Assembly (NCBI GenBank): GCA_038064515.1
Contig: JBBTSY010000004.1
Span: forward strand, 96,585 to 160,584
Length of the DNA: 64,000 nucleotides
DNA from: Patescibacteria group bacterium
Lineage (GTDB): Bacteria > Patescibacteriota > Minisyncoccia > 2-02-FULL-40-12 > GWA2-44-9
Direction of reading: 5' to 3'
Under the pieces are notes generated by a model. That model did no database searches and had not been told where the DNA came from. It saw only the letters and a program-made list of their open reading frames with translations. This document shows positions 1-64,000 of this stretch, piece by piece. The position numbers and the translations under genes were made by a program. Numbering within the stretch: the stretch's first letter is position 1; the number at the start of each line of letters is the position of its first letter.

Positions 1-1018
1 TATGCGTAAAGGTCCACTTAGTCTCCCCACCAGAGGCGGATCCTTGCCCGCCGGATTTGGCAGGCGCGGCGCCTTCGGCGGAGAAGAATGGAAAATCGAT
101 TATCCAGCAGAATGCCAACAGGTTAGGATTATTTTTATCCTTACGAAGATCCGGTCGTTCGGTCTGATATTGTCCCATTGCTTCTTTATAGGAGAACTTC
201 GGAAATGGAATCTCTTGGATTTCCTTTTCGGGATAAAGCTCTTTCACAAGAGCGATGAGAAGAGTCTCATTAAGGGCCATTACATCCTCTCGTTCAACAA
301 AGCTCATTTCTATATCGAGCTGGGTAAATTCTGGTTGACGGTCGCCGCGCGTATCTTCATCACGAAAACAGCGGGCAAATTGGAAATACCGTTCAATCCC
401 CGCCGACATGAGAAGCTGTTTGTACTGTTGCGGCGATTGTGGCAATGCATAAAACTTCCCAGAATAGAGCCGTGATGGCACTACATAATCGCGCGCGCCC
501 TCCGGTGTAGATTTTGTTAAAATAGGAGTTTCGACTTCAATAAATTTATTTTCTGATAACCAATTGCGGATAAAAAGCTGAGTTTTGTGCCGCATCGTCA
601 TATTATGCGCTAAGCGGCTACGGCGCAAATCAATATAGCGATATTGCATCCGCTTTTCTTCTCCAACCTCATAACCATCGGTATCAAGCGAAAATGGGGG
701 CGTCAGCGCTTCATTGAGCACTTCCAGCTCCAAAGGCTCAAGCTCTACTGATCCAGTAGGGATGTCGGCATTCACCATTTTCTCCGGCCGTAGCTTAATT
801 GTTCCCTTGATGCGAACTACCCATTCGGAACGGAGCTCAGCGGCGGTTTCGTACTCTTCTTGAGAAGGAGTAAAAACAACCTGAATCACGCCAGTACGGT
901 CGCGAAGATCGATAAAAATAATCTTGCCATGGTCGCGCCGGTTTGCCACCCAGCCGTACAGATCAACTTCCTGACCCACTCGATCCGGAGTATTAATAAT
1001 AGATAGTTCTTTCGCCAT
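1..1018 (-). CDS. aspS: Aspartyl-tRNA synthetase, N-terminal ~339 codons. The gene starts at the ATG at 1018 and runs off the left edge of the window, so the 3' end is missing.
   Basis: My own minus-strand translation from the ATG at 1018-1016 gives MAKELSIINTPDRVGQEVDLYGWV... and later ...ARCFRDEDTRGDRQPEFTQLDIEMSF, the class II aaRS (AspRS) motif-2 region. It is absent from the ORF track because there is no stop codon inside the window. Confidence 0.8.
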   Translation of the reverse strand, partial: MAKELSIINTPDRVGQEVDLYGWVANRRDHGKIIFIDLRDRTGVIQVVFTPSQEEYETAAELRSEWVVRIKGTIKLRPEKMVNADIPTGSVELEPLELEVLNEALTPPFSLDTDGYEVGEEKRMQYRYIDLRRSRLAHNMTMRHKTQLFIRNWLSENKFIEVETPILTKSTPEGARDYVVPSRLYSGKFYALPQSPQQYKQLLMSAGIERYFQFARCFRDEDTRGDRQPEFTQLDIEMSFVEREDVMALNETLLIALVKELYPEKEIQEIPFPKFSYKEAMGQYQTERPDLRKDKNNPNLLAFCWIIDFPFFSAEGAAPAKSGGQGSASGGETKWTFTH

Positions 1019-1049
1019 AATCAGGGGTATATTAGCACAAAATTTCCGA

Positions 1050-1081
1050 AAGAGAAACCGGAGATAATCTCCGGTTTCTCT
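1050..1081 (-). terminator. Perfect 13-bp hairpin (agagaaaccggag-ataat-ctccggtttctct) between the aspS start and the tRNA 3' end. It has a T-rich run following it on the minus strand. Likely an intrinsic terminator for the tRNA/GIY-YIG transcript.
   Basis: Seen directly in the sequence. Position is 7-38 nt downstream of the tRNA 3' end on the minus strand. Confidence 0.4.
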
Positions 1082-1087
1082 CGTATG

Positions 1088-1160
1088 TGCGCCCACCAGG
1101 ACTCGAACCTGGGACCTTCTCCTTAAAAGGGAGCAGCTCTACCAACTGAGCTATGGGCGC
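1088..1160 (-). tRNA. tRNA-Lys: tRNA-Lys, anticodon TTT (UUU), 73 nt, no encoded CCA.
   Basis: The reverse complement folds as a cloverleaf: acceptor GCGCCCA/TGGGCGC, D-arm GCTC-AGTTGGTA-GAGC, anticodon loop CTTTTAA (anticodon TTT), T-arm CCAGG-TTCGAGT-CCTGG, discriminator A. Confidence 0.8.
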
Positions 1161-1411
1161 ATTCTTATAAATCCTTCATCAACCATCTTCTCAATGTAAT
1201 CCTTCCTCTTTAGTTTTTTCAATTTTCTTTCCACGCTTCTCGCCTCAACCAACGTATCATACTCCTGACTTAAGACTAGACGCAGTCTACCTAACCTCTT
1301 TGTTGATGGAGTATATCCTCCTAAGTGGTGTTTTAGCCTTTCATCCAAATTTTCCGTACTACCAATGTAATACCTATTATATTCACTTTTAAGTATGTAG
1401 ACGTAATACAT
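1151..1411 (-). CDS. GIY-YIG (URI-domain) nuclease-family small protein, 86 aa. Its last three codons and stop (ATG CGC CCA TAG = MRP*) are supplied by the 5' end of the tRNA-Lys gene.
   Basis: Translation MYYVYILKSEYNRYYIGSTENLDERLKHH shows the GIY-(x10)-YIG motif with the conserved R/H/E/N. Confidence 0.7.
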   Translation of the reverse strand: MYYVYILKSEYNRYYIGSTENLDERLKHHLGGYTPSTKRLGRLRLVLSQEYDTLVEARSVERKLKKLKRKDYIEKMVDEGFIRMRP

Positions 1412-1537
1412 CGAACTGAGTCCCGACGCTCGAAGAGGTCGGGACCCCGACTTATCGTCGGGGCTATGGGCGCGTAATCCGGAGCTATATTAGCAGGAAA
1501 AACCTATTTCTTCAACACACGAAAACAATTTAAATCC

Positions 1538-3106
1538 TTATTTATTATGAAGTGCTTCATCTAGAAGCCGTTTGAGTTCGGCCGAATCAACTTCTTTCCT
1601 GGGACGCTCTTCTTTTTTATCCTCTCTTGCGGGAAGTTTCTTGCCTTTGAAATCCACCGGTTCGGCAGCCAGCATATTGCCCAGTGTCGCGTGTTCAGAT
1701 TGAGGAGGCTTTGATACCTGACGTTCTTGGCGCGGTCGTTGATCATACGATCTTTCAGGGCGAGGCCTTCTCGGCGGCATATCACGAGTATTGCGTTCAC
1801 GAGGCGATGAAGACACCATTAATGGTTCCCGCCATTTCGCGATAACTCCCTCCACTTCGGCTCGGGGTTTTCCATACGCCTTTTGGGAAGCTTGGATAAC
1901 CTGTGTTCGAGGACTTACTGGCAGTGGCGCGATAGTATCCATCGTTCTTGCGGAAAATGCATGTGATGCTATGCCGTCAATCATCAGTTTTAAATAAATC
2001 TCCCGCTTGCCGAGATCCACAATATTCTGGACAACAAATTCAGGAGCAAATTCTTTTTCCAGCAACTCGGCATCTTCCGCTCCGACGCGGAATGAAATAA
2101 TACTGCCCACGTTGCCAAATACCGCGTCGGAGACGGCTTCATCCATCTGCGCTATGTATTGATGCGCAACCACCAGGCTCAAGTTGAATTTTCGAGCTTC
2201 AGACAGGATGTTTGCGAATGAAGCAGTGGCAAAATTCTGAAATTCATCTACGACAAGTATAAAGTCTTTTCGTTCATTCCGCGGAATATCAACGCGAGAC
2301 ATAGCGGCAAGCTGGATTTTAGTAATAAGCAGGCCGCCGAGTAATCGAGAAGCATCTTCTCCCATTCTCCCTTTCGAAAGGTTTAAGAGGATAATCTTCT
2401 GCTGATCCATCGCTTCGCGCATATCGAAAGAGGATTTAGACTGACCGACAATATTGCGCACGAGCGTATTAGAAACAAATTGTCCGATTTTATTTTGGAT
2501 GGCAGCTGTTGCTTCGGTGGCGAATTTTTCAGTATACTGGGCAAATTCTTGTTCCCAGAATGCTTTTACTTCGGGGTCTTTCACTTGATCTACGACCCAC
2601 TTGCGATAGCTTTTCTCCGCAAACATACGGTTAATACCGAGTAATGTGGATTCGGGTACTTCCAACAACGCCAAGATCGTATAATTCAGAATATACTCCA
2701 TGCGAGCTGACCACAAATCAATCCAAAGCTTTTTGAATACAGCCATAATTCCATCCGTAACTAAGTGTCTTTTATCGGGATCAACCGATTCCATAACATT
2801 GAAAGCAATCGGATATTCCATGTCCGCCGGATTAATGTAAATAACGTCCTTGATGCGGTGCTCGGGAATATAGTCCAGCAGATCTTCCACCGGATCGCCG
2901 TGCGGATCAATAAATGCCAACCCCCGTCCATCTTGGATATCCTGAATTGCGATGTTTTTCAGCAGTTCCGACTTCCCCATGCCTGTTTTACCGATGATGT
3001 ACATGTGCCGGCGACGATCATCCATTTTAATGCCGAAGGTCACGTCCTTATTGCGGAAGTTTGTTTTACCGAACAGAATGATTGGATTGTCGATTTCTTG
3101 TGCCAT
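1538..3106 (-). CDS. TraD/VirD4/HerA-like (DUF87-type) P-loop NTPase with a basic, Pro/Arg-rich C-terminal tail. Looks like a type IV coupling-protein-like ATPase.
   Basis: Walker A IIGKTGMGKSE followed by FIDPHGD, and Walker B ILVVDEFQNF. Total length 522 aa with a disordered RPRPERSYDQRPRQERQ tail. Confidence 0.55.
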   Translation of the reverse strand: MAQEIDNPIILFGKTNFRNKDVTFGIKMDDRRRHMYIIGKTGMGKSELLKNIAIQDIQDGRGLAFIDPHGDPVEDLLDYIPEHRIKDVIYINPADMEYPIAFNVMESVDPDKRHLVTDGIMAVFKKLWIDLWSARMEYILNYTILALLEVPESTLLGINRMFAEKSYRKWVVDQVKDPEVKAFWEQEFAQYTEKFATEATAAIQNKIGQFVSNTLVRNIVGQSKSSFDMREAMDQQKIILLNLSKGRMGEDASRLLGGLLITKIQLAAMSRVDIPRNERKDFILVVDEFQNFATASFANILSEARKFNLSLVVAHQYIAQMDEAVSDAVFGNVGSIISFRVGAEDAELLEKEFAPEFVVQNIVDLGKREIYLKLMIDGIASHAFSARTMDTIAPLPVSPRTQVIQASQKAYGKPRAEVEGVIAKWREPLMVSSSPRERNTRDMPPRRPRPERSYDQRPRQERQVSKPPQSEHATLGNMLAAEPVDFKGKKLPAREDKKEERPRKEVDSAELKRLLDEALHNK

Positions 3107-3112
3107 GGCGTG

Positions 3113-4393
3113 TTATAGAATTGGAAGGCCTGCGGGCGGCTGGGATTTCTTTGCTTCGACGCGCGGGAAGAGCGGCGCTTTTACGTTAATCCCTGGCAGA
3201 TGAAATAACGTCGCTATTTCTTCGGTACTTAAAATCACCAGCTCTTTAAACTCCCGGGCACGAGCACGCTTGTACATATCGATCTTGCGCTTATACTCCT
3301 CTTGCGATTTCATAAACCCGTTATTTGAAGGGAATAGCCAGGCAAAGTATCCATCGGGGCTGGTGCTGGTAGCTTTGTTCGGTTTAAAAGTGTTTAAGTT
3401 ATTCGAATAGAGCTGTTTAAACATCCCAATCACATTGGAAACGCGGGAACGATTAAAGATATCTTTTTTGGCGATATAGATTAATCGCGGGGTCACTTTG
3501 AACGCAAGCTTAAAGGCTTTGTTTTCGACTTGATCAAGGGTAAACTTTTGACCCGTTGTCAACTTTTGGATGGAAAATTCTTTTTCTTCTTTTTTTACAG
3601 GCTCGCCGGATGCGAATCCAACGAGGCTAAAAACACCGTCTAAGATTTTTTCCAGGAAATTAAGTTTTGCCGGTGGCGGAGTCTTCCCGGCCAACTTAGC
3701 AACCTCCGCCTCAAAGTCCTTTGTCCAATCTCCGCCGGTAGGACGCGCGACATATTGCATCCACATATATTCTCCGGAACCCAGGGAACTTAGCACTTCC
3801 GCTAACGGCGCCAGGGGATCCGTTCGTTTGAATTCGTCTTTCCCTGATTCTTCTTCGAAAAATGGATAGGTTTTAATCGGAAAGGCATCTGATTTTGTAA
3901 ATACCAGTTCAGCGCCGAACATATCATACTCATCGTTGGGAATCTTGGCGGGAAGCTGTTGCATATAGTCTTCCGCAACGGATATTTCCGCATCAGGATA
4001 CTGCGCAAAGATCTGAGTTTCCACGATATTTCGGTTGTCCTCAAGCGTACGGATATAAAATCTGACGTCACCCTGATTGCCGGCGATTTCAAAGCTGTAC
4101 CAATCCGGTACTTTGCCTTCAAAGAACTGCTTTTTTTCGGTAAGAGGCTTGGCATATACGCCATGCAAGCCCGAAAAGAAATTTTCTGCTATTTTAGGAC
4201 TCTTCTCAACATCCGGCGGCGGTTTCACTTCAAGCACGACCCATTTCAACGAGGTAAGATACGCCGTCCGAATATAATTTTTCCAAATATGAACCACGCC
4301 GACCGCAAGAAGGACAGGCCAGTAAAGCCACCAATACGATATGGCAATGAAAAATGCATTGCGAATGCCATCGAACAAAGGGTAGAAATCCAT
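3113..4393 (-). CDS. Membrane-anchored hypothetical protein (N-terminal TM hairpin plus a large soluble domain). It lies 6 nt downstream of the ATPase and is its likely operon partner.
   Basis: N-terminus MDFYPLFDGIRNAFFIAISYWWLYWPVLLAVGVVHIW is hydrophobic. Gene packing is tight. No family recognised. Confidence 0.45.
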   Translation of the reverse strand: MDFYPLFDGIRNAFFIAISYWWLYWPVLLAVGVVHIWKNYIRTAYLTSLKWVVLEVKPPPDVEKSPKIAENFFSGLHGVYAKPLTEKKQFFEGKVPDWYSFEIAGNQGDVRFYIRTLEDNRNIVETQIFAQYPDAEISVAEDYMQQLPAKIPNDEYDMFGAELVFTKSDAFPIKTYPFFEEESGKDEFKRTDPLAPLAEVLSSLGSGEYMWMQYVARPTGGDWTKDFEAEVAKLAGKTPPPAKLNFLEKILDGVFSLVGFASGEPVKKEEKEFSIQKLTTGQKFTLDQVENKAFKLAFKVTPRLIYIAKKDIFNRSRVSNVIGMFKQLYSNNLNTFKPNKATSTSPDGYFAWLFPSNNGFMKSQEEYKRKIDMYKRARAREFKELVILSTEEIATLFHLPGINVKAPLFPRVEAKKSQPPAGLPIL

Positions 4394-4449
4394 TATTCCC
4401 AGTATACCGAAAAAATCCGTAAAAAACTAGAACCTATTTCAATGGGTTC

Positions 4450-5514
4450 TTACGCTTTTCGGAGTGCGTACGTTCCGTCTTCGTTTTTTACGAAGTGAGT
4501 ATTGTCTTGGAGATTCAAAAGAATGGTGTTCTCTTTAACCATGCGTGCGTCCATGACGCGCGCCACGAGATCACTCTTTGCCAAAGGATGGGCAGAGTTG
4601 CGGAGAATATCTACAAGCACCTCTTTAACGGTTCCTGACTTATAACCCCATTCGGCAAGAGCATACATGCCGCGGCCCACGAGCACGAAGCGATTATCCT
4701 TAATCAGTTCGTTATGGACGGTCTGGATATTTACCGATTTCTGATCATTGAAATTGGCAGTATTGATGAGTTTAGCGATATCGGCAAAATGACGGGCTTC
4801 GCCTTCTTTTTTCATAATAAGATAGGCTTTATCGCGAACGCCCTTTGGCCTCACTTCGGGCCACGTAGCCAAACCAACTTCTTTAAAGATGTTCCTGGAA
4901 AGATCCTTGGAGATTGCCATGCACGCAGTAAGTTGTTTTTCTGAAAAGTCTGGGCCATTTGAGGCTACGACGCCTTGTTCAAGGGCAAAGTTGTAAACCT
5001 GCTGTTCCGATACAACCGCGCCTTTCTTTCCGAAAGCGGCGGTAAGAGAGTTAATGACCCGGTGGAGCTGATCAGATTTTTTCTGATCGATCGCCCAAAA
5101 AACATGATAATGATCATTCTCGTCGAATTTTACGAGTTCCTTATTGAAGGTAAGGATAAACGACAAAGAAGCATTTATTGCATCGTACTTCTCGGTGCCG
5201 CTGAACGCGTTGAAAAGATCTCGCTCCTTCATGATGCCACCCTCCTTGGATAATATAGCCTTGATAGCGCTTATATATTTCAGGACATCTTTGTGGTCGC
5301 CCGTTGATTTTGCGAGTTGAGTAAGCGTCGATTCTTCAATCTGCCGGACGCGCTCTCGAGTGATGCTGTAGCTCTGGCCGATAGACTCAAGCGTTTCACG
5401 CTTGCCATTTTGAAGACCAAAACGCCGAGTAACAATATCTCGGTTTCGTTCGGAGAGAGGTTTGATAATACTGGCTATCGTGGCTCTTAATGTTTTGAGG
5501 TCTTGTTTGTTCAT
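4450..5514 (-). CDS. Putative transcription regulator: a sigma-70 region-4-like HTH (N-terminal) fused to a C-terminal HARE-HTH domain. The start is taken as the ATG at 5514; the ORF track alternative is a GTG at 5526.
   Basis: LSERNRDIVTRRFGLQNGKRETLESIGQSYSITRERVRQIEESTLTQL resembles sigma70 region 4. C-terminus ...EARHFADIAKLINTANFNDQKSVNIQTVHNELIKDNRFVLVGRGMYALAEW resembles HARE-HTH. Confidence 0.5.
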   Translation of the reverse strand: MNKQDLKTLRATIASIIKPLSERNRDIVTRRFGLQNGKRETLESIGQSYSITRERVRQIEESTLTQLAKSTGDHKDVLKYISAIKAILSKEGGIMKERDLFNAFSGTEKYDAINASLSFILTFNKELVKFDENDHYHVFWAIDQKKSDQLHRVINSLTAAFGKKGAVVSEQQVYNFALEQGVVASNGPDFSEKQLTACMAISKDLSRNIFKEVGLATWPEVRPKGVRDKAYLIMKKEGEARHFADIAKLINTANFNDQKSVNIQTVHNELIKDNRFVLVGRGMYALAEWGYKSGTVKEVLVDILRNSAHPLAKSDLVARVMDARMVKENTILLNLQDNTHFVKNEDGTYALRKA

Positions 5515-5653
5515 CCTTACACTCACTTAGCATTTGTGGCTTGCCCGTTCGTCTAGCTAGGGGTACCACGCCTGATAGTGAAAACTTAGTTACTTTTTTA
5601 TATAGTATTGACCGCCACACTCCAGAACGCGATGCTAAGTGAGTGTGAGGATT
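5512..5653 (-). promoter_or_regulatory. Conserved ~140-nt leader element (copy 1). A 19-bp long-range inverted repeat (1 mismatch) encloses ~98 nt. The proximal arm GTGAGTGTAAGG abuts the ATG of the regulator gene.
   Basis: Arms are 5515-5533 ccttacactcacttagcat and 5632-5650 atgctaagtgagtgtgagg. A second copy with compensatory arm changes is at 59228-59373. Confidence 0.5.
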
Positions 5654-5710
5654 CATCTCGTTAAATTACCCGTAAGAAAACAATATCATTAATACCGAAT
5701 TAAGTCAAAT

Positions 5711-6607
5711 CTACCCCGCTCGACGGCGTGACCACCAGACTAATATCGGCGACGCAACCGCAATGGAGGAAAAGGCGCCGAGCGAGATCCCCAAGATCAA
5801 TGCCAGTGCAAAATATTTCACACTCTCACCGCCAAAAAAGTAGATTGTTACCAACGATAATAGGGTCGTAAGGGTGGTGTTTAATGAGCGCACCAGCGTC
5901 TGCATAATGCTTTGGTGCACTACTTCGCTGAATTGCTCCTTCGAGCCCCCGCGCAGTATATTCTCACGAACACGGTCAAAAATTACCACAGTATCGGAAA
6001 TTGAATAGCCCAAAATCGTAAGTACTGCCGCTACGAAGACGGCACTAATTTCTACGCCTTTATATGCGCCCAGCCAGGCGAAAATTCCCATGGGAATAAC
6101 GAGATCATGGATCAACGCAATGATCGCCGCCGCACCCATCACCCACGCTGGTAAAACTCTGCCTAATTTTTTAAACACGAAGGTAATATAGAGACTGATA
6201 GCGACAAGCACGACAATAATTGCCGTAATACTCTTGTTCTTGAGCTCATTACCAATCAATGGACCGACAGAATCAAACCGCTTTTCCGTTGTGTCCGTAT
6301 TCAGAAACGCTTTTTTTAGAATTGCTAGGATATCTTGATGATCTTTTTCGGAAAGTTCTCCGCTTTTGATGATTATTTCCGAATCACCCACGGGTGATAC
6401 ACCCGCATCTTTCACGTTCGCGATATTGGACTCGTTAAGAATTTTTGCAACTTCCGCAGTAGCCGGACGCTGGGTGAAGTCTAATTCCAAGACGCTACCG
6501 CCCTTAAAATCAACCCCGAAATTAAACCCATATGCGGCCAACGAAATAATTGAAGCCACCACCATGACTACGGAAAGGCTGAAAAGAATTTTATAGATAG
6601 GTCTCAT
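5711..6607 (-). CDS. secF: Protein translocase subunit SecF.
   Basis: 298 aa, multi-TM. Begins MRPIYKILFSLSVVMVVASIISLAAYGFNFGVDFKGGSV and lies immediately downstream of secD. Confidence 0.85.
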   Translation of the reverse strand: MRPIYKILFSLSVVMVVASIISLAAYGFNFGVDFKGGSVLELDFTQRPATAEVAKILNESNIANVKDAGVSPVGDSEIIIKSGELSEKDHQDILAILKKAFLNTDTTEKRFDSVGPLIGNELKNKSITAIIVVLVAISLYITFVFKKLGRVLPAWVMGAAAIIALIHDLVIPMGIFAWLGAYKGVEISAVFVAAVLTILGYSISDTVVIFDRVRENILRGGSKEQFSEVVHQSIMQTLVRSLNTTLTTLLSLVTIYFFGGESVKYFALALILGISLGAFSSIAVASPILVWWSRRRAG

Positions 6608-6616
6608 GATAATCGT

Positions 6617-7942
6617 TTAGCCAAACAGCCATTTAAACCGCTCAAATCTCGGCCCGGAAAACAACTGCAAAAACGATCGAGTCACGATTGTAGCAGTCAG
6701 TAAACTCGTCACAACGCCAATACCGAGTGTTAGGGCAAATCCTTTCACGATCGAACTCGTGAATAAATATAGTCCGGCGGCGCCTATGAGCGTGGTCACA
6801 TGACTATCACGAATAGCAAGCCAGGCGCGATGAAATCCTTCCCGAATCGACTGCTGAAGTGACCGGCCGGCAGCTAATTCTTCCCTCATGCGCGCAAAAA
6901 TCAAGACATTGGCATCCACGGCAATACCCAGCGACAAAATAAATCCAGCAATGCCAGCCAGCGTCAATGTTACCGGAATTAATTTATAAAACATGAGCAC
7001 GATTAACACGTATACCATTAATGCGACGACGGACAAGATACCTGGCAAACGATAGAAAAGGATCATGAATAACGCTACGAGAATAAATCCGTACATTCCG
7101 GCTTTCAAGCTTTTCTCCAACGACTCGGCTCCCAATGAAGCGCCGATCGTCTGCTGTGAAACAAGCTTAATGGGCACCGGTAAGGCGCCAGAATTCAAGC
7201 GGGTCGCCAAAAGCTTAGCTTCATTCGGATTGAAATTGCCGCTGATGACCGCATTGCCGTTAGTGATGGCGGATTGCACCACCGGTATGCTGATGGGGAA
7301 TCCATCCAGATAAATTGCAACCAGCTTTCCAATATTGCGTTGCGTAATTTCTCCAAACAGCTTCGTTCCCTCTTCATTGAGCTCTAAACTCACTTGGGGC
7401 TGATAGGTTTGAGGGTCAAATACTACTTGGGCACGCTTTATGTGGCGCCCGTTAAGACCGGTGGTTTGAAATGGATCCTCGTTGAGTCGCTGGCCCTGAC
7501 CTTGCGCCTCTAAAATTGCCCGTGTATCTGTTTTCTCTTCCCGAAACTCCAAAAACGGAGTTTCGCCGATAAGTTGAATGGCCCGATTTACATCCTGAAT
7601 ACCGGCAAGCTCTACGATAAGACGATCATTGCCGCTTACTTGCACGATTGGTTCGGCAACACCGAATATATTCACGCGTCGCTCAATAACATCGCGGATG
7701 CCGGCCATAGCTTGGTCGGGAGCTTCGCTTACTGCGGAAAGATCAGCCTGGTACACCAAGTGCGTCCCGCCGAGAAGGTCCAACCCTAGCCGAAACGGCA
7801 CATTTTTCACGTGCGGGAGATCAAGAGAGAATTTATTATTGGCCGCATCAACGCCTTTATTGACATATTGGGGGGCGATAAATGTAAAGAGTGCGAGAGA
7901 GACGAGAATAATCGCTGTTAGAATAAATCCGTTGTTTCTCAT
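6617..7942 (-). CDS. secD: Protein translocase subunit SecD.
   Basis: 441 aa with a periplasmic domain and a C-terminal 6-TM region (…LDLLGGTHLVYQ…, …GIAVDANVLIFARMREE…). Confidence 0.85.
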   Translation of the reverse strand: MRNNGFILTAIILVSLALFTFIAPQYVNKGVDAANNKFSLDLPHVKNVPFRLGLDLLGGTHLVYQADLSAVSEAPDQAMAGIRDVIERRVNIFGVAEPIVQVSGNDRLIVELAGIQDVNRAIQLIGETPFLEFREEKTDTRAILEAQGQGQRLNEDPFQTTGLNGRHIKRAQVVFDPQTYQPQVSLELNEEGTKLFGEITQRNIGKLVAIYLDGFPISIPVVQSAITNGNAVISGNFNPNEAKLLATRLNSGALPVPIKLVSQQTIGASLGAESLEKSLKAGMYGFILVALFMILFYRLPGILSVVALMVYVLIVLMFYKLIPVTLTLAGIAGFILSLGIAVDANVLIFARMREELAAGRSLQQSIREGFHRAWLAIRDSHVTTLIGAAGLYLFTSSIVKGFALTLGIGVVTSLLTATIVTRSFLQLFSGPRFERFKWLFG

Positions 7943-8076
7943 GATGAAATTGACTTCTAGATTAAATCATAATACTTTAACCCATGCAAGAAACGTTCGC
8001 TCCCCGCACGAACTCGTGACGTCTTCGCTGAACTACTTCGAATGAGGCTGGGAAAAGAAAGCGCAAAGTCTGACTA

Positions 8077-9546
8077 TTATTCATCTAACGATTCTTTTTC
8101 TTTGCTCTTGGATGGCTTCTGGTTCTCTAGCCATTCTTTGACCAAGAGCGTTGCGCGGACATCGTCTTCATTATAGCGGAGAAGCCGCTTGAGGATAGAT
8201 TCGTCGCCTTTATCGAGCCACTCGTTATACCAAACTACCGACTCTGCCCCGCCAGCGTTGGGGTTATCCCAGCGATAGCCGAGATGATAAGCAATATCTT
8301 TAAGCGTGTAGAAATAGACCGGCAGGACCACGGAATCTACAAACCGTGTATGGAGGTCAATCGTATTTTCTCGAAACTTGTGAATCAGTTCCGTGGGCGC
8401 GCCATACTGAACTACCATGCGATCAAACACCTGGTTTTCATAGTAAGCATAGTGATAGATGACAAAATCATCGAGTGTGACCAGGAAATCCAAAAAATCC
8501 CGCCACATTTTTTGTTCTTCGCTCTTTTCTTTGGCCAAGAAGTATCGGTATTGTGTTTCTTCCGTTTCCGTATTCTTAATCAGCACGCCCAAAAGATAAT
8601 CAATATCGCGCGTCGGATCGCTTTCGATATCAAAGTATACCTCATGCTTTACCTTCGGAAATTCCGGTTTGCGAAGGATCATCGGCTCACCCGATATGAG
8701 AACTTTTGCCTGGTTATTGAGGCGGACTAATTTATCAAATGGCCACTCTTCCAGCTTACTGCGCAGATCATCAAGATTGGCATCAGCCATATCCTGTACG
8801 GTTTTAATGCCGATGTTGTAGAGCTGGCGCTGATCAGATTGACTAAGGCGATGAATGAGCGAAACGTCGTTACAGCCTTGCGCATCAGAGAGGCATACCG
8901 AGTACCAGGGCGTTCGCTTACATCCGCCCTTAAGAAACGGTGCCGGTTTTTCGCCGTTGAGAACTTTTTCAATTTGCTCGCGGGTCAGATGAAACTGATC
9001 AACAAAATCATTTACTAAAAAAGAGCGTTCGTTATTGTTCGCATCAATTACATAGGCTTCTTTGGGCCGCACGCCTTGGAGTTTTTCCAAGATCAAGCTG
9101 TAAAACACGAGCGGAAACTTGAATTCATCCCGAAGATCGAGTGATTGCTGGGCATCATAAGCAACGTAATACCAATCGCCAAATTCTGACTTCTCCGGCT
9201 CGCCTTGAATCTGGTGAAGGGGACGCGCTTCCAGAAGATCGGGCATACCTACCCACTTGCTGCTCATCAATACGCCATGATAGATATTCTTACCCTGCTT
9301 CATGAGTTCCAGCGTTGCTAGAAATGCTTCGTCGAGGTCGCGGAAAAGTTCGGGTTTAATTTCTTCAAATTTCTTGTGCTCCCGAAGCATCGAGCCGGCA
9401 TCGCGCATTTTTCCTTTGAAAATCGTTTCCAAGAGAGGCGCCATCTGTCGCTTTCGCGTAGAGTCGCCATAAATGTCATACCAAATCCAGTGCGGACATT
9501 GGAAAAATTTATAAAAATGATCGGATGTCAGTTTTGGTGTATCCAT
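8077..9546 (-). CDS. RecB-family PD-(D/E)XK nuclease with a Cas4-like Cys cluster and an RNase-H-like C-terminal domain (TM0106-like architecture).
   Basis: N-terminal FQCPHWIWYD, …GMPDLLEAR…, central CKRTPWYSVCLSDAQGC cysteines, and a C-terminal acidic exonuclease-like region (YFDIESDP…, …YNEDDVRAT…). Confidence 0.45.
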   Translation of the reverse strand: MDTPKLTSDHFYKFFQCPHWIWYDIYGDSTRKRQMAPLLETIFKGKMRDAGSMLREHKKFEEIKPELFRDLDEAFLATLELMKQGKNIYHGVLMSSKWVGMPDLLEARPLHQIQGEPEKSEFGDWYYVAYDAQQSLDLRDEFKFPLVFYSLILEKLQGVRPKEAYVIDANNNERSFLVNDFVDQFHLTREQIEKVLNGEKPAPFLKGGCKRTPWYSVCLSDAQGCNDVSLIHRLSQSDQRQLYNIGIKTVQDMADANLDDLRSKLEEWPFDKLVRLNNQAKVLISGEPMILRKPEFPKVKHEVYFDIESDPTRDIDYLLGVLIKNTETEETQYRYFLAKEKSEEQKMWRDFLDFLVTLDDFVIYHYAYYENQVFDRMVVQYGAPTELIHKFRENTIDLHTRFVDSVVLPVYFYTLKDIAYHLGYRWDNPNAGGAESVVWYNEWLDKGDESILKRLLRYNEDDVRATLLVKEWLENQKPSKSKEKESLDE

Positions 9547-9550
9547 ATAT

Positions 9551-9571
9551 TACGCCCCATGACACTTTTTA
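9551..9571. repeat. 21-bp direct repeat tacgccccatgacacttttta, copy 1. The identical copy 2 at 10099-10119 encodes the C-terminus and stop of SecA.
   Basis: Perfect 21/21 identity seen directly. The two copies flank the 9576-10088 peptidase gene. Confidence 0.8.
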
Positions 9572-9575
9572 ATCT

Positions 9576-10088
9576 TCAATTCCTGTCCACAGGAATCGTT
9601 ATCAAGACAGGGCTGTACTTAAGGTGATTCCGCAAGCTATCAATTCCTTTCTTTATAATATCCTTAGGAATTTTCTTCAATCTTCCATCAGCTGGATCGG
9701 CAATTTTTATAGAATCCTTGTCTTGATTTAATGCTACTACGAAGTGTGGGGCGTGAAGAATTTTTTGAAGATAATAACAATCCAGATAAACAATTACTTT
9801 GCCACTCTCCAAAAGTTTACTAAGCAATTTGGCATCAATTTTTTCATTCACCAATTTAACACCATCACCTTTTTGCTTTTGAAGTTGGCTGAAGTAATAT
9901 CTATTTTCAACATGCGCTATAATTTCTTTTTTATACTTATTGGCAACATAATTAAGCTGTCCAATAAGATAATTAAACTTCCATCCGTGTTTCCAGATTT
10001 CTATCTCATCCTTTCTTGTTTTGCCAGTTACAATAAGAAGGCAGCATGGCAAACAAGTTTCGTATGTTGATTGCTTTATTATCTTCAT
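9576..10088 (-). CDS. Papain-like (C39-like) cysteine peptidase-domain protein, 170 aa, markedly AT-rich.
   Basis: QSTYETCLPCC (Gln-x5-Cys spacing) and downstream HAPHFVVALNQD (His/Asp). GC content is visibly lower than the flanking genes. Confidence 0.45.
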   Translation of the reverse strand: MKIIKQSTYETCLPCCLLIVTGKTRKDEIEIWKHGWKFNYLIGQLNYVANKYKKEIIAHVENRYYFSQLQKQKGDGVKLVNEKIDAKLLSKLLESGKVIVYLDCYYLQKILHAPHFVVALNQDKDSIKIADPADGRLKKIPKDIIKKGIDSLRNHLKYSPVLITIPVDRN

Positions 10089-10097
10089 ATTATCTTC

Positions 10098-12728
10098 CTA
10101 CGCCCCATGACACTTTTTATACTTTTTCCCGCTACCGCAAGGGCAGGGGTCATTCCTGCCCACCTTATCTTTTTCGCCGGCATTGATTGTTTCTTGGTGA
10201 GTTGATTCCGGAGCGCTGATATTGAGCGGGCCGCTCTCATGCATCTGCGGTTTTTCGGGAGCCGTTATAAGTTCAACTTTATAGATTACGTTCGCAACCT
10301 GGGCTTTCACGGATTGCAATAGCTGGTCAAAGAGACGCTGGGCCTCAAGCTTATACTCGACAAGCGGATCGCGCTGGCCATAGGCGCGTAGACGCACAGA
10401 ATCGCGTAGATGCTCCATTTGGTCGATATGATCCATCCATAATTGATCAATCGTGCGCAAGAGCACCATCCGCTCTAGCATTCGCATCTGTTCCATGCCG
10501 GTTTTCTCTTCTCTATCCTTATAGAGTCGCTCCAGCTCGTCGCGGACAAAGGTAATCAAATCTTCGCTATGCCCGCCTTTTACTTTTTCGTCCAGCGCGG
10601 ACGTAAATGGCGCGAGCGACTTCAAGCCCTCGGTAAGCTCGGATGAATTCCACTCACCCGTTTCGGTAGTCGCATGGACGCGGATGATATTCTCAACAAA
10701 CTCGTGAACATATCCCATGATTAAATTTCGCAGATTCTCGGCACCAAGGGCTTTTTTGCGCAGATTATAGATGCTCACGCGATGTTTGTTCATCACATCA
10801 TCGTACTCAAGAACATACTTGCGGGCGTCAAAATTGTGACCCTCAATGCGAGTTTGGGCTTGCTGGATAGCGCTTGAAATAAATGAGTTCTCGATAACAT
10901 CGTCATCACCCACACCCATCGTTTCCATAATTTTCTTGAGGCGATCCCCGCCGAAAATGCGGACAAGCTCGTCTTCCGTGGAAACAAAGAATTGAGAAGA
11001 TCCCGGATCGCCTTGACGTCCCGCGCGGCCACGTAGCTGGTTATCGATGCGGCGCGCTTCGTGACGCTCGGTACCGATCACATGGAGGCCGCCGGCATTG
11101 CAGACTTTCTCCGCCTCTCCCTGGTCGGGCGGATTACCGCCTAAGATAATATCAACACCGCGGCCGGCCATATTGGTTGCAATCGTTACGCCGCCATAGC
11201 GGCCTGCCTGCGCGATGATTTCTCCTTCTCGCTCGTGATTCTTGGCGTTTAATACATTGTGGATAATCCCTTCTTTTTCGAGAATTGTTGAAAGTATTTC
11301 ATTTTTTTCAATAGAAACCGTGCCAACGAGTACCGGCTGGCCATTGGCATTGCGTTCTTTGATCTCCCGAGCGATTGCTCGAAATTTCCCCGTTTCATTT
11401 TTATAGATACGGTCTGGAAAATCTTTACGAATCGCCATTTTGTTCGTGGGAACAGAGATGACATCCAGATTGTAGACTTTATGAAATTCTTCAGCGGAAG
11501 TTTTGGCCGTACCGGTCATGCCGGAAAGCTTTTTATAGAGACGAAAATAGTTTTGGAAGGTAATTGTCGCCAAAGTGCGCGATTCATTTTCAACTTTCAC
11601 GCCTTCTTTTGCTTCGATGGCTTGGTGAAGGCCTTCTGACCAGCGCCGGCCGGGCATCAATCGCCCCGTAAATTCATCAACAATGATAACTTCGCCGTCC
11701 TTGACGACATAATCGCGATCAAGTTTAAAGAGCGCCTGCGCCCGCAGCGCTTGTTCCATGTGGTGGACGTATTTAATGCCGCCTTCATCGTAGATATTTC
11801 CCATCCCCAACTGCTGTTCGACTTTTCCGATGCCGCTTTCTGTAATTGAAACCGCTTTTAGCTTTTCATCAACGACATAATCAGTCTCTCCATTGAGATG
11901 CGGGATGATTTTTGAAAAAGTCTCGTAGAGTTTCGGCGATTCGGCATCGGGAGCAGAAATGATCAGCGGCGTACGCGCTTCATCAATAAGAATAGAATCT
12001 ACTTCGTCGACAATAGCATAGGTATGCGGACGTTGAACCATTTCTTGCGCCGTGGGAACGAGATTATCGCGGAGATAGTCAAAGCCAAATTCATTGTTTG
12101 TGCCGTAGGTGATATCGGCGGTATATGCTTCTCGGCGAGCCACCGGCTTAAGAAATTCGTGAATAACTTTAAAGCTCCCCTCAATATCCCGCTCCTTATC
12201 CAGGGCTTCGCCCTCTGCGGCTTTAGCGAACGAGGGATCATAGCGATAGGCGGAATCATGATTTATACACGCAACCGTCAATCCAAGGACATGATAAATC
12301 TGACCCATCCAGACAGTATCGCGGCGGGAGAGATAGTCGTTGACGGTTACGATATGAACGCCTTCGCCGGCAAGAGCATTGAGGTAAGCCGGAAGCGTGG
12401 CCACCAATGTCTTACCTTCACCGGTTCGCATTTCGACGATCTTTCCTTGATGCAAGGCAATGCCACCCATGAGCTGAACATCAAAATGACGTTTTTGAGA
12501 AACGCGGCGAGATGCTTCGCGCACTGCCGCGAATGCTTCCGGCAAGATGCCGTTAAGCAATTCGCCGTCTAAAATCCGTTTTTTAAATTCTAACGTCTTA
12601 TCGCGCAACTGATCGTCCGAAAGCACTTGGAAATCCTTTTCCAGAGCATTAATAGCGTCTACGATGGGCTGAAGTGATTGAATATACCTGGCGTTGGCAT
12701 CACCAAATACGCGAGAAAGGAAAGACAT
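10098..12728 (-). CDS. secA: Preprotein translocase ATPase SecA.
   Basis: 876 aa. Begins [23 protein letters not shown]. Has DEAD motor motifs (…[20 protein letters not shown]…, …[20 protein letters not shown]…) and the C-terminal zinc-finger tail [15 protein letters not shown]. Confidence 0.95.
10099..10119. repeat. 21-bp direct repeat, copy 2 (see 9551-9571). It overlaps the last 7 codons and stop of secA.
   Basis: Perfect identity with copy 1. Confidence 0.8.
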
Positions 12729-12910
12729 TTGAATGCCCTATGGTAGCAGAAAAGTTAGTATTCTTCAATCAGGTGAAAAATACGTTACTGTCTTCAAAAC
12801 CATTATGGAGTATTTGCCGAAATGAACCAAAACTCACCGAGCATCGGAATAAGGAATGCCTAGAGCGACTGCCAGCAATTCGCAGAGAATGACGAAATTT
12901 GAGAGAAACG

Positions 12911-12955
12911 AAAAACTGGTCCGAACCCGATGAGGGGAACCAGTTTTTTGTCTTT
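12911..12955. terminator. Hairpin (aaaactggt…accagtttt) with flanking A/T tracts, usable as a terminator in both orientations. It lies between the 3' end of gene 13070-14851 and the long secA leader.
   Basis: Seen directly; TTTTTTGTCTTT follows the stem. Confidence 0.4.
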
Positions 12956-13069
12956 CACAATGAGGAGTGAGTAAAGAATTGCCCAAGGCGCGAACTGCAT
13001 TCTGAATCCGATGCTCGGGAAGTGGCTCAACGGAGACGTCGGGAATATGAAGCAGAGAAGCGAGCTAAG

Positions 13070-14851
13070 TTACCTGGCGATATCAACCCCTGTTCGGTAA
13101 GCATTCAATTCAGCTTCATTGATCGTGAAAATAGCGTTCCAGTCGCGGCCCGATGCCGTAAACTGCTCCCCGGGGATATTGAGCCAATGCTTAGTTCCAT
13201 CGGGCCAGATAGCATAGACTTTCTTGTCATTAATAACCCGGACATAGTTGGAAATTGCGTACTGATTGAATGTCGCGGGATTCACGGGAATTGTCTTGGA
13301 GGGGTCGAGGTGGCCATAAAGGGTGATGATCTCCGGGCGCAGGTAGCGTTTATAACTCCCCCACGTCACATAAGCTTCCGGTTCGGCGTTATCGTGTTTA
13401 ATAAGCGAACCTTCGGGAATCATCTGCCCATTCTCACTCCAGGCAGTTTCACTGGCTCGCGCCTGCTCATATGCGGCGGCATCCACGAGCGATGCCTTCA
13501 CGGAAAAATCAAACGCGGGCATGACACTCACCGATCCCACAGCATCATGTCCGTAGGTGACGGCAAGCATAATTTTTTGGACTTTTTTGCCGGATAATTC
13601 TTCTAAGGGAATGTAAATGATTCTTTTTCCCTGCACAAAATTTATCTTTTGAACTTCATACGTGCCGTCCGTATAGATGGCAAGCGCGGCCACCAGTGTA
13701 GTTTCCGCGGCTTGACCCGTCATATCGATTTTCGCAGTTGCCGCGGAATTGCCGCCGATAAAAAATTCCATCCAAGTTGGTTGCCAATACTTGATGGAGG
13801 CCATCGTGAAAATTTCCGCCTCTGAGAAGAGTATTTTTTGGCTAGTGGGCCCTACGCGGATACCCTGCAATTCAGGACGAGTATATCCATATCGAGAACT
13901 TAATCGATCATTAAAATATGAAGCCACCATCCAATCTATAAATATATCAGAGAATCTCTCCGGCTCATTATTTTGCGATAGAAAATTATTGAGAGAGGCG
14001 ATACCGGCGAAAGAACTCTTTGCCGACTCGCTTAAAATACGCGATCCGTAACGCCCCGTAAGATACTCGGCAAATACCGCGGCAATGCCGTAATCGCCCG
14101 GCAGATTGGCCCATTCAATCAGGCTATCGGATGGCGCGCGCAAGAATGTCTGCATCCGGCGCGAGAGACTCGAAGATTCAAAAGGTGAATTTTGGCCCAG
14201 AAGCGTCGCCGTATACTCCGAGCGCAATTCATTCAACCACACCTCTTCATTCACCCTGCGCAGGTCTCCTTTTTGATATGAAGAGATCAAGTGCTGAAAT
14301 TCGTGGCCTAAAAAAACTGGCATGAGATTCGTTGGCAGAGCATCCATGTTCAGCGAAATCATCTCCCGTTCATTAGAGTCTCTTCCCGGTTCTCGAGCAT
14401 ACGTATGTATGCTGTCAAAATAACCCCCGTTGCTCGTCGTAAGCGCTTCAAGAAGGATGGTTATCCTAGGGTCACCATCGATGCCCGGCTGCGGATCGGA
14501 ACCCCAGAATGCCGTTTCTTGCGGATATATATGCGTATCAAAATCTGATCCCAGTATCTGCATGCTTTGAATTAACGATGCCTGTAGTGACGGCGTTAAT
14601 TGATTCCAATACTTGTCATCGGTATAGAAATACAGGCGATCACTGATGTGACGCAATGTGGCGTCTAGTTGAGTTCGCGCATATTGATCGTACGTTTTAT
14701 TTACAAAGAAAGTCTCCCGCTGACCCAGCACATCTGCTTGGGCTAATGCCGGAACAAACGAAAAAATCGCACCGGCGAAAATGCCTGCCATAAATGTTTT
14801 CGTGATAACGAAGCGAATATTCATGCGAAGGTATGATATTAAGTGTAACAA
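13070..14851 (-). CDS. Secreted putative zinc-metallopeptidase-like protein (HExxH) with a C-terminal NDKKVY…W module shared with the surface proteins at 48-55 kb.
   Basis: Signal-peptide-like N-terminus (…AGIFAGAIFSFVPALAQA). FLGHEFQHLISSYQ contains HEFQH. C-terminal INDKKVYAIWPDGTKHWLNIPGEQF…. Confidence 0.45.
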   Translation of the reverse strand: MLHLISYLRMNIRFVITKTFMAGIFAGAIFSFVPALAQADVLGQRETFFVNKTYDQYARTQLDATLRHISDRLYFYTDDKYWNQLTPSLQASLIQSMQILGSDFDTHIYPQETAFWGSDPQPGIDGDPRITILLEALTTSNGGYFDSIHTYAREPGRDSNEREMISLNMDALPTNLMPVFLGHEFQHLISSYQKGDLRRVNEEVWLNELRSEYTATLLGQNSPFESSSLSRRMQTFLRAPSDSLIEWANLPGDYGIAAVFAEYLTGRYGSRILSESAKSSFAGIASLNNFLSQNNEPERFSDIFIDWMVASYFNDRLSSRYGYTRPELQGIRVGPTSQKILFSEAEIFTMASIKYWQPTWMEFFIGGNSAATAKIDMTGQAAETTLVAALAIYTDGTYEVQKINFVQGKRIIYIPLEELSGKKVQKIMLAVTYGHDAVGSVSVMPAFDFSVKASLVDAAAYEQARASETAWSENGQMIPEGSLIKHDNAEPEAYVTWGSYKRYLRPEIITLYGHLDPSKTIPVNPATFNQYAISNYVRVINDKKVYAIWPDGTKHWLNIPGEQFTASGRDWNAIFTINEAELNAYRTGVDIAR

Positions 14852-14915
14852 TAAACCGGCTGGTTGACAAAAAAGATTATTTTATTTACCGTAATGAGCA
14901 ATAGGCATCAAAACA

Positions 14916-16295
14916 ATGAAAAAAACTGCTCTCTTTGCCGCTGATATTATTATTCTTTACGGGGCCCTGATTGTCATGCTCTTAATTCGCTACCCCGCCG
15001 AGTTCAGGGAACAGCTTTCTCTTCATATCTTTCCTTTTAGTTTTTTATTTGTTATTTGGCTGGTTATTTTCTACATCAACGGATTATTTGACACTCGGAA
15101 CCTTAGAAATAATTCGTGGTTCTATTCCAGCCTTTTACGTTCAATCGGCATTGGCGCCGCCCTCGCCATTGCCTTTCTTTACCTTAGCCCGATTTTTGGC
15201 ATTACGCCCAAAACTAACTTATTTCTTTTCCTTATTTTATTTTCTTTCTTTGCTCTTGGGAGCCGATATTTCTTTAATCGACTCATTGAGAAACGCTTCC
15301 ACAAGCGGACGGTCATCGTTGGCATCAATCCGATTGCCCGTGAGCTCGCCCAGTTCATGAAAAACAATCCCCAGCTTGGTTATGAACTGAAATACATCGT
15401 TGATATCAATCCTGCAACCTTCCAGGATCAGAACAACGAATTCGCCGAATTTGGCATCATCCAAGGATTAGACAACATCGAACAGACAATTAGAAAAGAA
15501 AAGATTTCGGTGGTGATTTTAAGCCCTGAAGCGTATCAAGTGAAAGAAATCATCGATATCTTCTATAAGTCTCTTGAATACGGCGTCAATTTTTATAACT
15601 TGACGGGCATCTACGAGAAAATGACCGGGCGGGTTCCGTTGGATGCCATCAACCAAATTTGGTTCTTGGAAAATATAACAGAAGGAACTCGCCGCACATA
15701 TGAAGCAATGAAGCGGGTTTTTGATATCATCGGCGTATTCTTATTGGGCATTCCCACCTTACTTATGACCCCGATAATTGCTTTGGTAGTACGCTTTGAT
15801 TCACCGGGGCCTATTTTTTACAAACAGCAACGCGTGGGACAGCGCGGCAAAGTTTTCGAAATGTTTAAATTTCGAACGATGATTGCCAATGATGCCCGCG
15901 GCGGAGCAGAAGCGAATACTGGTCCGGTATGGGCACAAGAAAATGATCCGCGCATCACACGGCTTGGAAACTTTTTCAGAAAAACTCGCATGAATGAACT
16001 TCCCCAGATTTGGAATATCTTAAAAGGCGAGATGTCATTTATCGGACCTCGAGCAGAGCGACCGGAATTTCATAATAAGCTGATGCAAGAAATCCCTTTT
16101 TACGAAGAACGCTATCTCGTGAAACCCGGAGCAACCGGATGGGCACAGCTCCAAAAAAGCTACTATGCTTCCGTTATCGAAACAAAAGAGAAACTTCAAT
16201 ACGATCTCTACTATATTAAGAATCGTTCATTGATCCTCGATATAGGGATCATTCTTAAAACTCTCAACCTCGTACTTCGAGGTGGCGGCCGTTAG
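14916..16295 (+). CDS. Polyprenyl-phosphate glycosyl-1-phosphate transferase (bacterial sugar transferase family, WbaP/CpsE-like). Initiating enzyme of glycan assembly.
   Basis: Four to five N-terminal TMs. C-terminal catalytic domain …PIFYKQQRVGQRGKVFEMFKFRTM…DLYYIKNRSLILDIGIILKTL. Confidence 0.8.
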   Translation: MKKTALFAADIIILYGALIVMLLIRYPAEFREQLSLHIFPFSFLFVIWLVIFYINGLFDTRNLRNNSWFYSSLLRSIGIGAALAIAFLYLSPIFGITPKTNLFLFLILFSFFALGSRYFFNRLIEKRFHKRTVIVGINPIARELAQFMKNNPQLGYELKYIVDINPATFQDQNNEFAEFGIIQGLDNIEQTIRKEKISVVILSPEAYQVKEIIDIFYKSLEYGVNFYNLTGIYEKMTGRVPLDAINQIWFLENITEGTRRTYEAMKRVFDIIGVFLLGIPTLLMTPIIALVVRFDSPGPIFYKQQRVGQRGKVFEMFKFRTMIANDARGGAEANTGPVWAQENDPRITRLGNFFRKTRMNELPQIWNILKGEMSFIGPRAERPEFHNKLMQEIPFYEERYLVKPGATGWAQLQKSYYASVIETKEKLQYDLYYIKNRSLILDIGIILKTLNLVLRGGGR

Positions 16296-16311
16296 GCGTC
16301 AAGTTATTCTC

Positions 16312-18561
16312 TTAGAGTTCCCGGCCAAGTTCGCGGGCAAATTCCTGGGCGCTGGGCAAGAGCGACGGATCAATCGTTACTGCCTTGCGCGCCATCGCCA
16401 GCGCGTCATCAACTCTCCCCAGATTTGCGTACGCTACGGCGAGTGACGTGTAGTATTCAGAGTTTTTTGGATTAAGTTTAACAAGCCGCTCGTAAATATC
16501 GGCAAGCGCTTGATAATCCTTCCGAGCGACGTACTGCTGGGCTAAGTTCAGGTAGTCGCTTTCACTCGGCGCATATCCCCGGTCTAAAGCCATATTAATC
16601 ACCCGTAATCCTTCATCGGGATTGCCCCGAGTGATTTCCACAATTCCCCAATACCAATACGACAGTCCGACTTCAGGATTAAGCTCGGCCGCCTGCTTGA
16701 AATACTTAATGGCTGATTCATAATCTTTCTTATTTAGATATCCCTGACCGATTTCATAAAAAGTTCGAATGAATGTAGGAGAAATCTCCAGGGCGCGCAG
16801 AGAATGCTGTAAAGCTATGTCATTGTAAGGTGATTTTGCGTCGCCCCGACCCAAATTGATATTGAGGCGCGATAAATATAGCAGTGGAAGGTAATCGGCA
16901 GGATTTTCATCACGATTTTTCGTGATTTCGTCAATAGCAAGCTTCACCGCGGATTCAACCTCCGGAGTTTGCTGTTTGGCGCCGCTATATTCCAACAAGT
17001 ACTGCCCGAAACGATGGCGAATTTCATACCTGCCCGGAACATTATAGTTCATGGCTTCAGTGAATTTTACTACTGCTCCTGAAAAATCATTAGCCCAGCC
17101 GGCGATAATGCCTCGCGTTGAAGCATAATTTGCCTTAGACGGTATTATGTTCGTCCTGTATATCAAGACCAGAGCAGTAATAGCCAGTAGCGACCCCACT
17201 ATAAAGCGCAAGGCGGGATTAATCCGAACTGGTTGAGGAGAAGCTGTTATATCCCGATCCTTGCCACGCATCAAGAGGAAGGCAATAAATCCTAGTATTG
17301 TAAAAAATACGAGAAGATTAGCCGAGGTATCAAAAATAAACGCATTGTGAATCGCATACGCAACAATGAGCGAAGAAAGACCGATAGTATAGATATAGTT
17401 ATCAGTCTGCGCATGTCGAATGGTGCGCAATGCTCGAAAAGAAAAAAAGAAAATTCCTACATACGTAATGAAGCCAATTAATCCCATAGTCACCAACACT
17501 TCCACAAACATGTTGTGGGCGCGATCAAAAAGCGTTTCTGCGCCGTAACCGGTGAAAAATTTCGGATTGAAGTACTTTGAGAATGGGATATTAAAATTTT
17601 CCGGTCCCCACCCAAGAAGTATTCGCCGAGGGCTTTCGCTCCATCCTTTCAAACCAGCCTGCCATGCCCAAAATCGTGTTTTCGCCGTAAAGGATTCAAA
17701 CGAGGTATCCGTTACGCGGCGCAAAAATTTAGAATTTCCAATAAAACTCGCGTCTTTTAGGGGAGTGATGAGTATTACCACGAAGAGAGATGCTACCGTT
17801 GCAAGGCTTAGCAAAACCAGCTTTGCTTTCCGGGAATTTGTTTTCAAAAAATACCAAAGAGAAAACATTAGTAAGCCGGCCCCTAACCCTAACAACGAGC
17901 CGCGAACCACAGTCATGGTAACCGCCAAGGAGCCCAGAACTACCCCTGTTCCATATACAATCTTTTTAAACTGCGAGTTATTGGGGCGAAGCAGTAATGT
18001 TAGCGCTAAGAAAATATTAACAATCTCATAGCCGGCAAACAACGCCGCATTACCAATCGTACCAAAAATCCTTTCTCTCCCCCCTGAACCGATAAAGAAA
18101 CTGATATTCGTTTTCTGTCCAAAACCGTAGAGAGCAGAAAGAATGGCAGTCGCGATCGTACAGGTAAGGAACGTTTCCCAATGCTCCTGCTTACGCAAGA
18201 CGGCAGTCGCAATAATAAAGAACAAAAAATAATGGAAGAAAGTCCACAGTCCTCCCATACGTTCCAGCGTTCCCCAAAAACTGGCATAGGGCTGAATACT
18301 CGCAAGAGTGGTTACGCTGAAGGCCGCAACAAAAGCCAGGAGCGCCCAAAAAATAATATTCGTTTTTGGACGATATGATCGATCCTGCCAAAGGAGCAAA
18401 AGATAGCCCACAACCATCAGTTCAACAATACTTCTAAACACAACTACTTTGCCGAAATGGAACGGTGAAATAAACTGAGAAAAGATAATCAGCGGCATGA
18501 AAGCCGAAACGTAAATCGTATAGCGCAGAATTCGGGCGAGTAGCGGTTCTGATATCTGCAT
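16312..18561 (-). CDS. O-antigen ligase/polymerase (Wzy_C-like) polytopic membrane protein with C-terminal TPR repeats.
   Basis: About 12 TMs including …GSLLGLGAGLLMFSLWYF…, then a TPR-rich tail (…YYTSLAVAYANLGRVDDALAMARKAVTIDP…). Confidence 0.55.
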   Translation of the reverse strand: MQISEPLLARILRYTIYVSAFMPLIIFSQFISPFHFGKVVVFRSIVELMVVGYLLLLWQDRSYRPKTNIIFWALLAFVAAFSVTTLASIQPYASFWGTLERMGGLWTFFHYFLFFIIATAVLRKQEHWETFLTCTIATAILSALYGFGQKTNISFFIGSGGRERIFGTIGNAALFAGYEIVNIFLALTLLLRPNNSQFKKIVYGTGVVLGSLAVTMTVVRGSLLGLGAGLLMFSLWYFLKTNSRKAKLVLLSLATVASLFVVILITPLKDASFIGNSKFLRRVTDTSFESFTAKTRFWAWQAGLKGWSESPRRILLGWGPENFNIPFSKYFNPKFFTGYGAETLFDRAHNMFVEVLVTMGLIGFITYVGIFFFSFRALRTIRHAQTDNYIYTIGLSSLIVAYAIHNAFIFDTSANLLVFFTILGFIAFLLMRGKDRDITASPQPVRINPALRFIVGSLLAITALVLIYRTNIIPSKANYASTRGIIAGWANDFSGAVVKFTEAMNYNVPGRYEIRHRFGQYLLEYSGAKQQTPEVESAVKLAIDEITKNRDENPADYLPLLYLSRLNINLGRGDAKSPYNDIALQHSLRALEISPTFIRTFYEIGQGYLNKKDYESAIKYFKQAAELNPEVGLSYWYWGIVEITRGNPDEGLRVINMALDRGYAPSESDYLNLAQQYVARKDYQALADIYERLVKLNPKNSEYYTSLAVAYANLGRVDDALAMARKAVTIDPSLLPSAQEFARELGREL

Positions 18562-18651
18562 AGATACTATATATTACACGGATAAGACAGAACGTTCAAC
18601 TTTCCGCACCTTCTTAAATAAATATAATGCATATATTTAGAAGGTGTGGGG

Positions 18652-19971
18652 TCAAAGTTTTCGAAGCTTTGTGGCGAGATATATGAAAGAAGCGAGGTGC
18701 GAAACGGTATACCAAAGCGTAACCATCGCTACCGCTCCCCAGACATGAAATTCTCGGATGAGGATGATGCCCAGCGGTATTCCCGCTCCCAATGTGCAAA
18801 GATTAATAAGAATTGATGTTTTTACCCGATCAATCGCTCGCCACATCGGACCAAGCCCAACGCCAATGCCGAACAATGCTCCATATAGAAATAAGCCAAA
18901 TACATAGGGCACGCTGGGCATAAAAGCCTCGCCGTAGAGAATCTTAAACATAACGGGAGAGGCGATAATTGCTCCGGTTGTTATGAGAACTGATAAGCCC
19001 GTGGCATAGAGGGAAACACGGATAAAATGCGAGATTAATTTTTTCGAATTTTCGACCTGGATTTTCGGAAATTCGACATTTAGTAAAACAGAAATTGGCC
19101 CCAATAAACTCATGGCAAGACTAATATACCCGAATGAAAGTTTAAAATAAGTAACCTCCGTCGTTGTGATAAATAATCCCGCTAGAGCCACCGGTAATGA
19201 CATGTACAGCATGGCAATGTTTCGATCCAGAGAGACCCAAAGGCTTGGTTTTAATAATCGCCTCAAATTTGCTCTGCGCGCCGAATCCACGAGTATACTC
19301 AATGAAGGGATGAGCGCGTATCGCCGATGGAGATACATCCAAATTATTCCCGCGACGCATACGACAATCATAGCGCCAAACAAATGGCCGGCTACGGCGC
19401 CGAGAACCCCAAACCCTCCGATGACAAGCGCTAGCGAAAATCCATAGCGAACTGACTGGTCCGAAAGCGTTAGGAGCATCATGCCTCGAATATGTCCGGA
19501 GATTTGGAGCGCAAGCAACGTAAAAGAAAAAATCAGCGTCGAAATAACCGAAGCCGCCACAATAACCATCGCATAGAAACCAATATCAGTATTTCTATAA
19601 AACCGCCCTCCCGCCCACGGTAAAACCGTTGATACTACGAGCGTAAGAATAGCAGTCATTAAAATTAACTTCACCCAGAATGCCAAAATATGACCCACCT
19701 CTTCTTTATCACCCTGGAACCAGGCCCGACTGATAGCGGGAGTAATGGCATCCTGAATTCCGGTGCCGAGCAAAATGCTTGTCAGGCTGGCCAAGCTGAA
19801 TACCAATGCGTAGACACCAAATTGTTCAGGCTGAAGAAACCGAGCCAATAGAATACCGACAACAGCTTGGATCGCAGTCCCGAAAAAATTTCCTGCTTGG
19901 AGCGTAGCTACATTCCGGACAAATGAATGCTGGTAAAAATAAGTGATTTTTTCTTTTAAGGAAGGGGCCAT
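18652..19971 (-). CDS. Wzx-like oligosaccharide flippase (polysaccharide biosynthesis protein, MOP superfamily).
   Basis: 439 aa, about 12-14 TMs. N-terminus …NVATLQAGNFFGTAIQAVVGILLARFL. Confidence 0.55.
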   Translation of the reverse strand: MAPSLKEKITYFYQHSFVRNVATLQAGNFFGTAIQAVVGILLARFLQPEQFGVYALVFSLASLTSILLGTGIQDAITPAISRAWFQGDKEEVGHILAFWVKLILMTAILTLVVSTVLPWAGGRFYRNTDIGFYAMVIVAASVISTLIFSFTLLALQISGHIRGMMLLTLSDQSVRYGFSLALVIGGFGVLGAVAGHLFGAMIVVCVAGIIWMYLHRRYALIPSLSILVDSARRANLRRLLKPSLWVSLDRNIAMLYMSLPVALAGLFITTTEVTYFKLSFGYISLAMSLLGPISVLLNVEFPKIQVENSKKLISHFIRVSLYATGLSVLITTGAIIASPVMFKILYGEAFMPSVPYVFGLFLYGALFGIGVGLGPMWRAIDRVKTSILINLCTLGAGIPLGIILIREFHVWGAVAMVTLWYTVSHLASFIYLATKLRKL

Positions 19972-20035
19972 GTACCTATAGAGTAGCTGAAATTCTTTGA
20001 TTGTAAAAGCGGTTGTTTTGCGATAGAGTAGCCCA

Positions 20036-21325
20036 ATGATGGATCGGTATAAGGAAGCTCTGCGTCAGCTTCTGCTCCGCCTACAGCAGTATACGAAGAC
20101 GGATATGATCTACCTCGCTCGAGGCGGTTTTTGGTCAACAGCTCCTTTTATCTTTAGTTCCGTCCTATCGATAGCCCTCGTCTGGGCTTTCGCGAATCTC
20201 CTTCCGAAAGATATTTATGGAACTTATAAATTCGTCATGTCTCTTTCTGGATCACTTAGCTTTCTCACTCTTACAGGAATTAATATCGCAGTTACTCAAG
20301 CTGCGGCGCGAGGCTACGAAGGAGTACTCCCTTATGCCCTTAAAATCCAATTGCGCTGGAATGTCCTTTTTACGATAGCAATGTTCGGAGTAGCTGGCTA
20401 CTATTTTATCCATAATAATGCGCTCATCGGCACTGCCGTATGCATTCTAGCGGTAACATTCCCTTTGACCACTTCTTTTAATACCTACGGCGCTTATCTT
20501 TTCGGAAAAAAACAATTCCGACAGATTGCAGGATATCAAATTTTTACCAGTTTTTTTTATATAGCCGCTATGGTGAGTATTCTCGCTGTTACCGACAATC
20601 TTTTATTCATTATCACCGTCTATGCTCTTGGTAGCCTTACCCCTCTCCTCTTTTTCTATTACCGCACTCTGCAATTAAGTGGTGAGCAGAGTCAGTTTTT
20701 AGCCGAACAAAAAGCTCAATTTCTAAACTATCTCAAGCACCTTAGTGTGATGAATATTTTCTCCACGCTTTCGCAATATGTAGATAAAATTGTTGTATTC
20801 CATTATTTAGGAGCTGTAGAACTGGCCGTATACGGAATTGCTTTAGCGATACCCGAGCGTATCCGCGGATATTTTAAAACCCTCACCGCATTAGTGATGC
20901 CGAAAGTTTCCGGAAAAGAGATTATAGACCTCCGAAAAACCTTCTATATGCGCTTATCCCAAGCTTTTCTCCTTGGGCTCTTAATAAGCATTTCTTATAT
21001 TATAGCTACTCCGCACATATTTAAACTCCTGTTACCTGCATACCCCGAGTCAGTTCGGTATTCGCAAGTAATTGCTCTTGTTTTTATTTTTTTGCTCCCG
21101 GGGACCTACATCGCAGAAATATTCCGTGCCCATGCTATGATTCGCGCCCTATACCTCAGTAGCGTCATCGCGCATATATCGAGGATTATTCTTTTCATCG
21201 CATTTGGAATTATGTGGGGAGTGTGGGGGGTCATTATTGCCTCCCTTACTGTTACCTTCGTGGGACTCTTCTGGAATATTCTCCTATGGGAGATCGAATC
21301 TCGTCGTCGGATCGCTACCTTTTAG
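20036..21325 (+). CDS. Second Wzx-like flippase / polysaccharide biosynthesis membrane protein.
   Basis: 429 aa multi-TM with a MOP-flippase-like layout, divergent from the previous gene. Confidence 0.5.
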   Translation: MMDRYKEALRQLLLRLQQYTKTDMIYLARGGFWSTAPFIFSSVLSIALVWAFANLLPKDIYGTYKFVMSLSGSLSFLTLTGINIAVTQAAARGYEGVLPYALKIQLRWNVLFTIAMFGVAGYYFIHNNALIGTAVCILAVTFPLTTSFNTYGAYLFGKKQFRQIAGYQIFTSFFYIAAMVSILAVTDNLLFIITVYALGSLTPLLFFYYRTLQLSGEQSQFLAEQKAQFLNYLKHLSVMNIFSTLSQYVDKIVVFHYLGAVELAVYGIALAIPERIRGYFKTLTALVMPKVSGKEIIDLRKTFYMRLSQAFLLGLLISISYIIATPHIFKLLLPAYPESVRYSQVIALVFIFLLPGTYIAEIFRAHAMIRALYLSSVIAHISRIILFIAFGIMWGVWGVIIASLTVTFVGLFWNILLWEIESRRRIATF

Positions 21326-22058
21326 GAATGAAAACAAAGAGTCCTTGAGCCGCAAGAGATGGCTGTATTCTCTTTAAGAATGGGATACCTTGGTATGCAA
21401 TAAGTTGATAGTTTTGATAATTTAATTGCGAGAGCCACCATCGCATATCCCTTAAAGTCCAAAAACGGACATGTTCAGAAGGATGAGCGCGCCATTGAAG
21501 CGGAAACTTTCCAAAGAGTAACCGCAACCGATGGGAAATAAAACCGGTGTTGGGCACCGAAAAAAAGACGCCTTTGCGGGCATTGCTGAAAGCCCAATTC
21601 AAGAGATCTTCTGAAGATGGGGTATGTTCGATTACTTCGAACAGAAAGATATAATCTACTGGGGGTAACAATTGCCGCTCGGCAAGCATAGAGATATCCG
21701 CATGGATTCCATTAATTCCATTCTCGCGGATCATGCGAAGGGCATCGTCAGAAATATCGACACCGATTAGATAACGCATCGGCTTCCGTTTATTAATGTC
21801 CAGTAGCACGGCGCCATTACCAGCACCGATATCCATTATTGAACTGCCTGCTTCCAAGTAACGCAAGGCGAGATTCGCTCGATCTTGTTGAAACTCATTT
21901 AAGCTTTTAGCCGATAACTTTCGTTCATGCCAATAGCGATTATATTTGGTATCATGCTCCCGAAGGGTCGGGTAGATGAACAGCGAAACCCAGAGCTGTT
22001 TGACCCAGTATAGTTTATCTTTAATTTTTTTGATGATTGACATGACTATTTTGAGCAA
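21315..22058 (-). CDS. Class I SAM-dependent methyltransferase.
   Basis: Motif I IMDIGAGNGAVLLDI. Confidence 0.6.
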   Translation of the reverse strand: MLKIVMSIIKKIKDKLYWVKQLWVSLFIYPTLREHDTKYNRYWHERKLSAKSLNEFQQDRANLALRYLEAGSSIMDIGAGNGAVLLDINKRKPMRYLIGVDISDDALRMIRENGINGIHADISMLAERQLLPPVDYIFLFEVIEHTPSSEDLLNWAFSNARKGVFFSVPNTGFISHRLRLLFGKFPLQWRAHPSEHVRFWTLRDMRWWLSQLNYQNYQLIAYQGIPFLKRIQPSLAAQGLFVFIPKR

Positions 22059-22941
22059 TTATGAATATATGATCCTGGCGCCCAAGGAGTGTAATGCCGG
22101 CAATAAGAATCCCTTTCAGGAGCTTCCGCAGAATACTCTCTGGAGTTGTCTTATCCGTGCTCAAAGTATGTGATTTCATGACGAGCCGCTTGCGTTTCAA
22201 ACTGGGACCCCAAAAATAGTGTAAAAGCTTCCGAATATTTAAATCATTGAGTTCGTAGTTTCGCTTACGTATACATATAATTGAAAATCCGAGTTGCGTA
22301 AGCATTGAAGATATCCCTTGGTCAGAGAAGTAAAAAAGATGTTCCAGGGCAATAAACTTCCAGGCTGGCCCGTCTTTGCGGGCAAGGTAGCTATTGAAGT
22401 TCGGCACTTCAATGCATAATAACCCGTTGGTGTTGAGACGGTGACGAATCTCGTGAAGCAATGCTATGGGATTAGAAATATGCTCAAGAACATGGAAGAT
22501 CGTAATCACATCAAAAGTTTTCCCTTCCGACAGGTTCTGAAGAGTGCCTTGGACAACCGAGATTCCCCGCTCCTGTGCCCAAGCAACAGCAGATGTGTTC
22601 AGCTCAATCCCAAGGGCATCGAAGCCGGATAACTGCGCCTCTCGGACAAAGAACCCCGTATGGGCGCCTATATCCAAAAGTGTTTTGTGCCAGGGTTGCA
22701 CATGATGCCGGATAATCTTTAGAATTTCTCGGGCATTATCGCGGATATTTTTCAGACGATAGGGCTGCAAAAGCACGCCGGCATAATTTTCCGCTCTCTG
22801 ATAATATGATTCCGGCTGATACGGAATAATTTCCGGAGTCAAAAACCCCGTCAAACACTTTCGACACTGGAGGATTTCAGGCATTTCCGAAAAAGCTGGT
22901 TTTATCACATTGCTTCCGCAGATTTTACAGATCGTACTCAT
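22021..22941 (-). CDS. SAM-dependent methyltransferase with an N-terminal Cys4 zinc-ribbon.
   Basis: CKICGSN…CRKC, then LLDIGAHTGFFV motif I. Confidence 0.6.
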   Translation of the reverse strand: MSTICKICGSNVIKPAFSEMPEILQCRKCLTGFLTPEIIPYQPESYYQRAENYAGVLLQPYRLKNIRDNAREILKIIRHHVQPWHKTLLDIGAHTGFFVREAQLSGFDALGIELNTSAVAWAQERGISVVQGTLQNLSEGKTFDVITIFHVLEHISNPIALLHEIRHRLNTNGLLCIEVPNFNSYLARKDGPAWKFIALEHLFYFSDQGISSMLTQLGFSIICIRKRNYELNDLNIRKLLHYFWGPSLKRKRLVMKSHTLSTDKTTPESILRKLLKGILIAGITLLGRQDHIFIIAQNSHVNHQKN

Positions 22942-23882
22942 CGATAAGCAATCATGAGAGACATTTCTTTTCGGAACGCAACGACCGGATGAGCAAAGAT
23001 GCGGTTTGTCGGCTCAAGAATAAACTTGTGATTAAAGCGTGGTCCAGGAAGTATTGGATTTATGATTCGCTGTAGAGTAATCGGTAGAACCGCAAGAACA
23101 TTCTTTACCAGATGCGCCACACCGGATCCAACTGGCCGATCAAGGTATGCGTAGTAAAACTGGGAGAAGCCGGCACGCTCAAACGCTGCTCTCCAATCCT
23201 TGAGCCGATACTCGCGCTCGCCGTTCATGCGCCGCGTCAGCGGTTGATCAGGAGGTAAACCGAACTGCCGTTTGTAGTCCGCCGGATACTCGATATCAAG
23301 AAGTTCATTCAGGCCCTCCTGGGTATATCGATCTGGTCGTGCTTTATCAAGACAGAGCACAAAACCTCCTGGCTTGAGAACACGACCTAACTCTTTGAGC
23401 GTCACGTCAATATTTGATGAATGGTGTAACGAAAAAAAATCAAAAACAAAATCAACTGAGGCATCCGCCAATTGGATATCATCGAAACTACCGATTGCAC
23501 CGATAACTTTATCAGTATGATCGCCAAGAACATGACTGATAATTTTTGGCGCTAAATACTCGACAATCGGTTGGCAAATCTCAACACCATATATTTTCTC
23601 TACCGCTGGTCGGCGAGCAAGAATCGAACTGAACGTCAGAGAACCGGCTCCAACCTCGAGACCAATACCCTCAAGCAATTTCTTTAAGAAGTGCCGCTCT
23701 ATGTACGTAAAAAGTTCCTCGATGTCTTTAACCGTAATGTTGGGCACAACTCCATCAAACGTCAGCTCCCGGATGATGCTCATAGGCTCACTGTTTTTTA
23801 GATTTAAAGCAAACTTTGTCCGGTAGTTCTGTTCCGCTTCGCGCTTTAATTCAGGATCAATTGGCCAGTGTTCAATCTGCAT
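22938..23882 (-). CDS. SAM-dependent methyltransferase.
   Basis: GLEVGAGSLTFSSIL motif I and a …VLKPGGFVL motif. Confidence 0.55.
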   Translation of the reverse strand: MQIEHWPIDPELKREAEQNYRTKFALNLKNSEPMSIIRELTFDGVVPNITVKDIEELFTYIERHFLKKLLEGIGLEVGAGSLTFSSILARRPAVEKIYGVEICQPIVEYLAPKIISHVLGDHTDKVIGAIGSFDDIQLADASVDFVFDFFSLHHSSNIDVTLKELGRVLKPGGFVLCLDKARPDRYTQEGLNELLDIEYPADYKRQFGLPPDQPLTRRMNGEREYRLKDWRAAFERAGFSQFYYAYLDRPVGSGVAHLVKNVLAVLPITLQRIINPILPGPRFNHKFILEPTNRIFAHPVVAFRKEMSLMIAYR

Positions 23883-23993
23883 AGCTCAATACTACACATT
23901 TTAAATAATTATTCAAAAGAAAACGGCTTGATGTCATCGCACCGTTTTCGTATATCTCCAAATCGCTACTGGAAGGTAGGTTTAATAAGAAAG

Positions 23994-25007
23994 CTATACT
24001 TTTCGCAATTTTTCCCGAATGGGAATTTCTGAAGGCAATACCCGTTTTATGCCGTCCCCGTGAGCTTTTTCCATAATTCGTACGTCACGAATGAGTTGAG
24101 CAAATTCTTGTGGCTCAAGACTCGCCGATTGATCGGTGCCAAACATCTTTTTATCGAGCGTGATATGTCGCTCGATCATGTGTGCACCGACATTTGCGGC
24201 AGCCAGCGTCGGAATTAATCCCTTTTCGTGGCCGCTATACCCGATAGGAACCGTTGGAAATTCCTGTCGCATTTTTGTAATAACTCGAATGTTTAATTCG
24301 CTGTCTTCGGAGGGATAAGTTGAAACTGTGTGTAAGAGGATGAGGTTTTGAGTCCCTAAGACTTCTACGGCCTTTGAAACTTCTCCGCTAGTGCTCATGC
24401 CGGTTGACAAGATAACAGGTTTACCCGTTGCACGTGCTTTGCGAAGAAGATCATGATCGGTAAGATTCGCGGACGCAATTTTGCAGCAAGGCACGTTGAG
24501 CCGTTCAAGAACATCAACACTCTCCAAATCCCACGGAGAAGCAAATGCAAGCAATCCTTTCGATTTTGCATAATCAAACAAACCGCGATACTCAGCCTCC
24601 GTAAACTCAAGTGCCCATTTTAAGTCGCCGTTGGTACTGTCTTTAAAATCAGATTTCTGAAGACGTACTACGGCCTCCGGCGACAATACGCCACGATTTA
24701 TAGCATTCTCGAGTACTGTTCGATCTACAGCACGCGGCTTGGCGAGTTCTTCTGGCAAATATACGACTGGCACCGTGCGCTTTTGAAATTTTACCGCTTG
24801 AGCTCCGGCTTCAGATGCGGCATCAATGAGTCTCTTCGCAATCTCAATGCTCCCATTGTGATTGATCCCGATTTCTGCGACAAAAAAACAAGGGCGACTT
24901 CTCCCAATCGGAATGCTGGCGATAAAGACATCTTGAGTTGTTGGGGCGGGCCTCCCCAGGATAAACCGTACAAGTCGAGCCCCAAAATTTCTTGGTATCT
25001 TGATCAT
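23994..25007 (-). CDS. NeuB-family nonulosonic-acid (sialic / legionaminic / pseudaminic / Kdn-type) synthase, TIM-barrel part only. There is no obvious C-terminal antifreeze-like (SAF) domain.
   Basis: CFFVAEIGINHNGSIEIAKRLIDAASEAGAQAVKFQKR, …ASPWDLESVDVLERLNVPCCKIAS…, …PIGYSGHEKG…. Confidence 0.75.
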   Translation of the reverse strand: MIKIPRNFGARLVRFILGRPAPTTQDVFIASIPIGRSRPCFFVAEIGINHNGSIEIAKRLIDAASEAGAQAVKFQKRTVPVVYLPEELAKPRAVDRTVLENAINRGVLSPEAVVRLQKSDFKDSTNGDLKWALEFTEAEYRGLFDYAKSKGLLAFASPWDLESVDVLERLNVPCCKIASANLTDHDLLRKARATGKPVILSTGMSTSGEVSKAVEVLGTQNLILLHTVSTYPSEDSELNIRVITKMRQEFPTVPIGYSGHEKGLIPTLAAANVGAHMIERHITLDKKMFGTDQSASLEPQEFAQLIRDVRIMEKAHGDGIKRVLPSEIPIREKLRKV

Positions 25008-25028
25008 TTTTCAATTATAATATACCAA

Positions 25029-25907
25029 CTATATGACTGTCCAGCCACCATCCACCAGTAGATTGTGCCCCGTTACATAACTAGAAGCATCGGAAGCTAA
25101 GAAGATCAGGGGCCCAACAAGTTCATGTACTTTCCCACAGCGACTAAGCACCATCTTTTTTGCGAGACTGGGTAAGAACCCATCATCATATTCCTTCCCC
25201 GCCTTATGATGTCCTTCTTTCAGATTCGGAATAGCACCAGGTGAGAGCGCGTTAACTCGAACCGGAGCCAAAAAAGAGGCGCTGTAGCGAGTCCAGTGTA
25301 GGAGTCCCGCTTTTACGACACTGTACGCAGGTGGATTTATAGAGTGTTTGAATCCTTCATAGGTGGTAGGGCTTGGAGCTATCACACCTAATGAAGAGGT
25401 GATATTGATAATTGATCCTCCGCCTCGCTCTTTCATGGCAAGGCCAAATTTCTTTGTCGATTGAACTGCCCACCAGATTCCAGCCTCAAATGCATTCCTG
25501 AATTCGTCATGAGTAGCACTTTTGATTGTCTCGCGTCTCCTAAGATAAAAACCTGTTTGAGAACCAAACACAAACGCATTATTGATAAGAATATCAACCT
25601 GGTGTTCCTTGAGAATTTTAGTGTAGACCTTATCTGTCGCTTTCTCATCAAAGAGATTAACTTCATGCCAAAAAGTTCTGCCCGGGTATTCTCCCTTAAA
25701 CGAATCCCGTACCTCATAACCAACCTCTGGTTTTTCGATAACAATTACTCTTGCTCCAGAGTCCAAAAGCCCGCGCACAAACTCTTTGCCAAAGTATCCC
25801 GCTCCACCCGTAATGAGAGCAGTTTTCCCAGCCAAAGAGAAAAGGGACGGCCCTGCATTTTGCACCTTATGAGTACGTGTTTTATTTTTTCTCATCTTTC
25901 TCTTCAT
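25029..25907 (-). CDS. Short-chain dehydrogenase/reductase (SDR) family oxidoreductase.
   Basis: TALITGGAGYFGKEF Rossmann motif. Confidence 0.65.
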   Translation of the reverse strand: MKRKMRKNKTRTHKVQNAGPSLFSLAGKTALITGGAGYFGKEFVRGLLDSGARVIVIEKPEVGYEVRDSFKGEYPGRTFWHEVNLFDEKATDKVYTKILKEHQVDILINNAFVFGSQTGFYLRRRETIKSATHDEFRNAFEAGIWWAVQSTKKFGLAMKERGGGSIINITSSLGVIAPSPTTYEGFKHSINPPAYSVVKAGLLHWTRYSASFLAPVRVNALSPGAIPNLKEGHHKAGKEYDDGFLPSLAKKMVLSRCGKVHELVGPLIFLASDASSYVTGHNLLVDGGWTVI

Positions 25908-25919
25908 AATATCCGTTTA

Positions 25920-26507
25920 TTATCGAATCTTATTCTGACTAGCTTTGGCTCGAACAATCAAGTCACAGACTTCCCGAACCGCTCCATCCCCACCTTTCTG
26001 TCTGGTAACATAGTCGGCTACTTTTTTTGCTTCTGTAGCACCGTCAGCCACACAAGCCGAGACACCGACAATTTTCATAATATCAACATCATTCGTACTG
26101 TCACCGACAAAACATATATCTTTTAAATTCGTTTTAGGGCAATTCTCTTTCAGCCATTCTTTTAGTCCAGCAACTTTATCTTTGTTTTGGACCAAAGGTA
26201 CACCTAATTTCCAAGCCCGAGCCTGAACATAACCACTTCGTTGCGTAGTTAAAATAAGAACTGAAATTCCCTCTTTTCGCACCAGGTCTATACCTTGCCC
26301 GTCTTGATGGGAAAATCTTGCGGACTCAAAAACATAAACAAAATCACGGCCGGTGTGTTGGCTAGCTACTTCCTTGGTCATAATCACGCCCGTATCAAGA
26401 TATAGGGGAGTTAAAACTCCATCACAATCAAGGGCAAGAACCCTAATTTGCTTGAATTTTTGAAGTAATTTTGCAGAAATATTCATATACTCCTGTACCC
26501 CTGTCAC
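25920..26507 (-). CDS. KdsC/YrbI-family HAD phosphatase; candidate nonulosonate-9-phosphate (or Kdo-8-P-like) phosphatase.
   Basis: VLALDCDGVLTP (HAD motif I). Length and layout are KdsC-like. Confidence 0.65.
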   Translation of the reverse strand: MTGVQEYMNISAKLLQKFKQIRVLALDCDGVLTPLYLDTGVIMTKEVASQHTGRDFVYVFESARFSHQDGQGIDLVRKEGISVLILTTQRSGYVQARAWKLGVPLVQNKDKVAGLKEWLKENCPKTNLKDICFVGDSTNDVDIMKIVGVSACVADGATEAKKVADYVTRQKGGDGAVREVCDLIVRAKASQNKIR

Positions 26508-26553
26508 TGTATCAAGATTCCCAAAGAATGTGAATACTTAGTATAGTCACGAA

Positions 26554-26582
26554 TTGACAAAAGTCAAGTTTTCCGGTACATT
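26554..26582 (+). promoter_or_regulatory. Candidate sigma70-type promoter, TTGACA-17 nt-TACATT, upstream of the radical-SAM gene. An AAGGAG Shine-Dalgarno lies 6 nt before its ATG.
   Basis: Hexamers and spacing read directly from the sequence. Confidence 0.35.
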
Positions 26583-26660
26583 ATCCGGTGTGAACATTGA
26601 CAACAGAGATCCACAAACTTCATACGGCGTACTGCGCAATCTAACAGAAAAGGAGACCAC

Positions 26661-28403
26661 ATGGGTATCGCACTGCCCGTTCGTGACACTGCAACGGGTG
26701 CCCATGTGCACCCTGCAGACGTGATCAAGGGCATCACCTATCGCGACCTGAAAGGCGCTCGGGTGGTGTTCATCAATATGCCCCTGCGAGAGACAGCTCG
26801 ACCAAACACCACGCCAGAAGGCCCGTTGCTCATGGCAACCAACCTCCGACGAAACTGCGGCGTTGATGCCACCATCGTAGATCTTAACGCGTACCGCATC
26901 TGCGACGAGGTTGCCACGACGCGTGGCCTGAAGTGGGGTCGCCACCTGACACACGCGGAAACGTTTGGGCTCATCCAGCGCCACATTCGCCACCACGGCG
27001 AGCCTGATGTAGTCGCTCTGTCTGGCAAGATTACCACTCTAAAGTGGCAGGAAGAGATCGTGAGAATTATCCGGCGACTCTTGCCCAACGTGTTTCTGGT
27101 ATCCGGCGGCGGGCTGGCAACCGAACTGAAGACAGGGTTGTTCAGCTACATCCCAGGGTTAGACGGCGTTGCGCATTCCGAAGGCGACGATGTGATCATC
27201 AAGATCGTCTATGACGGTTTAACCATCAAGCGATACGGCATCGAATCGGCGCTGAACAGCGGGAAGCTCCAGCCGTATTACATCAGTAAGATCAACGGCC
27301 GGCACCGTTTCCTGTATGCGGGCGATCGGCCGCATAACCTGAATGCGTTACCTCACGCTGATCTGGAACTTCTGCGCGAGGACGTAGACGGCAACCCCAT
27401 CCTGGATTGGTATTTGAATGTACCGGCCTGGAGCGCCACAGCCAACAATTCGTCGGCCGCTCCATGGAGAGATGAGGATGTCGTGCCTAAGACGACATCA
27501 GTCTCCAGCCGCGGATGTCCATACCATTGCTTCTACTGCTTCCGCAAGACGCAGGGCGAACAACTGTGGGGAGTGCGTTCGGCAGAGCACATCATGCGAG
27601 AGCTTCATGAGCACATTGAGCGCTATGGCATCAAGTTTCATGGTTTCCCCGATGACAACTTTGCGGTAACTCTGGGCAGGATCAAGGATTTGAACAGCTT
27701 GGTTGCCTGGGGAACCCACACCCGTCTGGATGAAGTCGCGGGCCTGAACAAGATCACCAAAGGCACCGCCGAGGTCATGGCCAAGGCCGGCTGCAAGTAT
27801 ATTGGCTTCGGCCCCGAGAGCGCAAGCGCAAAAGTCCTGGAGGCAATCGGTAAGGGCGGCCACACGTTGAGCAACGGCTTCACTGCCGTTACCGTGGATG
27901 GTCAACCGCACGAGTTCCCGCGCTCCATGATCTTGGGCATCCAGAATGCTGCCCGCGTGGGTATCCACGGCAACTGCACCTGGATCGTCGGCTCACCTAC
28001 CGAAACGCTCCAAGACGTCAAGGAGAGCGTGCTGTTCATGCTCTGGCAGACGGAGTTCTACGCCCGGTTCGGCGCCAGCTCGAAATCGGTCAATACTCGG
28101 ATGTTCACCATGACCTGGTACCCAGGCGTCACCCTGATCAACCATCCCAAGGTCCGTTCGGAGCTCGCGCGCATCTTCGGCCTGACGTTCCAAGAGCTTC
28201 TGGTTAAAATTCCGGGTAAGGAACACTGGGAGCCGATCATAGATGAGAACTTCTACCGATATCTGCGCGAGCTGGACGATGCCACCAAGGTACTGGAGAA
28301 GAACGGTGAACCCCTCAACTTCGGCAACATGCCAACTGACACGTTCCTCAAAGTCCGCGAGCTGATCGACTCCGACCGCACACTGGACATCCTTTCGCTG
28401 TAA
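26661..28403 (+). CDS. B12-binding radical-SAM enzyme (class B radical SAM, probable C-methyltransferase type). It lies in a GC-rich island.
   Basis: N-terminal cobalamin-binding-like domain. SRGCPYHCFYCF has the CxxxCxxC motif. GC content is strikingly higher than the surrounding genes. Confidence 0.7.
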   Translation: MGIALPVRDTATGAHVHPADVIKGITYRDLKGARVVFINMPLRETARPNTTPEGPLLMATNLRRNCGVDATIVDLNAYRICDEVATTRGLKWGRHLTHAETFGLIQRHIRHHGEPDVVALSGKITTLKWQEEIVRIIRRLLPNVFLVSGGGLATELKTGLFSYIPGLDGVAHSEGDDVIIKIVYDGLTIKRYGIESALNSGKLQPYYISKINGRHRFLYAGDRPHNLNALPHADLELLREDVDGNPILDWYLNVPAWSATANNSSAAPWRDEDVVPKTTSVSSRGCPYHCFYCFRKTQGEQLWGVRSAEHIMRELHEHIERYGIKFHGFPDDNFAVTLGRIKDLNSLVAWGTHTRLDEVAGLNKITKGTAEVMAKAGCKYIGFGPESASAKVLEAIGKGGHTLSNGFTAVTVDGQPHEFPRSMILGIQNAARVGIHGNCTWIVGSPTETLQDVKESVLFMLWQTEFYARFGASSKSVNTRMFTMTWYPGVTLINHPKVRSELARIFGLTFQELLVKIPGKEHWEPIIDENFYRYLRELDDATKVLEKNGEPLNFGNMPTDTFLKVRELIDSDRTLDILSL

Positions 28404-28427
28404 CCAGTCCCCCTCGTTCCCACCCCC

Positions 28428-28458
28428 GCCCGCCGGCACACCACCGGCGGGCTTTTTT
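28428..28458 (+). terminator. Rho-independent terminator, gcccgccgg-cacacca-ccggcgggc followed by TTTTTT. Can act bidirectionally for the convergent gene pair.
   Basis: 9-bp GC stem plus T-tract, 25 nt after the stop codon. Confidence 0.7.
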
Positions 28459-29083
28459 ATTCAAAAGTAAGCTTGAGCGGATCGATGCCCTTGGCTTCAA
28501 GGATAAAGTTGGCGAGGTCGCGAAATGCTCCAGAACCACCTTCGCGCTCAGAAACAAAGTGAGCAATATTGCGAATAACCTTTTCTGCCTGCGCGGGTGC
28601 CGCACGGAGCGCAACTTTTTGGAGTAACGGCACATCCAAAATGTCATCAGCCATGTACGCACACACATCAAACGATTTACCAATGGTCTTGAGCCACTCT
28701 TCAGCCGTATGAACTTTTTTCACACCCCCCACACCCATGTAAAGCGTCACTGGCCTCCAGCCGGGGCCCATCTTCTTACTCCGGGAAGAGGGGGATGAGT
28801 TCCATTTTTTCACCATATCAATGATCGAACGAGCTCGAGGGCCATGCTCATTCGTAATCAAGCAAATAGGAATACCGATACTGCGAAGTAAATGAAGTCC
28901 TTGTCCATCATAGTAACTACGGAATTTGGGCTTGTACGGCGTGCCCTCAAGGACACGATTGTCGTTGAAAACTCCATCAACATTAGAAATTACCACCTCA
29001 ATACGCCCGGCCAAGGCGTAGAGTTCTTTATTACTAATACTTTTTATCTTCATATTCTTTTTCATAGTACCTAATGTAGACAA
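28457..29083 (-). CDS. Second KdsC-like HAD phosphatase.
   Basis: VVISNVDGVFND motif I, …CLITNEHGP…. Confidence 0.55.
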   Translation of the reverse strand: MSTLGTMKKNMKIKSISNKELYALAGRIEVVISNVDGVFNDNRVLEGTPYKPKFRSYYDGQGLHLLRSIGIPICLITNEHGPRARSIIDMVKKWNSSPSSRSKKMGPGWRPVTLYMGVGGVKKVHTAEEWLKTIGKSFDVCAYMADDILDVPLLQKVALRAAPAQAEKVIRNIAHFVSEREGGSGAFRDLANFILEAKGIDPLKLTFE

Positions 29084-29132
29084 TTATTGAAACGGCCGGG
29101 TCATACGGACCCGGCCAGACCCTTGAGTTGGG

Positions 29133-29804
29133 TCAAGTACAACTGTGCCAAATCGTGCCGTAAGAACTGGTTTGCCGGCAGGTGCCCGTCCCGAGATGTA
29201 TCGTTGGATCTCCAGCAGGTTGGTCGCTGTGCCCTTCCCAGACTCGTCCGAGGTGTCCACGTACAACGACTGCCCCGGACCAGGAAGCTCGAAACTGAAG
29301 GTCGAAGATGTTGGTGCCAGTCACATTTCCTTTCGCCCGGACTTCCGCCATTCGCTTCTTGATACGCCGCTCCAAGGTTGTGGCGTTACAGAAGAACGTA
29401 ACGACTCTGAGCGAAGTCAGAAAGTCGGGACACTCTTGACCCTTGCCGCGCAACTCCTGAGCCATGCTCATCAGGTGCAGGTGAGCGTCAGTGACCGCAC
29501 CCGTTAGTGGTCGCCAGTGGTCCAGGACGGTTTTGATGACCATCTCCAGCATCACTGGCTTGCGTTCGACAACCAGAATCCGTTTGATCTCCAACCACAC
29601 CGCCTCCTGGAACAGACGGATTACCGGCTGAGTCACCGGCCCGTCCCCCAACATCTTGCCTCGGAAAGAATCCGCGGAGACGGGAGCGAAGTCGGCCAGG
29701 GCGTGCTGGGCCTGGAGCAGGGAAATGTAGTGCGATTTCCCTGCGTAGGAAAGTCCGGACATCACGGCAACCGGCAGGTTCTGCACTACGGACATAGACA
29801 CCAC
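29133..29804 (-). CDS. GC-rich ORF encoding a P-loop (Walker A) NTPase / kinase-like protein. Its boundaries are uncertain.
   Basis: AVMSGLSYAGKSHY fits the GxxxxGKS pattern. High-GC codon usage matches the radical-SAM gene. It is followed by a GC hairpin (ggccgggtc-atac-ggacccggcc) at 29093-29116. Confidence 0.35.
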   Translation of the reverse strand: MVSMSVVQNLPVAVMSGLSYAGKSHYISLLQAQHALADFAPVSADSFRGKMLGDGPVTQPVIRLFQEAVWLEIKRILVVERKPVMLEMVIKTVLDHWRPLTGAVTDAHLHLMSMAQELRGKGQECPDFLTSLRVVTFFCNATTLERRIKKRMAEVRAKGNVTGTNIFDLQFRASWSGAVVVRGHLGRVWEGHSDQPAGDPTIHLGTGTCRQTSSYGTIWHSCT

Positions 29805-29874
29805 CTCTCACAAGATACAGGTTAAAGGAACAAAATACTATACCACACTGTTATTTTATTGCAACCTCGCGCAG

Positions 29875-30192
29875 TTGCTAAAAGTCTGGTTTTTTGGTCT
29901 AATAACTTCAATCATGCATGTTACTACTGTTTTCAATTGGCTATCTATCGCCGCACTGGGATTTATGAGCTGGGGCATCATAGGTCAGTGGCTCAAGATA
30001 CGCCACCGTACAAGCATTGAGGAGATAAGCCTCCGAGAAGTCACCATTCGCTGGACGGTTACCGTAGTGCTCTTGGTCAAGATCATCCTGGTGAAGGACC
30101 CCTACCTTATTGCAGGGCAGCTTTTACTCCTGGCCGGCATTTCACTCTACTTTGGTACGCTCGTCATTATCAAAAATCGCCATCATGAGTAA
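29875..30192 (+). CDS. Small hypothetical membrane protein (3 TM).
   Basis: The hydrophobic ORF overlaps the start of the next gene by 8 nt. Confidence 0.3.
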   Translation: MLKVWFFGLITSIMHVTTVFNWLSIAALGFMSWGIIGQWLKIRHRTSIEEISLREVTIRWTVTVVLLVKIILVKDPYLIAGQLLLLAGISLYFGTLVIIKNRHHE

Positions 30193-30919
30193 ACAAAAAA
30201 TAATCGCTGTTATCCCTGCCCGGGGCGGGTCAAAGAGTATTCCCCTGAAAAACATCAAAAAGTTCTGTGGCAAGCCGCTTATCGCCTGGTCTATTTTGGG
30301 TGCTAAGAAAAGCAAATATCTCGACCGGGTTATTGTCTCAACCGACAGTACTAAAATTGCCAAAGTCGCTAAAAAGTTTGGTGCTGAAGTGATTATCCGT
30401 CCTCCGGAACTCGCCATCGACACCATCGGCATTGAACCGACCCTGAAGCACGCCTACGAAACACTTTTAAAAGACGAGAAATATAAAGCCGATGGGCTTG
30501 TCTTACTTATGCCCACGTCGCCTACCCGCCAGACATTCCATATTGATGACGCAATTAAAATTTTCAAAGATAAAAAAGCAGACTCGGTTATTGCCGTTAA
30601 TGAAACTCCGGCGAATCATACTCCCTACTGGACGCTCGTACGCTCCAAAAGAGGCAAAGTAACATTGTGGGGAAATATACCTTTGAAAAAGATCCCTACC
30701 CGGCGACAAGATTTTCCTCAGCAGTGTTATGCCCGCAATGATCTTATTTATGTATTGAAGCCGAAAAACCTCTACGACAAAGAGATCCCGAATCTCTACG
30801 GAGATAAGGTAGAACTTATGATTATCCCTGACCCCGAAAAATACGAAGCCGATATCAATACGCCCGGCGAGTGGCACGAAGCCGAAATGAAATTAAGAAA
30901 ATTACTCAAGGAGCACTAG
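30185..30919 (+). CDS. CMP-nonulosonic-acid synthetase (acylneuraminate cytidylyltransferase, NeuA-type). Start taken as the ATG at 30185 (MSKQKIIAV…).
   Basis: IIAVIPARGGSKSIPLKNIKKFCGKPLIAWSI…DRVIVSTDS…FGAEVIIRPPELAIDT…LLMPTSPTR… closely matches CMP-NeuAc synthetase motifs rather than KdsB. Confidence 0.75.
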   Translation: MSKQKIIAVIPARGGSKSIPLKNIKKFCGKPLIAWSILGAKKSKYLDRVIVSTDSTKIAKVAKKFGAEVIIRPPELAIDTIGIEPTLKHAYETLLKDEKYKADGLVLLMPTSPTRQTFHIDDAIKIFKDKKADSVIAVNETPANHTPYWTLVRSKRGKVTLWGNIPLKKIPTRRQDFPQQCYARNDLIYVLKPKNLYDKEIPNLYGDKVELMIIPDPEKYEADINTPGEWHEAEMKLRKLLKEH

Positions 30920-30933
30920 AACCGCAGTACCTT

Positions 30934-32334
30934 TTAAAAAAACTTACCAATTCTTGGAAAAGGTAAATGCAAGCGATTTAAAATTATTTGAGCAATTCTC
31001 TTGCCCGCTTTCCCGTCGAGTTTATACATATGCCGCCCGATGGTCCTATGCCGCCCATCTTGATTGAGTTTCGGATTTTTTAAATATGCGTTTATCGCGG
31101 CAATCCATTCATCGGCGCTATACACCACTTTCGTACCTCCAAGCGCTACTAAACTGGCCAGACAATCCTCTTGATTGTAGCGTTTCACACTCTGAACGTA
31201 GGGTTTCTTTTCCCACCCGTCAAAGCTTATCAAAATTTGCGGTTTGTCGAATACGGTCGCATCCAAACCAAGCGACGTTGCTACATACATTACTATTTCG
31301 GAATAATATACGGAATTTCGAAGATGGTCATGCTCATCAGGACGAATCTCCGCACCTTTATAATCATCAGAACGAAGCTGGACGCCGGGAGTTTCAAAAA
31401 TAAACCTTGGATCATTATCGAATTTTGAGAAATCAGCAGGGTGATGAGGATGATTTCGAACAAGTATCTGCACATCCGGAAGATTTCCTGCATCCATTGC
31501 ATCTCTTAAAATCTGCGCGAGTTGCCAATCAGTATCCGAAAGGATGGAACCCGCTGGAGCAAATAAGAGCAACTTCTTTGAAGGGTCCGCACCAATATAA
31601 GCAAAAAACTCCTCACGCGAGAGGGTGGGACCCTCAAGCCACGTATCAAATTGAGGCAACCCTACAACCTGGATTTGTTCAGCATTGCAATCGTGCAGTT
31701 CAATGAGTTCTTCCTTTACCTTTGGACTTGGGCTTAGTATACTCGCGGGAATGACTCGAAGAACACCTTTTGTGGTTGTATTGTCCCAAGAACGAACCAT
31801 CCCAATAAGCGGAATGTTATTCTTGTGGGCTTCTCTATTAAAAAGAACATCTTGTTCACCAAAGATATCCGTAGAAAAGAAAACATACGGATTATATTTC
31901 TTGATAAATGGTTCAAAGATATTTCCAGGCGCAAAGACACTATTGAACCATCGATACAGCGTGCGTGAATAGGGCAAAGAACTTAGAATGGAGGCTGATA
32001 TCTTTAGTCTTTGATAGTTTAAGAACCCAAAAATCGTTTTATTGTTATAAAAATATTCCGCTCGCTGATCTCGAACATATTGAGTATTTTCAAGGAGAAA
32101 TGCGAGGCGATACCAGAATTTACTTTTTGAAGTACGGATAATCGGATCTAGGTCAAATCCCTCAATAATAACATTGGGGCCACCATAATATTTCTCGAAT
32201 AGTTCTTTTTTACTAGGAGGGGCAAAAATAATAATTCTCAAATCAGAATTTGCCCTCAAAATCTTCAATACATCGGTATTGAGAATATTTCGCGCAATAA
32301 AACCATGATAGGCGGTAATAAATAATGTTTTCAT
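30934..32334 (-). CDS. Putative GT-B-fold transferase (TagF/KpsS-like glycosyl- or glycerophospho-transferase). Specific function unknown.
   Basis: 466 aa with …KKLLLFAPAGSI… and …ILVRNHPHHP… motifs. Family assignment is tentative. Confidence 0.3.
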   Translation of the reverse strand: MKTLFITAYHGFIARNILNTDVLKILRANSDLRIIIFAPPSKKELFEKYYGGPNVIIEGFDLDPIIRTSKSKFWYRLAFLLENTQYVRDQRAEYFYNNKTIFGFLNYQRLKISASILSSLPYSRTLYRWFNSVFAPGNIFEPFIKKYNPYVFFSTDIFGEQDVLFNREAHKNNIPLIGMVRSWDNTTTKGVLRVIPASILSPSPKVKEELIELHDCNAEQIQVVGLPQFDTWLEGPTLSREEFFAYIGADPSKKLLLFAPAGSILSDTDWQLAQILRDAMDAGNLPDVQILVRNHPHHPADFSKFDNDPRFIFETPGVQLRSDDYKGAEIRPDEHDHLRNSVYYSEIVMYVATSLGLDATVFDKPQILISFDGWEKKPYVQSVKRYNQEDCLASLVALGGTKVVYSADEWIAAINAYLKNPKLNQDGRHRTIGRHMYKLDGKAGKRIAQIILNRLHLPFPRIGKFF

Positions 32335-33383
32335 TTTAATTTTGCATAGACCTCCAGGTAAGATTGTATCGCCTTACTCATAGTATGTTTTTTTGCCCAT
32401 TCATAGCTTGCATTGCTATATCTTTTCCATAGATCCATGTCCCCAACTAGCTTAAGCAATGCATCGGTGGTGGCTGATATATCGTTTTGTGGAACCAAAA
32501 GACCATTATACCCATCTTTTACAGCGTCCTCAATCCCATTTCCAAGTGTACCTATCACCGGCAATCCGGCCGCGGCTACTTCAAGAAAAACTAAACCAAA
32601 TCCCTCAAAATGATAGCCCTCGTTAATGGATGTCAGAAGAAATATAACAGCTTTTCGATAAAGCTCCTTTAGTTCTTCGTCCGAAATATTTTCCTTAAAG
32701 ATAACTCTTCCCTCGCCATCGTTTGTCTTGATAATATTTTTCAGTCGATGCATATATGCTTGATCCCTCTGGCTACCCACAATGACATATTGAAGATGCG
32801 GCAACTGCTTATACGCCTCTAAAAATGCCGGGATCGAGATATGATATCCTTTTCGAGCTTTTATAGCTCCCACGCTTAGTACGAGAGATCCTGACTGTGC
32901 TTCATGTGTTTGCCTAAACTTCTCCAGATTGATTCCGGGGTTAATAACTTTTGTTCGCAAAGTAGGAATAACTTTCAAAAGTTCTTGCTGCGTGAACTTA
33001 CTTATAGCAACGACGAAATCTGCCTTGTTTAAAGCCCATCGACTTATCCATTTCGTCTTCCAATGGTAAAGAGGCGCTATAGAATAGGTGCCTAGTGCTG
33101 TCAGAACAAATTTCTTATGTTCTGAATTTGCCAACGCAACGATCATCCCTGATTGGTTAAGATCTAGGGCGTGAATAATGTCGTATTTGGCCAGAAGAGG
33201 CCTCAAGCGCCATGCAGATTGAAATAATCGCCATCCTCGACTAAGTATACGAATTCCACTTTCATCTTCAGTATAGACGACTGTTTCATGTCCCGCCGCC
33301 TGAACCCCAGAAATTAAATCAGAGGCATATCTGCCCCACCCAGATTTTGGATTTATCGTGGATGTTAAATAGGCTATCTTCAT
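32331..33383 (-). CDS. GT4 (GT-B) glycosyltransferase.
   Basis: EGFGLVFLEVAAAGLPVIGT (E-x7-E motif region). Confidence 0.7.
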   Translation of the reverse strand: MKIAYLTSTINPKSGWGRYASDLISGVQAAGHETVVYTEDESGIRILSRGWRLFQSAWRLRPLLAKYDIIHALDLNQSGMIVALANSEHKKFVLTALGTYSIAPLYHWKTKWISRWALNKADFVVAISKFTQQELLKVIPTLRTKVINPGINLEKFRQTHEAQSGSLVLSVGAIKARKGYHISIPAFLEAYKQLPHLQYVIVGSQRDQAYMHRLKNIIKTNDGEGRVIFKENISDEELKELYRKAVIFLLTSINEGYHFEGFGLVFLEVAAAGLPVIGTLGNGIEDAVKDGYNGLLVPQNDISATTDALLKLVGDMDLWKRYSNASYEWAKKHTMSKAIQSYLEVYAKLK

Positions 33384-34534
33384 TGCATTAAAAATTCTTT
33401 AATATTCTGAGCTCGTACACGCCAACTATAGCGCTCCGCGTCAGTACGCGCCTGCTCGGCTCTCTGTTGAGCTAATTCAGGGTTGGAAAAAATCTCTTCT
33501 ATCGCTTGCGTAATGGCTTTCGAATCGCTGGGTTTGACTAGAAATGCACTGGCTTCGCTAAGTACCTCCCGAATCGAGGGTAAATCCGAAGCAATAATAG
33601 GTCTGCGCGATGCCATATACTCAAAAAGCTTTAGTGGCGACATAAAGTGCGCGAAGTGAGGCTGATTTGGATATGCCATAACCAAAACATCAAGAGCTTT
33701 CAAATATTTCGGAATACTACCATGCGGCTGACGGCCCGCAAAAATTACTGCATCGGATGGGATGCCTAACTCTTTGGCAAGCCGCTGGGATTCCTCGACA
33801 TCCTCTTGAACTCCTCCGACGATCACCAGCTTGCTTTCTTTATGATTTTGGTGGAATGCGGAAAATCCATCCATTAAAAAATCCACTCCCTTAGACATGC
33901 CAAGCGTCTTTAATTGACCGACATAGCCTACTATCCATGCTTTTGGGGGCAGGCCGAGTTCCTTTCGCGCCTGCTCTTGAGTTATATCGATATCGAACTG
34001 CTCGATATCGACTCCGTCATGGGCCACCAGTATTCGATCCGGCGAAAATCCAAATTTAACAAATTCATCTTTAATACCTTGCGATATAACAACAATCTTT
34101 ATATCGATACTTAGAAATCTTCTATAGAAAAATTCTCGGCGATGAGCGAATCGATGTGCCTCAAAGAAAAGACCAGCTCGAAAAAAGCTAAGCAGATAAA
34201 GCGGTAGCTCCTCTCGCGAGTAGACAATTTCGGGATTACGTCTGAATGTATAAACTGCAAGGATGACAGCGGAAATCAAATTCTTGATGCCTACCGCCAA
34301 CTGGTCAAACTTTCCCGGTAAATGAAAATCGGGAGACCATAATCGTTTAAAAGTAAAAGAATGCTGAACTTGATAATACTCAAAGAAATCTTGATCAGTA
34401 TTTCTTCGATGAGGTGCTAGAAGAGTTACTTGTGATCCTGCATTGGCAAATGCTTCGCACATTTTCGCAATCTGAACACCGTAGGCCTTTTCGGTCGGCA
34501 ATCTAAGATTAACAATATAGAGCAAATTAGCCAT
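33380..34534 (-). CDS. GT4 glycosyltransferase.
   Basis: …MSPLKLFEYMASRRPIIASD…. Confidence 0.65.
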   Translation of the reverse strand: MANLLYIVNLRLPTEKAYGVQIAKMCEAFANAGSQVTLLAPHRRNTDQDFFEYYQVQHSFTFKRLWSPDFHLPGKFDQLAVGIKNLISAVILAVYTFRRNPEIVYSREELPLYLLSFFRAGLFFEAHRFAHRREFFYRRFLSIDIKIVVISQGIKDEFVKFGFSPDRILVAHDGVDIEQFDIDITQEQARKELGLPPKAWIVGYVGQLKTLGMSKGVDFLMDGFSAFHQNHKESKLVIVGGVQEDVEESQRLAKELGIPSDAVIFAGRQPHGSIPKYLKALDVLVMAYPNQPHFAHFMSPLKLFEYMASRRPIIASDLPSIREVLSEASAFLVKPSDSKAITQAIEEIFSNPELAQQRAEQARTDAERYSWRVRAQNIKEFLMQ

Positions 34535-35489
34535 TCACATTATTTGTGGGATCAAAAAGATTGAGCCAAGTTAATGCGGCCTTCCTATATTTCGCCCAGA
34601 AATCTGATTCGAGCATTACGTTTTCAAATAATTCCCGGGCCATCGGAATAATATCTTTTTTTGTTAATACCACCGCTTGTACGGCTTGCCAAACAGATTC
34701 ATTTTCTTCAATTCCCGGGGCCTCTTTCCTTAAATTTACAAGAAGGTTTGAAAGCTTAGTGTGTTGGATTGCCGGTTGACCCGAAAAGACAGCTAATCCA
34801 AGATGGTCAATAATTTTTTTTGCGAAAACTCCGCACCAAATATCATCAAAACGATCAAAAGGATAGCCTAATCCCTGAAGGCCAAAATACATCAGTGGAG
34901 CAATTTTTATGTTAAAAGCCACATTCATCCCGCACATTGGAAAAAAGTTCCACCTTGGTATCACCTGATCTTGACCATTAAATGGCAAGCCGGGTCTCGC
35001 AAGAGACATCACGGCATCATAATCCGGGTATAAATCCCAGAGACCATGACTCAAAATGACTTCCGACTTTCCCCTGATAAAATAAGGATAACCCCTAGTA
35101 TATTGATCACCGGTCGCAACCCAATTTAGATCAACCTGGCGATTCAAATTTTGAAAGTGATGAGAAACAAAAGATTCCTTATCTGCAGTTGGGTAGCAGT
35201 CATCATCGAGAACAATTACCCAATCAACATTTTGCCGATAAGCGACATATACTCCAAATGATTTAATAGCCGATGTTTTCCGGGGAATTATCCAGGAGTT
35301 ATCTCCGAGTTCAGCATCAATCTCCGAATGTGAAAAATGATTGGGAAAATATGCTCCAAGATCGCTCTTTCGAGGAAGATCCTCAACTATTATTAATTTA
35401 TCTCTATCCCAGCCCCAAGCTGAAATCCATTTTAAAAGATCAGCGGGCCTGATTGATGCCACAATTACTCGATATTCATCTCTTTTCAT
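34527..35489 (-). CDS. Reversibly-glycosylated-polypeptide (RGP) / UDP-L-arabinopyranose mutase homologue (GT75).
   Basis: Blocks match plant RGP/UAM: VIVLDDDCYP, RGYPYFIRG, SHGLWDLYPDYDA, FFPMCGMNVAF, YFGLQGLGYPFDRFDDIWCGV, IIDHLGL, HTKLSNLLVNLRKE. Confidence 0.65.
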   Translation of the reverse strand: MKRDEYRVIVASIRPADLLKWISAWGWDRDKLIIVEDLPRKSDLGAYFPNHFSHSEIDAELGDNSWIIPRKTSAIKSFGVYVAYRQNVDWVIVLDDDCYPTADKESFVSHHFQNLNRQVDLNWVATGDQYTRGYPYFIRGKSEVILSHGLWDLYPDYDAVMSLARPGLPFNGQDQVIPRWNFFPMCGMNVAFNIKIAPLMYFGLQGLGYPFDRFDDIWCGVFAKKIIDHLGLAVFSGQPAIQHTKLSNLLVNLRKEAPGIEENESVWQAVQAVVLTKKDIIPMARELFENVMLESDFWAKYRKAALTWLNLFDPTNNVNG

Positions 35490-35542
35490 ATAGATATCTC
35501 CTAAATTATTACCTCGGATAGTATGTTAATTTTAAGCAAACG

Positions 35543-36562
35543 TCAATTAAAAGAATTTTTTAAAATTTCCTTAGCTCTATCTCTTATTGTGTGTTCGGAT
35601 AAAACTTTATTATAGCCATTTCTGGTTATTCTTTCCCTTTCCTCGCGATTGTGTAAGTAATGCTCCACTAAGCTAGATAGCTCCGTTGCATTATGGAAAT
35701 AGACTATATCCTCTCTATCTAAAAATAACTCGGCTAATCCTTCTTTGTAGTCGCTTACGACCATGGCTCCGGAAATCATCGCCTCAAAACTTCTTAGATT
35801 TGGTCCTTGAGTTAGATCGTCTTTAACATGAATATTTACAACAATTTTACTTTTTTTATATATATCAAGCATCGCCTGGCCACGAATCTGTCCCTGGTAA
35901 AATTCCTTCAAAGAACTATCAGCCCATTCGGGAGTACCCCAAATTTTCAAATTGAAATTCTTAATCTCGGCAAGTACTTCCTCTCTTTCATGGTGACTAG
36001 CCAAGGTTCCTATAAAGGCTATATCGTGCTCCTTGTTTTCTAGAATATCTCGAATTGACTGACTATCCGACTTAAAGGCAGCCATCGGAAGGTAACAAAT
36101 ATTTTTAAACCCTTCCGATTCTAAGGCCTTCTTTGAATTATGGTCCATGACAAAGAATTGGTCATAATGCGAAGCAAATCTTTTTAATGTTCCAATATTC
36201 CACATTCCGTCAGGAAACCAGTTCACTGCTTTTACTCCATTGCGCCTAATTTCATCAACAGTTCGTACGGAAAGATGTTTACCTTTGATCACTACAAATA
36301 AATCTGGCTTGGAATTTTTTATGATTTTTAAGACTTTTGACTGCAATTTGGCTCTAGCTAATTTTATTAAACTTCCCAACAAAAAGGAGGCTAGATAATT
36401 ATTTACAAATTTTTGCGGTATTTGGTAAGGAATTTTAATATTAAATAAAGAATAGTATGTAAATAGAACTTCCGCATGATGACCTAAACTTTTAAAAGCA
36501 TCGGCGAGCGGCTTAGAAATTGCTTGCTCTTTAGTATCGTGAGTGGCAATTATAATTTTCAT
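35543..36562 (-). CDS. CgeB-family (DUF3880 / Glyco_trans_1_2-like) protein.
   Basis: C-terminus …VYFHNATELSSLVEHYLHNREERERITRNGYNKVLSEHTIRDRAKEIL is typical of CgeB-like proteins. Confidence 0.5.
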   Translation of the reverse strand: MKIIIATHDTKEQAISKPLADAFKSLGHHAEVLFTYYSLFNIKIPYQIPQKFVNNYLASFLLGSLIKLARAKLQSKVLKIIKNSKPDLFVVIKGKHLSVRTVDEIRRNGVKAVNWFPDGMWNIGTLKRFASHYDQFFVMDHNSKKALESEGFKNICYLPMAAFKSDSQSIRDILENKEHDIAFIGTLASHHEREEVLAEIKNFNLKIWGTPEWADSSLKEFYQGQIRGQAMLDIYKKSKIVVNIHVKDDLTQGPNLRSFEAMISGAMVVSDYKEGLAELFLDREDIVYFHNATELSSLVEHYLHNREERERITRNGYNKVLSEHTIRDRAKEILKNSFN

Positions 36563-37470
36563 TTAATAATTTTGCTTAATACTTGCCTCGCCTCTGTTTC
36601 CCAAGATGGCATTTCATATCCTAAGGCTATGGCTTTTTGTACGTTAAGCCACATCTGCTTAGGCCGCCGAGCTATGTGGCCCGCAGAAGTTTCATCAACT
36701 GATATCTCGGTCACTTCGCCAGAAAAATGCGGGAAATGATTCCGTATCACACCCCATACTTCCGCCTTATTAACTACATTAAAACTTCCCAAGTGGATAA
36801 TACCGGGCCTGAAATTTCTTAGAAAATCAATAACAAGGTAACTGAAAGTCTTAGCGCTGATCGGATTAATAACTACATCGTTAAAAAGCGTAAAAGACCT
36901 ATTTTCGGCGGCAGCCCTCACAAACCACTGCACAAAACTGGGATGAGCTCCCTTGGGCCGAATACCAATAGGGTTTGCCCGAATAATAAGACCTTTTTTA
37001 TAGTTCAGCACCTCCTGTTCGGCTAGAATTTTGGTTTCACCATAGTAGTTTAGCGCTTGAGGTATATCTTCCTCTCGATAGTCACCGGTATCTCCAGAGA
37101 ACACCATGGGTGTAGATACATAGAGCAGAGGAGTATCGTATCGCTGGGCAAGCATTACTATATTCTTCGTTCCATCAACATTAATCCGATAGCATTCATC
37201 TCTGTTGAGCTCGCAGTAATTCACATCAGTAACGGCAGCACAGTGAATGATAGCGCTTATATTTTTATATTTATTTCTTACTTGCTCGACAGATTTAGAT
37301 GAAGAAATATCCAATTTCAGCCTTTCTATTCCTGGATTTAAAAGTTCTGGGTTAGAATTATAGGTCCCAATAATATTAAACTCCTCGCCTTTCAAGACTT
37401 TGCATAATTCAAATCCAAGCATCCCCGATGCTCCTGTAACCAAAATGGTTTTAGTGCGATTTTCGATCAT
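36559..37470 (-). CDS. NAD(P)-dependent sugar epimerase/reductase, RmlD-like (dTDP-4-dehydrorhamnose reductase family).
   Basis: ILVTGASGMLGFEL Rossmann motif; length and layout are RmlD-like. Confidence 0.6.
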   Translation of the reverse strand: MIENRTKTILVTGASGMLGFELCKVLKGEEFNIIGTYNSNPELLNPGIERLKLDISSSKSVEQVRNKYKNISAIIHCAAVTDVNYCELNRDECYRINVDGTKNIVMLAQRYDTPLLYVSTPMVFSGDTGDYREEDIPQALNYYGETKILAEQEVLNYKKGLIIRANPIGIRPKGAHPSFVQWFVRAAAENRSFTLFNDVVINPISAKTFSYLVIDFLRNFRPGIIHLGSFNVVNKAEVWGVIRNHFPHFSGEVTEISVDETSAGHIARRPKQMWLNVQKAIALGYEMPSWETEARQVLSKIIK

Positions 37471-37523
37471 GACTTGCGTTGCTATTCAATCCAATACAGC
37501 ACATCATAAGCGAATAACGAAGG

Positions 37524-38195
37524 CTAGATTTTATAGAGAATAGGAAATCCTGCGCATCCTCTAATTTCTTTAATCCTAAATCCTATTTGCTTCGCCCAAA
37601 TTCTAAAATCCGTAATAGTCCAAAATCTCACATGTTCGCGGGGATGAAGCTTCGGAAGATAGGGAAAGCGACCGAATAAAAGTTTAAACCGAAACCATAG
37701 ATACCCTAAATTTGGCGTCGTGATGATAATTCCCTGTTTATAATGCGTTCTCATTTTTAAAAGCACTTCTTCGCAATCTCTGACATGCTCTATAAACTCC
37801 GCCATGATTATAAAATCATAATTTCCCGGTAAACTAAACTGTTCACTCGTAACGTCGTCCTGAAGCGCTTTTAATCCGATCTTTTTTATACTAGCAACAG
37901 ATACGGCTGAAGAATCTACGCCTACACTATCGTGATTTATCAGATTAAGACTCAATAAGAAACTTAATAATTCCCCTCCACCTGCCCCGATATCAGCTAC
38001 ATGAAAGCTATCGGATCTTGTTTTCTTTAATTGCTTCTTCAATAAGGCAACGATTATGTTAAACCGGTTTCTAAATTGGTCCTTATCTCGGCTCCAAAAT
38101 TTATCCCAATCCTTCTCAAGATAGAAATTTTTACGGGTAAATGTATAAGCAATCTCTTGTTTAAGATAACGAAGGAATCCTTTTATTTTTTTCAT
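37524..38195 (-). CDS. SAM-dependent methyltransferase.
   Basis: VADIGAGGGELLSFL. Confidence 0.6.
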   Translation of the reverse strand: MKKIKGFLRYLKQEIAYTFTRKNFYLEKDWDKFWSRDKDQFRNRFNIIVALLKKQLKKTRSDSFHVADIGAGGGELLSFLLSLNLINHDSVGVDSSAVSVASIKKIGLKALQDDVTSEQFSLPGNYDFIIMAEFIEHVRDCEEVLLKMRTHYKQGIIITTPNLGYLWFRFKLLFGRFPYLPKLHPREHVRFWTITDFRIWAKQIGFRIKEIRGCAGFPILYKI

Positions 38196-38199
38196 GAAA

Positions 38200-39378
38200 T
38201 TATAAGCTTTGAAAGAAGTCTTCTAATCGTTCGCCGACTGATTGATTGCTGAAGTGATCCAAAATATATTGCCGGGCTTCTAAACCCATCTGCTTTCTCT
38301 CTTCAGTATTAACGGCCAATCGCTCCATCGCTCGTGCCAATGCATTATCATCCCCCGGAGGAACGAGGATGCCCGTTTTATTGTTTATCACAGTCTCACT
38401 TAAAGAACCACTCGCCGTAGTAATGACAGGGGTACCACATGCTTGAGCCTGTAACATAAGCAACCCAAATTGTTCTTCCCAACCTTCGTATGGCTGTGAT
38501 GGGTGGATCATGACATCTGCTTGGGCATACAATGGCGCAAGCTCATTTACTGGCTGCCACGGAAGAACAGTGACACTATTTTGAATCCCTAAGTCTTTAA
38601 TTGTTTGATCAACCTGATTTTTGAGTTCTCCCATACCAATAAACAGAAGGTGGGTCGCGGGAACTTTTTTATGCGTCTCCGCAAACGCTCTTAGAGTAGG
38701 GAGGGGGCCCTTGCGTTCAGTAAACGTGGCGGAATAAACAAAAATAACCTTATCGCCTAAAGAGTACCTGTCACGCAAATTTGTAGAACTTATTGGCTTA
38801 AATACATCGGTATCAATCCCAGTTTGAGGGATAACGGCTGTCTTCAATTTTGGATTCTCCTTAAAGTATGGCTTATGAATCTCAAATGCTCTTTCCATAC
38901 CACAGAGACTGCCAGCACTCAATCGAATGTTTTGATGAAGCAGCCACTCGGTTATTCGCAACTTCATCCCCGACATCCTCTCCTTGTATGAGACATTTTG
39001 CCAGGTAAAAAAAACGTGCTTCATCCCTAATTTTTTTGCCAGTCTGCTATATAAATACGTAACGAGAAGATTCGGCTCGTATGAACTATAGAGAATGTCT
39101 CCAGGTCTTGCATGAGATCGTAGAATTGCGCCTAATCCCGGCATCCACCCCTTAAGATGTCCCCGAATGAGTGGGTAGGTTGAATGATAAAAAGGAGCTG
39201 GAGTAGTAAATGTTGCGAAACCTTCGCGTATTTTCGGATATACAATCACCTTCTTACCCTTAGTAGATTTCCATTCTTTGGGCAAAACAAAGACGAGTTG
39301 CTCTTTATTTTTAAAGTAATCAAAGACTGGATAGTTATGTTCGTATATGTATGTATAGGCAACAACGAAAATCTTCAT
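38200..39378 (-). CDS. GT4 glycosyltransferase. Start trimmed to MKIFVVAY… to remove the overlap with the next gene.
   Basis: …EGWEEQFGLLMLQAQACGTPVITT…. Confidence 0.65.
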   Translation of the reverse strand: MKIFVVAYTYIYEHNYPVFDYFKNKEQLVFVLPKEWKSTKGKKVIVYPKIREGFATFTTPAPFYHSTYPLIRGHLKGWMPGLGAILRSHARPGDILYSSYEPNLLVTYLYSRLAKKLGMKHVFFTWQNVSYKERMSGMKLRITEWLLHQNIRLSAGSLCGMERAFEIHKPYFKENPKLKTAVIPQTGIDTDVFKPISSTNLRDRYSLGDKVIFVYSATFTERKGPLPTLRAFAETHKKVPATHLLFIGMGELKNQVDQTIKDLGIQNSVTVLPWQPVNELAPLYAQADVMIHPSQPYEGWEEQFGLLMLQAQACGTPVITTASGSLSETVINNKTGILVPPGDDNALARAMERLAVNTEERKQMGLEARQYILDHFSNQSVGERLEDFFQSL

Positions 39379-39379
39379 C

Positions 39380-39994
39380 TTATTCAGTAACGTAGAAGCA
39401 AATCTGGAGGCCAAACAGATTGGGCCACCAATCTCGCAAAGGCTTTCTTCCGTTGGATGATTTAATTCTTTTGACCTTAAACCCCAGCATATTAATTGTC
39501 CTTTCAAAATCCTTTACCGACCAATACCGCAAATGCTCTTTGGGAGCTATCGCCCACTGCTTAGGAAATTTCCCCAAAAGCAATTCTAATCGGAATTTCC
39601 AATATGCCGTATTGGGGATAGAAACCATAACTCCTTTTTTGGCAATTCTCATCGCATCGGCCAATACCTCTTCGGAGTTTACGATATGCTCCAAAAATTC
39701 GGACATAATAATATAATCAAAGCTCTTATCGGGAAAATCAATTGTTTCATCTATGGCTAAGTAGCGAGTTTTGAGTCCTCTTTTTTCGGCTATCTCTAGT
39801 GCCGCTTTCGAAATATCGCATCCGGTATAATCCACTCCATTTTTCTGCACCAAAAACTCCCCAAAAGACCCGTCACCACAGCCAATATCCAAGACACTGG
39901 AACCATTCTCTATCCACTCTGAAAAAATGTTATACCGCGGACGCGATCCGGACTTACCTCTTATCTGCCAATATTCTTCGTAAAAATTTTTCAC
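39380..39994 (-). CDS. SAM-dependent methyltransferase.
   Basis: VLDIGCGDGSFGEFL. Confidence 0.6.
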   Translation of the reverse strand: MKNFYEEYWQIRGKSGSRPRYNIFSEWIENGSSVLDIGCGDGSFGEFLVQKNGVDYTGCDISKAALEIAEKRGLKTRYLAIDETIDFPDKSFDYIIMSEFLEHIVNSEEVLADAMRIAKKGVMVSIPNTAYWKFRLELLLGKFPKQWAIAPKEHLRYWSVKDFERTINMLGFKVKRIKSSNGRKPLRDWWPNLFGLQICFYVTE

Positions 39995-39997
39995 GGT

Positions 39998-41038
39998 TCA
40001 CAATAATTTTTCACCTATCTGCTTGAGCTCTCTGCCCAATATTTCAGGGGTGGCAAATCTTTTGAATTTATTATATGCGTTATCGGCCAAGCTTTCTCTT
40101 AATCCCGGGTTGTTTTTTAATTTTAGTATTGCCGAAGCAAGATTTTCTGGATTTGATTGAATAAGAATCATATCACCTTCATTAAACAATTCCCTTATTG
40201 CCGGCGTGTCGGCCGTAATAATAGGCTTCCTCATTGCCGCGTATTCATATACTTTATTGGGTATTACTCTATTAGTCTTGGCTGTTTGACCGAAAACGCC
40301 CAGGCAAATATTCCCTTGATTTATATACTCGGGCAATTTACCATATTCTACCCGATTTATAAAATTAACATTCTTTATTTCCAAGTCGCCAGCTAATTTT
40401 TTTATTTCTGGATAGGTTTGCCCATCGCCAAGAATATTGAATTTGATTTCATCGTTCTCAAGAAGTTTAGCGGCTTTTATTATACAATCTATGCCCTGGA
40501 GAGGTATAAACGAGCCGTGAAAGTGAACGGCGAATGCGGAATTATTGCGCCCCTCTCTTGGATGAAAAACTTTTTCATCGGTTCCGACAAAAACTCTCCT
40601 GAACTTATCATTTTTGATTCTAAATTCTTTTGCGGCATAGCTAATATGCTCGTTGGTATCGAATAATACACTATCGGCCAAACGCATTGATAGCCAGTCC
40701 AAAAACCAGTAGTAGTGCGCCAAAAAGCTGCCGGGAATAATAATCTTGCGATCATATACATTTGAATCATATAGCGATATAAATGCGTCAAATATAATGG
40801 GTTTTGAAGTAATAAGCCATGCAAACGGTACGATGATCTGCCCCAGAAATCCCACTACCATGACATCATAATCACCCCGAACCTGCCAATGCTTGCGGAA
40901 CAACCGGATGAACTTCAAAATGCCAGGCGAATTATCCTGACACTCGATAATTTCTACACCGTTCTGGCGAAGACCGCTCATAAGGACACGGTTACGTGCA
41001 TATAACGGATCGTACATGCCAAAATAAAGAACTCTCAT
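39998..41038 (-). CDS. GT4 glycosyltransferase.
   Basis: GT-B layout; …VYEYAAMRKPIITAD…. Confidence 0.6.
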   Translation of the reverse strand: MRVLYFGMYDPLYARNRVLMSGLRQNGVEIIECQDNSPGILKFIRLFRKHWQVRGDYDVMVVGFLGQIIVPFAWLITSKPIIFDAFISLYDSNVYDRKIIIPGSFLAHYYWFLDWLSMRLADSVLFDTNEHISYAAKEFRIKNDKFRRVFVGTDEKVFHPREGRNNSAFAVHFHGSFIPLQGIDCIIKAAKLLENDEIKFNILGDGQTYPEIKKLAGDLEIKNVNFINRVEYGKLPEYINQGNICLGVFGQTAKTNRVIPNKVYEYAAMRKPIITADTPAIRELFNEGDMILIQSNPENLASAILKLKNNPGLRESLADNAYNKFKRFATPEILGRELKQIGEKLL

Positions 41039-42081
41039 GGGAATAGATTAAGGATGCGTTTTATGACTTGAGGAATGTTATGCCTTTTGGCATTTTGCCG
41101 AAGAGCTTCACTTATAGCCTCCTTGGCGTTATTATCCAGCGCAACAAGATGTTGTATCTTTGAAACAAGATCGGCTACATCGCCATGAGAGAATAATAAT
41201 TGATCAGCGTATTGCCCGAAATCAGATTTAAATGCGGGATTTGATGTTAAAGTCAAGCAACCTGCCGCCATGGACTCTAGCACCACTTTATCTAGCCCTC
41301 CACGCGGCGTAAGGTTTACCGTAATATGCGCCTGGCGATATATATCAGGCAGTTTATTGTACGGCATAACGCCGGTGAATTCTATAAGATCTTCAATGTT
41401 TAATGTACGCACAAGATTTTTTAAAGACATTAGATAGCTCTCCTCCTCCTTTCTGCCGATCTGACCAATGATTCGAATATGCAAAGGCATTATCTCTCGC
41501 AATTGTGTAGCGGCACGAATTAATGTTTCTAAATTTTTAATAGGCGAGATGCGCCCTACGCTGATAATCTCCCAGCGTTCTGGAGTATTCCAGCTTCTCT
41601 GGCTCGAGAATGCTTCGATATCAATACCATGCCCGGTCTCTATAATTTTTTTACTTGCGATCGACAAGCTTTCCTTCAACGCCGTGACAATTCGATAACA
41701 AAGCTTCTCTGCGATTCGCAATCGCAACGTTACTGCCCGATGCAGATACCAGAAAATAATTCTTTTCCTAAAAAGCATTGCAACCGGCCAAGTAGCAATA
41801 ACAAATACAGGTGCCATGTGCGCAAAAATTCCATTACTCGCAGGTATCACTTTGAAAAGATAATAATAAAATCGAAAAAATTGGGTAAGCTTTGAAGTCC
41901 CGTATTCTCTTCCAAGAGAATACACGGTTACATTACTAGGTAAATCGTAATTGCCTGCCTTGAGGGTTATAACAGAAACCCTCTCAACTTGATGTGCCAT
42001 CTCTCGCAACCACGATACGAAAAATCCCAACAGATCTTCGTTGGAATCCACTTTCTGGGTTATGACAATGAGATGCTTCAT
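41035..42081 (-). CDS. GT4 glycosyltransferase.
   Basis: …GGLDKVVLESMAAGCLTLTS…. Confidence 0.6.
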   Translation of the reverse strand: MKHLIVITQKVDSNEDLLGFFVSWLREMAHQVERVSVITLKAGNYDLPSNVTVYSLGREYGTSKLTQFFRFYYYLFKVIPASNGIFAHMAPVFVIATWPVAMLFRKRIIFWYLHRAVTLRLRIAEKLCYRIVTALKESLSIASKKIIETGHGIDIEAFSSQRSWNTPERWEIISVGRISPIKNLETLIRAATQLREIMPLHIRIIGQIGRKEEESYLMSLKNLVRTLNIEDLIEFTGVMPYNKLPDIYRQAHITVNLTPRGGLDKVVLESMAAGCLTLTSNPAFKSDFGQYADQLLFSHGDVADLVSKIQHLVALDNNAKEAISEALRQNAKRHNIPQVIKRILNLFP

Positions 42082-43175
42082 AGAAGAGATCGAATGCCTT
42101 CGGCATATGCTTGAATACTTTTTACTCGCTCAAACTGTGAGGCAATCACTAAACCCTGATCGCGGAGGCGTTGGTAATATTCTGGATTGCTGAGCAGTTT
42201 ATCTATGCCTTCTTTAATATCATGTGCATTCCACCCCACAACATACCCCGATTCGCCATGAACGATAACGTCGTGCACGATCCCTACGGGCGTTGCAATG
42301 ACGGGAACGCCACATGCCATCGCTTCCAGCACGACACGCGGGCCACCTTCATTGTATGATGGCATAATTAAAATCCTTGAACGATTCATAACATGGGCAA
42401 TTTCTTGAGAGTTAGCGGCCCAGCCGTGAAGTTGAATACGGTTTTGGAGCTGATATTTTTCAATATACTTTTCGATGCGCGCCCGAGCTGGACCCTCTCC
42501 CACAATGTACGCTCTGCCGGAGAGCTGACGTACGGCATCAAGAAATAGGAAAACGCCCTTATTATCGACAAGCCGAGCCACAAAAAGGTAGTCGATATCT
42601 TTGGTGATATCTCGAAGAGTGAATACTTCAAGATCAATGTAGAAAGCCGGGATGTACACAATCTTGTTCTCGGGAACTCCGCCAGAAATCAGAAATCGGG
42701 GAGTCTGGGTACGGTTGATCACCCTAATTTTTGTGGCGGGCTTAGCATCGAACCGGATAAGAGCTTTCGTAAGAAATCGGTATATCAGCTCTTTAACATT
42801 GCCTGCTTTAGGGTATCCCGCGATGTGCATTATTTCAAGCAGGTATGGTATCCCAATTTTTCGGTGGAGTAGCCACGCACCTATGCCATTATAGAACGGC
42901 GGATACTCGTGAACGGTCATTACGTCAAATGTCTGCTTTCGGTGAAGCTGTAGCCCTTTTTTGAGAATGTACAGAGGTTGTAGGATAAGCGGCCAGGGCG
43001 ACGAATGGATGTAGACATTGCCAAAGAGTACCTGGGACACGCTCATGCCGATAGACGGAGTAATCACATCAATCCGCTCCCAATGTTTATGGAATTCTTC
43101 CAGAGTATTGCAAAATGGTCCGCGGCGGCCCCGAGCAATGGCGCGATCTCCGCTAATCATGAGAAGTCTAGACAT
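42078..43175 (-). CDS. GT4 glycosyltransferase.
   Basis: …NEGGPRVVLEAMACGVPVIATPVG…. Confidence 0.65.
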   Translation of the reverse strand: MSRLLMISGDRAIARGRRGPFCNTLEEFHKHWERIDVITPSIGMSVSQVLFGNVYIHSSPWPLILQPLYILKKGLQLHRKQTFDVMTVHEYPPFYNGIGAWLLHRKIGIPYLLEIMHIAGYPKAGNVKELIYRFLTKALIRFDAKPATKIRVINRTQTPRFLISGGVPENKIVYIPAFYIDLEVFTLRDITKDIDYLFVARLVDNKGVFLFLDAVRQLSGRAYIVGEGPARARIEKYIEKYQLQNRIQLHGWAANSQEIAHVMNRSRILIMPSYNEGGPRVVLEAMACGVPVIATPVGIVHDVIVHGESGYVVGWNAHDIKEGIDKLLSNPEYYQRLRDQGLVIASQFERVKSIQAYAEGIRSLL

Positions 43176-43226
43176 AGTATTAATTTTGAATGATGAATTT
43201 AGAATTTCGAATCAATGACTGAATTT

Positions 43227-43616
43227 TCAATTTTCAAACTTTTTTGATCTTGATGAGCTAATGATTCTACCAAAAATTAAAACTAGCTCTCCACACTCCT
43301 GCTTCAAAGCTTGCATCGATGCAAGCTGGTTATCGTAGAAGTCCAGCATCCTAAGCCAATGCTTTGTTTCTTGACATTCTTTCTTACAGATAGATATCTT
43401 GTTAATAAAATCTTTCTTTGAAGATGCGGCATTTGCTTCCATATAGTTGGCTCCGATACTAGTACCAGACCTGATAATTTGGTTGATGAGTGGCCCAGAA
43501 ATATTATTTACCTTCATGCTCTTACATAAACTAATAATATTCTGCCCAAATATAGCCGTCCTCTCTTCTAGGTCATAAATTCGTTTTTTGTCTTCATTCA
43601 TTCTAATTTTATTCAA
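43227..43616 (-). CDS. Four-helix-bundle protein (the family known from 23S rRNA intervening sequences).
   Basis: …IRSGTSIGANYMEANAASSKKDFINKISICKKECQETKHWLRM… matches the diagnostic motif of that family. Confidence 0.65.
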   Translation of the reverse strand: MNKIRMNEDKKRIYDLEERTAIFGQNIISLCKSMKVNNISGPLINQIIRSGTSIGANYMEANAASSKKDFINKISICKKECQETKHWLRMLDFYDNQLASMQALKQECGELVLIFGRIISSSRSKKFEN

Positions 43617-43625
43617 AATTTATAA

Positions 43626-44786
43626 TTATAAATTCGAAATTAATAAGGCAGTTGTCTCATTTTCCATTTTAGTTACATTTAATTTCCGGAGCGTATTGCT
43701 TCCTTCTTCAACAAATTTTTCTCGGATGTCCGGCATCGCCCATAGCGTTTTAATGGCTTCGATGAGATTGAATTCGTCGTTGTATTTTACCAAGAAACCA
43801 TTTTCGCCCTGCTGAATAATTTCTCGATTCCCGCCTACTGCTGTGGTGATAATAGGAACTCGAGCGGCCATAACTTCTAATAGCTGGTGCGAGAAACCTT
43901 CATAACCGGTATTAAGGACGAATAAATCGGCGGCCGCGAGGTACGTGGCAAGCTCTTCGCTTCGCTTCTTCCCCACTAGATAAACTTTCCGATCAAGGCC
44001 CAGGTTTTTTACCATCGCCTGGAGAATCTGAAATTCAGGGCCATCACCGATAATAACCAGCCTAAAGAATTGATTTACCCGCAGTAGTTGAGGCATTATC
44101 TTGATGAGCATGCGGAATCCTTTCCAGGGAACCATGCGACCCGCTGATACGATTATGTTACCTGAAATGCCGATCTGCTTGCGCGCTTCCTCTTTCGATA
44201 GTGGAGAGGGTTCAAATTCAACTCCGTTATAAATCACGGTGATGGCATCCTTGCTAACGCCCCAGCCTCGCACAATTTCCGAAAGATATATCGAAGGAAC
44301 TATGATACGAGCGGCATGTCCGCACACCCATATCTGAATCCGGTGAATAATGCCAATCCATCCTCGGCGCGGTTCTTTCTGGAAATCATTGATTAGAAGA
44401 TTAGTTTTTCCTGACTGAATTGCCGTCTCCCAGGCACGATCGCCTACGATTTTCACGATATATTTCTTTTTGAAAAATCGAGATGCCACGAGTGCCGTTG
44501 GCCCCGCGTTAATGGCATTTAATGCGAAAATTAGATCATGATTTTTCGCCGCAAAGAAAACTTTTATCGCGTAGATTGCGTGCCGCACCGGCCATGGCCA
44601 CTTCTTCCAAATTCTGACTACGGCAAATGGCAGGGATTTGTCTCCCTGATCGCTCCACACCGATGAATAGGTGATAACCGTCACACCGTGTGCCTGGGCA
44701 AGTTTCTTACCAATTATTTGAGCATACGATGCCGGCCCGCCAATCTCGGGACTAAAAATCCCTGTTATAATAAGAAGCTTCTTCAT
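43626..44786 (-). CDS. GT4 glycosyltransferase.
   Basis: …GYEGFSHQLLEVMAARVPIITT…. Confidence 0.65.
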   Translation of the reverse strand: MKKLLIITGIFSPEIGGPASYAQIIGKKLAQAHGVTVITYSSVWSDQGDKSLPFAVVRIWKKWPWPVRHAIYAIKVFFAAKNHDLIFALNAINAGPTALVASRFFKKKYIVKIVGDRAWETAIQSGKTNLLINDFQKEPRRGWIGIIHRIQIWVCGHAARIIVPSIYLSEIVRGWGVSKDAITVIYNGVEFEPSPLSKEEARKQIGISGNIIVSAGRMVPWKGFRMLIKIMPQLLRVNQFFRLVIIGDGPEFQILQAMVKNLGLDRKVYLVGKKRSEELATYLAAADLFVLNTGYEGFSHQLLEVMAARVPIITTAVGGNREIIQQGENGFLVKYNDEFNLIEAIKTLWAMPDIREKFVEEGSNTLRKLNVTKMENETTALLISNL

Positions 44787-45067
44787 CCTGTAGTAGAATT
44801 TTGATTAATTTTTCGATTATATAAATAATCTTTAATTCTAGATTTAATTAAACGTCCGCCTTGGGTAGTCTTTAGATATTTCTCTCTTCGCTTAGCGTCA
44901 CTTTCTTCTAGGCAAGCTTCGTAATAAATTAGTTTCCACGGCATATACCTTTTGGTCGAAAAATTCAATCCTCGATTATGTTCTAATAGGCGTTGCTTTA
45001 AGTCGGAGGTGAAACCAGTATATAGTTCGCCATTCATTTCACTTTGGATAATGTAGGTATAGAACAT
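44783..45067 (-). CDS. GIY-YIG nuclease-family small protein; second copy in the window.
   Basis: MFYTYIIQSEMNGELYTGFTSDLKQRLLEHN. Confidence 0.65.
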   Translation of the reverse strand: MFYTYIIQSEMNGELYTGFTSDLKQRLLEHNRGLNFSTKRYMPWKLIYYEACLEESDAKRREKYLKTTQGGRLIKSRIKDYLYNRKINQNSTTG

Positions 45068-45094
45068 AATCAGATCAAAATTTCACTACGGGAT

Positions 45095-46231
45095 TCATGA
45101 TACATGATCATAGACTGACCGCATTGCCGTGGCAACCTGGTTCCAATGGTAGCGCTGTGAAACAAGTATTCGAGCTGTCGAGATAATGTGACTCCTAAGC
45201 GGCTCGTCTTCAAATACTATTTTTATGGCTCGGACGATATCGCTAGGACTGTGAGGATCGCATACCATTCCGGTTTCCCGATCTTTTAGGAAATCGGGGA
45301 TGCCGCCCACATCCGAACCAACCACTGGAACGCCGGCCGCCATTGCTTCCAAAAAAGCATTGCCAAGCCCTTCCGAGTAGGAAGGGCGGACAAATGCGTC
45401 GGCAACAGCTAAGTATCGAGGAAGATGATCATAAACTATTTCTCCGACCCAGCGGATATCGTTTTTAACCCCAAGGTTCTCTGCTAATCGTATAAGATCT
45501 TCTCTAAGCGGCCCCGCTCCTGCGAGAATAAGCACTGCTGGTCTGGATTGTTTCAGCTCGGCAAACGCGCGGATAAGATTATCGATGCCGTTTTTTTGAA
45601 TAAGGCGAGATACGGAAATAAGAACCGATATTCCAAAGGGAATTCCAAGCTGTTGTTTTAGTTTTAATTGTTCTTCATCAGAAACTTTCTCGGTAAAAAG
45701 CTCGATATCGACACCGTTAGGAATGACGTTTACTAAAAGCGATGGGCGCACGGAATGTATGAATCGCTCTAGATAAGTACTGATAGCCGTAGCATAATCA
45801 GCCCGAGCAATTATAAGCCTGCGAAAAAATCGAACTGCCAGAGATTGGGCATTCAGGTCCTTGCCTTCCTGCAGGGTAAGGATAAAAGGAATGGGCTTGA
45901 ACCACCGAAGAAGCCAAGCGGCGCTTGCGCCGTACGAGGCCTGATAAGCATGACTAGCATGATAGCGGCCTGCGGCTGTTAACTGGTATCCCCGAAAAAA
46001 ACCTAAAATCGGAAACAAGTATTTATCCAAAAAGGAACCGAAACCGACCCGATGGATCGTGTTGTTGGTTTGACGTTCGTCGTGTAGATCGTTTCGATAC
46101 CGAGGAGTGATAATATCAAAAAACATATCGGGTAATCGACTTGCAATTTGCTCAATAGCGATTTCGGAACCTCCCACAAACGGCCGGTAGGCAGTTGAAA
46201 AAATAAGGATTTTCTTTGATTTTTCGGGCAT
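45095..46231 (-). CDS. GT4 glycosyltransferase.
   Basis: …SEGLGNAFLEAMAAGVPVVGSDVGG…. Confidence 0.65.
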   Translation of the reverse strand: MPEKSKKILIFSTAYRPFVGGSEIAIEQIASRLPDMFFDIITPRYRNDLHDERQTNNTIHRVGFGSFLDKYLFPILGFFRGYQLTAAGRYHASHAYQASYGASAAWLLRWFKPIPFILTLQEGKDLNAQSLAVRFFRRLIIARADYATAISTYLERFIHSVRPSLLVNVIPNGVDIELFTEKVSDEEQLKLKQQLGIPFGISVLISVSRLIQKNGIDNLIRAFAELKQSRPAVLILAGAGPLREDLIRLAENLGVKNDIRWVGEIVYDHLPRYLAVADAFVRPSYSEGLGNAFLEAMAAGVPVVGSDVGGIPDFLKDRETGMVCDPHSPSDIVRAIKIVFEDEPLRSHIISTARILVSQRYHWNQVATAMRSVYDHVS

Positions 46232-46254
46232 TGGATGTTAGTATATTGCCACAA

Positions 46255-47478
46255 ATGAAGCCTCAAAGCAACCAGTCAGAAACATTCAAACTACCGCGTA
46301 AAAAGCGGGTATTATTCGTTATCACCCAGTCGGAGATGGGCGGCGCTCAACAGTTCCTTGCTCAACTCATTAACCGCCTCAATCCCCAGGAATTCGATTG
46401 TTCGGTCGTGGTCGGGGTGGATGGGGACCATAGCCTCAAATCTATCTTACCCGATATTGTGCCGTATCGAATCGCCCGGCACCTTCGCCGCGATCCAGAT
46501 ATTATTAGTGACATCAGATCCTTGTTTGAACTGCGGGCCATTTTCAAAGAAGAAAGGCCGGATATTATCTTTCTCAACAGCTCGAAAGCGGGATTTAATG
46601 GAAGCTGGGCCGCCAGCGCTCTGCCATTTCGTCTAACGGGAGTACGCGTTATTTATCGCATCGGCGGCTGGCAGTTCAACGATCCGCTTCCTCGCTGGAA
46701 ACAATTATTCTATATCTTTCTTGAAAAGGTAAGCGCCCGCTGGAAAGATGTAATCATCGTAAACAACCAAAGAGATTTAGCCGATGCTCAACGACTCAAC
46801 ATCAAGCCGCGCTACAGTCTTAAACTCATACATAACGGCATCACTCCGTATTTGGAGATCCCCGATAAGGAAACGGCCCGAGTCCAGTTGATCAGCGATG
46901 CCGCAAAATCAGCGCTCAATGGCCAAGCCGCACTTTTCCAAACACCCTATATCGTAGGGACAATCGCGAATTTCTATGCCACAAAAGGATTGTCGGTTCT
47001 CGTCGATGCCGCCGCCAAGGTACGCAGTGATGCGGTGTTTATAATAATCGGTGACGGCGAATTACGCCCCGCCCTGGAACAGCAAATCACCAATTTAGGA
47101 TTGACCAAAAAAGTATTCCTTTTAGGCAAGAAGCCTCGAGCAACTGATTATATCTCCGGCTTTGATCTATTTGTCCTGCCTTCATTGAAAGAAGGATTTC
47201 CTTGGACACTCCTTGAAGCCATAGCCGCCAAAATCCCCGTTATCGCCGCGCGGACAGGAGCCGTGCCGGAGATTATCGAGTCGGGAAGGAACGGCATTAT
47301 CGTGCCTCCTGGCGATGCCGAAAAACTAGCTCAAGCGATTGATGAACTTATAGAGAATCCCCGCCTCGGCCAAGAAATGGCGATCCAAGCCCACCAGAAT
47401 CTGATCAGAAATTTCAGCCTTCATGGCATGATTCAGCGTTATGAACACCTTCTTAGAAGCCAGAGCCCATCTCGATAA
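46255..47478 (+). CDS. GT4 glycosyltransferase. The internal Met at 46255 is taken as the start; the ORF track start at 46216 would overlap the divergent upstream gene.
   Basis: …KEGFPWTLLEAIAAKIPVIAARTGAVPEII…. Confidence 0.65.
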   Translation: MKPQSNQSETFKLPRKKRVLFVITQSEMGGAQQFLAQLINRLNPQEFDCSVVVGVDGDHSLKSILPDIVPYRIARHLRRDPDIISDIRSLFELRAIFKEERPDIIFLNSSKAGFNGSWAASALPFRLTGVRVIYRIGGWQFNDPLPRWKQLFYIFLEKVSARWKDVIIVNNQRDLADAQRLNIKPRYSLKLIHNGITPYLEIPDKETARVQLISDAAKSALNGQAALFQTPYIVGTIANFYATKGLSVLVDAAAKVRSDAVFIIIGDGELRPALEQQITNLGLTKKVFLLGKKPRATDYISGFDLFVLPSLKEGFPWTLLEAIAAKIPVIAARTGAVPEIIESGRNGIIVPPGDAEKLAQAIDELIENPRLGQEMAIQAHQNLIRNFSLHGMIQRYEHLLRSQSPSR

Positions 47479-47502
47479 TGCTTTTCATGCCTACAGTATT
47501 TT

Positions 47503-47525
47503 GCCTGCCTGCCAGCCAGGCAGGT
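47503..47525. repeat. REP-like palindrome gcctgcctg-ccagc-caggcaggt. It belongs to the CCTGCCTG…CAGGCAGG family.
   Basis: Seen directly. Relatives are at 56556-56573, 56618-56635, 57609-57646 and 59918-59946. Confidence 0.4.
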
Positions 47526-47544
47526 CACCTTCGTTCGCGATCGT

Positions 47545-47913
47545 TCATTGAGTCAATTCCTTTAAAAGTCGAGAAAACCGATCCTTGAAATCTTGATTTA
47601 TCGCATAGGGCAATCCTGTCTGGAGATTCGCTACCGCCGCATTATTATCGCCAAGCGCCACATGAAGTACAGCCGCGTTATAGTAAATTGCCGGATCGTC
47701 AGGGTGTTCTTTTTGCATGACATCTATAAGAGTAAGCGCTTTTTTAAATTCTCCCCGCTGGGTATAAATACTCACCAGATGACCATCGGCTAAATATGAC
47801 GCGGAGGCATACTGAAGTGTTTCTCGGCTGGCCTGAAAATAAAAAAATCCGCCTAAGGCTGCGAACACAGCGACAATAAGGAGCGGCAATTTCCATCGGC
47901 GGAGCATAGGCAT
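47545..47913 (-). CDS. Small membrane-anchored TPR-like protein.
   Basis: N-terminal TM (LPLLIVAVFAALGGFFYF), then TPR-like helices (…AIYYNAAVLHVALGDNNAAVANL…). Confidence 0.45.
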   Translation of the reverse strand: MPMLRRWKLPLLIVAVFAALGGFFYFQASRETLQYASASYLADGHLVSIYTQRGEFKKALTLIDVMQKEHPDDPAIYYNAAVLHVALGDNNAAVANLQTGLPYAINQDFKDRFSRLLKELTQ

Positions 47914-48034
47914 AACCCTTACTATACACGAAAAGCGGAATTACTCCTGTGTACAAATAAAACCCGCCCCTGGCCGGGCAGACCCGAAGGACAGGCTTCA
48001 CTCTTTACGAGGTTCAATCTCGTAAATTAACGTT

Positions 48035-48069
48035 TTACAAGGTCGTTTTTACAAGGTCGAACCTTGTAA
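48035..48069. promoter_or_regulatory. Operator-like site. The half-site TTACAAGGTCG is repeated directly and then forms the perfect palindrome TACAAGGTCGAACCTTGTA, about 100 nt upstream of the TPR gene.
   Basis: Seen directly in the sequence. Confidence 0.35.
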
Positions 48070-48074
48070 ATTAA

Positions 48075-49688
48075 TTATTTATCTACCGTATAGGCCGAAT
48101 GGATCCAGCCGTCTTGGCCCTTGAAATTGATTTTGAACCAGACACCGATTTGACCAGTTTTTTCATAAACATCGGTCGGTACCATCTTCCCGATAATCAC
48201 ACCGTCGAGAGAAGGAGTTTTCCTGATATTTAGCCAGTTCACGCCTTTCTTAACCCCGAGCGAGCTTTTGACACCAAGCCTAGCAAATTCAGAACCGGAG
48301 ATAACCTGCACATCCGCCCAATTATAGCCGGCGGCGCTAAATTCTTCAATGGTTTTTACCCACGTTAATGCGCCATTTGCTCCTTGCACATATACCTTAG
48401 GGTCATTTGCTTTTCGGAAAAGTGTTGCGCTTGTCGCGGACAAGGGAGAAATTTTTAATTCTGCAAATTCTGGACCTGATATCACCTGTACATCTGCCCA
48501 ATTGTAACCGGCAACATTGAATTCCTCCAAAGTCCTGACCCACGTTAATGCGCCGTCGCTTCCTTGAACGTATACTTTTGGATCGTTTACTTTTCTGAAA
48601 AGCTTAACCGTCTCGGGTGTTGGAGTCGGTGATGGAGTCGGACTCGGTGTTGGTGATGGCGAAAGAGTAACTATCGGTGTCGGAGTAGGCACTGGAGCAT
48701 CTCCGCCGGAAACATTACTTATCGGATTTATAACAGCAAGTGTTTGACTGTCGCTTCCCGTGGTCCTATCAGCGTACGTTCCAGTTGTTACCCGTAATGT
48801 TGATACGCCTGTATATTGAGCGAGAACCCCGGTATTTGCTAATGGTACGGGGCAATACCAATAACCTTCATTCGCGCTTGTTCCTATAGTACAAGTAGTT
48901 CCATAACTATCCCCGGCCAAAACAGTTCCTGATGTTAATTTGGAAGTTTCAAAAGTGCCGCCAGTTTGCCATACCTGTATTTTATGGCCAAATAGGAGGC
49001 CGCTTTCATTCAGAGTGCTATTGTCGGCAGTTCCGAAATCAACTGATTGGGATGCCGTAGCAGAAACAGTCAGGGCCGAAGATGTTCTATTTACATAACC
49101 ATTAGCGCCTCCGGTAACGGTCCCGCCACTGGTTGAGGCGCCGATATATCTCTTGCCGCCACTATACGACTGTGAAGCAACTGTCCCGCTGTATGCAGCC
49201 GAAGCCGTAGTGCCGTTTAATGTTAAAGCTGTGTTTAATTCATCAGTAACCCCGTTCACTAAAATCGTATAATCCATGCTCGCTCTGGTGGTAAAGGTAA
49301 TATTACTGCCCGCACCCGATACCGTGTCTGTTACCAATCTTGAGACCCAGCCGTTAAAAGATGCGGTGGCCGTTATGGCTTCACCGGCATCGCAGCCCGC
49401 CCGATTAGAAGCATTTTCTGCTGAGCTTGAGGCAATTTTTATGATGCCGTCCAGGAGATTTGTGCTTTCTGAAGCTGTACCATCTGTAACGACGCCCTCA
49501 CCCGAACCATTACATTTATAGGTAATGGTTGCCCCGCTTGAGCCATAATAAGCGGGAACATCAAGTTCGGTATCGATCCGGAAAAAATAGAAATCTTCGG
49601 CAAAAGCAGATCCCGGGACAGAGACGAAAAAAAACACAACCAGAAGCAAAACTGACAACAGTTTGTTCAATTTCATTACTCTTATCAT
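48075..49688 (-). CDS. Secreted surface protein. Signal peptide, Gly/Thr/Ser-rich β-region, Pro-Thr-Ser linker, two tandem NDPKVY…GYNWADVQVISG modules and a C-terminal SH3b-like domain.
   Basis: Linker PTPIVTLSPSPTPSPTPSPTPTPE. Modules FRKVNDPKVYVQGSDGALTWVRT… and FRKANDPKVYVQGANGALTWVKT…. C-terminus …VNWLNIRKTPSLDGVIIGKMVPTDVYEKTGQIGVWFKI…. Confidence 0.55.
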   Translation of the reverse strand: MIRVMKLNKLLSVLLLVVFFFVSVPGSAFAEDFYFFRIDTELDVPAYYGSSGATITYKCNGSGEGVVTDGTASESTNLLDGIIKIASSSAENASNRAGCDAGEAITATASFNGWVSRLVTDTVSGAGSNITFTTRASMDYTILVNGVTDELNTALTLNGTTASAAYSGTVASQSYSGGKRYIGASTSGGTVTGGANGYVNRTSSALTVSATASQSVDFGTADNSTLNESGLLFGHKIQVWQTGGTFETSKLTSGTVLAGDSYGTTCTIGTSANEGYWYCPVPLANTGVLAQYTGVSTLRVTTGTYADRTTGSDSQTLAVINPISNVSGGDAPVPTPTPIVTLSPSPTPSPTPSPTPTPETVKLFRKVNDPKVYVQGSDGALTWVRTLEEFNVAGYNWADVQVISGPEFAELKISPLSATSATLFRKANDPKVYVQGANGALTWVKTIEEFSAAGYNWADVQVISGSEFARLGVKSSLGVKKGVNWLNIRKTPSLDGVIIGKMVPTDVYEKTGQIGVWFKINFKGQDGWIHSAYTVDK

Positions 49689-49720
49689 ATCATTTTTTTT
49701 AAAAAGGGGCTTGTTGATAA

Positions 49721-50227
49721 CTATTCCAGATCAAGTTGACCCAGCTCCATAGATCCACAAAACATGGTAAGTTGGGCAGGAAGTTTCGTACTGCTAAGAG
49801 TAACCAGCAACCAGCCATAGGCATCAAGAGAATATCCTTTACTGGCGATTTTTAAAATTCTCGGCTCGGCTGACAAAGTATTATCGAGCATAATCTGCGT
49901 ATTGTTTGGATAAGCAACCTGCGATGGCGCTATGGATGTACAGTTTTCATCAAGAACTAAGCGTCTATTTATCGGTTTTAAAATCTCTGACCAATATTTA
50001 TAACTATTAATCTCTTTGATTATCAAAGTCGGTATTGGTTTAACGCTGTTTTTGGGCAAGTTGGGTGTTTTGCTTGGGGTTGGTGTCGGAGCAGATGTTG
50101 GGCTTGTTGAAGTCGCCGTATCAATAACGTTTATGTCTTTGTCGTCACGACTCACCCAAAAAATTGCTGAACCAACAATAGCGACAACGACCACTGAATA
50201 AGTGTAGATGTTTTTATCTATTTTCAT
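49721..50227 (-). CDS. Small secreted or membrane-anchored hypothetical protein (N-terminal TM, Pro/Thr linker, globular C-terminus).
   Basis: MKIDKNIYTYSVVVVAIVGSAIFWV…TSAPTPTPSKTP…. Confidence 0.4.
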   Translation of the reverse strand: MKIDKNIYTYSVVVVAIVGSAIFWVSRDDKDINVIDTATSTSPTSAPTPTPSKTPNLPKNSVKPIPTLIIKEINSYKYWSEILKPINRRLVLDENCTSIAPSQVAYPNNTQIMLDNTLSAEPRILKIASKGYSLDAYGWLLVTLSSTKLPAQLTMFCGSMELGQLDLE

Positions 50228-50244
50228 AATAAATTAATAATGGT

Positions 50245-51303
50245 TTAGCGGGTATATATGGGCACCTGATTAATCGAGGTATAATCTGAACCCTTAGCAT
50301 ACCAGTTAAACTCGTTAGAGTTTATACAGAATACTTTTTTGAAGAAATCGGGGTCATCGGCTACGGCTTGAGCTCCCGAAACGTTGACCCAATGAAGTAT
50401 GCCTGCATCCTCGCCTGTTGTTTCAATGCCATAAACCTTAGGGTCATTGGTTTCACAATTCCTGAAAAGACCAGAGGTTACAAGGATGATCCCGGTTGAT
50501 GACACAACATTTTTAACTTGAGCAAATCCGCCTAAATGGCCATAGAAACTAAATATGACTGGATTCAGAAATAATCTCTTATAACCCCAATCATTAACAA
50601 TATAGATGTCGGGGTTGCCCGAACCAACAGCGCTAATTGTGTTTCCATCACTTAAACCTAAAGCATTCAGACCGGTAAATCCGAGCGAAATTGGGTTCGG
50701 CAGGATCGTTGGAGCAGGAGTTTCCGTCGGAGACGGATCGGCCGACGGCTGGGGTGTCGGGGCGGGCGTAGGAGTCGCTACGACTCCAGGCAAAGTCAAA
50801 GTATTGCCATATATCGGAACGCCTATTAAGGTCGGCGCAACCAGAGTTGGAAAAGTGAATCCACTGAAACCAAGACGGACATTACCGGCCGCGGAAGACG
50901 AAAGACTCGCTTTGACTAGATATGTCTTGGGTGTGCCGCCATTTCCTATAATAACATCCCCAAATCGGATTAAGTTGGGATTTGCGCTCTGGTTGGGATA
51001 CGTACCTTTCAGAGTTGAGGTAGAAGTAACGTCATATATATAAATGTTGGTAAAATTACTCAAACCACCCGATACATCCGTATTCAAATAAATACCGTTC
51101 AAATACACATCGCCAACTGACGCGGTTAAAGTAATTCGCGCCACATCAACATATTGGGCGCCAGCCGATAAACTTTGAGCCAGAGGCGTTTCGTTATGCA
51201 ATGTCGCAGTCAGCGCCGGCACTTCCTGGGCAGATGCGTATGGCGATAAGCTCGAAAAGGAGCTGACCAATAACAGGGTCAATATCAAATATTTTATATT
51301 CAT
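50245..51303 (-). CDS. Secreted protein with a ~150-aa C-terminal module that is paralogous to the N-terminal module of the giant protein at 51410-54790.
   Basis: Signal peptide. C-terminal …DIYIVNDWGYKRLFLNPVIFSFYGHLGG…FRNCETNDPKVYGIETTGEDAGILHWVN…NEFNWYAKGSDYTS… versus the giant protein's …DIYIVNAPGYKRLFLNPVIFNFYGHLGG…FRNCETNDPKVYGVETTGEDTGILHWVN…. Confidence 0.55.
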   Translation of the reverse strand: MNIKYLILTLLLVSSFSSLSPYASAQEVPALTATLHNETPLAQSLSAGAQYVDVARITLTASVGDVYLNGIYLNTDVSGGLSNFTNIYIYDVTSTSTLKGTYPNQSANPNLIRFGDVIIGNGGTPKTYLVKASLSSSAAGNVRLGFSGFTFPTLVAPTLIGVPIYGNTLTLPGVVATPTPAPTPQPSADPSPTETPAPTILPNPISLGFTGLNALGLSDGNTISAVGSGNPDIYIVNDWGYKRLFLNPVIFSFYGHLGGFAQVKNVVSSTGIILVTSGLFRNCETNDPKVYGIETTGEDAGILHWVNVSGAQAVADDPDFFKKVFCINSNEFNWYAKGSDYTSINQVPIYTR

Positions 51304-51334
51304 ACTTCATATTATACCAGATACAAGCCAAACC

Positions 51335-51358
51335 AAAAACCCCCGAAAGGGGGTTTTT
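51335..51358. terminator. Intrinsic terminator AAAAACCCCC-GAAA-GGGGGTTTTT (bidirectional), immediately downstream of the giant surface-protein gene.
   Basis: 5-bp G/C stem with a GAAA tetraloop between A5 and T5 tracts. Confidence 0.6.
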
Positions 51359-51409
51359 GGTTTCGAGAAACGCCATCGCGCGAATCCCGAGATTGACTAG
51401 GTAACTATG

Positions 51410-54400
51410 TTACTTCGTCAAAGTTTGACTCTCTGCCAATGTCTTTAGCATACCATCAGTAAACCAGTCATCCGTTGTAGTGGCATGGCTAGCTGCTGAT
51501 GAATCGGTCCAGACAAAGGAGGCGCCAGAATTTCGCTGAACTGTTGAATCATCCGTAGTCACCGTTGTTCCCTTTGGATTGGTGATGCTTGTGGTTACGC
51601 TTTCATTAGTCGCAAGCGTACCACCTACGGTTGTCTTCAATTCAAGGATGATAGGGGTTCCCGCAGAAATCACACGCTCGACAGCAAAGGTGAACTCTAC
51701 GCGAGTAGTAGTACCAATATCGCTGACGCTGGCGGTGCTAGAACCAGAGAAAGAGGTGATATCAATGCCATTCTCATACAACTTCCAGCCTGCCGCTGCA
51801 GGACCGAATGTCCCGGCTAGTGAAGTTGAAGATACGGTGAAAGTGATATTATTCCATCCCACCTGACTACCGGTTGCGCTGACTTCTGTCTTGAATAATG
51901 TCTGGGTGCCAGCGCTTAAGGCCGTAGTAGACAAAGCTTTGTTAGCAAAGGTCGGATAACCTTTGACAACATAGTTGGCGTTACCGGTAAAGCTTGCCGG
52001 AGCATAACCGTTTTCAGTGGTTATGGCACCCGCGCTATCTCGGAACTTCAAGCCGTCCAATTGGACAGTTACATTGCCGGCAGTATCGTTTGCTCCGACA
52101 CCGACAGCAGATGTTACCACATCCACAGTGAAGGTCTTAGTACCCTCTGATTGAGGCATAAGTAAGTCAAGACCGGTGAATGAAGCAGAAGACGTTGACG
52201 AACTAACCACAGCTGAACCAATAACCGTTCCGACACTGTTCTTCAATTGAAGATTAGCAACCGCACCCGAAGACGATGCCAACGTGCTTGAAAGATCAAC
52301 ATAGACCTCATCAAGATAGTAGTCATCATACGTCGGCGTAAGGGTGAACTGATAACCAGTTACCGTTGAACCACCATTTACGAATCGGGCCGATGGAAGC
52401 GAACCATTGGCTTTCGTCAATGCACCGGTCTGGGAAGTTATCGTTTGACCGGCAACCACACTGGATGTGGTTGAAGTGCTGGAACCCGCAGTGGTGCCAG
52501 TTGCGCTAAACGCAAGTCGGACTGCATCCAGAGCGGTAATACCGGCCTCAACATTTGCCCAAACCTCAATCTGATAGGTCTTGTTGGCAGGCAATGAGAA
52601 GTTTACCGCGAAGCTTGTGCTCGCGCTTTCGGACATAATGGCCTTGACCGGCGAAGTGTACACAAGAGAACCCGCGTCGTTCCAAACTTTGATGTATGAA
52701 TCATCTAATTCACCACCATCAAAGGTAACACCGGTTACCAACTGCGGCATTATGTCAATTGAACTGACATTAACACTTTCCGATGAAGCGGCGGTTAAGG
52801 TGAAGTGACCAACTTTAACATTGTTCTTCGGATCAACAACCGACTGGTTGGCATAACCGGTATATTTACCGGCCGTGAGTGAACCAATTTTAATGGTTAA
52901 GGATGTTCCAGTCTTTGCGGCGCTTGAAACATAATCCAATGTCGTCAAACGCTGGACATTTGATGAGCCGACAGCAAAGTTTGCGGTAAAGGTCTGGTCA
53001 GCCGCGACATCATTTGTACCGCTGGCATCAAAGATGTCAGCTCGGATTTCCACAATTCTCGGTGTTCCCGGAGTAACAATCAATGAGGAACCCAAGGAGA
53101 CTTGTGCGTAGGCAGTACTGTTTGATGCGGCTGGCGAACTATCTTCCCAAAGGGTTGTTGTAGAACCAACCTGTACGCCATCAGCGAAGATAGCGGCATT
53201 GCGAAGAGCTAACAACGCGGTCTGACCGCTACTGTTATCAATACGAAGATTTTCAACTTTCATCTTCTCACCGGCGGCCTTGAACTCAAATCGAGACAAG
53301 ACAACGCCAGAAGCGCCTTTTACAACATTGCCGGAAGGTGAATCAGTCGTTTTGGTGATAGTTAACGTGCCTGAAGCAATATTTTGGGCAGTAGAGCTTA
53401 CCGGGAATGTGCCGGTTGCCAATACTGAAGCGCCGGCATACTGGGAATCAACGGTCCAGATATCGGATTTCTGCCTCAAAGAAAGGTAGAAATTCTTGCC
53501 CGAACCACCAATTATATCAACCAATACTTTGAATGTTCGGCTTCCGGTTTCAAGCTTGACCGGGCTAGCCGTCATATCAAACACGATATAGCCGTTAGCA
53601 TCGGCTTGAGCTACGGTGGAACCCTGCTGAACTCCATCAATCAAAAGACGGAAATTCTGGAGGTCCCCTGCCGCTACTGAACCGATAACTCTATACTGAA
53701 CTGATTTCAGCCAAACATATCTGGTGCCGATAGTTACAGCATCATTCCAAGCGACAAAATCACTTGCGGGAACCGGAGCTCCATCTGAAGACGGGGTTAC
53801 ACTCGCAGATAACGCTGTCGTGGCTTGGGTGGCAGTGGCAAGGGTATGCATATTGCCAGAAATGCTATAAGCAACACCGTTCACACTAGTGAGCTGAACA
53901 CCAATGGTCTCGCCAGCCGTTCCGTCAACATCGGCCAAAACCGAGATGACCTTGGAGCCGGATACTGTGAATAAGCCAACGGCATCGTTGAACGAAACAA
54001 CACCGCTTGAAACGGTAGCCGCATCGGTCAAACGCTTTACACCGTCATACAGATAGACATTTGTTAATGTCGCATCCGCTGATACGCCAATTCTGTTTAA
54101 TTTCACATTAGTAACGGCTCCATTACCGCCAAACATGAATTCAGCTAAGTTGTATCTGGCCTGTCCGTCCACAATTGTTCCGGAAGCTGGGTTTGAAGAA
54201 GCCAAGCTTACCGATAACGGGCCAGTTGGAGGAGGCGTGCCTCGTACATAGTTTGGTACTTGGCTTACTGACGTGTAGTCAGCGCCCTTGGCGTACCAGT
54301 TGAATTCGTTGTTGTTGATGCAGAACACCTTATTAAAGAAGTTTGCATCATCAGCAACTGCTTGCGCTCCAGAGGTGTTTACCCAGTGGAGGATACCGGT

Positions 54401-54790
54401 GTCTTCACCGGTGGTTTCTACACCATAGACTTTAGGATCGTTGGTTTCACAATTTCGGAACAAACCCGAAGTTGGGAACGCATCGCGGGTCGTAGCGGCT
54501 ACGTTTTTCACAGCGGGGAAACCGCCGAGATGGCCGTAGAAGTTGAAAATGACTGGGTTCAAGAATAATCTCTTGTAGCCCGGAGCATTTACAATGTAGA
54601 TATCTGGATCGGACGATCCAGCTGCTGAAATCGTGTTTCCTTCTTGGAGACCGAAGTCAGCTGGGAATGCGGCAGATGCTTTAGGAGCATAAGCGGCGAA
54701 TCCGGCTAGCGACAACATGGTCGTTAGCGCTGTGAGAACAGCAAAGGTCTTTTTCAAAACCTGGAGCCGTCCCTTGGATACATTACTCAT
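51410..54790 (-). CDS. Giant (1126 aa) secreted cell-surface protein (S-layer / adhesin-like). Signal peptide, N-terminal shared module, then long Ser/Thr/Gly/Ala/Val-rich β-repeats.
   Basis: MSNVSKGRLQVLKKTFAVLTALTTMLSLAGFAAYAPKASA. Composition bias is strong and no catalytic motifs are evident. Confidence 0.55.
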   Translation of the reverse strand: MSNVSKGRLQVLKKTFAVLTALTTMLSLAGFAAYAPKASAAFPADFGLQEGNTISAAGSSDPDIYIVNAPGYKRLFLNPVIFNFYGHLGGFPAVKNVAATTRDAFPTSGLFRNCETNDPKVYGVETTGEDTGILHWVNTSGAQAVADDANFFNKVFCINNNEFNWYAKGADYTSVSQVPNYVRGTPPPTGPLSVSLASSNPASGTIVDGQARYNLAEFMFGGNGAVTNVKLNRIGVSADATLTNVYLYDGVKRLTDAATVSSGVVSFNDAVGLFTVSGSKVISVLADVDGTAGETIGVQLTSVNGVAYSISGNMHTLATATQATTALSASVTPSSDGAPVPASDFVAWNDAVTIGTRYVWLKSVQYRVIGSVAAGDLQNFRLLIDGVQQGSTVAQADANGYIVFDMTASPVKLETGSRTFKVLVDIIGGSGKNFYLSLRQKSDIWTVDSQYAGASVLATGTFPVSSTAQNIASGTLTITKTTDSPSGNVVKGASGVVLSRFEFKAAGEKMKVENLRIDNSSGQTALLALRNAAIFADGVQVGSTTTLWEDSSPAASNSTAYAQVSLGSSLIVTPGTPRIVEIRADIFDASGTNDVAADQTFTANFAVGSSNVQRLTTLDYVSSAAKTGTSLTIKIGSLTAGKYTGYANQSVVDPKNNVKVGHFTLTAASSESVNVSSIDIMPQLVTGVTFDGGELDDSYIKVWNDAGSLVYTSPVKAIMSESASTSFAVNFSLPANKTYQIEVWANVEAGITALDAVRLAFSATGTTAGSSTSTTSSVVAGQTITSQTGALTKANGSLPSARFVNGGSTVTGYQFTLTPTYDDYYLDEVYVDLSSTLASSSGAVANLQLKNSVGTVIGSAVVSSSTSSASFTGLDLLMPQSEGTKTFTVDVVTSAVGVGANDTAGNVTVQLDGLKFRDSAGAITTENGYAPASFTGNANYVVKGYPTFANKALSTTALSAGTQTLFKTEVSATGSQVGWNNITFTVSSTSLAGTFGPAAAGWKLYENGIDITSFSGSSTASVSDIGTTTRVEFTFAVERVISAGTPIILELKTTVGGTLATNESVTTSITNPKGTTVTTDDSTVQRNSGASFVWTDSSAASHATTTDDWFTDGMLKTLAESQTLTK

Positions 54791-55146
54791 TTTAATTTAG
54801 TTTATTTCTTTCCTGAACTGTATTACCACCAACCTTGCGGTAGGGATAAATCGACCAGCTATAGAAAAGAAGTTTTATTCTTTCTTTATTATTACTTCCT
54901 TATAACAACTTTCTTTCGCCCAGCCCTTACGTAAGGCTGGGGGTAGAACCTTGGTAAAGCTACCGCTAGGATTCGCTTAAAGCGAACTAGACCCATCATG
55001 TATTTGTTTCGACCAATACATTTGAGATGGTAGCTCTATCGACTTAAGATTCCAGCTATTAACAATTGGGAGAGACATCCTGTTATACAATCTTGTTTTC
55101 GTTTCAACCGTTATGGGAACATAAATTGTCAACGTTCTTTCCTGAA

Positions 55147-55210
55147 CCCCACACTCAGTTAGCGACAGCTATGCGACGGCTTGTTGAAAATATCACCAAC
55201 TGAGTGTGGG
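55147..55210. repeat. 14-bp perfect inverted repeat ccccacactcagtt…aactgagtgtgggg with a 36-nt loop. The arms resemble the arms of the conserved leader element at 5.5 kb and 59.3 kb.
   Basis: Seen directly. Lies in the 540-nt intergenic region upstream of the giant surface-protein gene. Confidence 0.4.
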
Positions 55211-55569
55211 GTGAACAACCTACCTCTTTGCAATTCGCTTCGATCACAGAGGGATAGATGGTCCATATCCTCTTAACTAGCAAAAAACAACCAATTATAC
55301 CTGGCTATCTACAAGGCTTTTATAGCTCCATTATTGTCATATTATTTCCTTTTGCCAACAACTTTATGGCGATACCTTTGGTTTATGACTTATGCCATGA
55401 ATCCTATCAAACCTGAACCCAAAGGTCAACTAACATGGCCTAAGTTTCATAACAGCTTCAGTGAGTACCAAAGCCTCATCCGTAACCTCACTACTGATTA
55501 TATTCCACGTCTTGCTAAGCAACAATAGCAAAATGTGGATAAAACCCGATAGGCGTTAATCAGAAAGAA

Positions 55570-56505
55570 CTACGGGGTAACCGAGTTTTTGAATTTGGGA
55601 GTACCGCGCAGAGGCTGGGGTGGATTACCAGCATCCATACCCGTCGTAATAAGACCAGTATTGGTGGCCCAGTTGGATGAGTCGGCACCAGGTAAAATAG
55701 CACTAATGCGCTCCATGGAGGCATACGACGGGTTACCTGTGGAGTCAGTCCCTGCAAACCAGCCTCCGAAGCAGGGGACAGAATCTATTATAACTCCCCC
55801 GGTATCGCGTAACATGAGGTTTTCGCCATCAGGCAGATTCTTGAGGCCAGATCCCCCAAATGAGCCATGTATATTGGCCGGAATGTTGGAGATTGTTGTA
55901 TCGTCGGTTCGTTCAATTAAATAATATGCTCCTGCGGCAATGCTACCAGTTAGGGTGATAATTCTAGTCTCGTTTTCAAACAACGCCCATCCATCAAGAT
56001 TAATCGCTACACTTCCAGTATTGTAGAGTTCAATCCATTCGTCGCCGCTGTAGTTCGCAGTCCCCGCCCAAGCAATTTCATTGATGACGACATGTGCTAA
56101 ACCAATGGCTGGTGTTGGAGTTGGTGACACCGGAGGCGGACCAGCCTCCGGCTGGGGGGTTAGGATCGAAGATGGGATGGGGGTACGGGAAGGGGTTGGC
56201 GTAATAAGTGTTGAGATACGCGGTATTACCGCAGGGCTTGGTGACATTGTTGGTGACACGATGGTGACACTTGGTGACATTGTTGGTGACAATAAATTTG
56301 TCACCAAGGAACTTGGTGACAAAATCGGTGTCACTAAGGTTGTCACCAAGGAATTTTCTTTCAGTGGAGTAGAAGTACCTACCGCCTCCGGCAATGAACC
56401 AGCTAAAAACGAAGGTCTATCTTCAAAAAGAAAGAGCGTTACGAGAGAAAGCGTAATAATGGCAATTCCCCAGCTGATGACATGGTTATGGGTGAATTGG
56501 AGCAT
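55570..56505 (-). CDS. Secreted or membrane-anchored lamin-tail-domain (LTD) protein with a Pro/Ser/Thr-rich linker.
   Basis: …VVINEIAWAGTANYSGDEWIELYNTGSVAINLDGWALFEN… shows the LTD signature. N-terminal TM and PSPxxP linker. Confidence 0.55.
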   Translation of the reverse strand: MLQFTHNHVISWGIAIITLSLVTLFLFEDRPSFLAGSLPEAVGTSTPLKENSLVTTLVTPILSPSSLVTNLLSPTMSPSVTIVSPTMSPSPAVIPRISTLITPTPSRTPIPSSILTPQPEAGPPPVSPTPTPAIGLAHVVINEIAWAGTANYSGDEWIELYNTGSVAINLDGWALFENETRIITLTGSIAAGAYYLIERTDDTTISNIPANIHGSFGGSGLKNLPDGENLMLRDTGGVIIDSVPCFGGWFAGTDSTGNPSYASMERISAILPGADSSNWATNTGLITTGMDAGNPPQPLRGTPKFKNSVTP

Positions 56506-56555
56506 GTGGTTGAGTTATCCACAGGCAGAAAATCCTTAGACCCACCACGAATTTC

Positions 56556-56635
56556 CCTGCCTGCGCAGGCAGGCTTTTCAGGAGCATTGCATTAAGGAGG
56601 GATAATAATTCAATACACCTGCCTGCGCAGGCAGG
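56556..56635. repeat. Two perfect 18-bp palindromes CCTGCCTGCGCAGGCAGG (56556-56573 and 56618-56635), 62 nt apart, in the leader region of the LTD gene.
   Basis: Seen directly. Confidence 0.6.
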
Positions 56636-56722
56636 TTCGTGGCGGGTCAAAAAATTCTCTTCTCTTCGTAATATCAAAATTTCACGTCGGAATCAAGCGC
56701 TTCGAGAGCCTCGGCGCGAGCA

Positions 56723-57373
56723 TTACCCAGCGATCAAATACACCGCGCCGCGATCCTTAGTTTTCTTTTTTACCAAACCGGCCGTCATGAGTTCTTTAAG
56801 GCTCCTTATTACAGTCCGCGATGACATTAGTCGAAACTCATCCACAATTTCTTTAGTCCGCGCCGGAGATTGCCGAATAAAGGTGAGAATTTTTTTCTTA
56901 TTCTCGCTAATTTCAATCTTCTTCTTTTTTATTTCCGCTTCTTTCGCGGCGAAAGCCGGTTTGATTTGAGAAGTTGCTTGAATTTTCATACGTTGAATAA
57001 AAAGTCGGAAGCGCAGAAGAGCTCTTTGAGCATACGCTAAAACAACTACATCAGAACGTTTCAGATGCTCTTCGTACTCAACAAGATCAATTAAGGCATC
57101 AGCACATGAGAGAAGATGTTGTTGTTGGAGCACGGCTGGTCCGCCTAGACTGGGCGAGGCTGGCCCGGTTATAAATTCATGATATGCCTTCACGAGGTTG
57201 TATATCTTCTGGTGAAACTTTCGGACAATAAACGGATCGCGAACAGAACTCGTAACCCGCGAGCTGGCCACTAACGCCGCGACATAAGTTGTAAGTTGAT
57301 TTTCCGCCATACGAACTGTACCACCTAGAGTATGCGATTGAATCGCTTTTGCCAAGACGGTACGTGCCAGCAT
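56723..57373 (-). CDS. Hypothetical protein with a C-terminal winged-HTH-like segment; a putative DNA-binding regulator.
   Basis: C-terminus …KKILTFIRQSPARTKEIVDEFRLMSSRTVIRSLKELMTAGLVKKK…. Confidence 0.3.
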   Translation of the reverse strand: MLARTVLAKAIQSHTLGGTVRMAENQLTTYVAALVASSRVTSSVRDPFIVRKFHQKIYNLVKAYHEFITGPASPSLGGPAVLQQQHLLSCADALIDLVEYEEHLKRSDVVVLAYAQRALLRFRLFIQRMKIQATSQIKPAFAAKEAEIKKKKIEISENKKKILTFIRQSPARTKEIVDEFRLMSSRTVIRSLKELMTAGLVKKKTKDRGAVYLIAG

Positions 57374-57441
57374 CCCGGTTCAAGAAAATTGTAATCCTCG
57401 AATATAAAACTGACAAGAAAGGGGAGAGATAAACGACGCTG

Positions 57442-57510
57442 GCCAGGTTGTGCGATGTTTACGTTGCACAACCTGGCACAGAAAAGCAACTACTCGCGTA
57501 GTTGCTTTTC
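57442..57510. promoter_or_regulatory. Two adjacent perfect hairpins or palindromes (11-bp arms ccaggttgtgc/gcacaacctgg and 14-bp arms agaaaagcaactac/gtagttgcttttct), 70-140 nt upstream of the HTH gene.
   Basis: Seen directly. They could be operators, an RNA leader structure or REP-like elements. Confidence 0.3.
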
Positions 57511-57661
57511 TGATATTGTGCGACGTAATAGATAATAGGCCCCCGCCAGGGGAATGGGATTTTGCGAAACACTCGTCACAAATTCTTTCTCCTATAAATT
57601 GTCGTCAGGTCTGCCTGTCCCTGGCCGACCAGGCGGTCAGGCAGGGAAATTATCGCAAAAC

Positions 57662-57700
57662 AAAAAAAGAGGGGTCTCTCCCCTCTTCTTTCTTAAAAAA
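57662..57700. terminator. Bidirectional intrinsic terminator AAAAAAAGAGGGG-TCTCT-CCCCTCTTCTTTCTT, about 70 nt downstream of the FKBP gene.
   Basis: 8-bp stem with A- and T-tracts on both sides. Confidence 0.6.
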
Positions 57701-57770
57701 GTTATCCACAGCCTATCCACTTTCGTTTCAGGTTGCAGGCACCTATTAAGGTTTATATAGTCACGACCTT

Positions 57771-58289
57771 TTATTGCTGCGGCGCAATTTTTATATTGAG
57801 AAGTTCCACTTCAAAAACAAGAATACTATTGGCCGGAATTGGTCCGTTCGCTCGCTCGCCATATCCTAACGCTGCTGGAATCACCAGCTTTCGCTTGCCC
57901 CCGACTTTCATTCCCGCTACCCCCAGATCCCAGCCTTGGATTACCATGCCCGTGCCCAAAATAAATTGAAAAGGTTGGTTACGATCATACGAACTGTCGA
58001 ATTTCTGGCCGTTGGTCAAAGTACCTACGTAATTCACCGTTACTAGCTCCCCTTTCTTTGCTTCCGCGCCAGTGCCCATAACTAAATCCTGCGTCTGTAA
58101 TCCGTTTTCCATGGTGATAATTTTACCGGCAGGGCTTAACGGAGGCGAAGAATTTGTCGTTGAAGAGGGGCTGGGACTTGTAAAAAGCCCCGCTCCACTA
58201 TCCACGCTTTCTCCCTTCTTCATAAGCAACCATGCCGCCGCCGCAACAAAAATTATTAATACAATAAATATGAAGATGTTTTTTGTCAT
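57771..58289 (-). CDS. FKBP-type peptidyl-prolyl cis-trans isomerase, membrane-anchored or secreted.
   Basis: …GELVTVNYVGTLTNGQKFDSSYDRNQPFQFILGTGMVIQGWDLGVAGMKVGGKRKLVIPAALGYG… is the FKBP domain signature. Confidence 0.8.
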   Translation of the reverse strand: MTKNIFIFIVLIIFVAAAAWLLMKKGESVDSGAGLFTSPSPSSTTNSSPPLSPAGKIITMENGLQTQDLVMGTGAEAKKGELVTVNYVGTLTNGQKFDSSYDRNQPFQFILGTGMVIQGWDLGVAGMKVGGKRKLVIPAALGYGERANGPIPANSILVFEVELLNIKIAPQQ

Positions 58290-58291
58290 AA

Positions 58292-59230
58292 TTATCGAGA
58301 AATTTTAGGAAATTTATCTGGATCAATAGTGCGATCGAAGCATACCCGCCCCGCATCATGGGCCCAGTTTGATTCGACGCCACCATAGGAAGCTTCTGAC
58401 ATCGGCTTCGGTTGATTCAACGACGCATCATGATTGTCCTTTTTAAATGTCGCGCAAATCTGGAATGATTTGTCGCCGAGGATGCGATATTCATAGGCCG
58501 CCTGTGTTTCTGGGTCAAGCGGAGCCTTAAACCCGCTCAATGAATCAGTGAGAGCATCAAGATTTGGGGGTAATTGCTGTTTAGCCTGCCAATATGAGAC
58601 GATCTGCCATTGAATTGATGTAAGGTCCTGAACGCGGCGTTCATCAAATCGATTCAAGCGCTGGGCCTGGGGCGATCCCGCCACAATAAACCCGCCGACA
58701 ATACCTGCCACGATCAAAGCGATAATAACCTTGGAAAAAACTTTTGTTGATCGCTGTTCTTCGCGCAGTTCATTAAGATAATAAAAGAAAACTGAACTGG
58801 CGATGAAGAAAATGCTTAATATCTTTAAAACAAATCGCAGTGTCAGCTCACCTTGCATAAAGCTATAAACCAGGGCAATCAGATCGCCGATCACCACGAT
58901 ACCCGCCACAAAAAGCGTAAGATACAGAAGCCATTTTCTGATCTTCAGCTCTCTCTTTTCGGGATTTGCCTGGATGTCTTTTTTCAAAAAGCGAGATATC
59001 CATAGAAAGACCGGAAAGACGATCACGAGTGCAGAAACGGCCCAGCGGATGACTTGGTAGTATTGGCTGGAAGAATAGTAATTATACTGATCGGTAATCG
59101 CGTCAGGAAATGCGACATTAATGAGCTGAAACAATAGCGTCCCGAAATTCACTGCCAGCATGCCCAGCGCCACAATCGAAAGAAGATACAAAAATACGTC
59201 GCGGGGTAAGTTTTTATTGAGATTTTCCAT
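58292..59230 (-). CDS. Hypothetical polytopic membrane protein with a soluble C-terminal domain. Start taken as the ATG at 59230; the ORF-track GTG at 59242 is the alternative.
   Basis: MENLNKNLPRDVFLYLLSIVALGMLAVNFG… and 4-5 TM segments. Confidence 0.45.
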   Translation of the reverse strand: MENLNKNLPRDVFLYLLSIVALGMLAVNFGTLLFQLINVAFPDAITDQYNYYSSSQYYQVIRWAVSALVIVFPVFLWISRFLKKDIQANPEKRELKIRKWLLYLTLFVAGIVVIGDLIALVYSFMQGELTLRFVLKILSIFFIASSVFFYYLNELREEQRSTKVFSKVIIALIVAGIVGGFIVAGSPQAQRLNRFDERRVQDLTSIQWQIVSYWQAKQQLPPNLDALTDSLSGFKAPLDPETQAAYEYRILGDKSFQICATFKKDNHDASLNQPKPMSEASYGGVESNWAHDAGRVCFDRTIDPDKFPKISR

Positions 59231-59373
59231 CCTTACACTCACTGACGAGATATGGCTCGCGTTCCGTAAAGCATAGTGCTGCGGAGAAGCTAGACATTAC
59301 AGATCAGTTTTAATTAGTATATACACAAATCATCGCCATCTCTAGGAATCACTCGTCTGTGAGTGTGAGGATC
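59228..59373 (-). promoter_or_regulatory. Conserved ~140-nt leader element (copy 2). Arms are 59231-59249 ccttacactcactgacgag and 59352-59370 ctcgtctgtgagtgtgagg. The proximal arm abuts the ATG.
   Basis: The outer 13 nt are identical to copy 1. The inner 6 nt differ on both arms in a compensatory way. Interior blocks (CTAGCT, ACGGAACG, GCGAGCCA) are also shared. Confidence 0.5.
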
Positions 59374-59453
59374 CATAGAAAAAGTGTATCAGATTGGGCA
59401 AAAAATTCAATTAGTTAGTTCGATAAACTTACTACAAGAATGTCCAGTTTTTA

Positions 59454-59999
59454 TCATGCCGAGCCCAGCGTCTCCTGGCCGGGTATCCATTCTACCGGGC
59501 AGAGTTCGCCCGTTTTTAGAGCCTGGACCGCGCGATATACTTCTTTTACCGATCGCCCCACGGAGTTGTCTGATACCATTGCCCAGCGTACAATCCCTTC
59601 CGGATCAATGATGAACGTGCCGCGTTGGCTGGCCCCATTCGATCCAAGAATATTATAATCGCGGGAAATCTGTTGGGTGGTGTCGGCTAAAATCGGATAT
59701 TTCACTTCGGCAAGGTCACGTTCAAACCAAGCTTTATGTGAGTGCTCGCTGTCAGTCGATCCGCCGATGATAAACGCGTCCAGTTTCTTAAAGTCTTCCT
59801 CCATTTTGGCGAATTCTCTAATTTCCGTAGGACAGATGAAGGTAAAATCGCGCGGATAGAAAAAGAGCACTACCCATTTACCTCGGTAGTCTTTCAGGCT
59901 GACATTAGTGAACTCTCCTGCCTGACCGGTAGCAGGCAGGCCTGCCTTATAGGCAAGCGTATCGATAAATTCCGGCGCTTTTTCTCCAACTTTAATCAT
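59454..59999 (-). CDS. Peroxiredoxin (AhpC/TSA family).
   Basis: KWVVLFFYPRDFTFICPTEI, the peroxidatic Cys motif. Confidence 0.8.
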   Translation of the reverse strand: MIKVGEKAPEFIDTLAYKAGLPATGQAGEFTNVSLKDYRGKWVVLFFYPRDFTFICPTEIREFAKMEEDFKKLDAFIIGGSTDSEHSHKAWFERDLAEVKYPILADTTQQISRDYNILGSNGASQRGTFIIDPEGIVRWAMVSDNSVGRSVKEVYRAVQALKTGELCPVEWIPGQETLGSA

Positions 60000-60082
60000 A
60001 ATAATAAACGTTAAGTTTACGAAATAATTCTAACACACTCGCGATGAAAAAGAGAAGAAGCTGTGCGGAGGGGGGCCTTTTC

Positions 60083-61096
60083 TTATTTGAGGTATGCTTG
60101 GGAATCTAATGAGATGCCGATGGGAATTTTTTCTACTTTAGAGATTTTCTTCTCATCAACGATAACTTTCAATGCTATCCCTTCCGTTGTTTCCACGGAA
60201 AAAGATTGATCAAAAATAAAATTGCCAAGACTGTATGCAATCCATCCATTTTTATACTTCAACACTTCCTGAATGACATGCGGATGGTGGCCAATAACAA
60301 GATCAGCTCCCGCATTGATGACGGCAGTATAGATCTGCTCCTGTGCCGCGTTATGGTGCGTCTCATATTCCGTGCCGGTGTGAAACGAAACGACTACGAT
60401 ATCGCTTTTTGCGCGTGCGACTTGAACATCCCGCACCATCGACACCTCGTCGTAAATCGCAACGCCGGGCGTGATTGCAGTAGCATTAAGCTGTCGCGAA
60501 AGAAGATCCGTATATCCTAAGAACGTGATTGAAGTGCCTTTGACCGTCATGGTAACCCCCGCATGCGCTTCCGTCGCATCGCGCCCTGCTCCTATGTAGA
60601 AAATGCCGCGGTCAGTGAGATGCATCATCGTATCCAAAAATGCCTCCCGGCCATAATCCCAAATGTGATTATTGGCGAGTGAAACAATATCAATGCCCGC
60701 ATACTTTAATCCGGCCAGCGTGCGCGGATCGGCTCGAAATGAATAAACGCTCCCGACACGAATGCCGCGGTTTGAAACCGGGTTCTCAAGATTTGCCACG
60801 GCTAGATCGGCTGACTCCAAAAAATCTTTAATGCGTAAAAATGGGTATCGCCAATCGCCCGATGCCGCGATCTTCTCTCCCACTTGCCGCGAGAGCATAA
60901 TATCGCCGACAAGTATCATGGAAATCTGATTTGATTCAGGACTTGGAGTTGGGGTCGGCATCGGCGTTGCCGCAACGTAATCAATCTTATTCGATTGGTT
61001 CCACATGATATACCCCATTCCCATGATAACAACGCCAAGCACAACTCCCGCTAAGAAGTTCTTCGGCTGAAAAACCGGATAATCCCAGGGACGCAT
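60083..61096 (-). CDS. CapA/PgsA-family metallophosphoesterase (poly-gamma-glutamate-synthesis-like), membrane-anchored.
   Basis: …MILVGDIMLSR…, …NLENP…, …GADLVIGHHPHVIQE…. Confidence 0.65.
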   Translation of the reverse strand: MRPWDYPVFQPKNFLAGVVLGVVIMGMGYIMWNQSNKIDYVAATPMPTPTPSPESNQISMILVGDIMLSRQVGEKIAASGDWRYPFLRIKDFLESADLAVANLENPVSNRGIRVGSVYSFRADPRTLAGLKYAGIDIVSLANNHIWDYGREAFLDTMMHLTDRGIFYIGAGRDATEAHAGVTMTVKGTSITFLGYTDLLSRQLNATAITPGVAIYDEVSMVRDVQVARAKSDIVVVSFHTGTEYETHHNAAQEQIYTAVINAGADLVIGHHPHVIQEVLKYKNGWIAYSLGNFIFDQSFSVETTEGIALKVIVDEKKISKVEKIPIGISLDSQAYLK

Positions 61097-61164
61097 ATTT
61101 GGGTTAGGTTATAGCCCCTTCTTTCTGGAGAAGCAGGCGCTTTTGTTCTAAAAATTAAGCTTCG

Positions 61165-61497
61165 CTAGCGTATCCCGCTACCGGGTAATACTTCTTTGTC
61201 CGGCGTTAGAAGCACCGGCCCTTCAGCGGCCAGGAGCATACCTTGGCTTTCCAAGCCCATTAACATTCGCGGTTCCAGATTTGCCACGATAACAATCTCA
61301 AGACCTACTATATCTTCGGGTTCATAGTGCGTGCCAATGCCCGCAATAACCTGCCTACTAATAAACTGGTCTGCCGCATCTTTATCTCCTGCATCAACTT
61401 GAAGTTTCAAAAGTTTCTTCGAACCCTCCACTCGCTCCGCCGTCAAGATTTTAGCCACTCGCAATTCTATTTTTTGGAAATCATTATAGGTAATCAT
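61165..61497 (-). CDS. CsaA/Trbp111-like tRNA-binding domain protein.
   Basis: FQKIELRVAKILTAERVEGSKKLLKLQVDAGD…RQVIAGIGTHYEPEDIVG…. Confidence 0.65.
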   Translation of the reverse strand: MITYNDFQKIELRVAKILTAERVEGSKKLLKLQVDAGDKDAADQFISRQVIAGIGTHYEPEDIVGLEIVIVANLEPRMLMGLESQGMLLAAEGPVLLTPDKEVLPGSGIR

Positions 61498-62038
61498 ATT
61501 TCATTGGTATTAAAACTTAGCGTCTCGGCAAACATCTTAATATGTGACGGATCACCCACTACAAGGAAAAAATTATATGAGTTGGATTTTATCCTGACCG
61601 GCTTGGGGTATCGCACAATCAACACAACTTCTTTTTTGACGCTAGTCTGATCTTTCGATGGAATAATAACACGCGCCTCCTGTTTACCGACGGTCAATGT
61701 CAGAATTTGAGGATGGATACCGTAAGGCTTCAGCTTGTGATTGGCAAGATTTTCCGTAACGGCATCAATATTGTCATTCGCAGAAATCGCATCGACGCCG
61801 AAGAATCCATTATTGCCCTCGTAGCGCCCCGCAATATTGCCGATTACACCATAGCGCGCATCCGGTTGCCATGCCGTAGGATATCGAAACGACACACCCA
61901 GCATCGGATTGGCATAAGTTGTCAGTGATTCAAAATTCAGGGCAATCCTACCGGTATACCAAAGAAACCCCGCTACCACCATGAGGGCAACCAGCAATAA
62001 TGGCAGTACGCTGAAAAATGTATTCTTATACCCTGACA
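61494..62038 (-). CDS. Hypothetical secreted or membrane-anchored protein. Start trimmed to MSGYKNTFFSVLPLLLVALMVV….
   Basis: N-terminal TM helix; no recognised domain. Confidence 0.35.
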
Positions 62039-62353
62039 TTATGGGAAGTATACCACCGAAAGTAAAAAAACGAACGGCTCCAGGGTTACTGAAGCCGGAG
62101 TGGGCCACCTAAGACGCTGACCACTGCCTGTGGCGGAGACTCGCCAGGTGATGGCCTGCCTTAAGGACTGGGATTCTGCGCCGAGATGATCGCCACGACG
62201 ATTAAGACCAATAAACCACCAGGTAATAACAGGAGTACCAGCGTTATTTTGACTGGATGCTTTTTGAACGCCTCAATAAGATTCACTTTCCTTCCTCCAG
62301 GCCCTTATTTAGGCTCTTAGTGCATCACGAGTACGATTATACCATGTCCAAGC

Positions 62354-62575
62354 TTAAAATCTCTTTAATATTCCCACCCGTTGCTCCTCGGGCCGAGGTG
62401 CCTGGGTAGGTTCCCCAAGCACTAGGCTGACTGGCCGTATAAACTGCCAGAGAATAAGGAATTCTAGGAAAATAACCACTCCGGCGGCGCCTAACATGAT
62501 TCGAACAGACAGACGATCAAGAGCCGAAACTTGTTTGGAAGAAATAAATTCAAGCTTATTGGCCAGAAAATTCAT
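62354..62575 (-). CDS. Small hypothetical membrane protein (73 aa).
   Basis: Single hydrophobic segment GAAGVVIFLEFLILWQFI. Confidence 0.3.
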   Translation of the reverse strand: MNFLANKLEFISSKQVSALDRLSVRIMLGAAGVVIFLEFLILWQFIRPVSLVLGEPTQAPRPEEQRVGILKRF

Positions 62576-62630
62576 GCCGCAGATTTTACATCAGATCATG
62601 TAATTTGTCAATAGCCATTCCTCTCCAACC

Positions 62631-62657
62631 AAAAAAGCCCCCGCCCGGGGCTTTTTG
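62631..62657. terminator. Bidirectional terminator AAAAAAGCCCC-cgccc-GGGGCTTTTTG.
   Basis: GC stem flanked by an A6 tract and a T5 tract. Confidence 0.55.
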
Positions 62658-62666
62658 CGCTTTAGT

Positions 62667-62948
62667 CTATTCCGTCACTGTCGCCTCTAATATTTTTAGC
62701 TCAAGCTCTCCTTCCTGCTCGGCCGCCTTAATCTCTTCTTCAAAAGAGTCCACATCCTGGAATCCTCGCACGGTCATACCTTTTACTAAGGCCGCCGAAT
62801 TCTCGATGTCGTCGCCAATCTGCCTGCTTTCCCACCAGAGCATGTCGCCCGCCAACAATAATACAAATATCGCAATCAGAAAAAAGATATTTTCCTGTTT
62901 TGCCATACGCTTCACTACCTTATGTTTTATTACCTCCTTATGTTTCAT
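62667..62948 (-). CDS. Small hypothetical membrane protein.
   Basis: …NIFFLIAIFVLLLAGDMLWW…. Confidence 0.3.
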   Translation of the reverse strand: MKHKEVIKHKVVKRMAKQENIFFLIAIFVLLLAGDMLWWESRQIGDDIENSAALVKGMTVRGFQDVDSFEEEIKAAEQEGELELKILEATVTE

Positions 62949-62963
62949 TACTTATAGTATACT

Positions 62964-63182
62964 TCATTCGCCCTCGACATCCAAATCTTTCTTTATCTCT
63001 TCGAACTCATTTTCAACTTTCTTGAGTTTCGCTTTCAAAGTTTTAATTAGCTCGGCGCCTTCTTTTACTCGCTTTAAGCCTTCTTCCACATCTACATCTT
63101 CCCGCGATTGAAACCAATCGACGGTTTTTTCCAACTTTCCCATAAGATTGTGAATTGTTTGTTGCTCTTTTTCTTTAGCCAT
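62964..63182 (-). CDS. xseB: Exodeoxyribonuclease VII small subunit. Start taken at MAKEKEQQ.
   Basis: 72 aa coiled-coil protein (…LEKTVDWFQSREDVDVEEGLKRVKEGAELIKTLKAKL…) immediately downstream of the xseA fragment. Confidence 0.55.
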   Translation of the reverse strand: MAKEKEQQTIHNLMGKLEKTVDWFQSREDVDVEEGLKRVKEGAELIKTLKAKLKKVENEFEEIKKDLDVEGE

Positions 63183-63183
63183 A

Positions 63184-64000
63184 TTATTCGATGTTATCAA
63201 CGGTAGCGGTAAATGCGCCGTCGGATAGCTTTGCGCGTACCCGCCCTCCCACCTTCATACTTTTGGTCCGCTTAATTACTTTCCCGGCAGTATCGGTAAG
63301 AATGCTGTAGCCAAGTTTTAAATTTCGTTCCGGACTCACGCTTTCCAAATACATCTGATGACTCTCAATTCTCTGAAATTGTTCGCTCAATAATCGCTCG
63401 TAGGCATGGGCAATCATACCTACGTCCATACACCTCTTCATTTCATCGACCACTGATTCAAAATTATCAAAAAGATCACGCTGATAATTGGGAACATTAT
63501 TTTTGAGGCGCTCCCAAGTCGCGTTAATAAGCATCGCCGCGGCAGTAGGTGTGGAAGTTGTCGCGTCGCCCACCAGACATACAATGGGCACATCACGGTC
63601 GTGACCGATACCGCAGATAGTGGGAATCTTGGAAGCAAAAACTTCTCGAACAACCAGCTCATTATTAAATGCTTGGAGATCTTCAAGAGAACCGCCGCCG
63701 CGAATAATAATCAATACATCCAAATCAGGCATATTGCGATTGAACCATTTTACCGCTGAAAGAATATTACCCACCGCCTTCGCGCCCTCAACGCGAACAT
63801 CATAGAGGTAGACCCGGTGGCCGCGTTGTTCCAAATTTTTCCGAAAATCATCGATGACTGCACCGGTGCGAGAAGTAATTACGCCGATGCGATGAATGAA
63901 CTCGGGCAACGCGCGCTTTCTCGCGAACAGTCCTTCCGACTCAAGTTTTTTCTTTAATATCTCGTAGGCTTTCTTAAGCGATCCTTCACCGACAACTTCC
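63184..64000 (-). CDS. xseA: Exodeoxyribonuclease VII large subunit, C-terminal part. The reading frame continues beyond the right edge of the window.
   Basis: …FIHRIGVITSRTGAVIDDF…LDVLIIIRGGGSLEDLQAFNNE… are XseA catalytic-domain motifs. The frame stays open upstream past 64000 (…EGSLKKAYEILKKKLESEGLFARKRALPE…). Confidence 0.7.
   Translation of the reverse strand, partial: EVVGEGSLKKAYEILKKKLESEGLFARKRALPEFIHRIGVITSRTGAVIDDFRKNLEQRGHRVYLYDVRVEGAKAVGNILSAVKWFNRNMPDLDVLIIIRGGGSLEDLQAFNNELVVREVFASKIPTICGIGHDRDVPIVCLVGDATTSTPTAAAMLINATWERLKNNVPNYQRDLFDNFESVVDEMKRCMDVGMIAHAYERLLSEQFQRIESHQMYLESVSPERNLKLGYSILTDTAGKVIKRTKSMKVGGRVRAKLSDGAFTATVDNIE

Follow-up and report, generated by a model that had tools for sequence, protein, structure and literature searches.

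Predicted S-layer proteins of Patescibacteria and their relation to the locus

Swappable anchors on S-layer and associated proteins are well established in Firmicutes. Patescibacteria (CPR) account for a large part of bacterial diversity and are mostly uncultured, and their envelope is known chiefly from cryo-EM images. For this phylum, the SymProFold study (bioRxiv 10.1101/2024.05.28.596244) predicted a family of S-layer proteins of ~1131-1274 aa with six Ig-like domains, which would assemble into pyramids of p6 symmetry whose tips are formed by the C-termini. The family, exemplified by A0A1G2EN61 (1131 aa) and also including A0A0G1WWP5 and GMX59286.1, resembles the Haloferax volcanii csg protein in having six Ig-like domains in a left-handed spiral, and homologs of the studied S-layer protein were reported among the highly expressed secreted proteins in two of three species (bioRxiv 10.1101/2024.05.28.596244). 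Proteins bearing peptidoglycan-binding (PGBD) and Ig-like domains were likewise found among the most expressed secreted proteins of Paceibacteria (Kuroda et al., PMC10936435).

The window analysed here, by which we mean the whole 64-kb stretch of DNA, encodes a 1126-aa secreted protein (the giant) that is most likely a member of the predicted six-Ig-domain family, as judged by its architecture together with indirect links. The family consists of secreted Patescibacteria proteins of ~1130-1270 aa with six tandem Ig-like domains, and the giant shares with it the phylum, a signal peptide, the size class (~1100-1270 aa), the six tandem domains and a wealth of homologs in several classes, and secreted proteins with the highest expression include relatives. 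The lattice of that family is predicted, not solved, and the likeness is one of architecture. The anchor module of the giant described below does not appear in the SymProFold study (bioRxiv 10.1101/2024.05.28.596244), and for the members that Kuroda et al. (PMC10936435) found to be highly expressed, peptidoglycan-binding domains were reported. Two homologs of the giant, P0233 and P0238, show the same PGBD and Ig-like make-up. In our view the region most likely holds the S-layer genes of an ultra-small member of the Patescibacteria, with the giant as the probable lattice protein. The sequence-only reading had not seen that the giant probably forms the lattice, nor that its family had been predicted before.

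Features of the probable S-layer protein

The giant is encoded at 51410..54790 on the minus strand and is identical in sequence to MEK7589190.1, a protein from a metagenome-assembled genome labelled "Patescibacteria group bacterium". Its assignment as a probable lattice protein draws on its homologs (689, mostly ~1090-1190 aa long), its AlphaFold model (pLDDT 85.8, all-beta across aa 192-1126) and its acidic pI of 4.9. A Sec-type signal peptide of the AxA type was read from the sequence at aa 1-40 (54671..54790, minus strand), ending between APKASA and AFPADF, and the model places a helix of low pLDDT at aa 6-29. It is followed by the N-terminal anchor module (aa 44-183; 54242..54661, minus strand), made of two tandem alpha/beta repeats of ~55-60 aa, half A (54467-54649) and half B (54266-54466), the latter containing both Cys114 and Cys157.

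The remainder of the protein (aa 190-1126; 51413..54223, minus strand) is a body of six tandem beta-sandwich (Ig-like) domains with no cysteine and 25.6% Ser+Thr. These six domains are mutually homologous, most domain pairs reaching 75-97% hhalign probability, and the Foldseek matches of the body are generic strings of Ig domains (PrgB, integrin legs, pilins). No LPXTG motif was found when the giant was checked for it, and no lipobox or C-terminal membrane helix was visible in the translation. Sortase anchoring was rejected, since the LPXTG motif is absent, although one source labels a homolog "LPXTG cell wall anchor protein".

One repeat family in four secreted proteins

The C-terminus of the neighbouring 352-aa protein (P352) had been described as paralogous to the N-terminus of the giant, and the comparison agrees: aa 215-352 of P352 and aa 46-183 of the giant are identical at 107 of 138 positions (78%; E 6e-74). 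The two tandem repeats and the SH3b domain proposed for the 537-aa protein (P537) were also recovered, the repeats being identical to each other at 40 of 55 positions and the SH3_3 match having an E-value of 1.4e-8. Similarly, the diverged module expected at the end of the 593-aa protein (P593) is present; its aa 478-590 match aa 48-171 of the giant with 32% identity (E 2e-10), and its last ~45 aa match each of the two P537 repeats (E 5e-4). The unit had been put at ~45 aa, but it spans ~55-60 aa.

An iterative HMM search seeded with the two P537 repeats alone reached both halves of the module in the giant and in P352, as well as P593. The ~140-aa module consists of two copies, A and B, of the ~55-aa alpha/beta repeat found in P537, so that the "150-aa" module of the giant and P352 and the "45-aa" module of P537 belong to one repeat family. 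The sequence-only reading had not seen them as one. A narrow-family hhalign comparison of half A with half B was negative; the relationship is visible only through divergent intermediates and thus carries the usual risk of iterative searches. The AlphaFold model of the module (pLDDT 95.1, pTM 0.87) is a compact pair of alpha/beta repeats, in which the order beta-beta-beta-alpha-beta-alpha occurs twice. The window holds four carriers (the giant, P352, P537 and P593), and a six-frame scan of it with the module HMM detected no others. A homolog search that used the P537 repeats as query yielded no more than four short fragments.

The expectation that the module is not an ordinary known domain held up. 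No Pfam or NCBIfam match was obtained for the module in any of the module-bearing proteins or in 28 isolated repeats (E<=1 to 10), and the profiles of SLH (PF00395), CWB2 (PF04122), choline-binding repeats (PF01473), LysM, PG_binding_1-4 and SH3b did not match the module itself; the SH3_3 match in P537 is a separate domain, C-terminal to the repeats. Module sequence profiles compared with the PDB gave nothing real. Designed propellers (SAKe, Cake) and 3hxj appeared as sums of sub-threshold "VYAIxxDGxxxW" hairpin matches, one per blade, and a propeller identity was rejected because no single stretch passes the threshold and AlphaFold predicts a different kind of fold. The Foldseek check suggested by the sequence-only reading gave no PDB match at E<=0.001; the top two PDB matches were EccB3 and EccB1 (E 0.27-0.45, probability 0.15), those in BFVD were weak single-repeat matches to unnamed actinophage proteins, and neither database yielded a carbohydrate-binding fold. 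Many true wall-binding domains occur in phage lysins; the viral contigs and phage genomes searched with the module contained no copy of it, which speaks against a wall-binding role.

Distribution and anchor-like behaviour of the module

The double module was found in 1424 protein clusters at 50% identity, whose named sources are all Patescibacteria save for one short, probably mis-binned contig. Of 135 representatives, 90 carry it at the N-terminus and 42 at the very C-terminus, which places it at an end of the protein in 132 of the 135; in the other 3 it lies elsewhere. The domains that it accompanies are extracellular and varied (Kre9_KNH Ig-like, fn3, PKD, Peptidase_S8, Kazal, Laminin_G_3), and several carriers may occur in one genome, for example three inside a few kb at locus L075. 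The module often shares its protein with PG_binding_1 (eight of 57 representatives) or with SH3b. This pairing suggests that the module may bind a target other than peptidoglycan, or may act otherwise.

In giant homologs of ~83% coverage, PG_binding_1 stands at the N-terminal position of the module. The match is clear in P0233 (34.6 bits against a cutoff of 23) and weak in P0238. P0235 has an SLH-like N-terminus scoring under the Pfam threshold, and P0229 carries a related triple repeat at the same position (hhalign probability 83%, E 9.5e-6). Across 60 homologs the mean identity is 71% for the module and 49% for the body, the module being the better conserved part in 51 of the 60, and identity declines along the body from 57% in domain D1 to 42% in D6. 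In many genomes the module is held at 70-85% identity with the body down to 25-30%.

The module thus behaves as wall anchors do, with its terminal position, its exchange for established anchors and its conservation above the passenger. The terminal position, the many passengers, the replacement by PG_binding_1 and the conservation all point to a wall anchor, and on this comparative evidence the module probably binds the wall. The earlier suggestion of a lineage-specific repeat that anchors proteins to the wall or S-layer is the best-supported reading of these comparisons, and to that extent it is partly supported.

Neighbouring secreted proteins

The clustered genes lie where they had first been placed, all on the minus strand. 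P352 (50245..51303, minus strand) can be described as a "mini-SLP", with a signal peptide, one S-layer-type beta-sandwich domain detected by hhalign (50779-51225, minus strand), a Pro/Thr linker and the C-terminal anchor module (50248-50661, minus strand). Its N-terminal domain is homologous to the first beta-sandwich domain of the giant (hhalign probability 94%, E 9e-8), a second shared module absent from the sequence-only reading. Orthologs of P352 lie directly downstream of the giant homolog in L001/L002, L005, L006, L007, L010, L012 and L066, and the ortholog in L011 has a C-terminus of repeat plus SH3b instead. The idea that SH3b replaces the module in such orthologs proved wrong, as those in L011, L034 and L066 keep one generic repeat before the SH3b domain.

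P537 (48075..49688, minus strand) comprises a signal peptide, an N-terminal region of ~300 aa, a PT linker, two generic anchor repeats at aa 361-415 and 421-475 (48444-48608 and 48264-48428, minus strand) and the SH3b domain (Pfam SH3_3) at aa 486-533 (48090-48233, minus strand). A comparison of its N-terminal region with the S-layer domains by hhalign showed no relationship. The 168-aa protein P168 (49721..50227, minus strand) is anchored in the membrane by its N-terminus, followed by a Pro/Thr linker and a domain of ~100 aa that contains two cysteines, and is syntenic in close relatives, with 56-61% identical orthologs in L005, L007, L010 and L066. Neither the module nor a Pfam or NCBIfam family was found in it. 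The proposal that four clustered proteins are built from shared modules consequently stands for the giant, P352 and P537, but not for P168.

P593 is encoded at a distance from the cluster (13070..14851, minus strand). It is a secreted HExxH protein with the motif HEFQH at aa 183-187 (14291-14305, minus strand) and ends in a double anchor module of diverged sequence (13073-13420, minus strand), and the module is present in its ortholog at L080. Neither Pfam nor the PDB gave a family for its N-terminal part.

Gene order and the adjacent glycan locus

The S-layer gene is preceded by a non-coding gap of 779 nt (54791..55569, minus strand), which matched no Rfam family. A gap of ~500-850 nt recurs at this place in the relatives checked, with short conserved blocks at 55122-55178 and 55497-55543, and probably represents the promoter of the S-layer gene followed by a long leader. 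Upstream of it lies the gene of a secreted 311-aa protein that contains a lamin-tail domain (LTD; 55570..56505, minus strand; Pfam LTD, E 1e-13), the conserved upstream neighbour in most loci. The order DUF5671, FKBP, HTH-like, LTD, gap, S-layer gene, P352, (P537), P168 and GT4 genes was observed, whole or partial, across the ~80 loci examined, and a core of LTD protein, long gap, S-layer gene, P352 gene and glycosyltransferases is repeated in dozens of genomes. Comparison with relatives, proposed earlier as a check, showed both a recurring synteny and the higher conservation of the module.

The flanking glycan-biosynthesis locus (14916..47478) contains genes for Bac_transf, a Wzy_C-TPR protein, two Wzx-like flippases, NeuB and a cytidylyltransferase, methyltransferases, an RmlD-like enzyme, an RGP-like enzyme and 10 GT4-type glycosyltransferases. 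A glycosyltransferase cluster adjoins the S-layer gene in many relatives, so that the physical link between the surface proteins and the glycan locus, which had been pointed out from the letters of this one stretch, is real and conserved. The locus could make the ligand of the anchor, or it could glycosylate the S-layer.

Comparison with other anchors

The module can be compared with the SLH domain that, with pyruvylated SCWP, serves Bacillus anthracis Sap/EA1. Both are terminal, repeated anchors of ~55-aa units that an S-layer protein has in common with many further secreted proteins from its own genome, and both are conserved above the lattice part and swappable with other anchors. They differ in that the module has two repeats, not three, and shows no sequence match (Pfam SLH is absent from it). 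The SLH fold is helical, whereas the predicted fold of the module is alpha/beta, with four strands and two helices per repeat. With the CWB2 system of Clostridioides difficile (SlpA, the Cwp family and the PSII polysaccharide) the locus shares an S-layer gene clustered with anchored paralogues, an adjacent wall-glycan biosynthesis locus and an anchor common to a family of surface proteins. CWB2 has no sequence or fold match to the module; in the present locus the anchor and the lattice part are apparently in one chain, and the link to the glycan genes is positional only. The csg protein is archaeal and has another kind of anchor, being attached by a lipid, and no sequence relationship to the giant was detectable in the searches.

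In fold, the nearest likeness is to the repeats of EccB (type VII secretion; PDB 3x3n, 6sgy; PF05108), an envelope protein suspected of peptidoglycan binding whose repeats are weakly PlyCB-like. The EccB repeat is likewise ~55 aa long and is built of two helices and four beta-strands (PMC4769845), but the Foldseek match reported above is not significant and there is no sequence-profile link.

Alternative explanations

We consider it rather probable that the region is an S-layer locus of a Yanofskybacteria-like member of the Patescibacteria with a lineage-specific, non-covalent wall anchor common to the S-layer protein and its associated proteins. Lattice formation by the giant is proposed from the published prediction for its family. 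The repeat might instead be an outward-facing lectin or adhesin that binds the host surface, in which case the cluster would be a host-attachment apparatus and not a means of self-anchoring. Such a role fits the episymbiotic lifestyle of Patescibacteria, and Kuroda et al. (PMC10936435) proposed it for highly expressed PGBD proteins; Laminin_G_3, a lectin-like domain, is among the partners of the module, and a PG_binding_1 or SH3b domain in the same protein could provide self-anchoring and leave the repeat another target. We nevertheless think it unlikely. The module of the giant adjoins the signal peptide, and as the published lattice model has the C-terminus at the outer tip, the N-terminal module would lie on the wall side. 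PG_binding_1 takes its position in homologs, and the module is the most conserved part of the giant. Parts in contact with a host are usually the most variable.

If the repeat were a domain for protein-protein docking or oligomerisation, joining accessory proteins to one another or to the lattice base rather than to a wall polymer, this would account for how nearly identical the module is between the S-layer protein and its neighbours (78% in a single genome), and both the S-layer-type domain of P352, which suggests co-assembly, and the missing carbohydrate-binding fold match are in keeping with it. The S-layer protein itself, however, would still have to be anchored, and it offers no alternative: LPXTG is absent, and neither a lipobox nor a C-terminal membrane helix is visible. 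The replacement by PG_binding_1 points to the wall as the partner, and more than 1000 very different passenger proteins carry the module. We regard docking as unlikely. The generic Ig-domain matches of the body and the "LPXTG" label given to one homolog might also be taken to mean that the giant is a stalk-like fibrillar adhesin and not a lattice former, the module still being a wall anchor. Fibrillar adhesins usually vary in repeat number, yet six domains and ~1090-1190 aa are kept in most full-length homologs while identity falls from 81% to about 36%. The giant also lacks LPXTG, its gene has a single conserved location and is preceded by a long leader region, a lattice is predicted for this architecture and S-layers are seen on such cells, and we regard the adhesin explanation as very unlikely.

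Implications for the Patescibacteria envelope

In the S-layer reading, which we prefer, the giant would be exported by Sec, its N-terminal double repeat would hold non-covalently to the wall (peptidoglycan or a wall glycopolymer), and its six Ig-like domains would form the lattice, the C-terminal ones, which vary most, lying on the outside. The ~55-aa repeat, usually paired, would act as a portable address tag that keeps secreted proteins in the wall/S-layer compartment: P352 by combining one S-layer-type domain with the anchor, P537 by combining the anchor with SH3b, and the HExxH protein P593 by the same repeat. A further proposal, possible though doubtful at present, is a third, Patescibacteria-specific anchoring system, analogous to SLH with pyruvylated SCWP and to CWB2 with PSII, in which the repeat would bind a wall glycopolymer peculiar to the lineage and produced by the neighbouring, syntenic glycosyltransferase locus. 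This polymer might contain nonulosonic acid, because the locus has NeuB and cytidylyltransferase genes. Should this hold, the module would define the wall-associated proteome of ultra-small symbionts, including host-directed proteases and adhesins.

As the anchor-swap principle is established in Firmicutes, the module extends a known principle and is not a new concept. It would make the question of how the CPR S-layer is attached directly testable, and a fluorescent fusion of the module may serve as a handle for labelling or capturing Patescibacteria cells. Being searchable, with more than 1400 clusters carrying it, the module may also allow the wall- and S-layer-associated proteome to be listed from genomes, and the gradient from a conserved anchor to a variable body would mark the exposed face that phages and hosts meet.

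Shared repeat family in secreted proteins

Four co-directional genes occupy positions 48075-54790 of the minus strand: that of the giant, a 1126-aa probable S-layer protein (51410-54790), and those of P352 (50245-51303), P168 (49721-50227) and P537 (48075-49688), named by their lengths in amino acids. A fifth relevant gene, P593, is located outside this cluster (13070-14851). Signal-like hydrophobic N-termini were read from the translations of all five. The sequence-only reading had described the four clustered proteins as built from shared modules, which holds for the giant, P352 and P537 but not for P168, which carries no copy. As that reading had it, the C-terminus of P352 is paralogous to the N-terminus of the giant (aa 215-352 versus aa 46-183, 78% identical, E 6e-74), P537 contains two tandem repeats (40/55 residues identical to each other) and a C-terminal SH3b domain (Pfam SH3_3, E 1.4e-8), and P593 ends in a diverged module (aa 478-590 versus giant aa 48-171, 32% identity, E 2e-10). 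The end of P593 was also matched by both P537 repeats (E 5e-4 each). Elsewhere in the window, no reading frame encodes a further copy of the module.

The ~140-aa module consists of two units of ~55-60 aa each, halves A and B, and in its AlphaFold model (pLDDT 95.1, pTM 0.87) the order of three strands, helix, strand and helix occurs twice. With a profile from close homologs only, half A could be connected neither to half B nor to the P537 repeats. An iterative HMM search (inclusion E<1e-3) seeded solely with the two P537 repeats and run on 5809 local proteins and ORFs did connect them, extending to the two halves of the module in the giant and in P352, and to the last P593 repeat; the bridges were the divergent S-layer homologs P0220-P0225 and ORFs adjoining S-layer genes. 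The consensus of a hand-picked alignment (A4) is xxLxRxxGDPKVYxxxxxGxKxWxxxxExFNxxGxxWxxVxxVxxxEF. Judged from these alignments, we regard the module halves, the P537 repeats and the P593 copy as one repeat family.

P168, which is small and membrane-anchored and has two Cys in its C-terminal domain, is without a family match and is kept in the cluster of relatives at 56-61% identity (L005 8292-8789, L007 13397-13930, L010 11729-12277 and L066 3985-4569). P593 combines a HEFQH motif with the putative wall-anchor module, has an ortholog at L080 6433-8148, and may represent an undescribed secreted metallopeptidase family; its ~470-aa N-terminal part had no match in Pfam, NCBIfam or PDB.

The giant as a probable S-layer protein

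The giant has an identical counterpart, MEK7589190.1, in a "Patescibacteria group bacterium" MAG, and its closest named relatives belong to Candidatus Yanofskybacteria, Paceibacterota and Parcubacteria. A total of 689 homologs were found, most of the full-length ones listed being ~1090-1190 aa long, with identity down to about 36%. In its AlphaFold model (pLDDT 85.8), a signal helix is followed by the module (aa 43-180) and, after a low-confidence linker (aa 183-189), by an all-beta body. When family profiles of six body segments (D1-D6) were compared, most pairs proved homologous (hhalign 75-97%), so that a single beta-sandwich domain makes up the body in six copies. The protein has a pI of 4.9, and its 937-aa body contains no Cys and 25.6% Ser+Thr. 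No LPXTG motif was found in it, PDB sequence profiles gave no solved structure related by sequence, and Foldseek returned generic Ig-domain arrays only.

[quoted passage not shown] Kuroda et al. found proteins bearing peptidoglycan-binding and Ig-like domains among the top five expressed secreted proteins in three Paceibacteria (PMC10936435), and an apparent S-layer has been seen on Paceibacteria-type cells. By its architecture and these indirect links, the giant is probably a new member of this recently predicted S-layer family. The N-terminal domain of P352 is homologous to D1 (hhalign probability 94%, E 9e-8) and D5 (88%) of the giant, on which basis we read P352 as a one-domain "mini-SLP" with its anchor at the opposite end from that of the giant; it could contribute to the lattice or sub-lattice as a minor component.

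Conserved gene neighborhood

In dozens of MAGs the gene order is DUF5671, FKBP, HTH-like, LTD, a gap of ~500-850 nt, the S-layer gene and GT4 glycosyltransferases, and in close relatives orthologs of P352, P537 and P168 lie between the last two. P352 and its Yanofskybacteria ortholog share 54% identity along the full length. In three relatives (L011, L034 and L066), a single generic repeat followed by SH3b closes the P352 or P537 ortholog, so that "repeat(s) + SH3b" recurs as a composite C-terminus.

The 779-nt non-coding gap 5' of the S-layer gene (54791-55569, minus strand) contains hairpin-forming inverted repeats and two short blocks that are 80-93% conserved in a few relatives (55122-55178 and 55497-55543), the latter with a promoter-like site, TTGTTG-17-TATAAT. 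It matched no Rfam family and may serve as a long, structured leader for a gene expressed at a very high level. The conserved upstream neighbor, a secreted lamin-tail-domain (LTD) protein (55570-56505), is in many genomes part of a far larger protein of 800-1380 aa (L003 3869-6493, L015, L023, L036 and others), and in L003 and L004 it forms a fusion with HHH_3 (ComEA-like DNA-binding) motifs. A candidate regulator of the locus is encoded two genes upstream of the S-layer gene, a position conserved in most relatives: a 216-aa protein with a winged-helix-like C-terminus (56723-57373), whose orthologs show weak MarR/DeoR matches.

The glycan locus (14.9-47.5 kb) encodes an initiating Bac_transf, a 749-aa Wzy_C-TPR protein, two Wzx-like flippases, 10 GT4-type glycosyltransferases, several methyltransferases, and RmlD-like and RGP-like enzymes. 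It also contains NeuB (23994-25007) and a CMP-sugar-type cytidylyltransferase (CTP_transf_3, 30110-30919), genes whose presence implies a nonulosonic (sialic/pseudaminic-like) acid in the predicted envelope glycan. Its GC content is mosaic (0.52 at 26-30 kb, 0.39-0.41 at 34-42 kb, ~0.45 elsewhere), which suggests that glycosyltransferase cassettes have been exchanged horizontally. Large membrane proteins with C-terminal TPRs, candidate S-layer O-glycosyltransferases, often lie just 3' of the S-layer gene in relatives (L034 13010-14779, PMT_2/TMTC-like; L029 4532-6352; L001 13352-15322; L084 12731-14914, Wzy_C-type). The window has there only P122, a small 122-aa TPR protein (47545-47913), and its Wzy_C-TPR gene (16312-18561) is 30 kb off. 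At the P122 position many relatives encode a 590-670-aa protein with TPRs; the one in L034 has a PMT_2 (protein O-mannosyltransferase-like) domain, and a Wzy_C-TPR protein comes after another homolog.

Distribution of the module

When all 1.84 billion representatives were scanned with HMMER, the double module was detected in 1424 clusters, 1077 of them at E<=1e-10. It starts within the first ~110 residues in 90/135 representatives, ends <=15 residues from the C-terminus in 42/135, and lies elsewhere in 3/135. Passenger domains in 57 representatives were Kre9_KNH Ig-like (9), PG_binding_1 (8), fn3 (6) and CarboxypepD_reg (4), as well as Kazal, PKD, Peptidase_S8, Laminin_G_3 and SH3_3. The named source organisms are all Patescibacteria, with the exception of one module-bearing 3.3-kb contig in a "Planctomycetota" MAG (L073, JAZDFP010000095.1), and many TPA assemblies tag Yanofskybacteria-like contigs as "Saccharibacteria"; both labels are probably binning or labelling errors rather than true occurrences outside the lineage. 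The module was absent from the phage records and viral contigs searched.

The module as a probable anchor

Several observations suggest that the module is probably the anchor of the giant. Homologs covering only ~83% of the giant differ at the N-terminus: P0233 and P0238 combine a coiled coil with PG_binding_1 (34.6 bits in P0233, above the cutoff of 23, and sub-threshold in P0238), P0235 has a sub-threshold SLH-like stretch, and P0229 has a triple repeat of the same superfamily as the module repeat (hhalign probability 83%, E 9.5e-6). Among 60 homologs, identity to the giant is 71% in the module versus 49% in the body, where it drops steadily from D1 (57%) to D6 (42%); in many genomes the module is 70-85% identical and the body can be recognized over no more than its first ~300 aa, at 25-30%. 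S-layer proteins generally have a conserved anchor and a divergent exposed part (bioRxiv 10.1101/2025.04.02.646754). Since the C-terminus is at the tip in the published prediction, the N-terminal module would be at the wall side. Like SLH and CWB2, the module is also reused within one genome, on further secreted proteins. In P0122, the closest non-identical homolog (alignment A2), the usual pattern is reversed (body 84% identical, module only 70%), a hint that anchor modules may have been recombined or exchanged between paralogs.

The suggestion of an anchoring repeat specific to this lineage thus gains from swapping, conservation, geometry and reuse; against it stand the frequent co-occurrence of the module with PG_binding_1 or SH3b, because of which its ligand may be something other than peptidoglycan, and the lack of an annotated fold relative in PDB searches. 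We hold it, with moderate confidence, to be the best explanation. A match to a known domain would have made the module ordinary, and none was obtained in Pfam-A (2025 copy) or NCBIfam, even at E up to 1-10, in PDB sequence profiles, or with Foldseek, where no PDB chain reached E<=0.001. The two best chains, EccB3 (E 0.27) and EccB1 (E 0.45), provide a lead only: EccB repeats, likewise ~55 aa long, contain four strands and two helices and have been noted as weakly similar to PlyCB and as possible binders of peptidoglycan (PMC4769845). BFVD gave weak, single-repeat matches to unnamed actinophage proteins.

The anchor repeat appears to be an undescribed domain family, working like SLH or CWB2 without belonging to either. 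The glycan locus could glycosylate the Ser/Thr-rich S-layer protein, or it could make the wall polymer bound by the module, which would parallel SLH with pyruvylated SCWP and CWB2 with PSII.

Follow-up and report, generated by a model that had tools for sequence, protein, structure and literature searches.

A hairpin element at the start codon of a Patescibacteria membrane protein gene is probably a non-autonomous mobile element related to small GIY-YIG nuclease units

In the 64,000-nucleotide stretch of Patescibacteria DNA that was analyzed here (hereafter the window), the start codon of a gene for a DUF5671 polytopic membrane protein is immediately preceded by an imperfect palindrome, and a related palindrome stands at the start codon of a Sigma70_r4/HARE-HTH gene elsewhere in the window. 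The initial annotation described the two as copies of a conserved leader element, which raises the question of whether these hairpins are regulatory RNAs belonging to their genes or sequences that arrived at the start codons from elsewhere. Our analysis favors the latter: copy 2, the element at the DUF5671 gene, is most probably a non-autonomous mobile element of the MITE type, about 142 bp long and devoid of genes, with TIRs of about 20 bp that consist of (T)CCTCACACTCAC and a private 7-nt inner part, and it is probably a derivative of a mini-element in which such repeats enclose a GIY-YIG gene. The features of the two loci are as follows.

58292..59230, minus strand: DUF5671 polytopic membrane protein gene, 312 aa (PF18920)
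59226..59230, minus strand: proximal ATGGA repeat, the working start codon of the DUF5671 gene
59231..59249, minus strand: gene-proximal (3') arm of copy 2, minus-strand reading CTCGTCA-GTGAGTGTAAGG, adjoining the rebuilt ATG
59250..59351, minus strand: interior of copy 2, with TTCCTAGAGATGGCGA, an AT-rich TATATAC box, a CCGC..CGG hairpin and AACGCGAGCCAT, motifs common to the subfamily
59352..59371, minus strand: gene-distal (5') arm of copy 2, minus-strand reading T-CCTCACACTCAC-AGACGAG
59372..59376, minus strand: distal ATGGA repeat, formerly the start codon of the leaderless DUF5671 gene and probably the place where its transcription starts (comparison with relative L054)
59383..59410, minus strand: host promoter, with -35 TTGAAT (59405-59410), a 16-nt spacer, -10 TACACT (59383-59388) and 6 nt to the distal ATG
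5510..5656, minus strand: copy 1, with arms at 5632-5651 and 5515-5533 inside the repeats and ATGAA at 5652-5656 and 5510-5514, the latter at the start codon of the Sigma70_r4/HARE-HTH gene (4450-5514)

The structural description given in the initial annotation is borne out. The arms of copy 2, which on the plus strand read CCTTACACTCACTGACGAG (59231-59249) and CTCGTCTGTGAGTGTGAGG (59352-59370), are reverse complements of each other with two mismatches, and the pairing can be extended by AT on each side, to 59229-59249 and 59352-59372. The extent proposed for the element, 59228-59373, was slightly short: the full unit including the flanking 5-nt repeats is 59226-59376, and 142 nt lie between these repeats. 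In copy 1, the arms (5513-5533 and 5632-5652) are 95% complementary. The outer arm sequence and the ATG junction are indeed shared by the copies, since both carry the same outer 14 nt, GTGAGTGTRAGGAT, and in both the proximal arm runs into the ATG without a gap (GTGAGTGTAAGGATG). This 14-mer has four exact occurrences in the window; with up to two mismatches it has five, against 0.41 expected, and none of 100 shuffles contained five or more. The inner 7-bp stems differ between the copies, being TTAGCAT/ATGCTAA in copy 1 and AGACGAG/CTCGTC(A) in copy 2, with complementarity kept in each, just as the initial annotation had noted. On the minus strand, both copies can thus be written as 5'-ATG(A/G)A-T-CCTCACACTCAC-N7...N7'-GTGAGTGTAAGG-ATG(A/G)A-3', and the downstream gene (DUF5671 for copy 2, Sigma70_r4/HARE-HTH for copy 1) begins at the second ATG.

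The origin of this arrangement becomes apparent when the two loci are compared with those of relatives. At the copy 1 site, the spacer between secF and the sigma-like gene is 196 nt long in the window and 31-55 nt in three relatives without copy 1 (L002, L004 and L005, with protein identities of 95%, 83% and 72%). These relatives read ...TAATTTAACGA(T)AATGAAYAAAC..., and the window adds about 142 nt after ATGAA, followed by ATGAA again. At the copy 2 site, the 95% relative L054 reads TTGAAT-N16-TACACT-ttttct-ATGGAAAATCTC, and the window is identical apart from an additional 146 nt after ATGGA; the filled junction is ...ttttctATGGATCCTCAC... and the empty one ...ttttctATGGAAAATCTC... Two further relatives, L056 (73%) and L057 (71%), also have the copy 2 site without the insert. 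The flanking target repeat, ATGGA for copy 2 and ATGAA for copy 1, is present once in the relatives and twice in the window. From these alignments, copy 2 evidently entered a leaderless gene 5 nt from its start, separating positions +5 and +6 of the DUF5671 mRNA; copy 1 is evidently a separate event, in which a sister element came to lie at the start codon of a different gene. Because ATGGA was duplicated, an intact ATG is retained directly after copy 2, with the old promoter and the old ATG located 146 nt upstream. The length of the duplication can be read in two ways, either as 5 nt, which leaves one odd extra base on the left side of the element, or as 4 nt (TGGA) with symmetric TCC...GGA ends; in the 4-nt reading, which is as good as the 5-nt one, the last A of the element itself completes the ATG.

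In order to find further elements of this kind, metagenome contigs were scanned with a two-arm pattern, with extended arms and flanks used as the criterion. The scan returned 47 loci, which is about the chance expectation, and 12 of them had extended arms and start-codon flanks. The same pattern gave no matches in the GTDB species genomes, and the lineage with these exact arms is missing among those representatives. Two candidates were rejected: L051, a perfect 120-nt palindrome that is probably an assembly fold-back, and L145, the sole match on a viral contig, which is a chance match. In groundwater Patescibacteria, 11 independent ORF-less insertions were identified; every one of them occupies a start codon and, as judged from its interior motifs, has the same orientation relative to the gene that follows. 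The downstream genes are unrelated and include secD, rpmE, tsf, a gene for a PilB-like ATPase, a FAD-oxidase-like gene and genes for membrane proteins. The distance from start codon to start codon across the members is 131-147 nt, with all three frames represented. The members are flanked by direct repeats (ATGAA, ATGGA, GTGAA, GTCAA or TTCA), with the exception of L036 and L136, whose flanks are inverted, the left flank of L036 being the inverted complement of the right one; a simple cut-and-paste model does not predict such flanks.

A covariance model detected two further, diverged members. One, at 5215-5347 of contig L039, lies at the tsf start codon and has entirely different arms (CCCGTTAGAGAC), the same layout and an ATGAAT repeat. 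The other is in the window:

55142..55216, no strand assigned: third ORF-less member, 75 nt, diverged, with arms CCCCACACTCAG / CTGAGTGTGGGG and TTCA on both sides (31.4 bits, E = 4e-5)

The window therefore holds two full copies and one diverged copy, i.e. three in 64 kb. A member at 4942-5074 of contig L028 is located in the 3' end of a gene on the opposite strand, with GTCAA flanks, so that start codons are the usual but not the obligatory site. Several observations bear on the recent history of the family. The 95% relative lacks copies 1 and 2 but carries an 83%-identical copy before another gene, and it has retained the 75-nt member (L054, 14047-14111). Near-identical pairs stand at different genes (L019/L036 and L026/L031), and two contigs (L001 and L147) end within an element, as repeats would make them do. 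Copy 2 itself is found in four independent assemblies (the window, L040, L146 and L147) with the same sequence and the same orientation, and identical DNA is present in Hainich groundwater contigs and in the MAG GCA_964360865.1. By its protein homologues, the window belongs to an uncultivated member of the Patescibacteria near the Yanofskybacteria-like Paceibacteria. The attributes of a MITE are thus found together in copy 2, namely small size, absence of a transposase ORF, TIRs, a duplication checked against empty sites, and multiple copies with presence/absence variation.

As RNA, the elements are predicted to be highly structured. The two copies fold with -47.9 kcal/mol (z = -3.55) and -47.3 kcal/mol (z = -2.32), each with a long terminal stem, and the folds of all ORF-less family members contain a terminal stem of 20-22 bp; in copy 2 the last two pairs of this stem involve the A and U of the working AUG. 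Across 11 sequences, double changes occur at seven stem pairs. Such covariation is compatible with an RNA stem as well as with matched transposon ends, and on its own is no sign of a sensor. The interior is the least conserved part of the ORF-less elements, yet it is partly conserved, with covarying inner helices of the type RUGGC/GCCAY, and a function at the RNA level could be conceived from this conservation. A scan against Rfam assigned the element to no family, either at the gathering threshold or at E values up to 1. Similarly, no remnant of the GIY-YIG protein was detected by tblastn in the interior of the ORF-less elements, and comparison with plasmid and phage collections revealed no similarity.

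The link to GIY-YIG genes came from a lone arm match on contig L028. There, positions 9069-9382 form a 314-bp unit, ATGGA-TCCTTACACTCACCGAGCC-[87-aa ORF]-GGCTCGGTGAGTTGTGAGGA-TGGA, which stands at the start codon of a gene of 594 aa and has the same arms and the same ATGGA target as copy 2. The 87-aa ORF encodes a GIY-YIG catalytic domain (PF01541, E = 4e-18). This candidate partner with matching arms was seen on another contig of the same aquifer only, and the window holds a different ORF-bearing relative:

44782..45098, minus strand: 94-aa GIY-YIG ORF (44783-45067) with 21-bp TIRs (45073-45093 and 44786-44806)

The unit in the window is flanked by TGAA on both sides, its site being the ATGA stop/start overlap of two host genes, and its arms (TCCCGTAGTG...) are unlike those of copies 1 and 2. 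Besides this 94-aa ORF, a second GIY-YIG ORF was found at the 5' end of a tRNA-Lys gene, with an 11-nt repeat. All three of the nearest homologues of the L028 ORF that were examined (P0243, P0244 and P0246) have arms of the CACACTCA type, and the locus of one nearest homologue (L144) has the flanks TGAAT/ATGAAC.

An alignment search of species-representative genomes for the GIY-YIG protein gave more than 551 loci, mostly in Patescibacteria. A census of TIRs was then taken over 75 homologous ORFs from 80 genome loci, with a TIR scan score of at least 12 as the cut-off. About 63 of the 75 ORFs are bounded by TIRs, in units of about 275-310 bp that the ORF fills from arm to arm. Seventeen of the 63 TIR-bounded units are located at tRNA 5' ends, where the right repeat end and the duplicated target together rebuild the 5' end of the tRNA; three lie just 5' of the RNase P RNA P4 motif AGGAAAGTCCGA, and others are near start codons or TTGAC boxes. 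At a separate locus (L078), the RNase P RNA match is 653 nt long and has a GIY-YIG unit inside it. The PF01541 matches of the ORF-bearing relatives have E values from 1e-13 to 1e-18, and residues Y3, Y5, Y16, G18, R26, H30 and E62 are invariant among 29 GIY-YIG sequences. Homing endonuclease genes typically have a long specific target and do not need TIRs. The tRNA-borne units share one site (17/63), and the units at start codons share only about 5 nt.

By sequence and architecture, the arms of copies 1 and 2 are homologous to the TIRs around small (84-94 aa) stand-alone GIY-YIG genes of Patescibacteria. The census likewise indicates that the units of about 290 bp enter co-directionally at the 5' ends of genes (start codons, tRNAs at about position 8, P3 of RNase P RNA) and in doing so rebuild the 5' end of their target. 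The ORF-less element would then be mobilized in trans by a nuclease-encoding GIY-YIG unit. The nuclease's part in mobility is suggested by architecture alone, GIY-YIG proteins being known as hydrolytic and not strand-transfer enzymes.

How the DUF5671 gene is expressed across the insertion depends on its promoter. All genes around copies 1 and 2 are on the minus strand. The promoter upstream of copy 2 is identical in L054, reads TTGAAT-N16-TACAAT-N8-ATG in L057, and has TACAAT 7 nt before the ATG in L056. Because it is kept in relatives that have no insert, we conclude that the promoter is real and that the DUF5671 mRNA was formerly leaderless. This would be in keeping with the rest of the window: a TANNNT box is located 5-9 nt ahead of the start codon in 13 of 39 genes (background 7.8%), and SD-like 4-mers show no enrichment upstream of the same 39 genes (3/39 versus a background of 6.9%), a combination of frequent boxes and rare SD motifs that is the signature of leaderless mRNAs. 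An exact-protein search with the 312-aa DUF5671 product gave no match, and gene callers probably place the start at a GTG within the arm.

Based on this organization, we propose that transcription from the conserved leaderless promoter would yield an mRNA starting at the distal AUG (59376), with the element as its leader. The arms would form a 21-bp stem that begins at +5 and has the A and U of the restored AUG in its final pairs. Such a stem would make initiation at the 5'-terminal AUG less favorable, by hindering the loading of 70S ribosomes, and would hold the insertion in a compact form. Translation of the true ORF would begin at the AUG on the 3' side of the stem base, either directly, or once the stem has been opened by a ribosome translating a junk uORF (MDPHTHRRVIPRDGDDLCIY), or following a cut by RNase III. 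The uORF that begins at the distal AUG of copy 2 has 20 codons and its stop in the loop. Three other routes were considered and rejected. Coupled translation or read-through in frame, starting from the distal AUG, does not agree with uORFs of 6-86 codons that have variable ends, nor with a spacing of the start codons that takes all three frames. An internal sigma-70 promoter is suggested by one promoter-like site in copy 2, but the best scores of 12 members equal those of shuffles and show neither a strand bias nor a fixed position. Finally, the AAGGA of the proximal arm was discarded as a Shine-Dalgarno sequence, as it abuts or overlaps the AUG without a spacer in a genome without SD enrichment.

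Of the routes retained, cleavage of the RNA deserves separate mention as a variant of the proposal, possible but rather doubtful, in which RNase III cuts the 21-bp stem as in an rRNA intervening sequence, leaving a few leader nucleotides and restoring near-leaderless translation. The stems of Neisseria Correia elements are RNase III substrates, and a perfect or near-perfect terminal duplex of 20-22 bp is common to all members. Moreover, GIY-YIG units are tolerated within RNase P RNA and rRNA genes (PMC11270868), and the hairpin must therefore be neutralized at the RNA level there. On the other hand, no cleavage site is fixed by sequence, and other genes of this SD-poor genome can evidently be translated by internal initiation with no processing step.

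The reading of copy 2 as a mobile element has to be weighed against the role first assigned to it. Of the conserved leader element of the initial annotation, it holds true that there are two related copies, that they lie in the present 5' leaders of their genes, and that a stem extends to the start codon; conservation as a regulatory leader does not hold, in view of the empty orthologous sites and the target repeats. The suggested link of the two genes through a common stimulus is unsupported as well, the element being absent at the same junctions in relatives, standing before unrelated genes and belonging to no Rfam family. If the element were a cis-regulatory RNA dedicated to the two genes (a thermometer, riboswitch or translational operator), hiding their start codons and placing both under joint control, this would account for the stable stem touching the AUG in both copies, the covariation at seven pairs over 11 sequences and the fixed orientation to the gene. 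Nevertheless, we consider such a leader very unlikely. The orthologous leaders of L002, L004, L005, L054, L056 and L057 (95%, about 73-83% and about 71% identity) lack the element, target-site repeats surround it, the genes downstream are functionally unrelated, and one copy lies in the 3' end of an opposite-strand gene. No Rfam match was obtained up to an E value of 1, and the interior, where a sensor would be expected, is the least conserved part. ROSE and fourU thermometers are far less stable than a near-perfect stem of about 20 bp, and at about -45 kcal/mol for the element the present structure lies well outside the range of known thermometers. An inverton, with the inverted repeats as recombinase sites and the AT-rich center as a flipping promoter, is still harder to maintain. 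The AT-rich segment between inverted repeats and the promoter-like hexamers on both strands recall such a switch, but copy 2 has the same orientation and sequence in four assemblies (the window, L040, L146 and L147), the interior orientation is uniform in 11 of 11 independent members, promoter-like sites within the elements score no higher than in shuffles and favor neither strand, and the empty sites reveal the whole unit as an insertion.

A closer competitor, though an improbable one in our estimate, accepts the mobile element and assigns its movement to an ordinary transposase, e.g. of the DDE type, encoded elsewhere; the GIY-YIG ORFs would then be passengers or separate users of similar hairpins. 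DDE transposition is typified by TIRs together with a short duplication of the target, DNA joining is not among the known activities of GIY-YIG proteins (PMC1564403), and the arms of the GIY-YIG unit in the window differ from those of copies 1 and 2. Against this, only GIY-YIG ORFs were seen between such arms in a non-exhaustive transposase screen of the window and the loci, the ORF fills the unit of about 290 bp from arm to arm in 63 of 75 cases, and the nearest nuclease homologues go with the nearest arm sequences, as co-evolution of protein and ends would produce. We therefore continue to favor a MITE-type element derived from the GIY-YIG units. A wider proposal can be put forward tentatively, and we rate it at somewhat less than an even chance: the ORF-less hairpins and the units of about 290 bp, which consist of 14-28-bp inverted repeats and a bare GIY-YIG nuclease of 84-94 aa, may together represent a previously unrecognized class of mobile elements and the smallest autonomous transposon-like units known, using a nuclease in place of a transposase. 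Their targets would be the initial nucleotides of genes (leaderless start codons, tRNA 5' ends, P3 of RNase P RNA, -35 boxes), where the promoter of the host would express the unit, and where the rebuilt 5' end and the RNA hairpin would keep the host gene functional.

These assignments have several consequences. Hairpins of this type will be mistaken for riboswitch-like leaders during annotation, and they give rise to false N-terminal extensions (e.g. MSVRM, MDP) and to broken Patescibacteria assemblies. They illustrate how a gene dependent on a 5'-terminal AUG survives an insertion at +5, and they offer a natural test bed for start codon choice beside a stable stem in bacteria that are poor in SD sequences and use leaderless mRNAs. 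Additionally, the widespread "stand-alone" GIY-YIG proteins of bacteria, so far counted as housekeeping proteins of unknown role, would be connected with mobility, and their ends and targets would be defined. Should the nuclease suffice for mobility, this would amount to a new transposition chemistry and to the smallest autonomous element so far.

Previous studies have approached these proteins from other sides. The survey by Dunin-Horkawicz (2006; PMC1564403) classed the stand-alone GIY-YIG proteins of bacteria with Slx1-like housekeeping enzymes, and the roles it lists are exclusively nucleolytic. A 2024 survey of insertions in CPR rRNA genes (PMC11270868) noted GIY-YIG ORFs in insertions that are not introns, "outside the context of homing". 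No mention of ends with inverted repeats, of repeated targets or of ORF-less derivatives is made in either work, and the literature, as far as our incomplete coverage of it extends, contains no account of TIR-bounded GIY-YIG units or of MITEs at start codons. The family is thus apparently undescribed, and among MITEs it would be distinguished by the targeting and rebuilding of start codons, by its strict orientation and by its GIY-YIG partner.

The units resemble the CPR rRNA insertions (PMC11270868) in that a small ORF is carried on an insertion in an essential CPR gene. They differ from free-standing homing endonuclease genes (T4 Seg, I-TevI), which combine a DNA-binding domain with a long target, in consisting of a bare catalytic domain of 84-94 aa. 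With RNA thermometers (ROSE, fourU) and leaders that mask the SD sequence, the ORF-less elements share a hairpin that includes nucleotides of the translation start; those structures, however, are short, marginally stable, gene-specific and conserved with their gene, whereas here a stable, mobile stem of about 20 bp occurs where SD sequences are hardly used. rRNA intervening sequences are likewise extended stem-loops within a transcribed gene, tolerated because the stem isolates them or permits their removal, but they reside in rRNA helices without target duplications, and for the present element removal at the RNA level is a proposal. Rickettsia palindromic elements (RPEs) are also small palindromic mobile elements that can be inserted while the gene keeps its function; RPEs become an in-frame part of the protein, whereas the element described here is kept outside the ORF by the duplication of the start codon. 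The closest architectural likeness is to the Correia elements of Neisseria (CREE/NEMIS) and to other MITEs, which are about 100-155 bp long, ORF-less, multicopy, bounded by TIRs and a short target duplication, adjacent to genes and co-transcribed with them, so that their arms form a long RNA stem. This likeness is one of architecture only, as there is no sequence similarity to the Correia elements; the elements of the Patescibacteria have arms of TCCTCACACTCAC, a target of (A/G)TGRA at the start codon instead of TA, a strict orientation to the gene and, as candidate partner, a GIY-YIG nuclease instead of a DDE transposase.

The GIY-YIG/TIR units are insertions of approximately 290 bp in which a small stand-alone GIY-YIG nuclease ORF lies between terminal inverted repeats (TIRs). 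The following GIY-YIG insertions can be observed in the window:

Window 44782-45098, minus strand: GIY-YIG/TIR unit of 308 bp, with a 94-aa GIY-YIG ORF inside 21-bp inverted repeats.
Window 1150-1473, minus strand: insertion at the 5' end of tRNA-Lys (1087-1160), carrying a second GIY-YIG ORF (1172-1411).

The sequence TGAA flanks the 308-bp unit at either side. The unit is inserted where the stop codon of ORF 45095-46231 and the start codon of ORF 43626-44786 overlap (ATGA), and the rebuilt ATG is overlapped by the TGA stop codon of the 94-aa ORF. At tRNA-Lys, a long TIR is absent from the insertion, which is surrounded by two copies of the 11-mer GCGCCCATAGC (1463-1473 and 1150-1160); upstream, two short hairpins were identified (CCCCGAC..GTCGGGG and TCCCGAC..GTCGGGA), and the first bases of tRNA-Lys contain the stop codon of ORF 1172-1411.

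Among the homologous loci from other genomes or metagenomes (designated by L-numbers), GIY-YIG/TIR units were also associated with RNase P RNA genes at L078, L097, L117 and L130. At L078, a 653-nt match to class A RNase P RNA (1898-2550) encloses the unit, and at the other three loci the end of the unit is located immediately 5' of AGGAAAGTCCGA, which places it at the P3 position of this RNA. Some units are flanked by a repeated TTGA(C) (L100, L108 and L120), as if they had been inserted into a -35 promoter box. These flanks suggest that promoter-proximal sequence is the target of the family as a whole.

Flanking sequences also distinguish two members of the element family, L036 (5316-5465) and L136. 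In place of a direct repeat, both have flanks that are inverted complements of each other (left and right, ATTCAC...GTGAAT in L036; ATTTATTGA...TGAATAAAT in L136, whose arms are 28 nt). Owing to these inverted flanks, the palindrome reaches over the start codon and is 6-9 nt longer, an arrangement not accounted for by a simple target duplication.

The gene-proximal arm (window 59231-59242 and 5515-5526; also L139 and L141) is in the frame of the host gene and holds GTG or ATG, as in GTG AGT GTA AGG ATG, read as MSVRM. Starts are therefore sometimes placed within the arm by ORF finders and public gene calls, for example in L139 atpD, which is called from the ATG of the arm; such calls give false N-terminal extensions of host proteins.

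An unusually long ORF-poor stretch was also observed:

Window 54791-55569: approximately 780 nt, upstream of a 1126-aa gene.

It contains no ORF of at least 90 aa and has no Rfam match, and inside it lies a diverged 75-nt hairpin (55142-55216) that is kept in the 95% relative (L054).

Other repeats were observed. In L054, a 26-nt mini-palindrome (20467-20492, TCCCACACTCATGCATGAGTGTGGGA) is composed of the two arm motifs alone, followed by a T-run, with a full element 40 nt downstream; it could be either a terminator-like hairpin or the remnant of an element from which the interior was lost. Clustered inverted and direct repeats containing CTTGGTGACA are located at window 56237-56350, apparently within ORF 55570-56505, with 39-nt arms that are 79% complementary. 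Two identical intergenic copies of the perfect 18-nt palindrome CCTGCCTGCGCAGGCAGG (window 56556-56573 and 56618-56635) are separated by 44 nt, and similar palindromes are found upstream of groES in contig L028 (4838-4880). These palindromes look like a separate REP-like repeat family.
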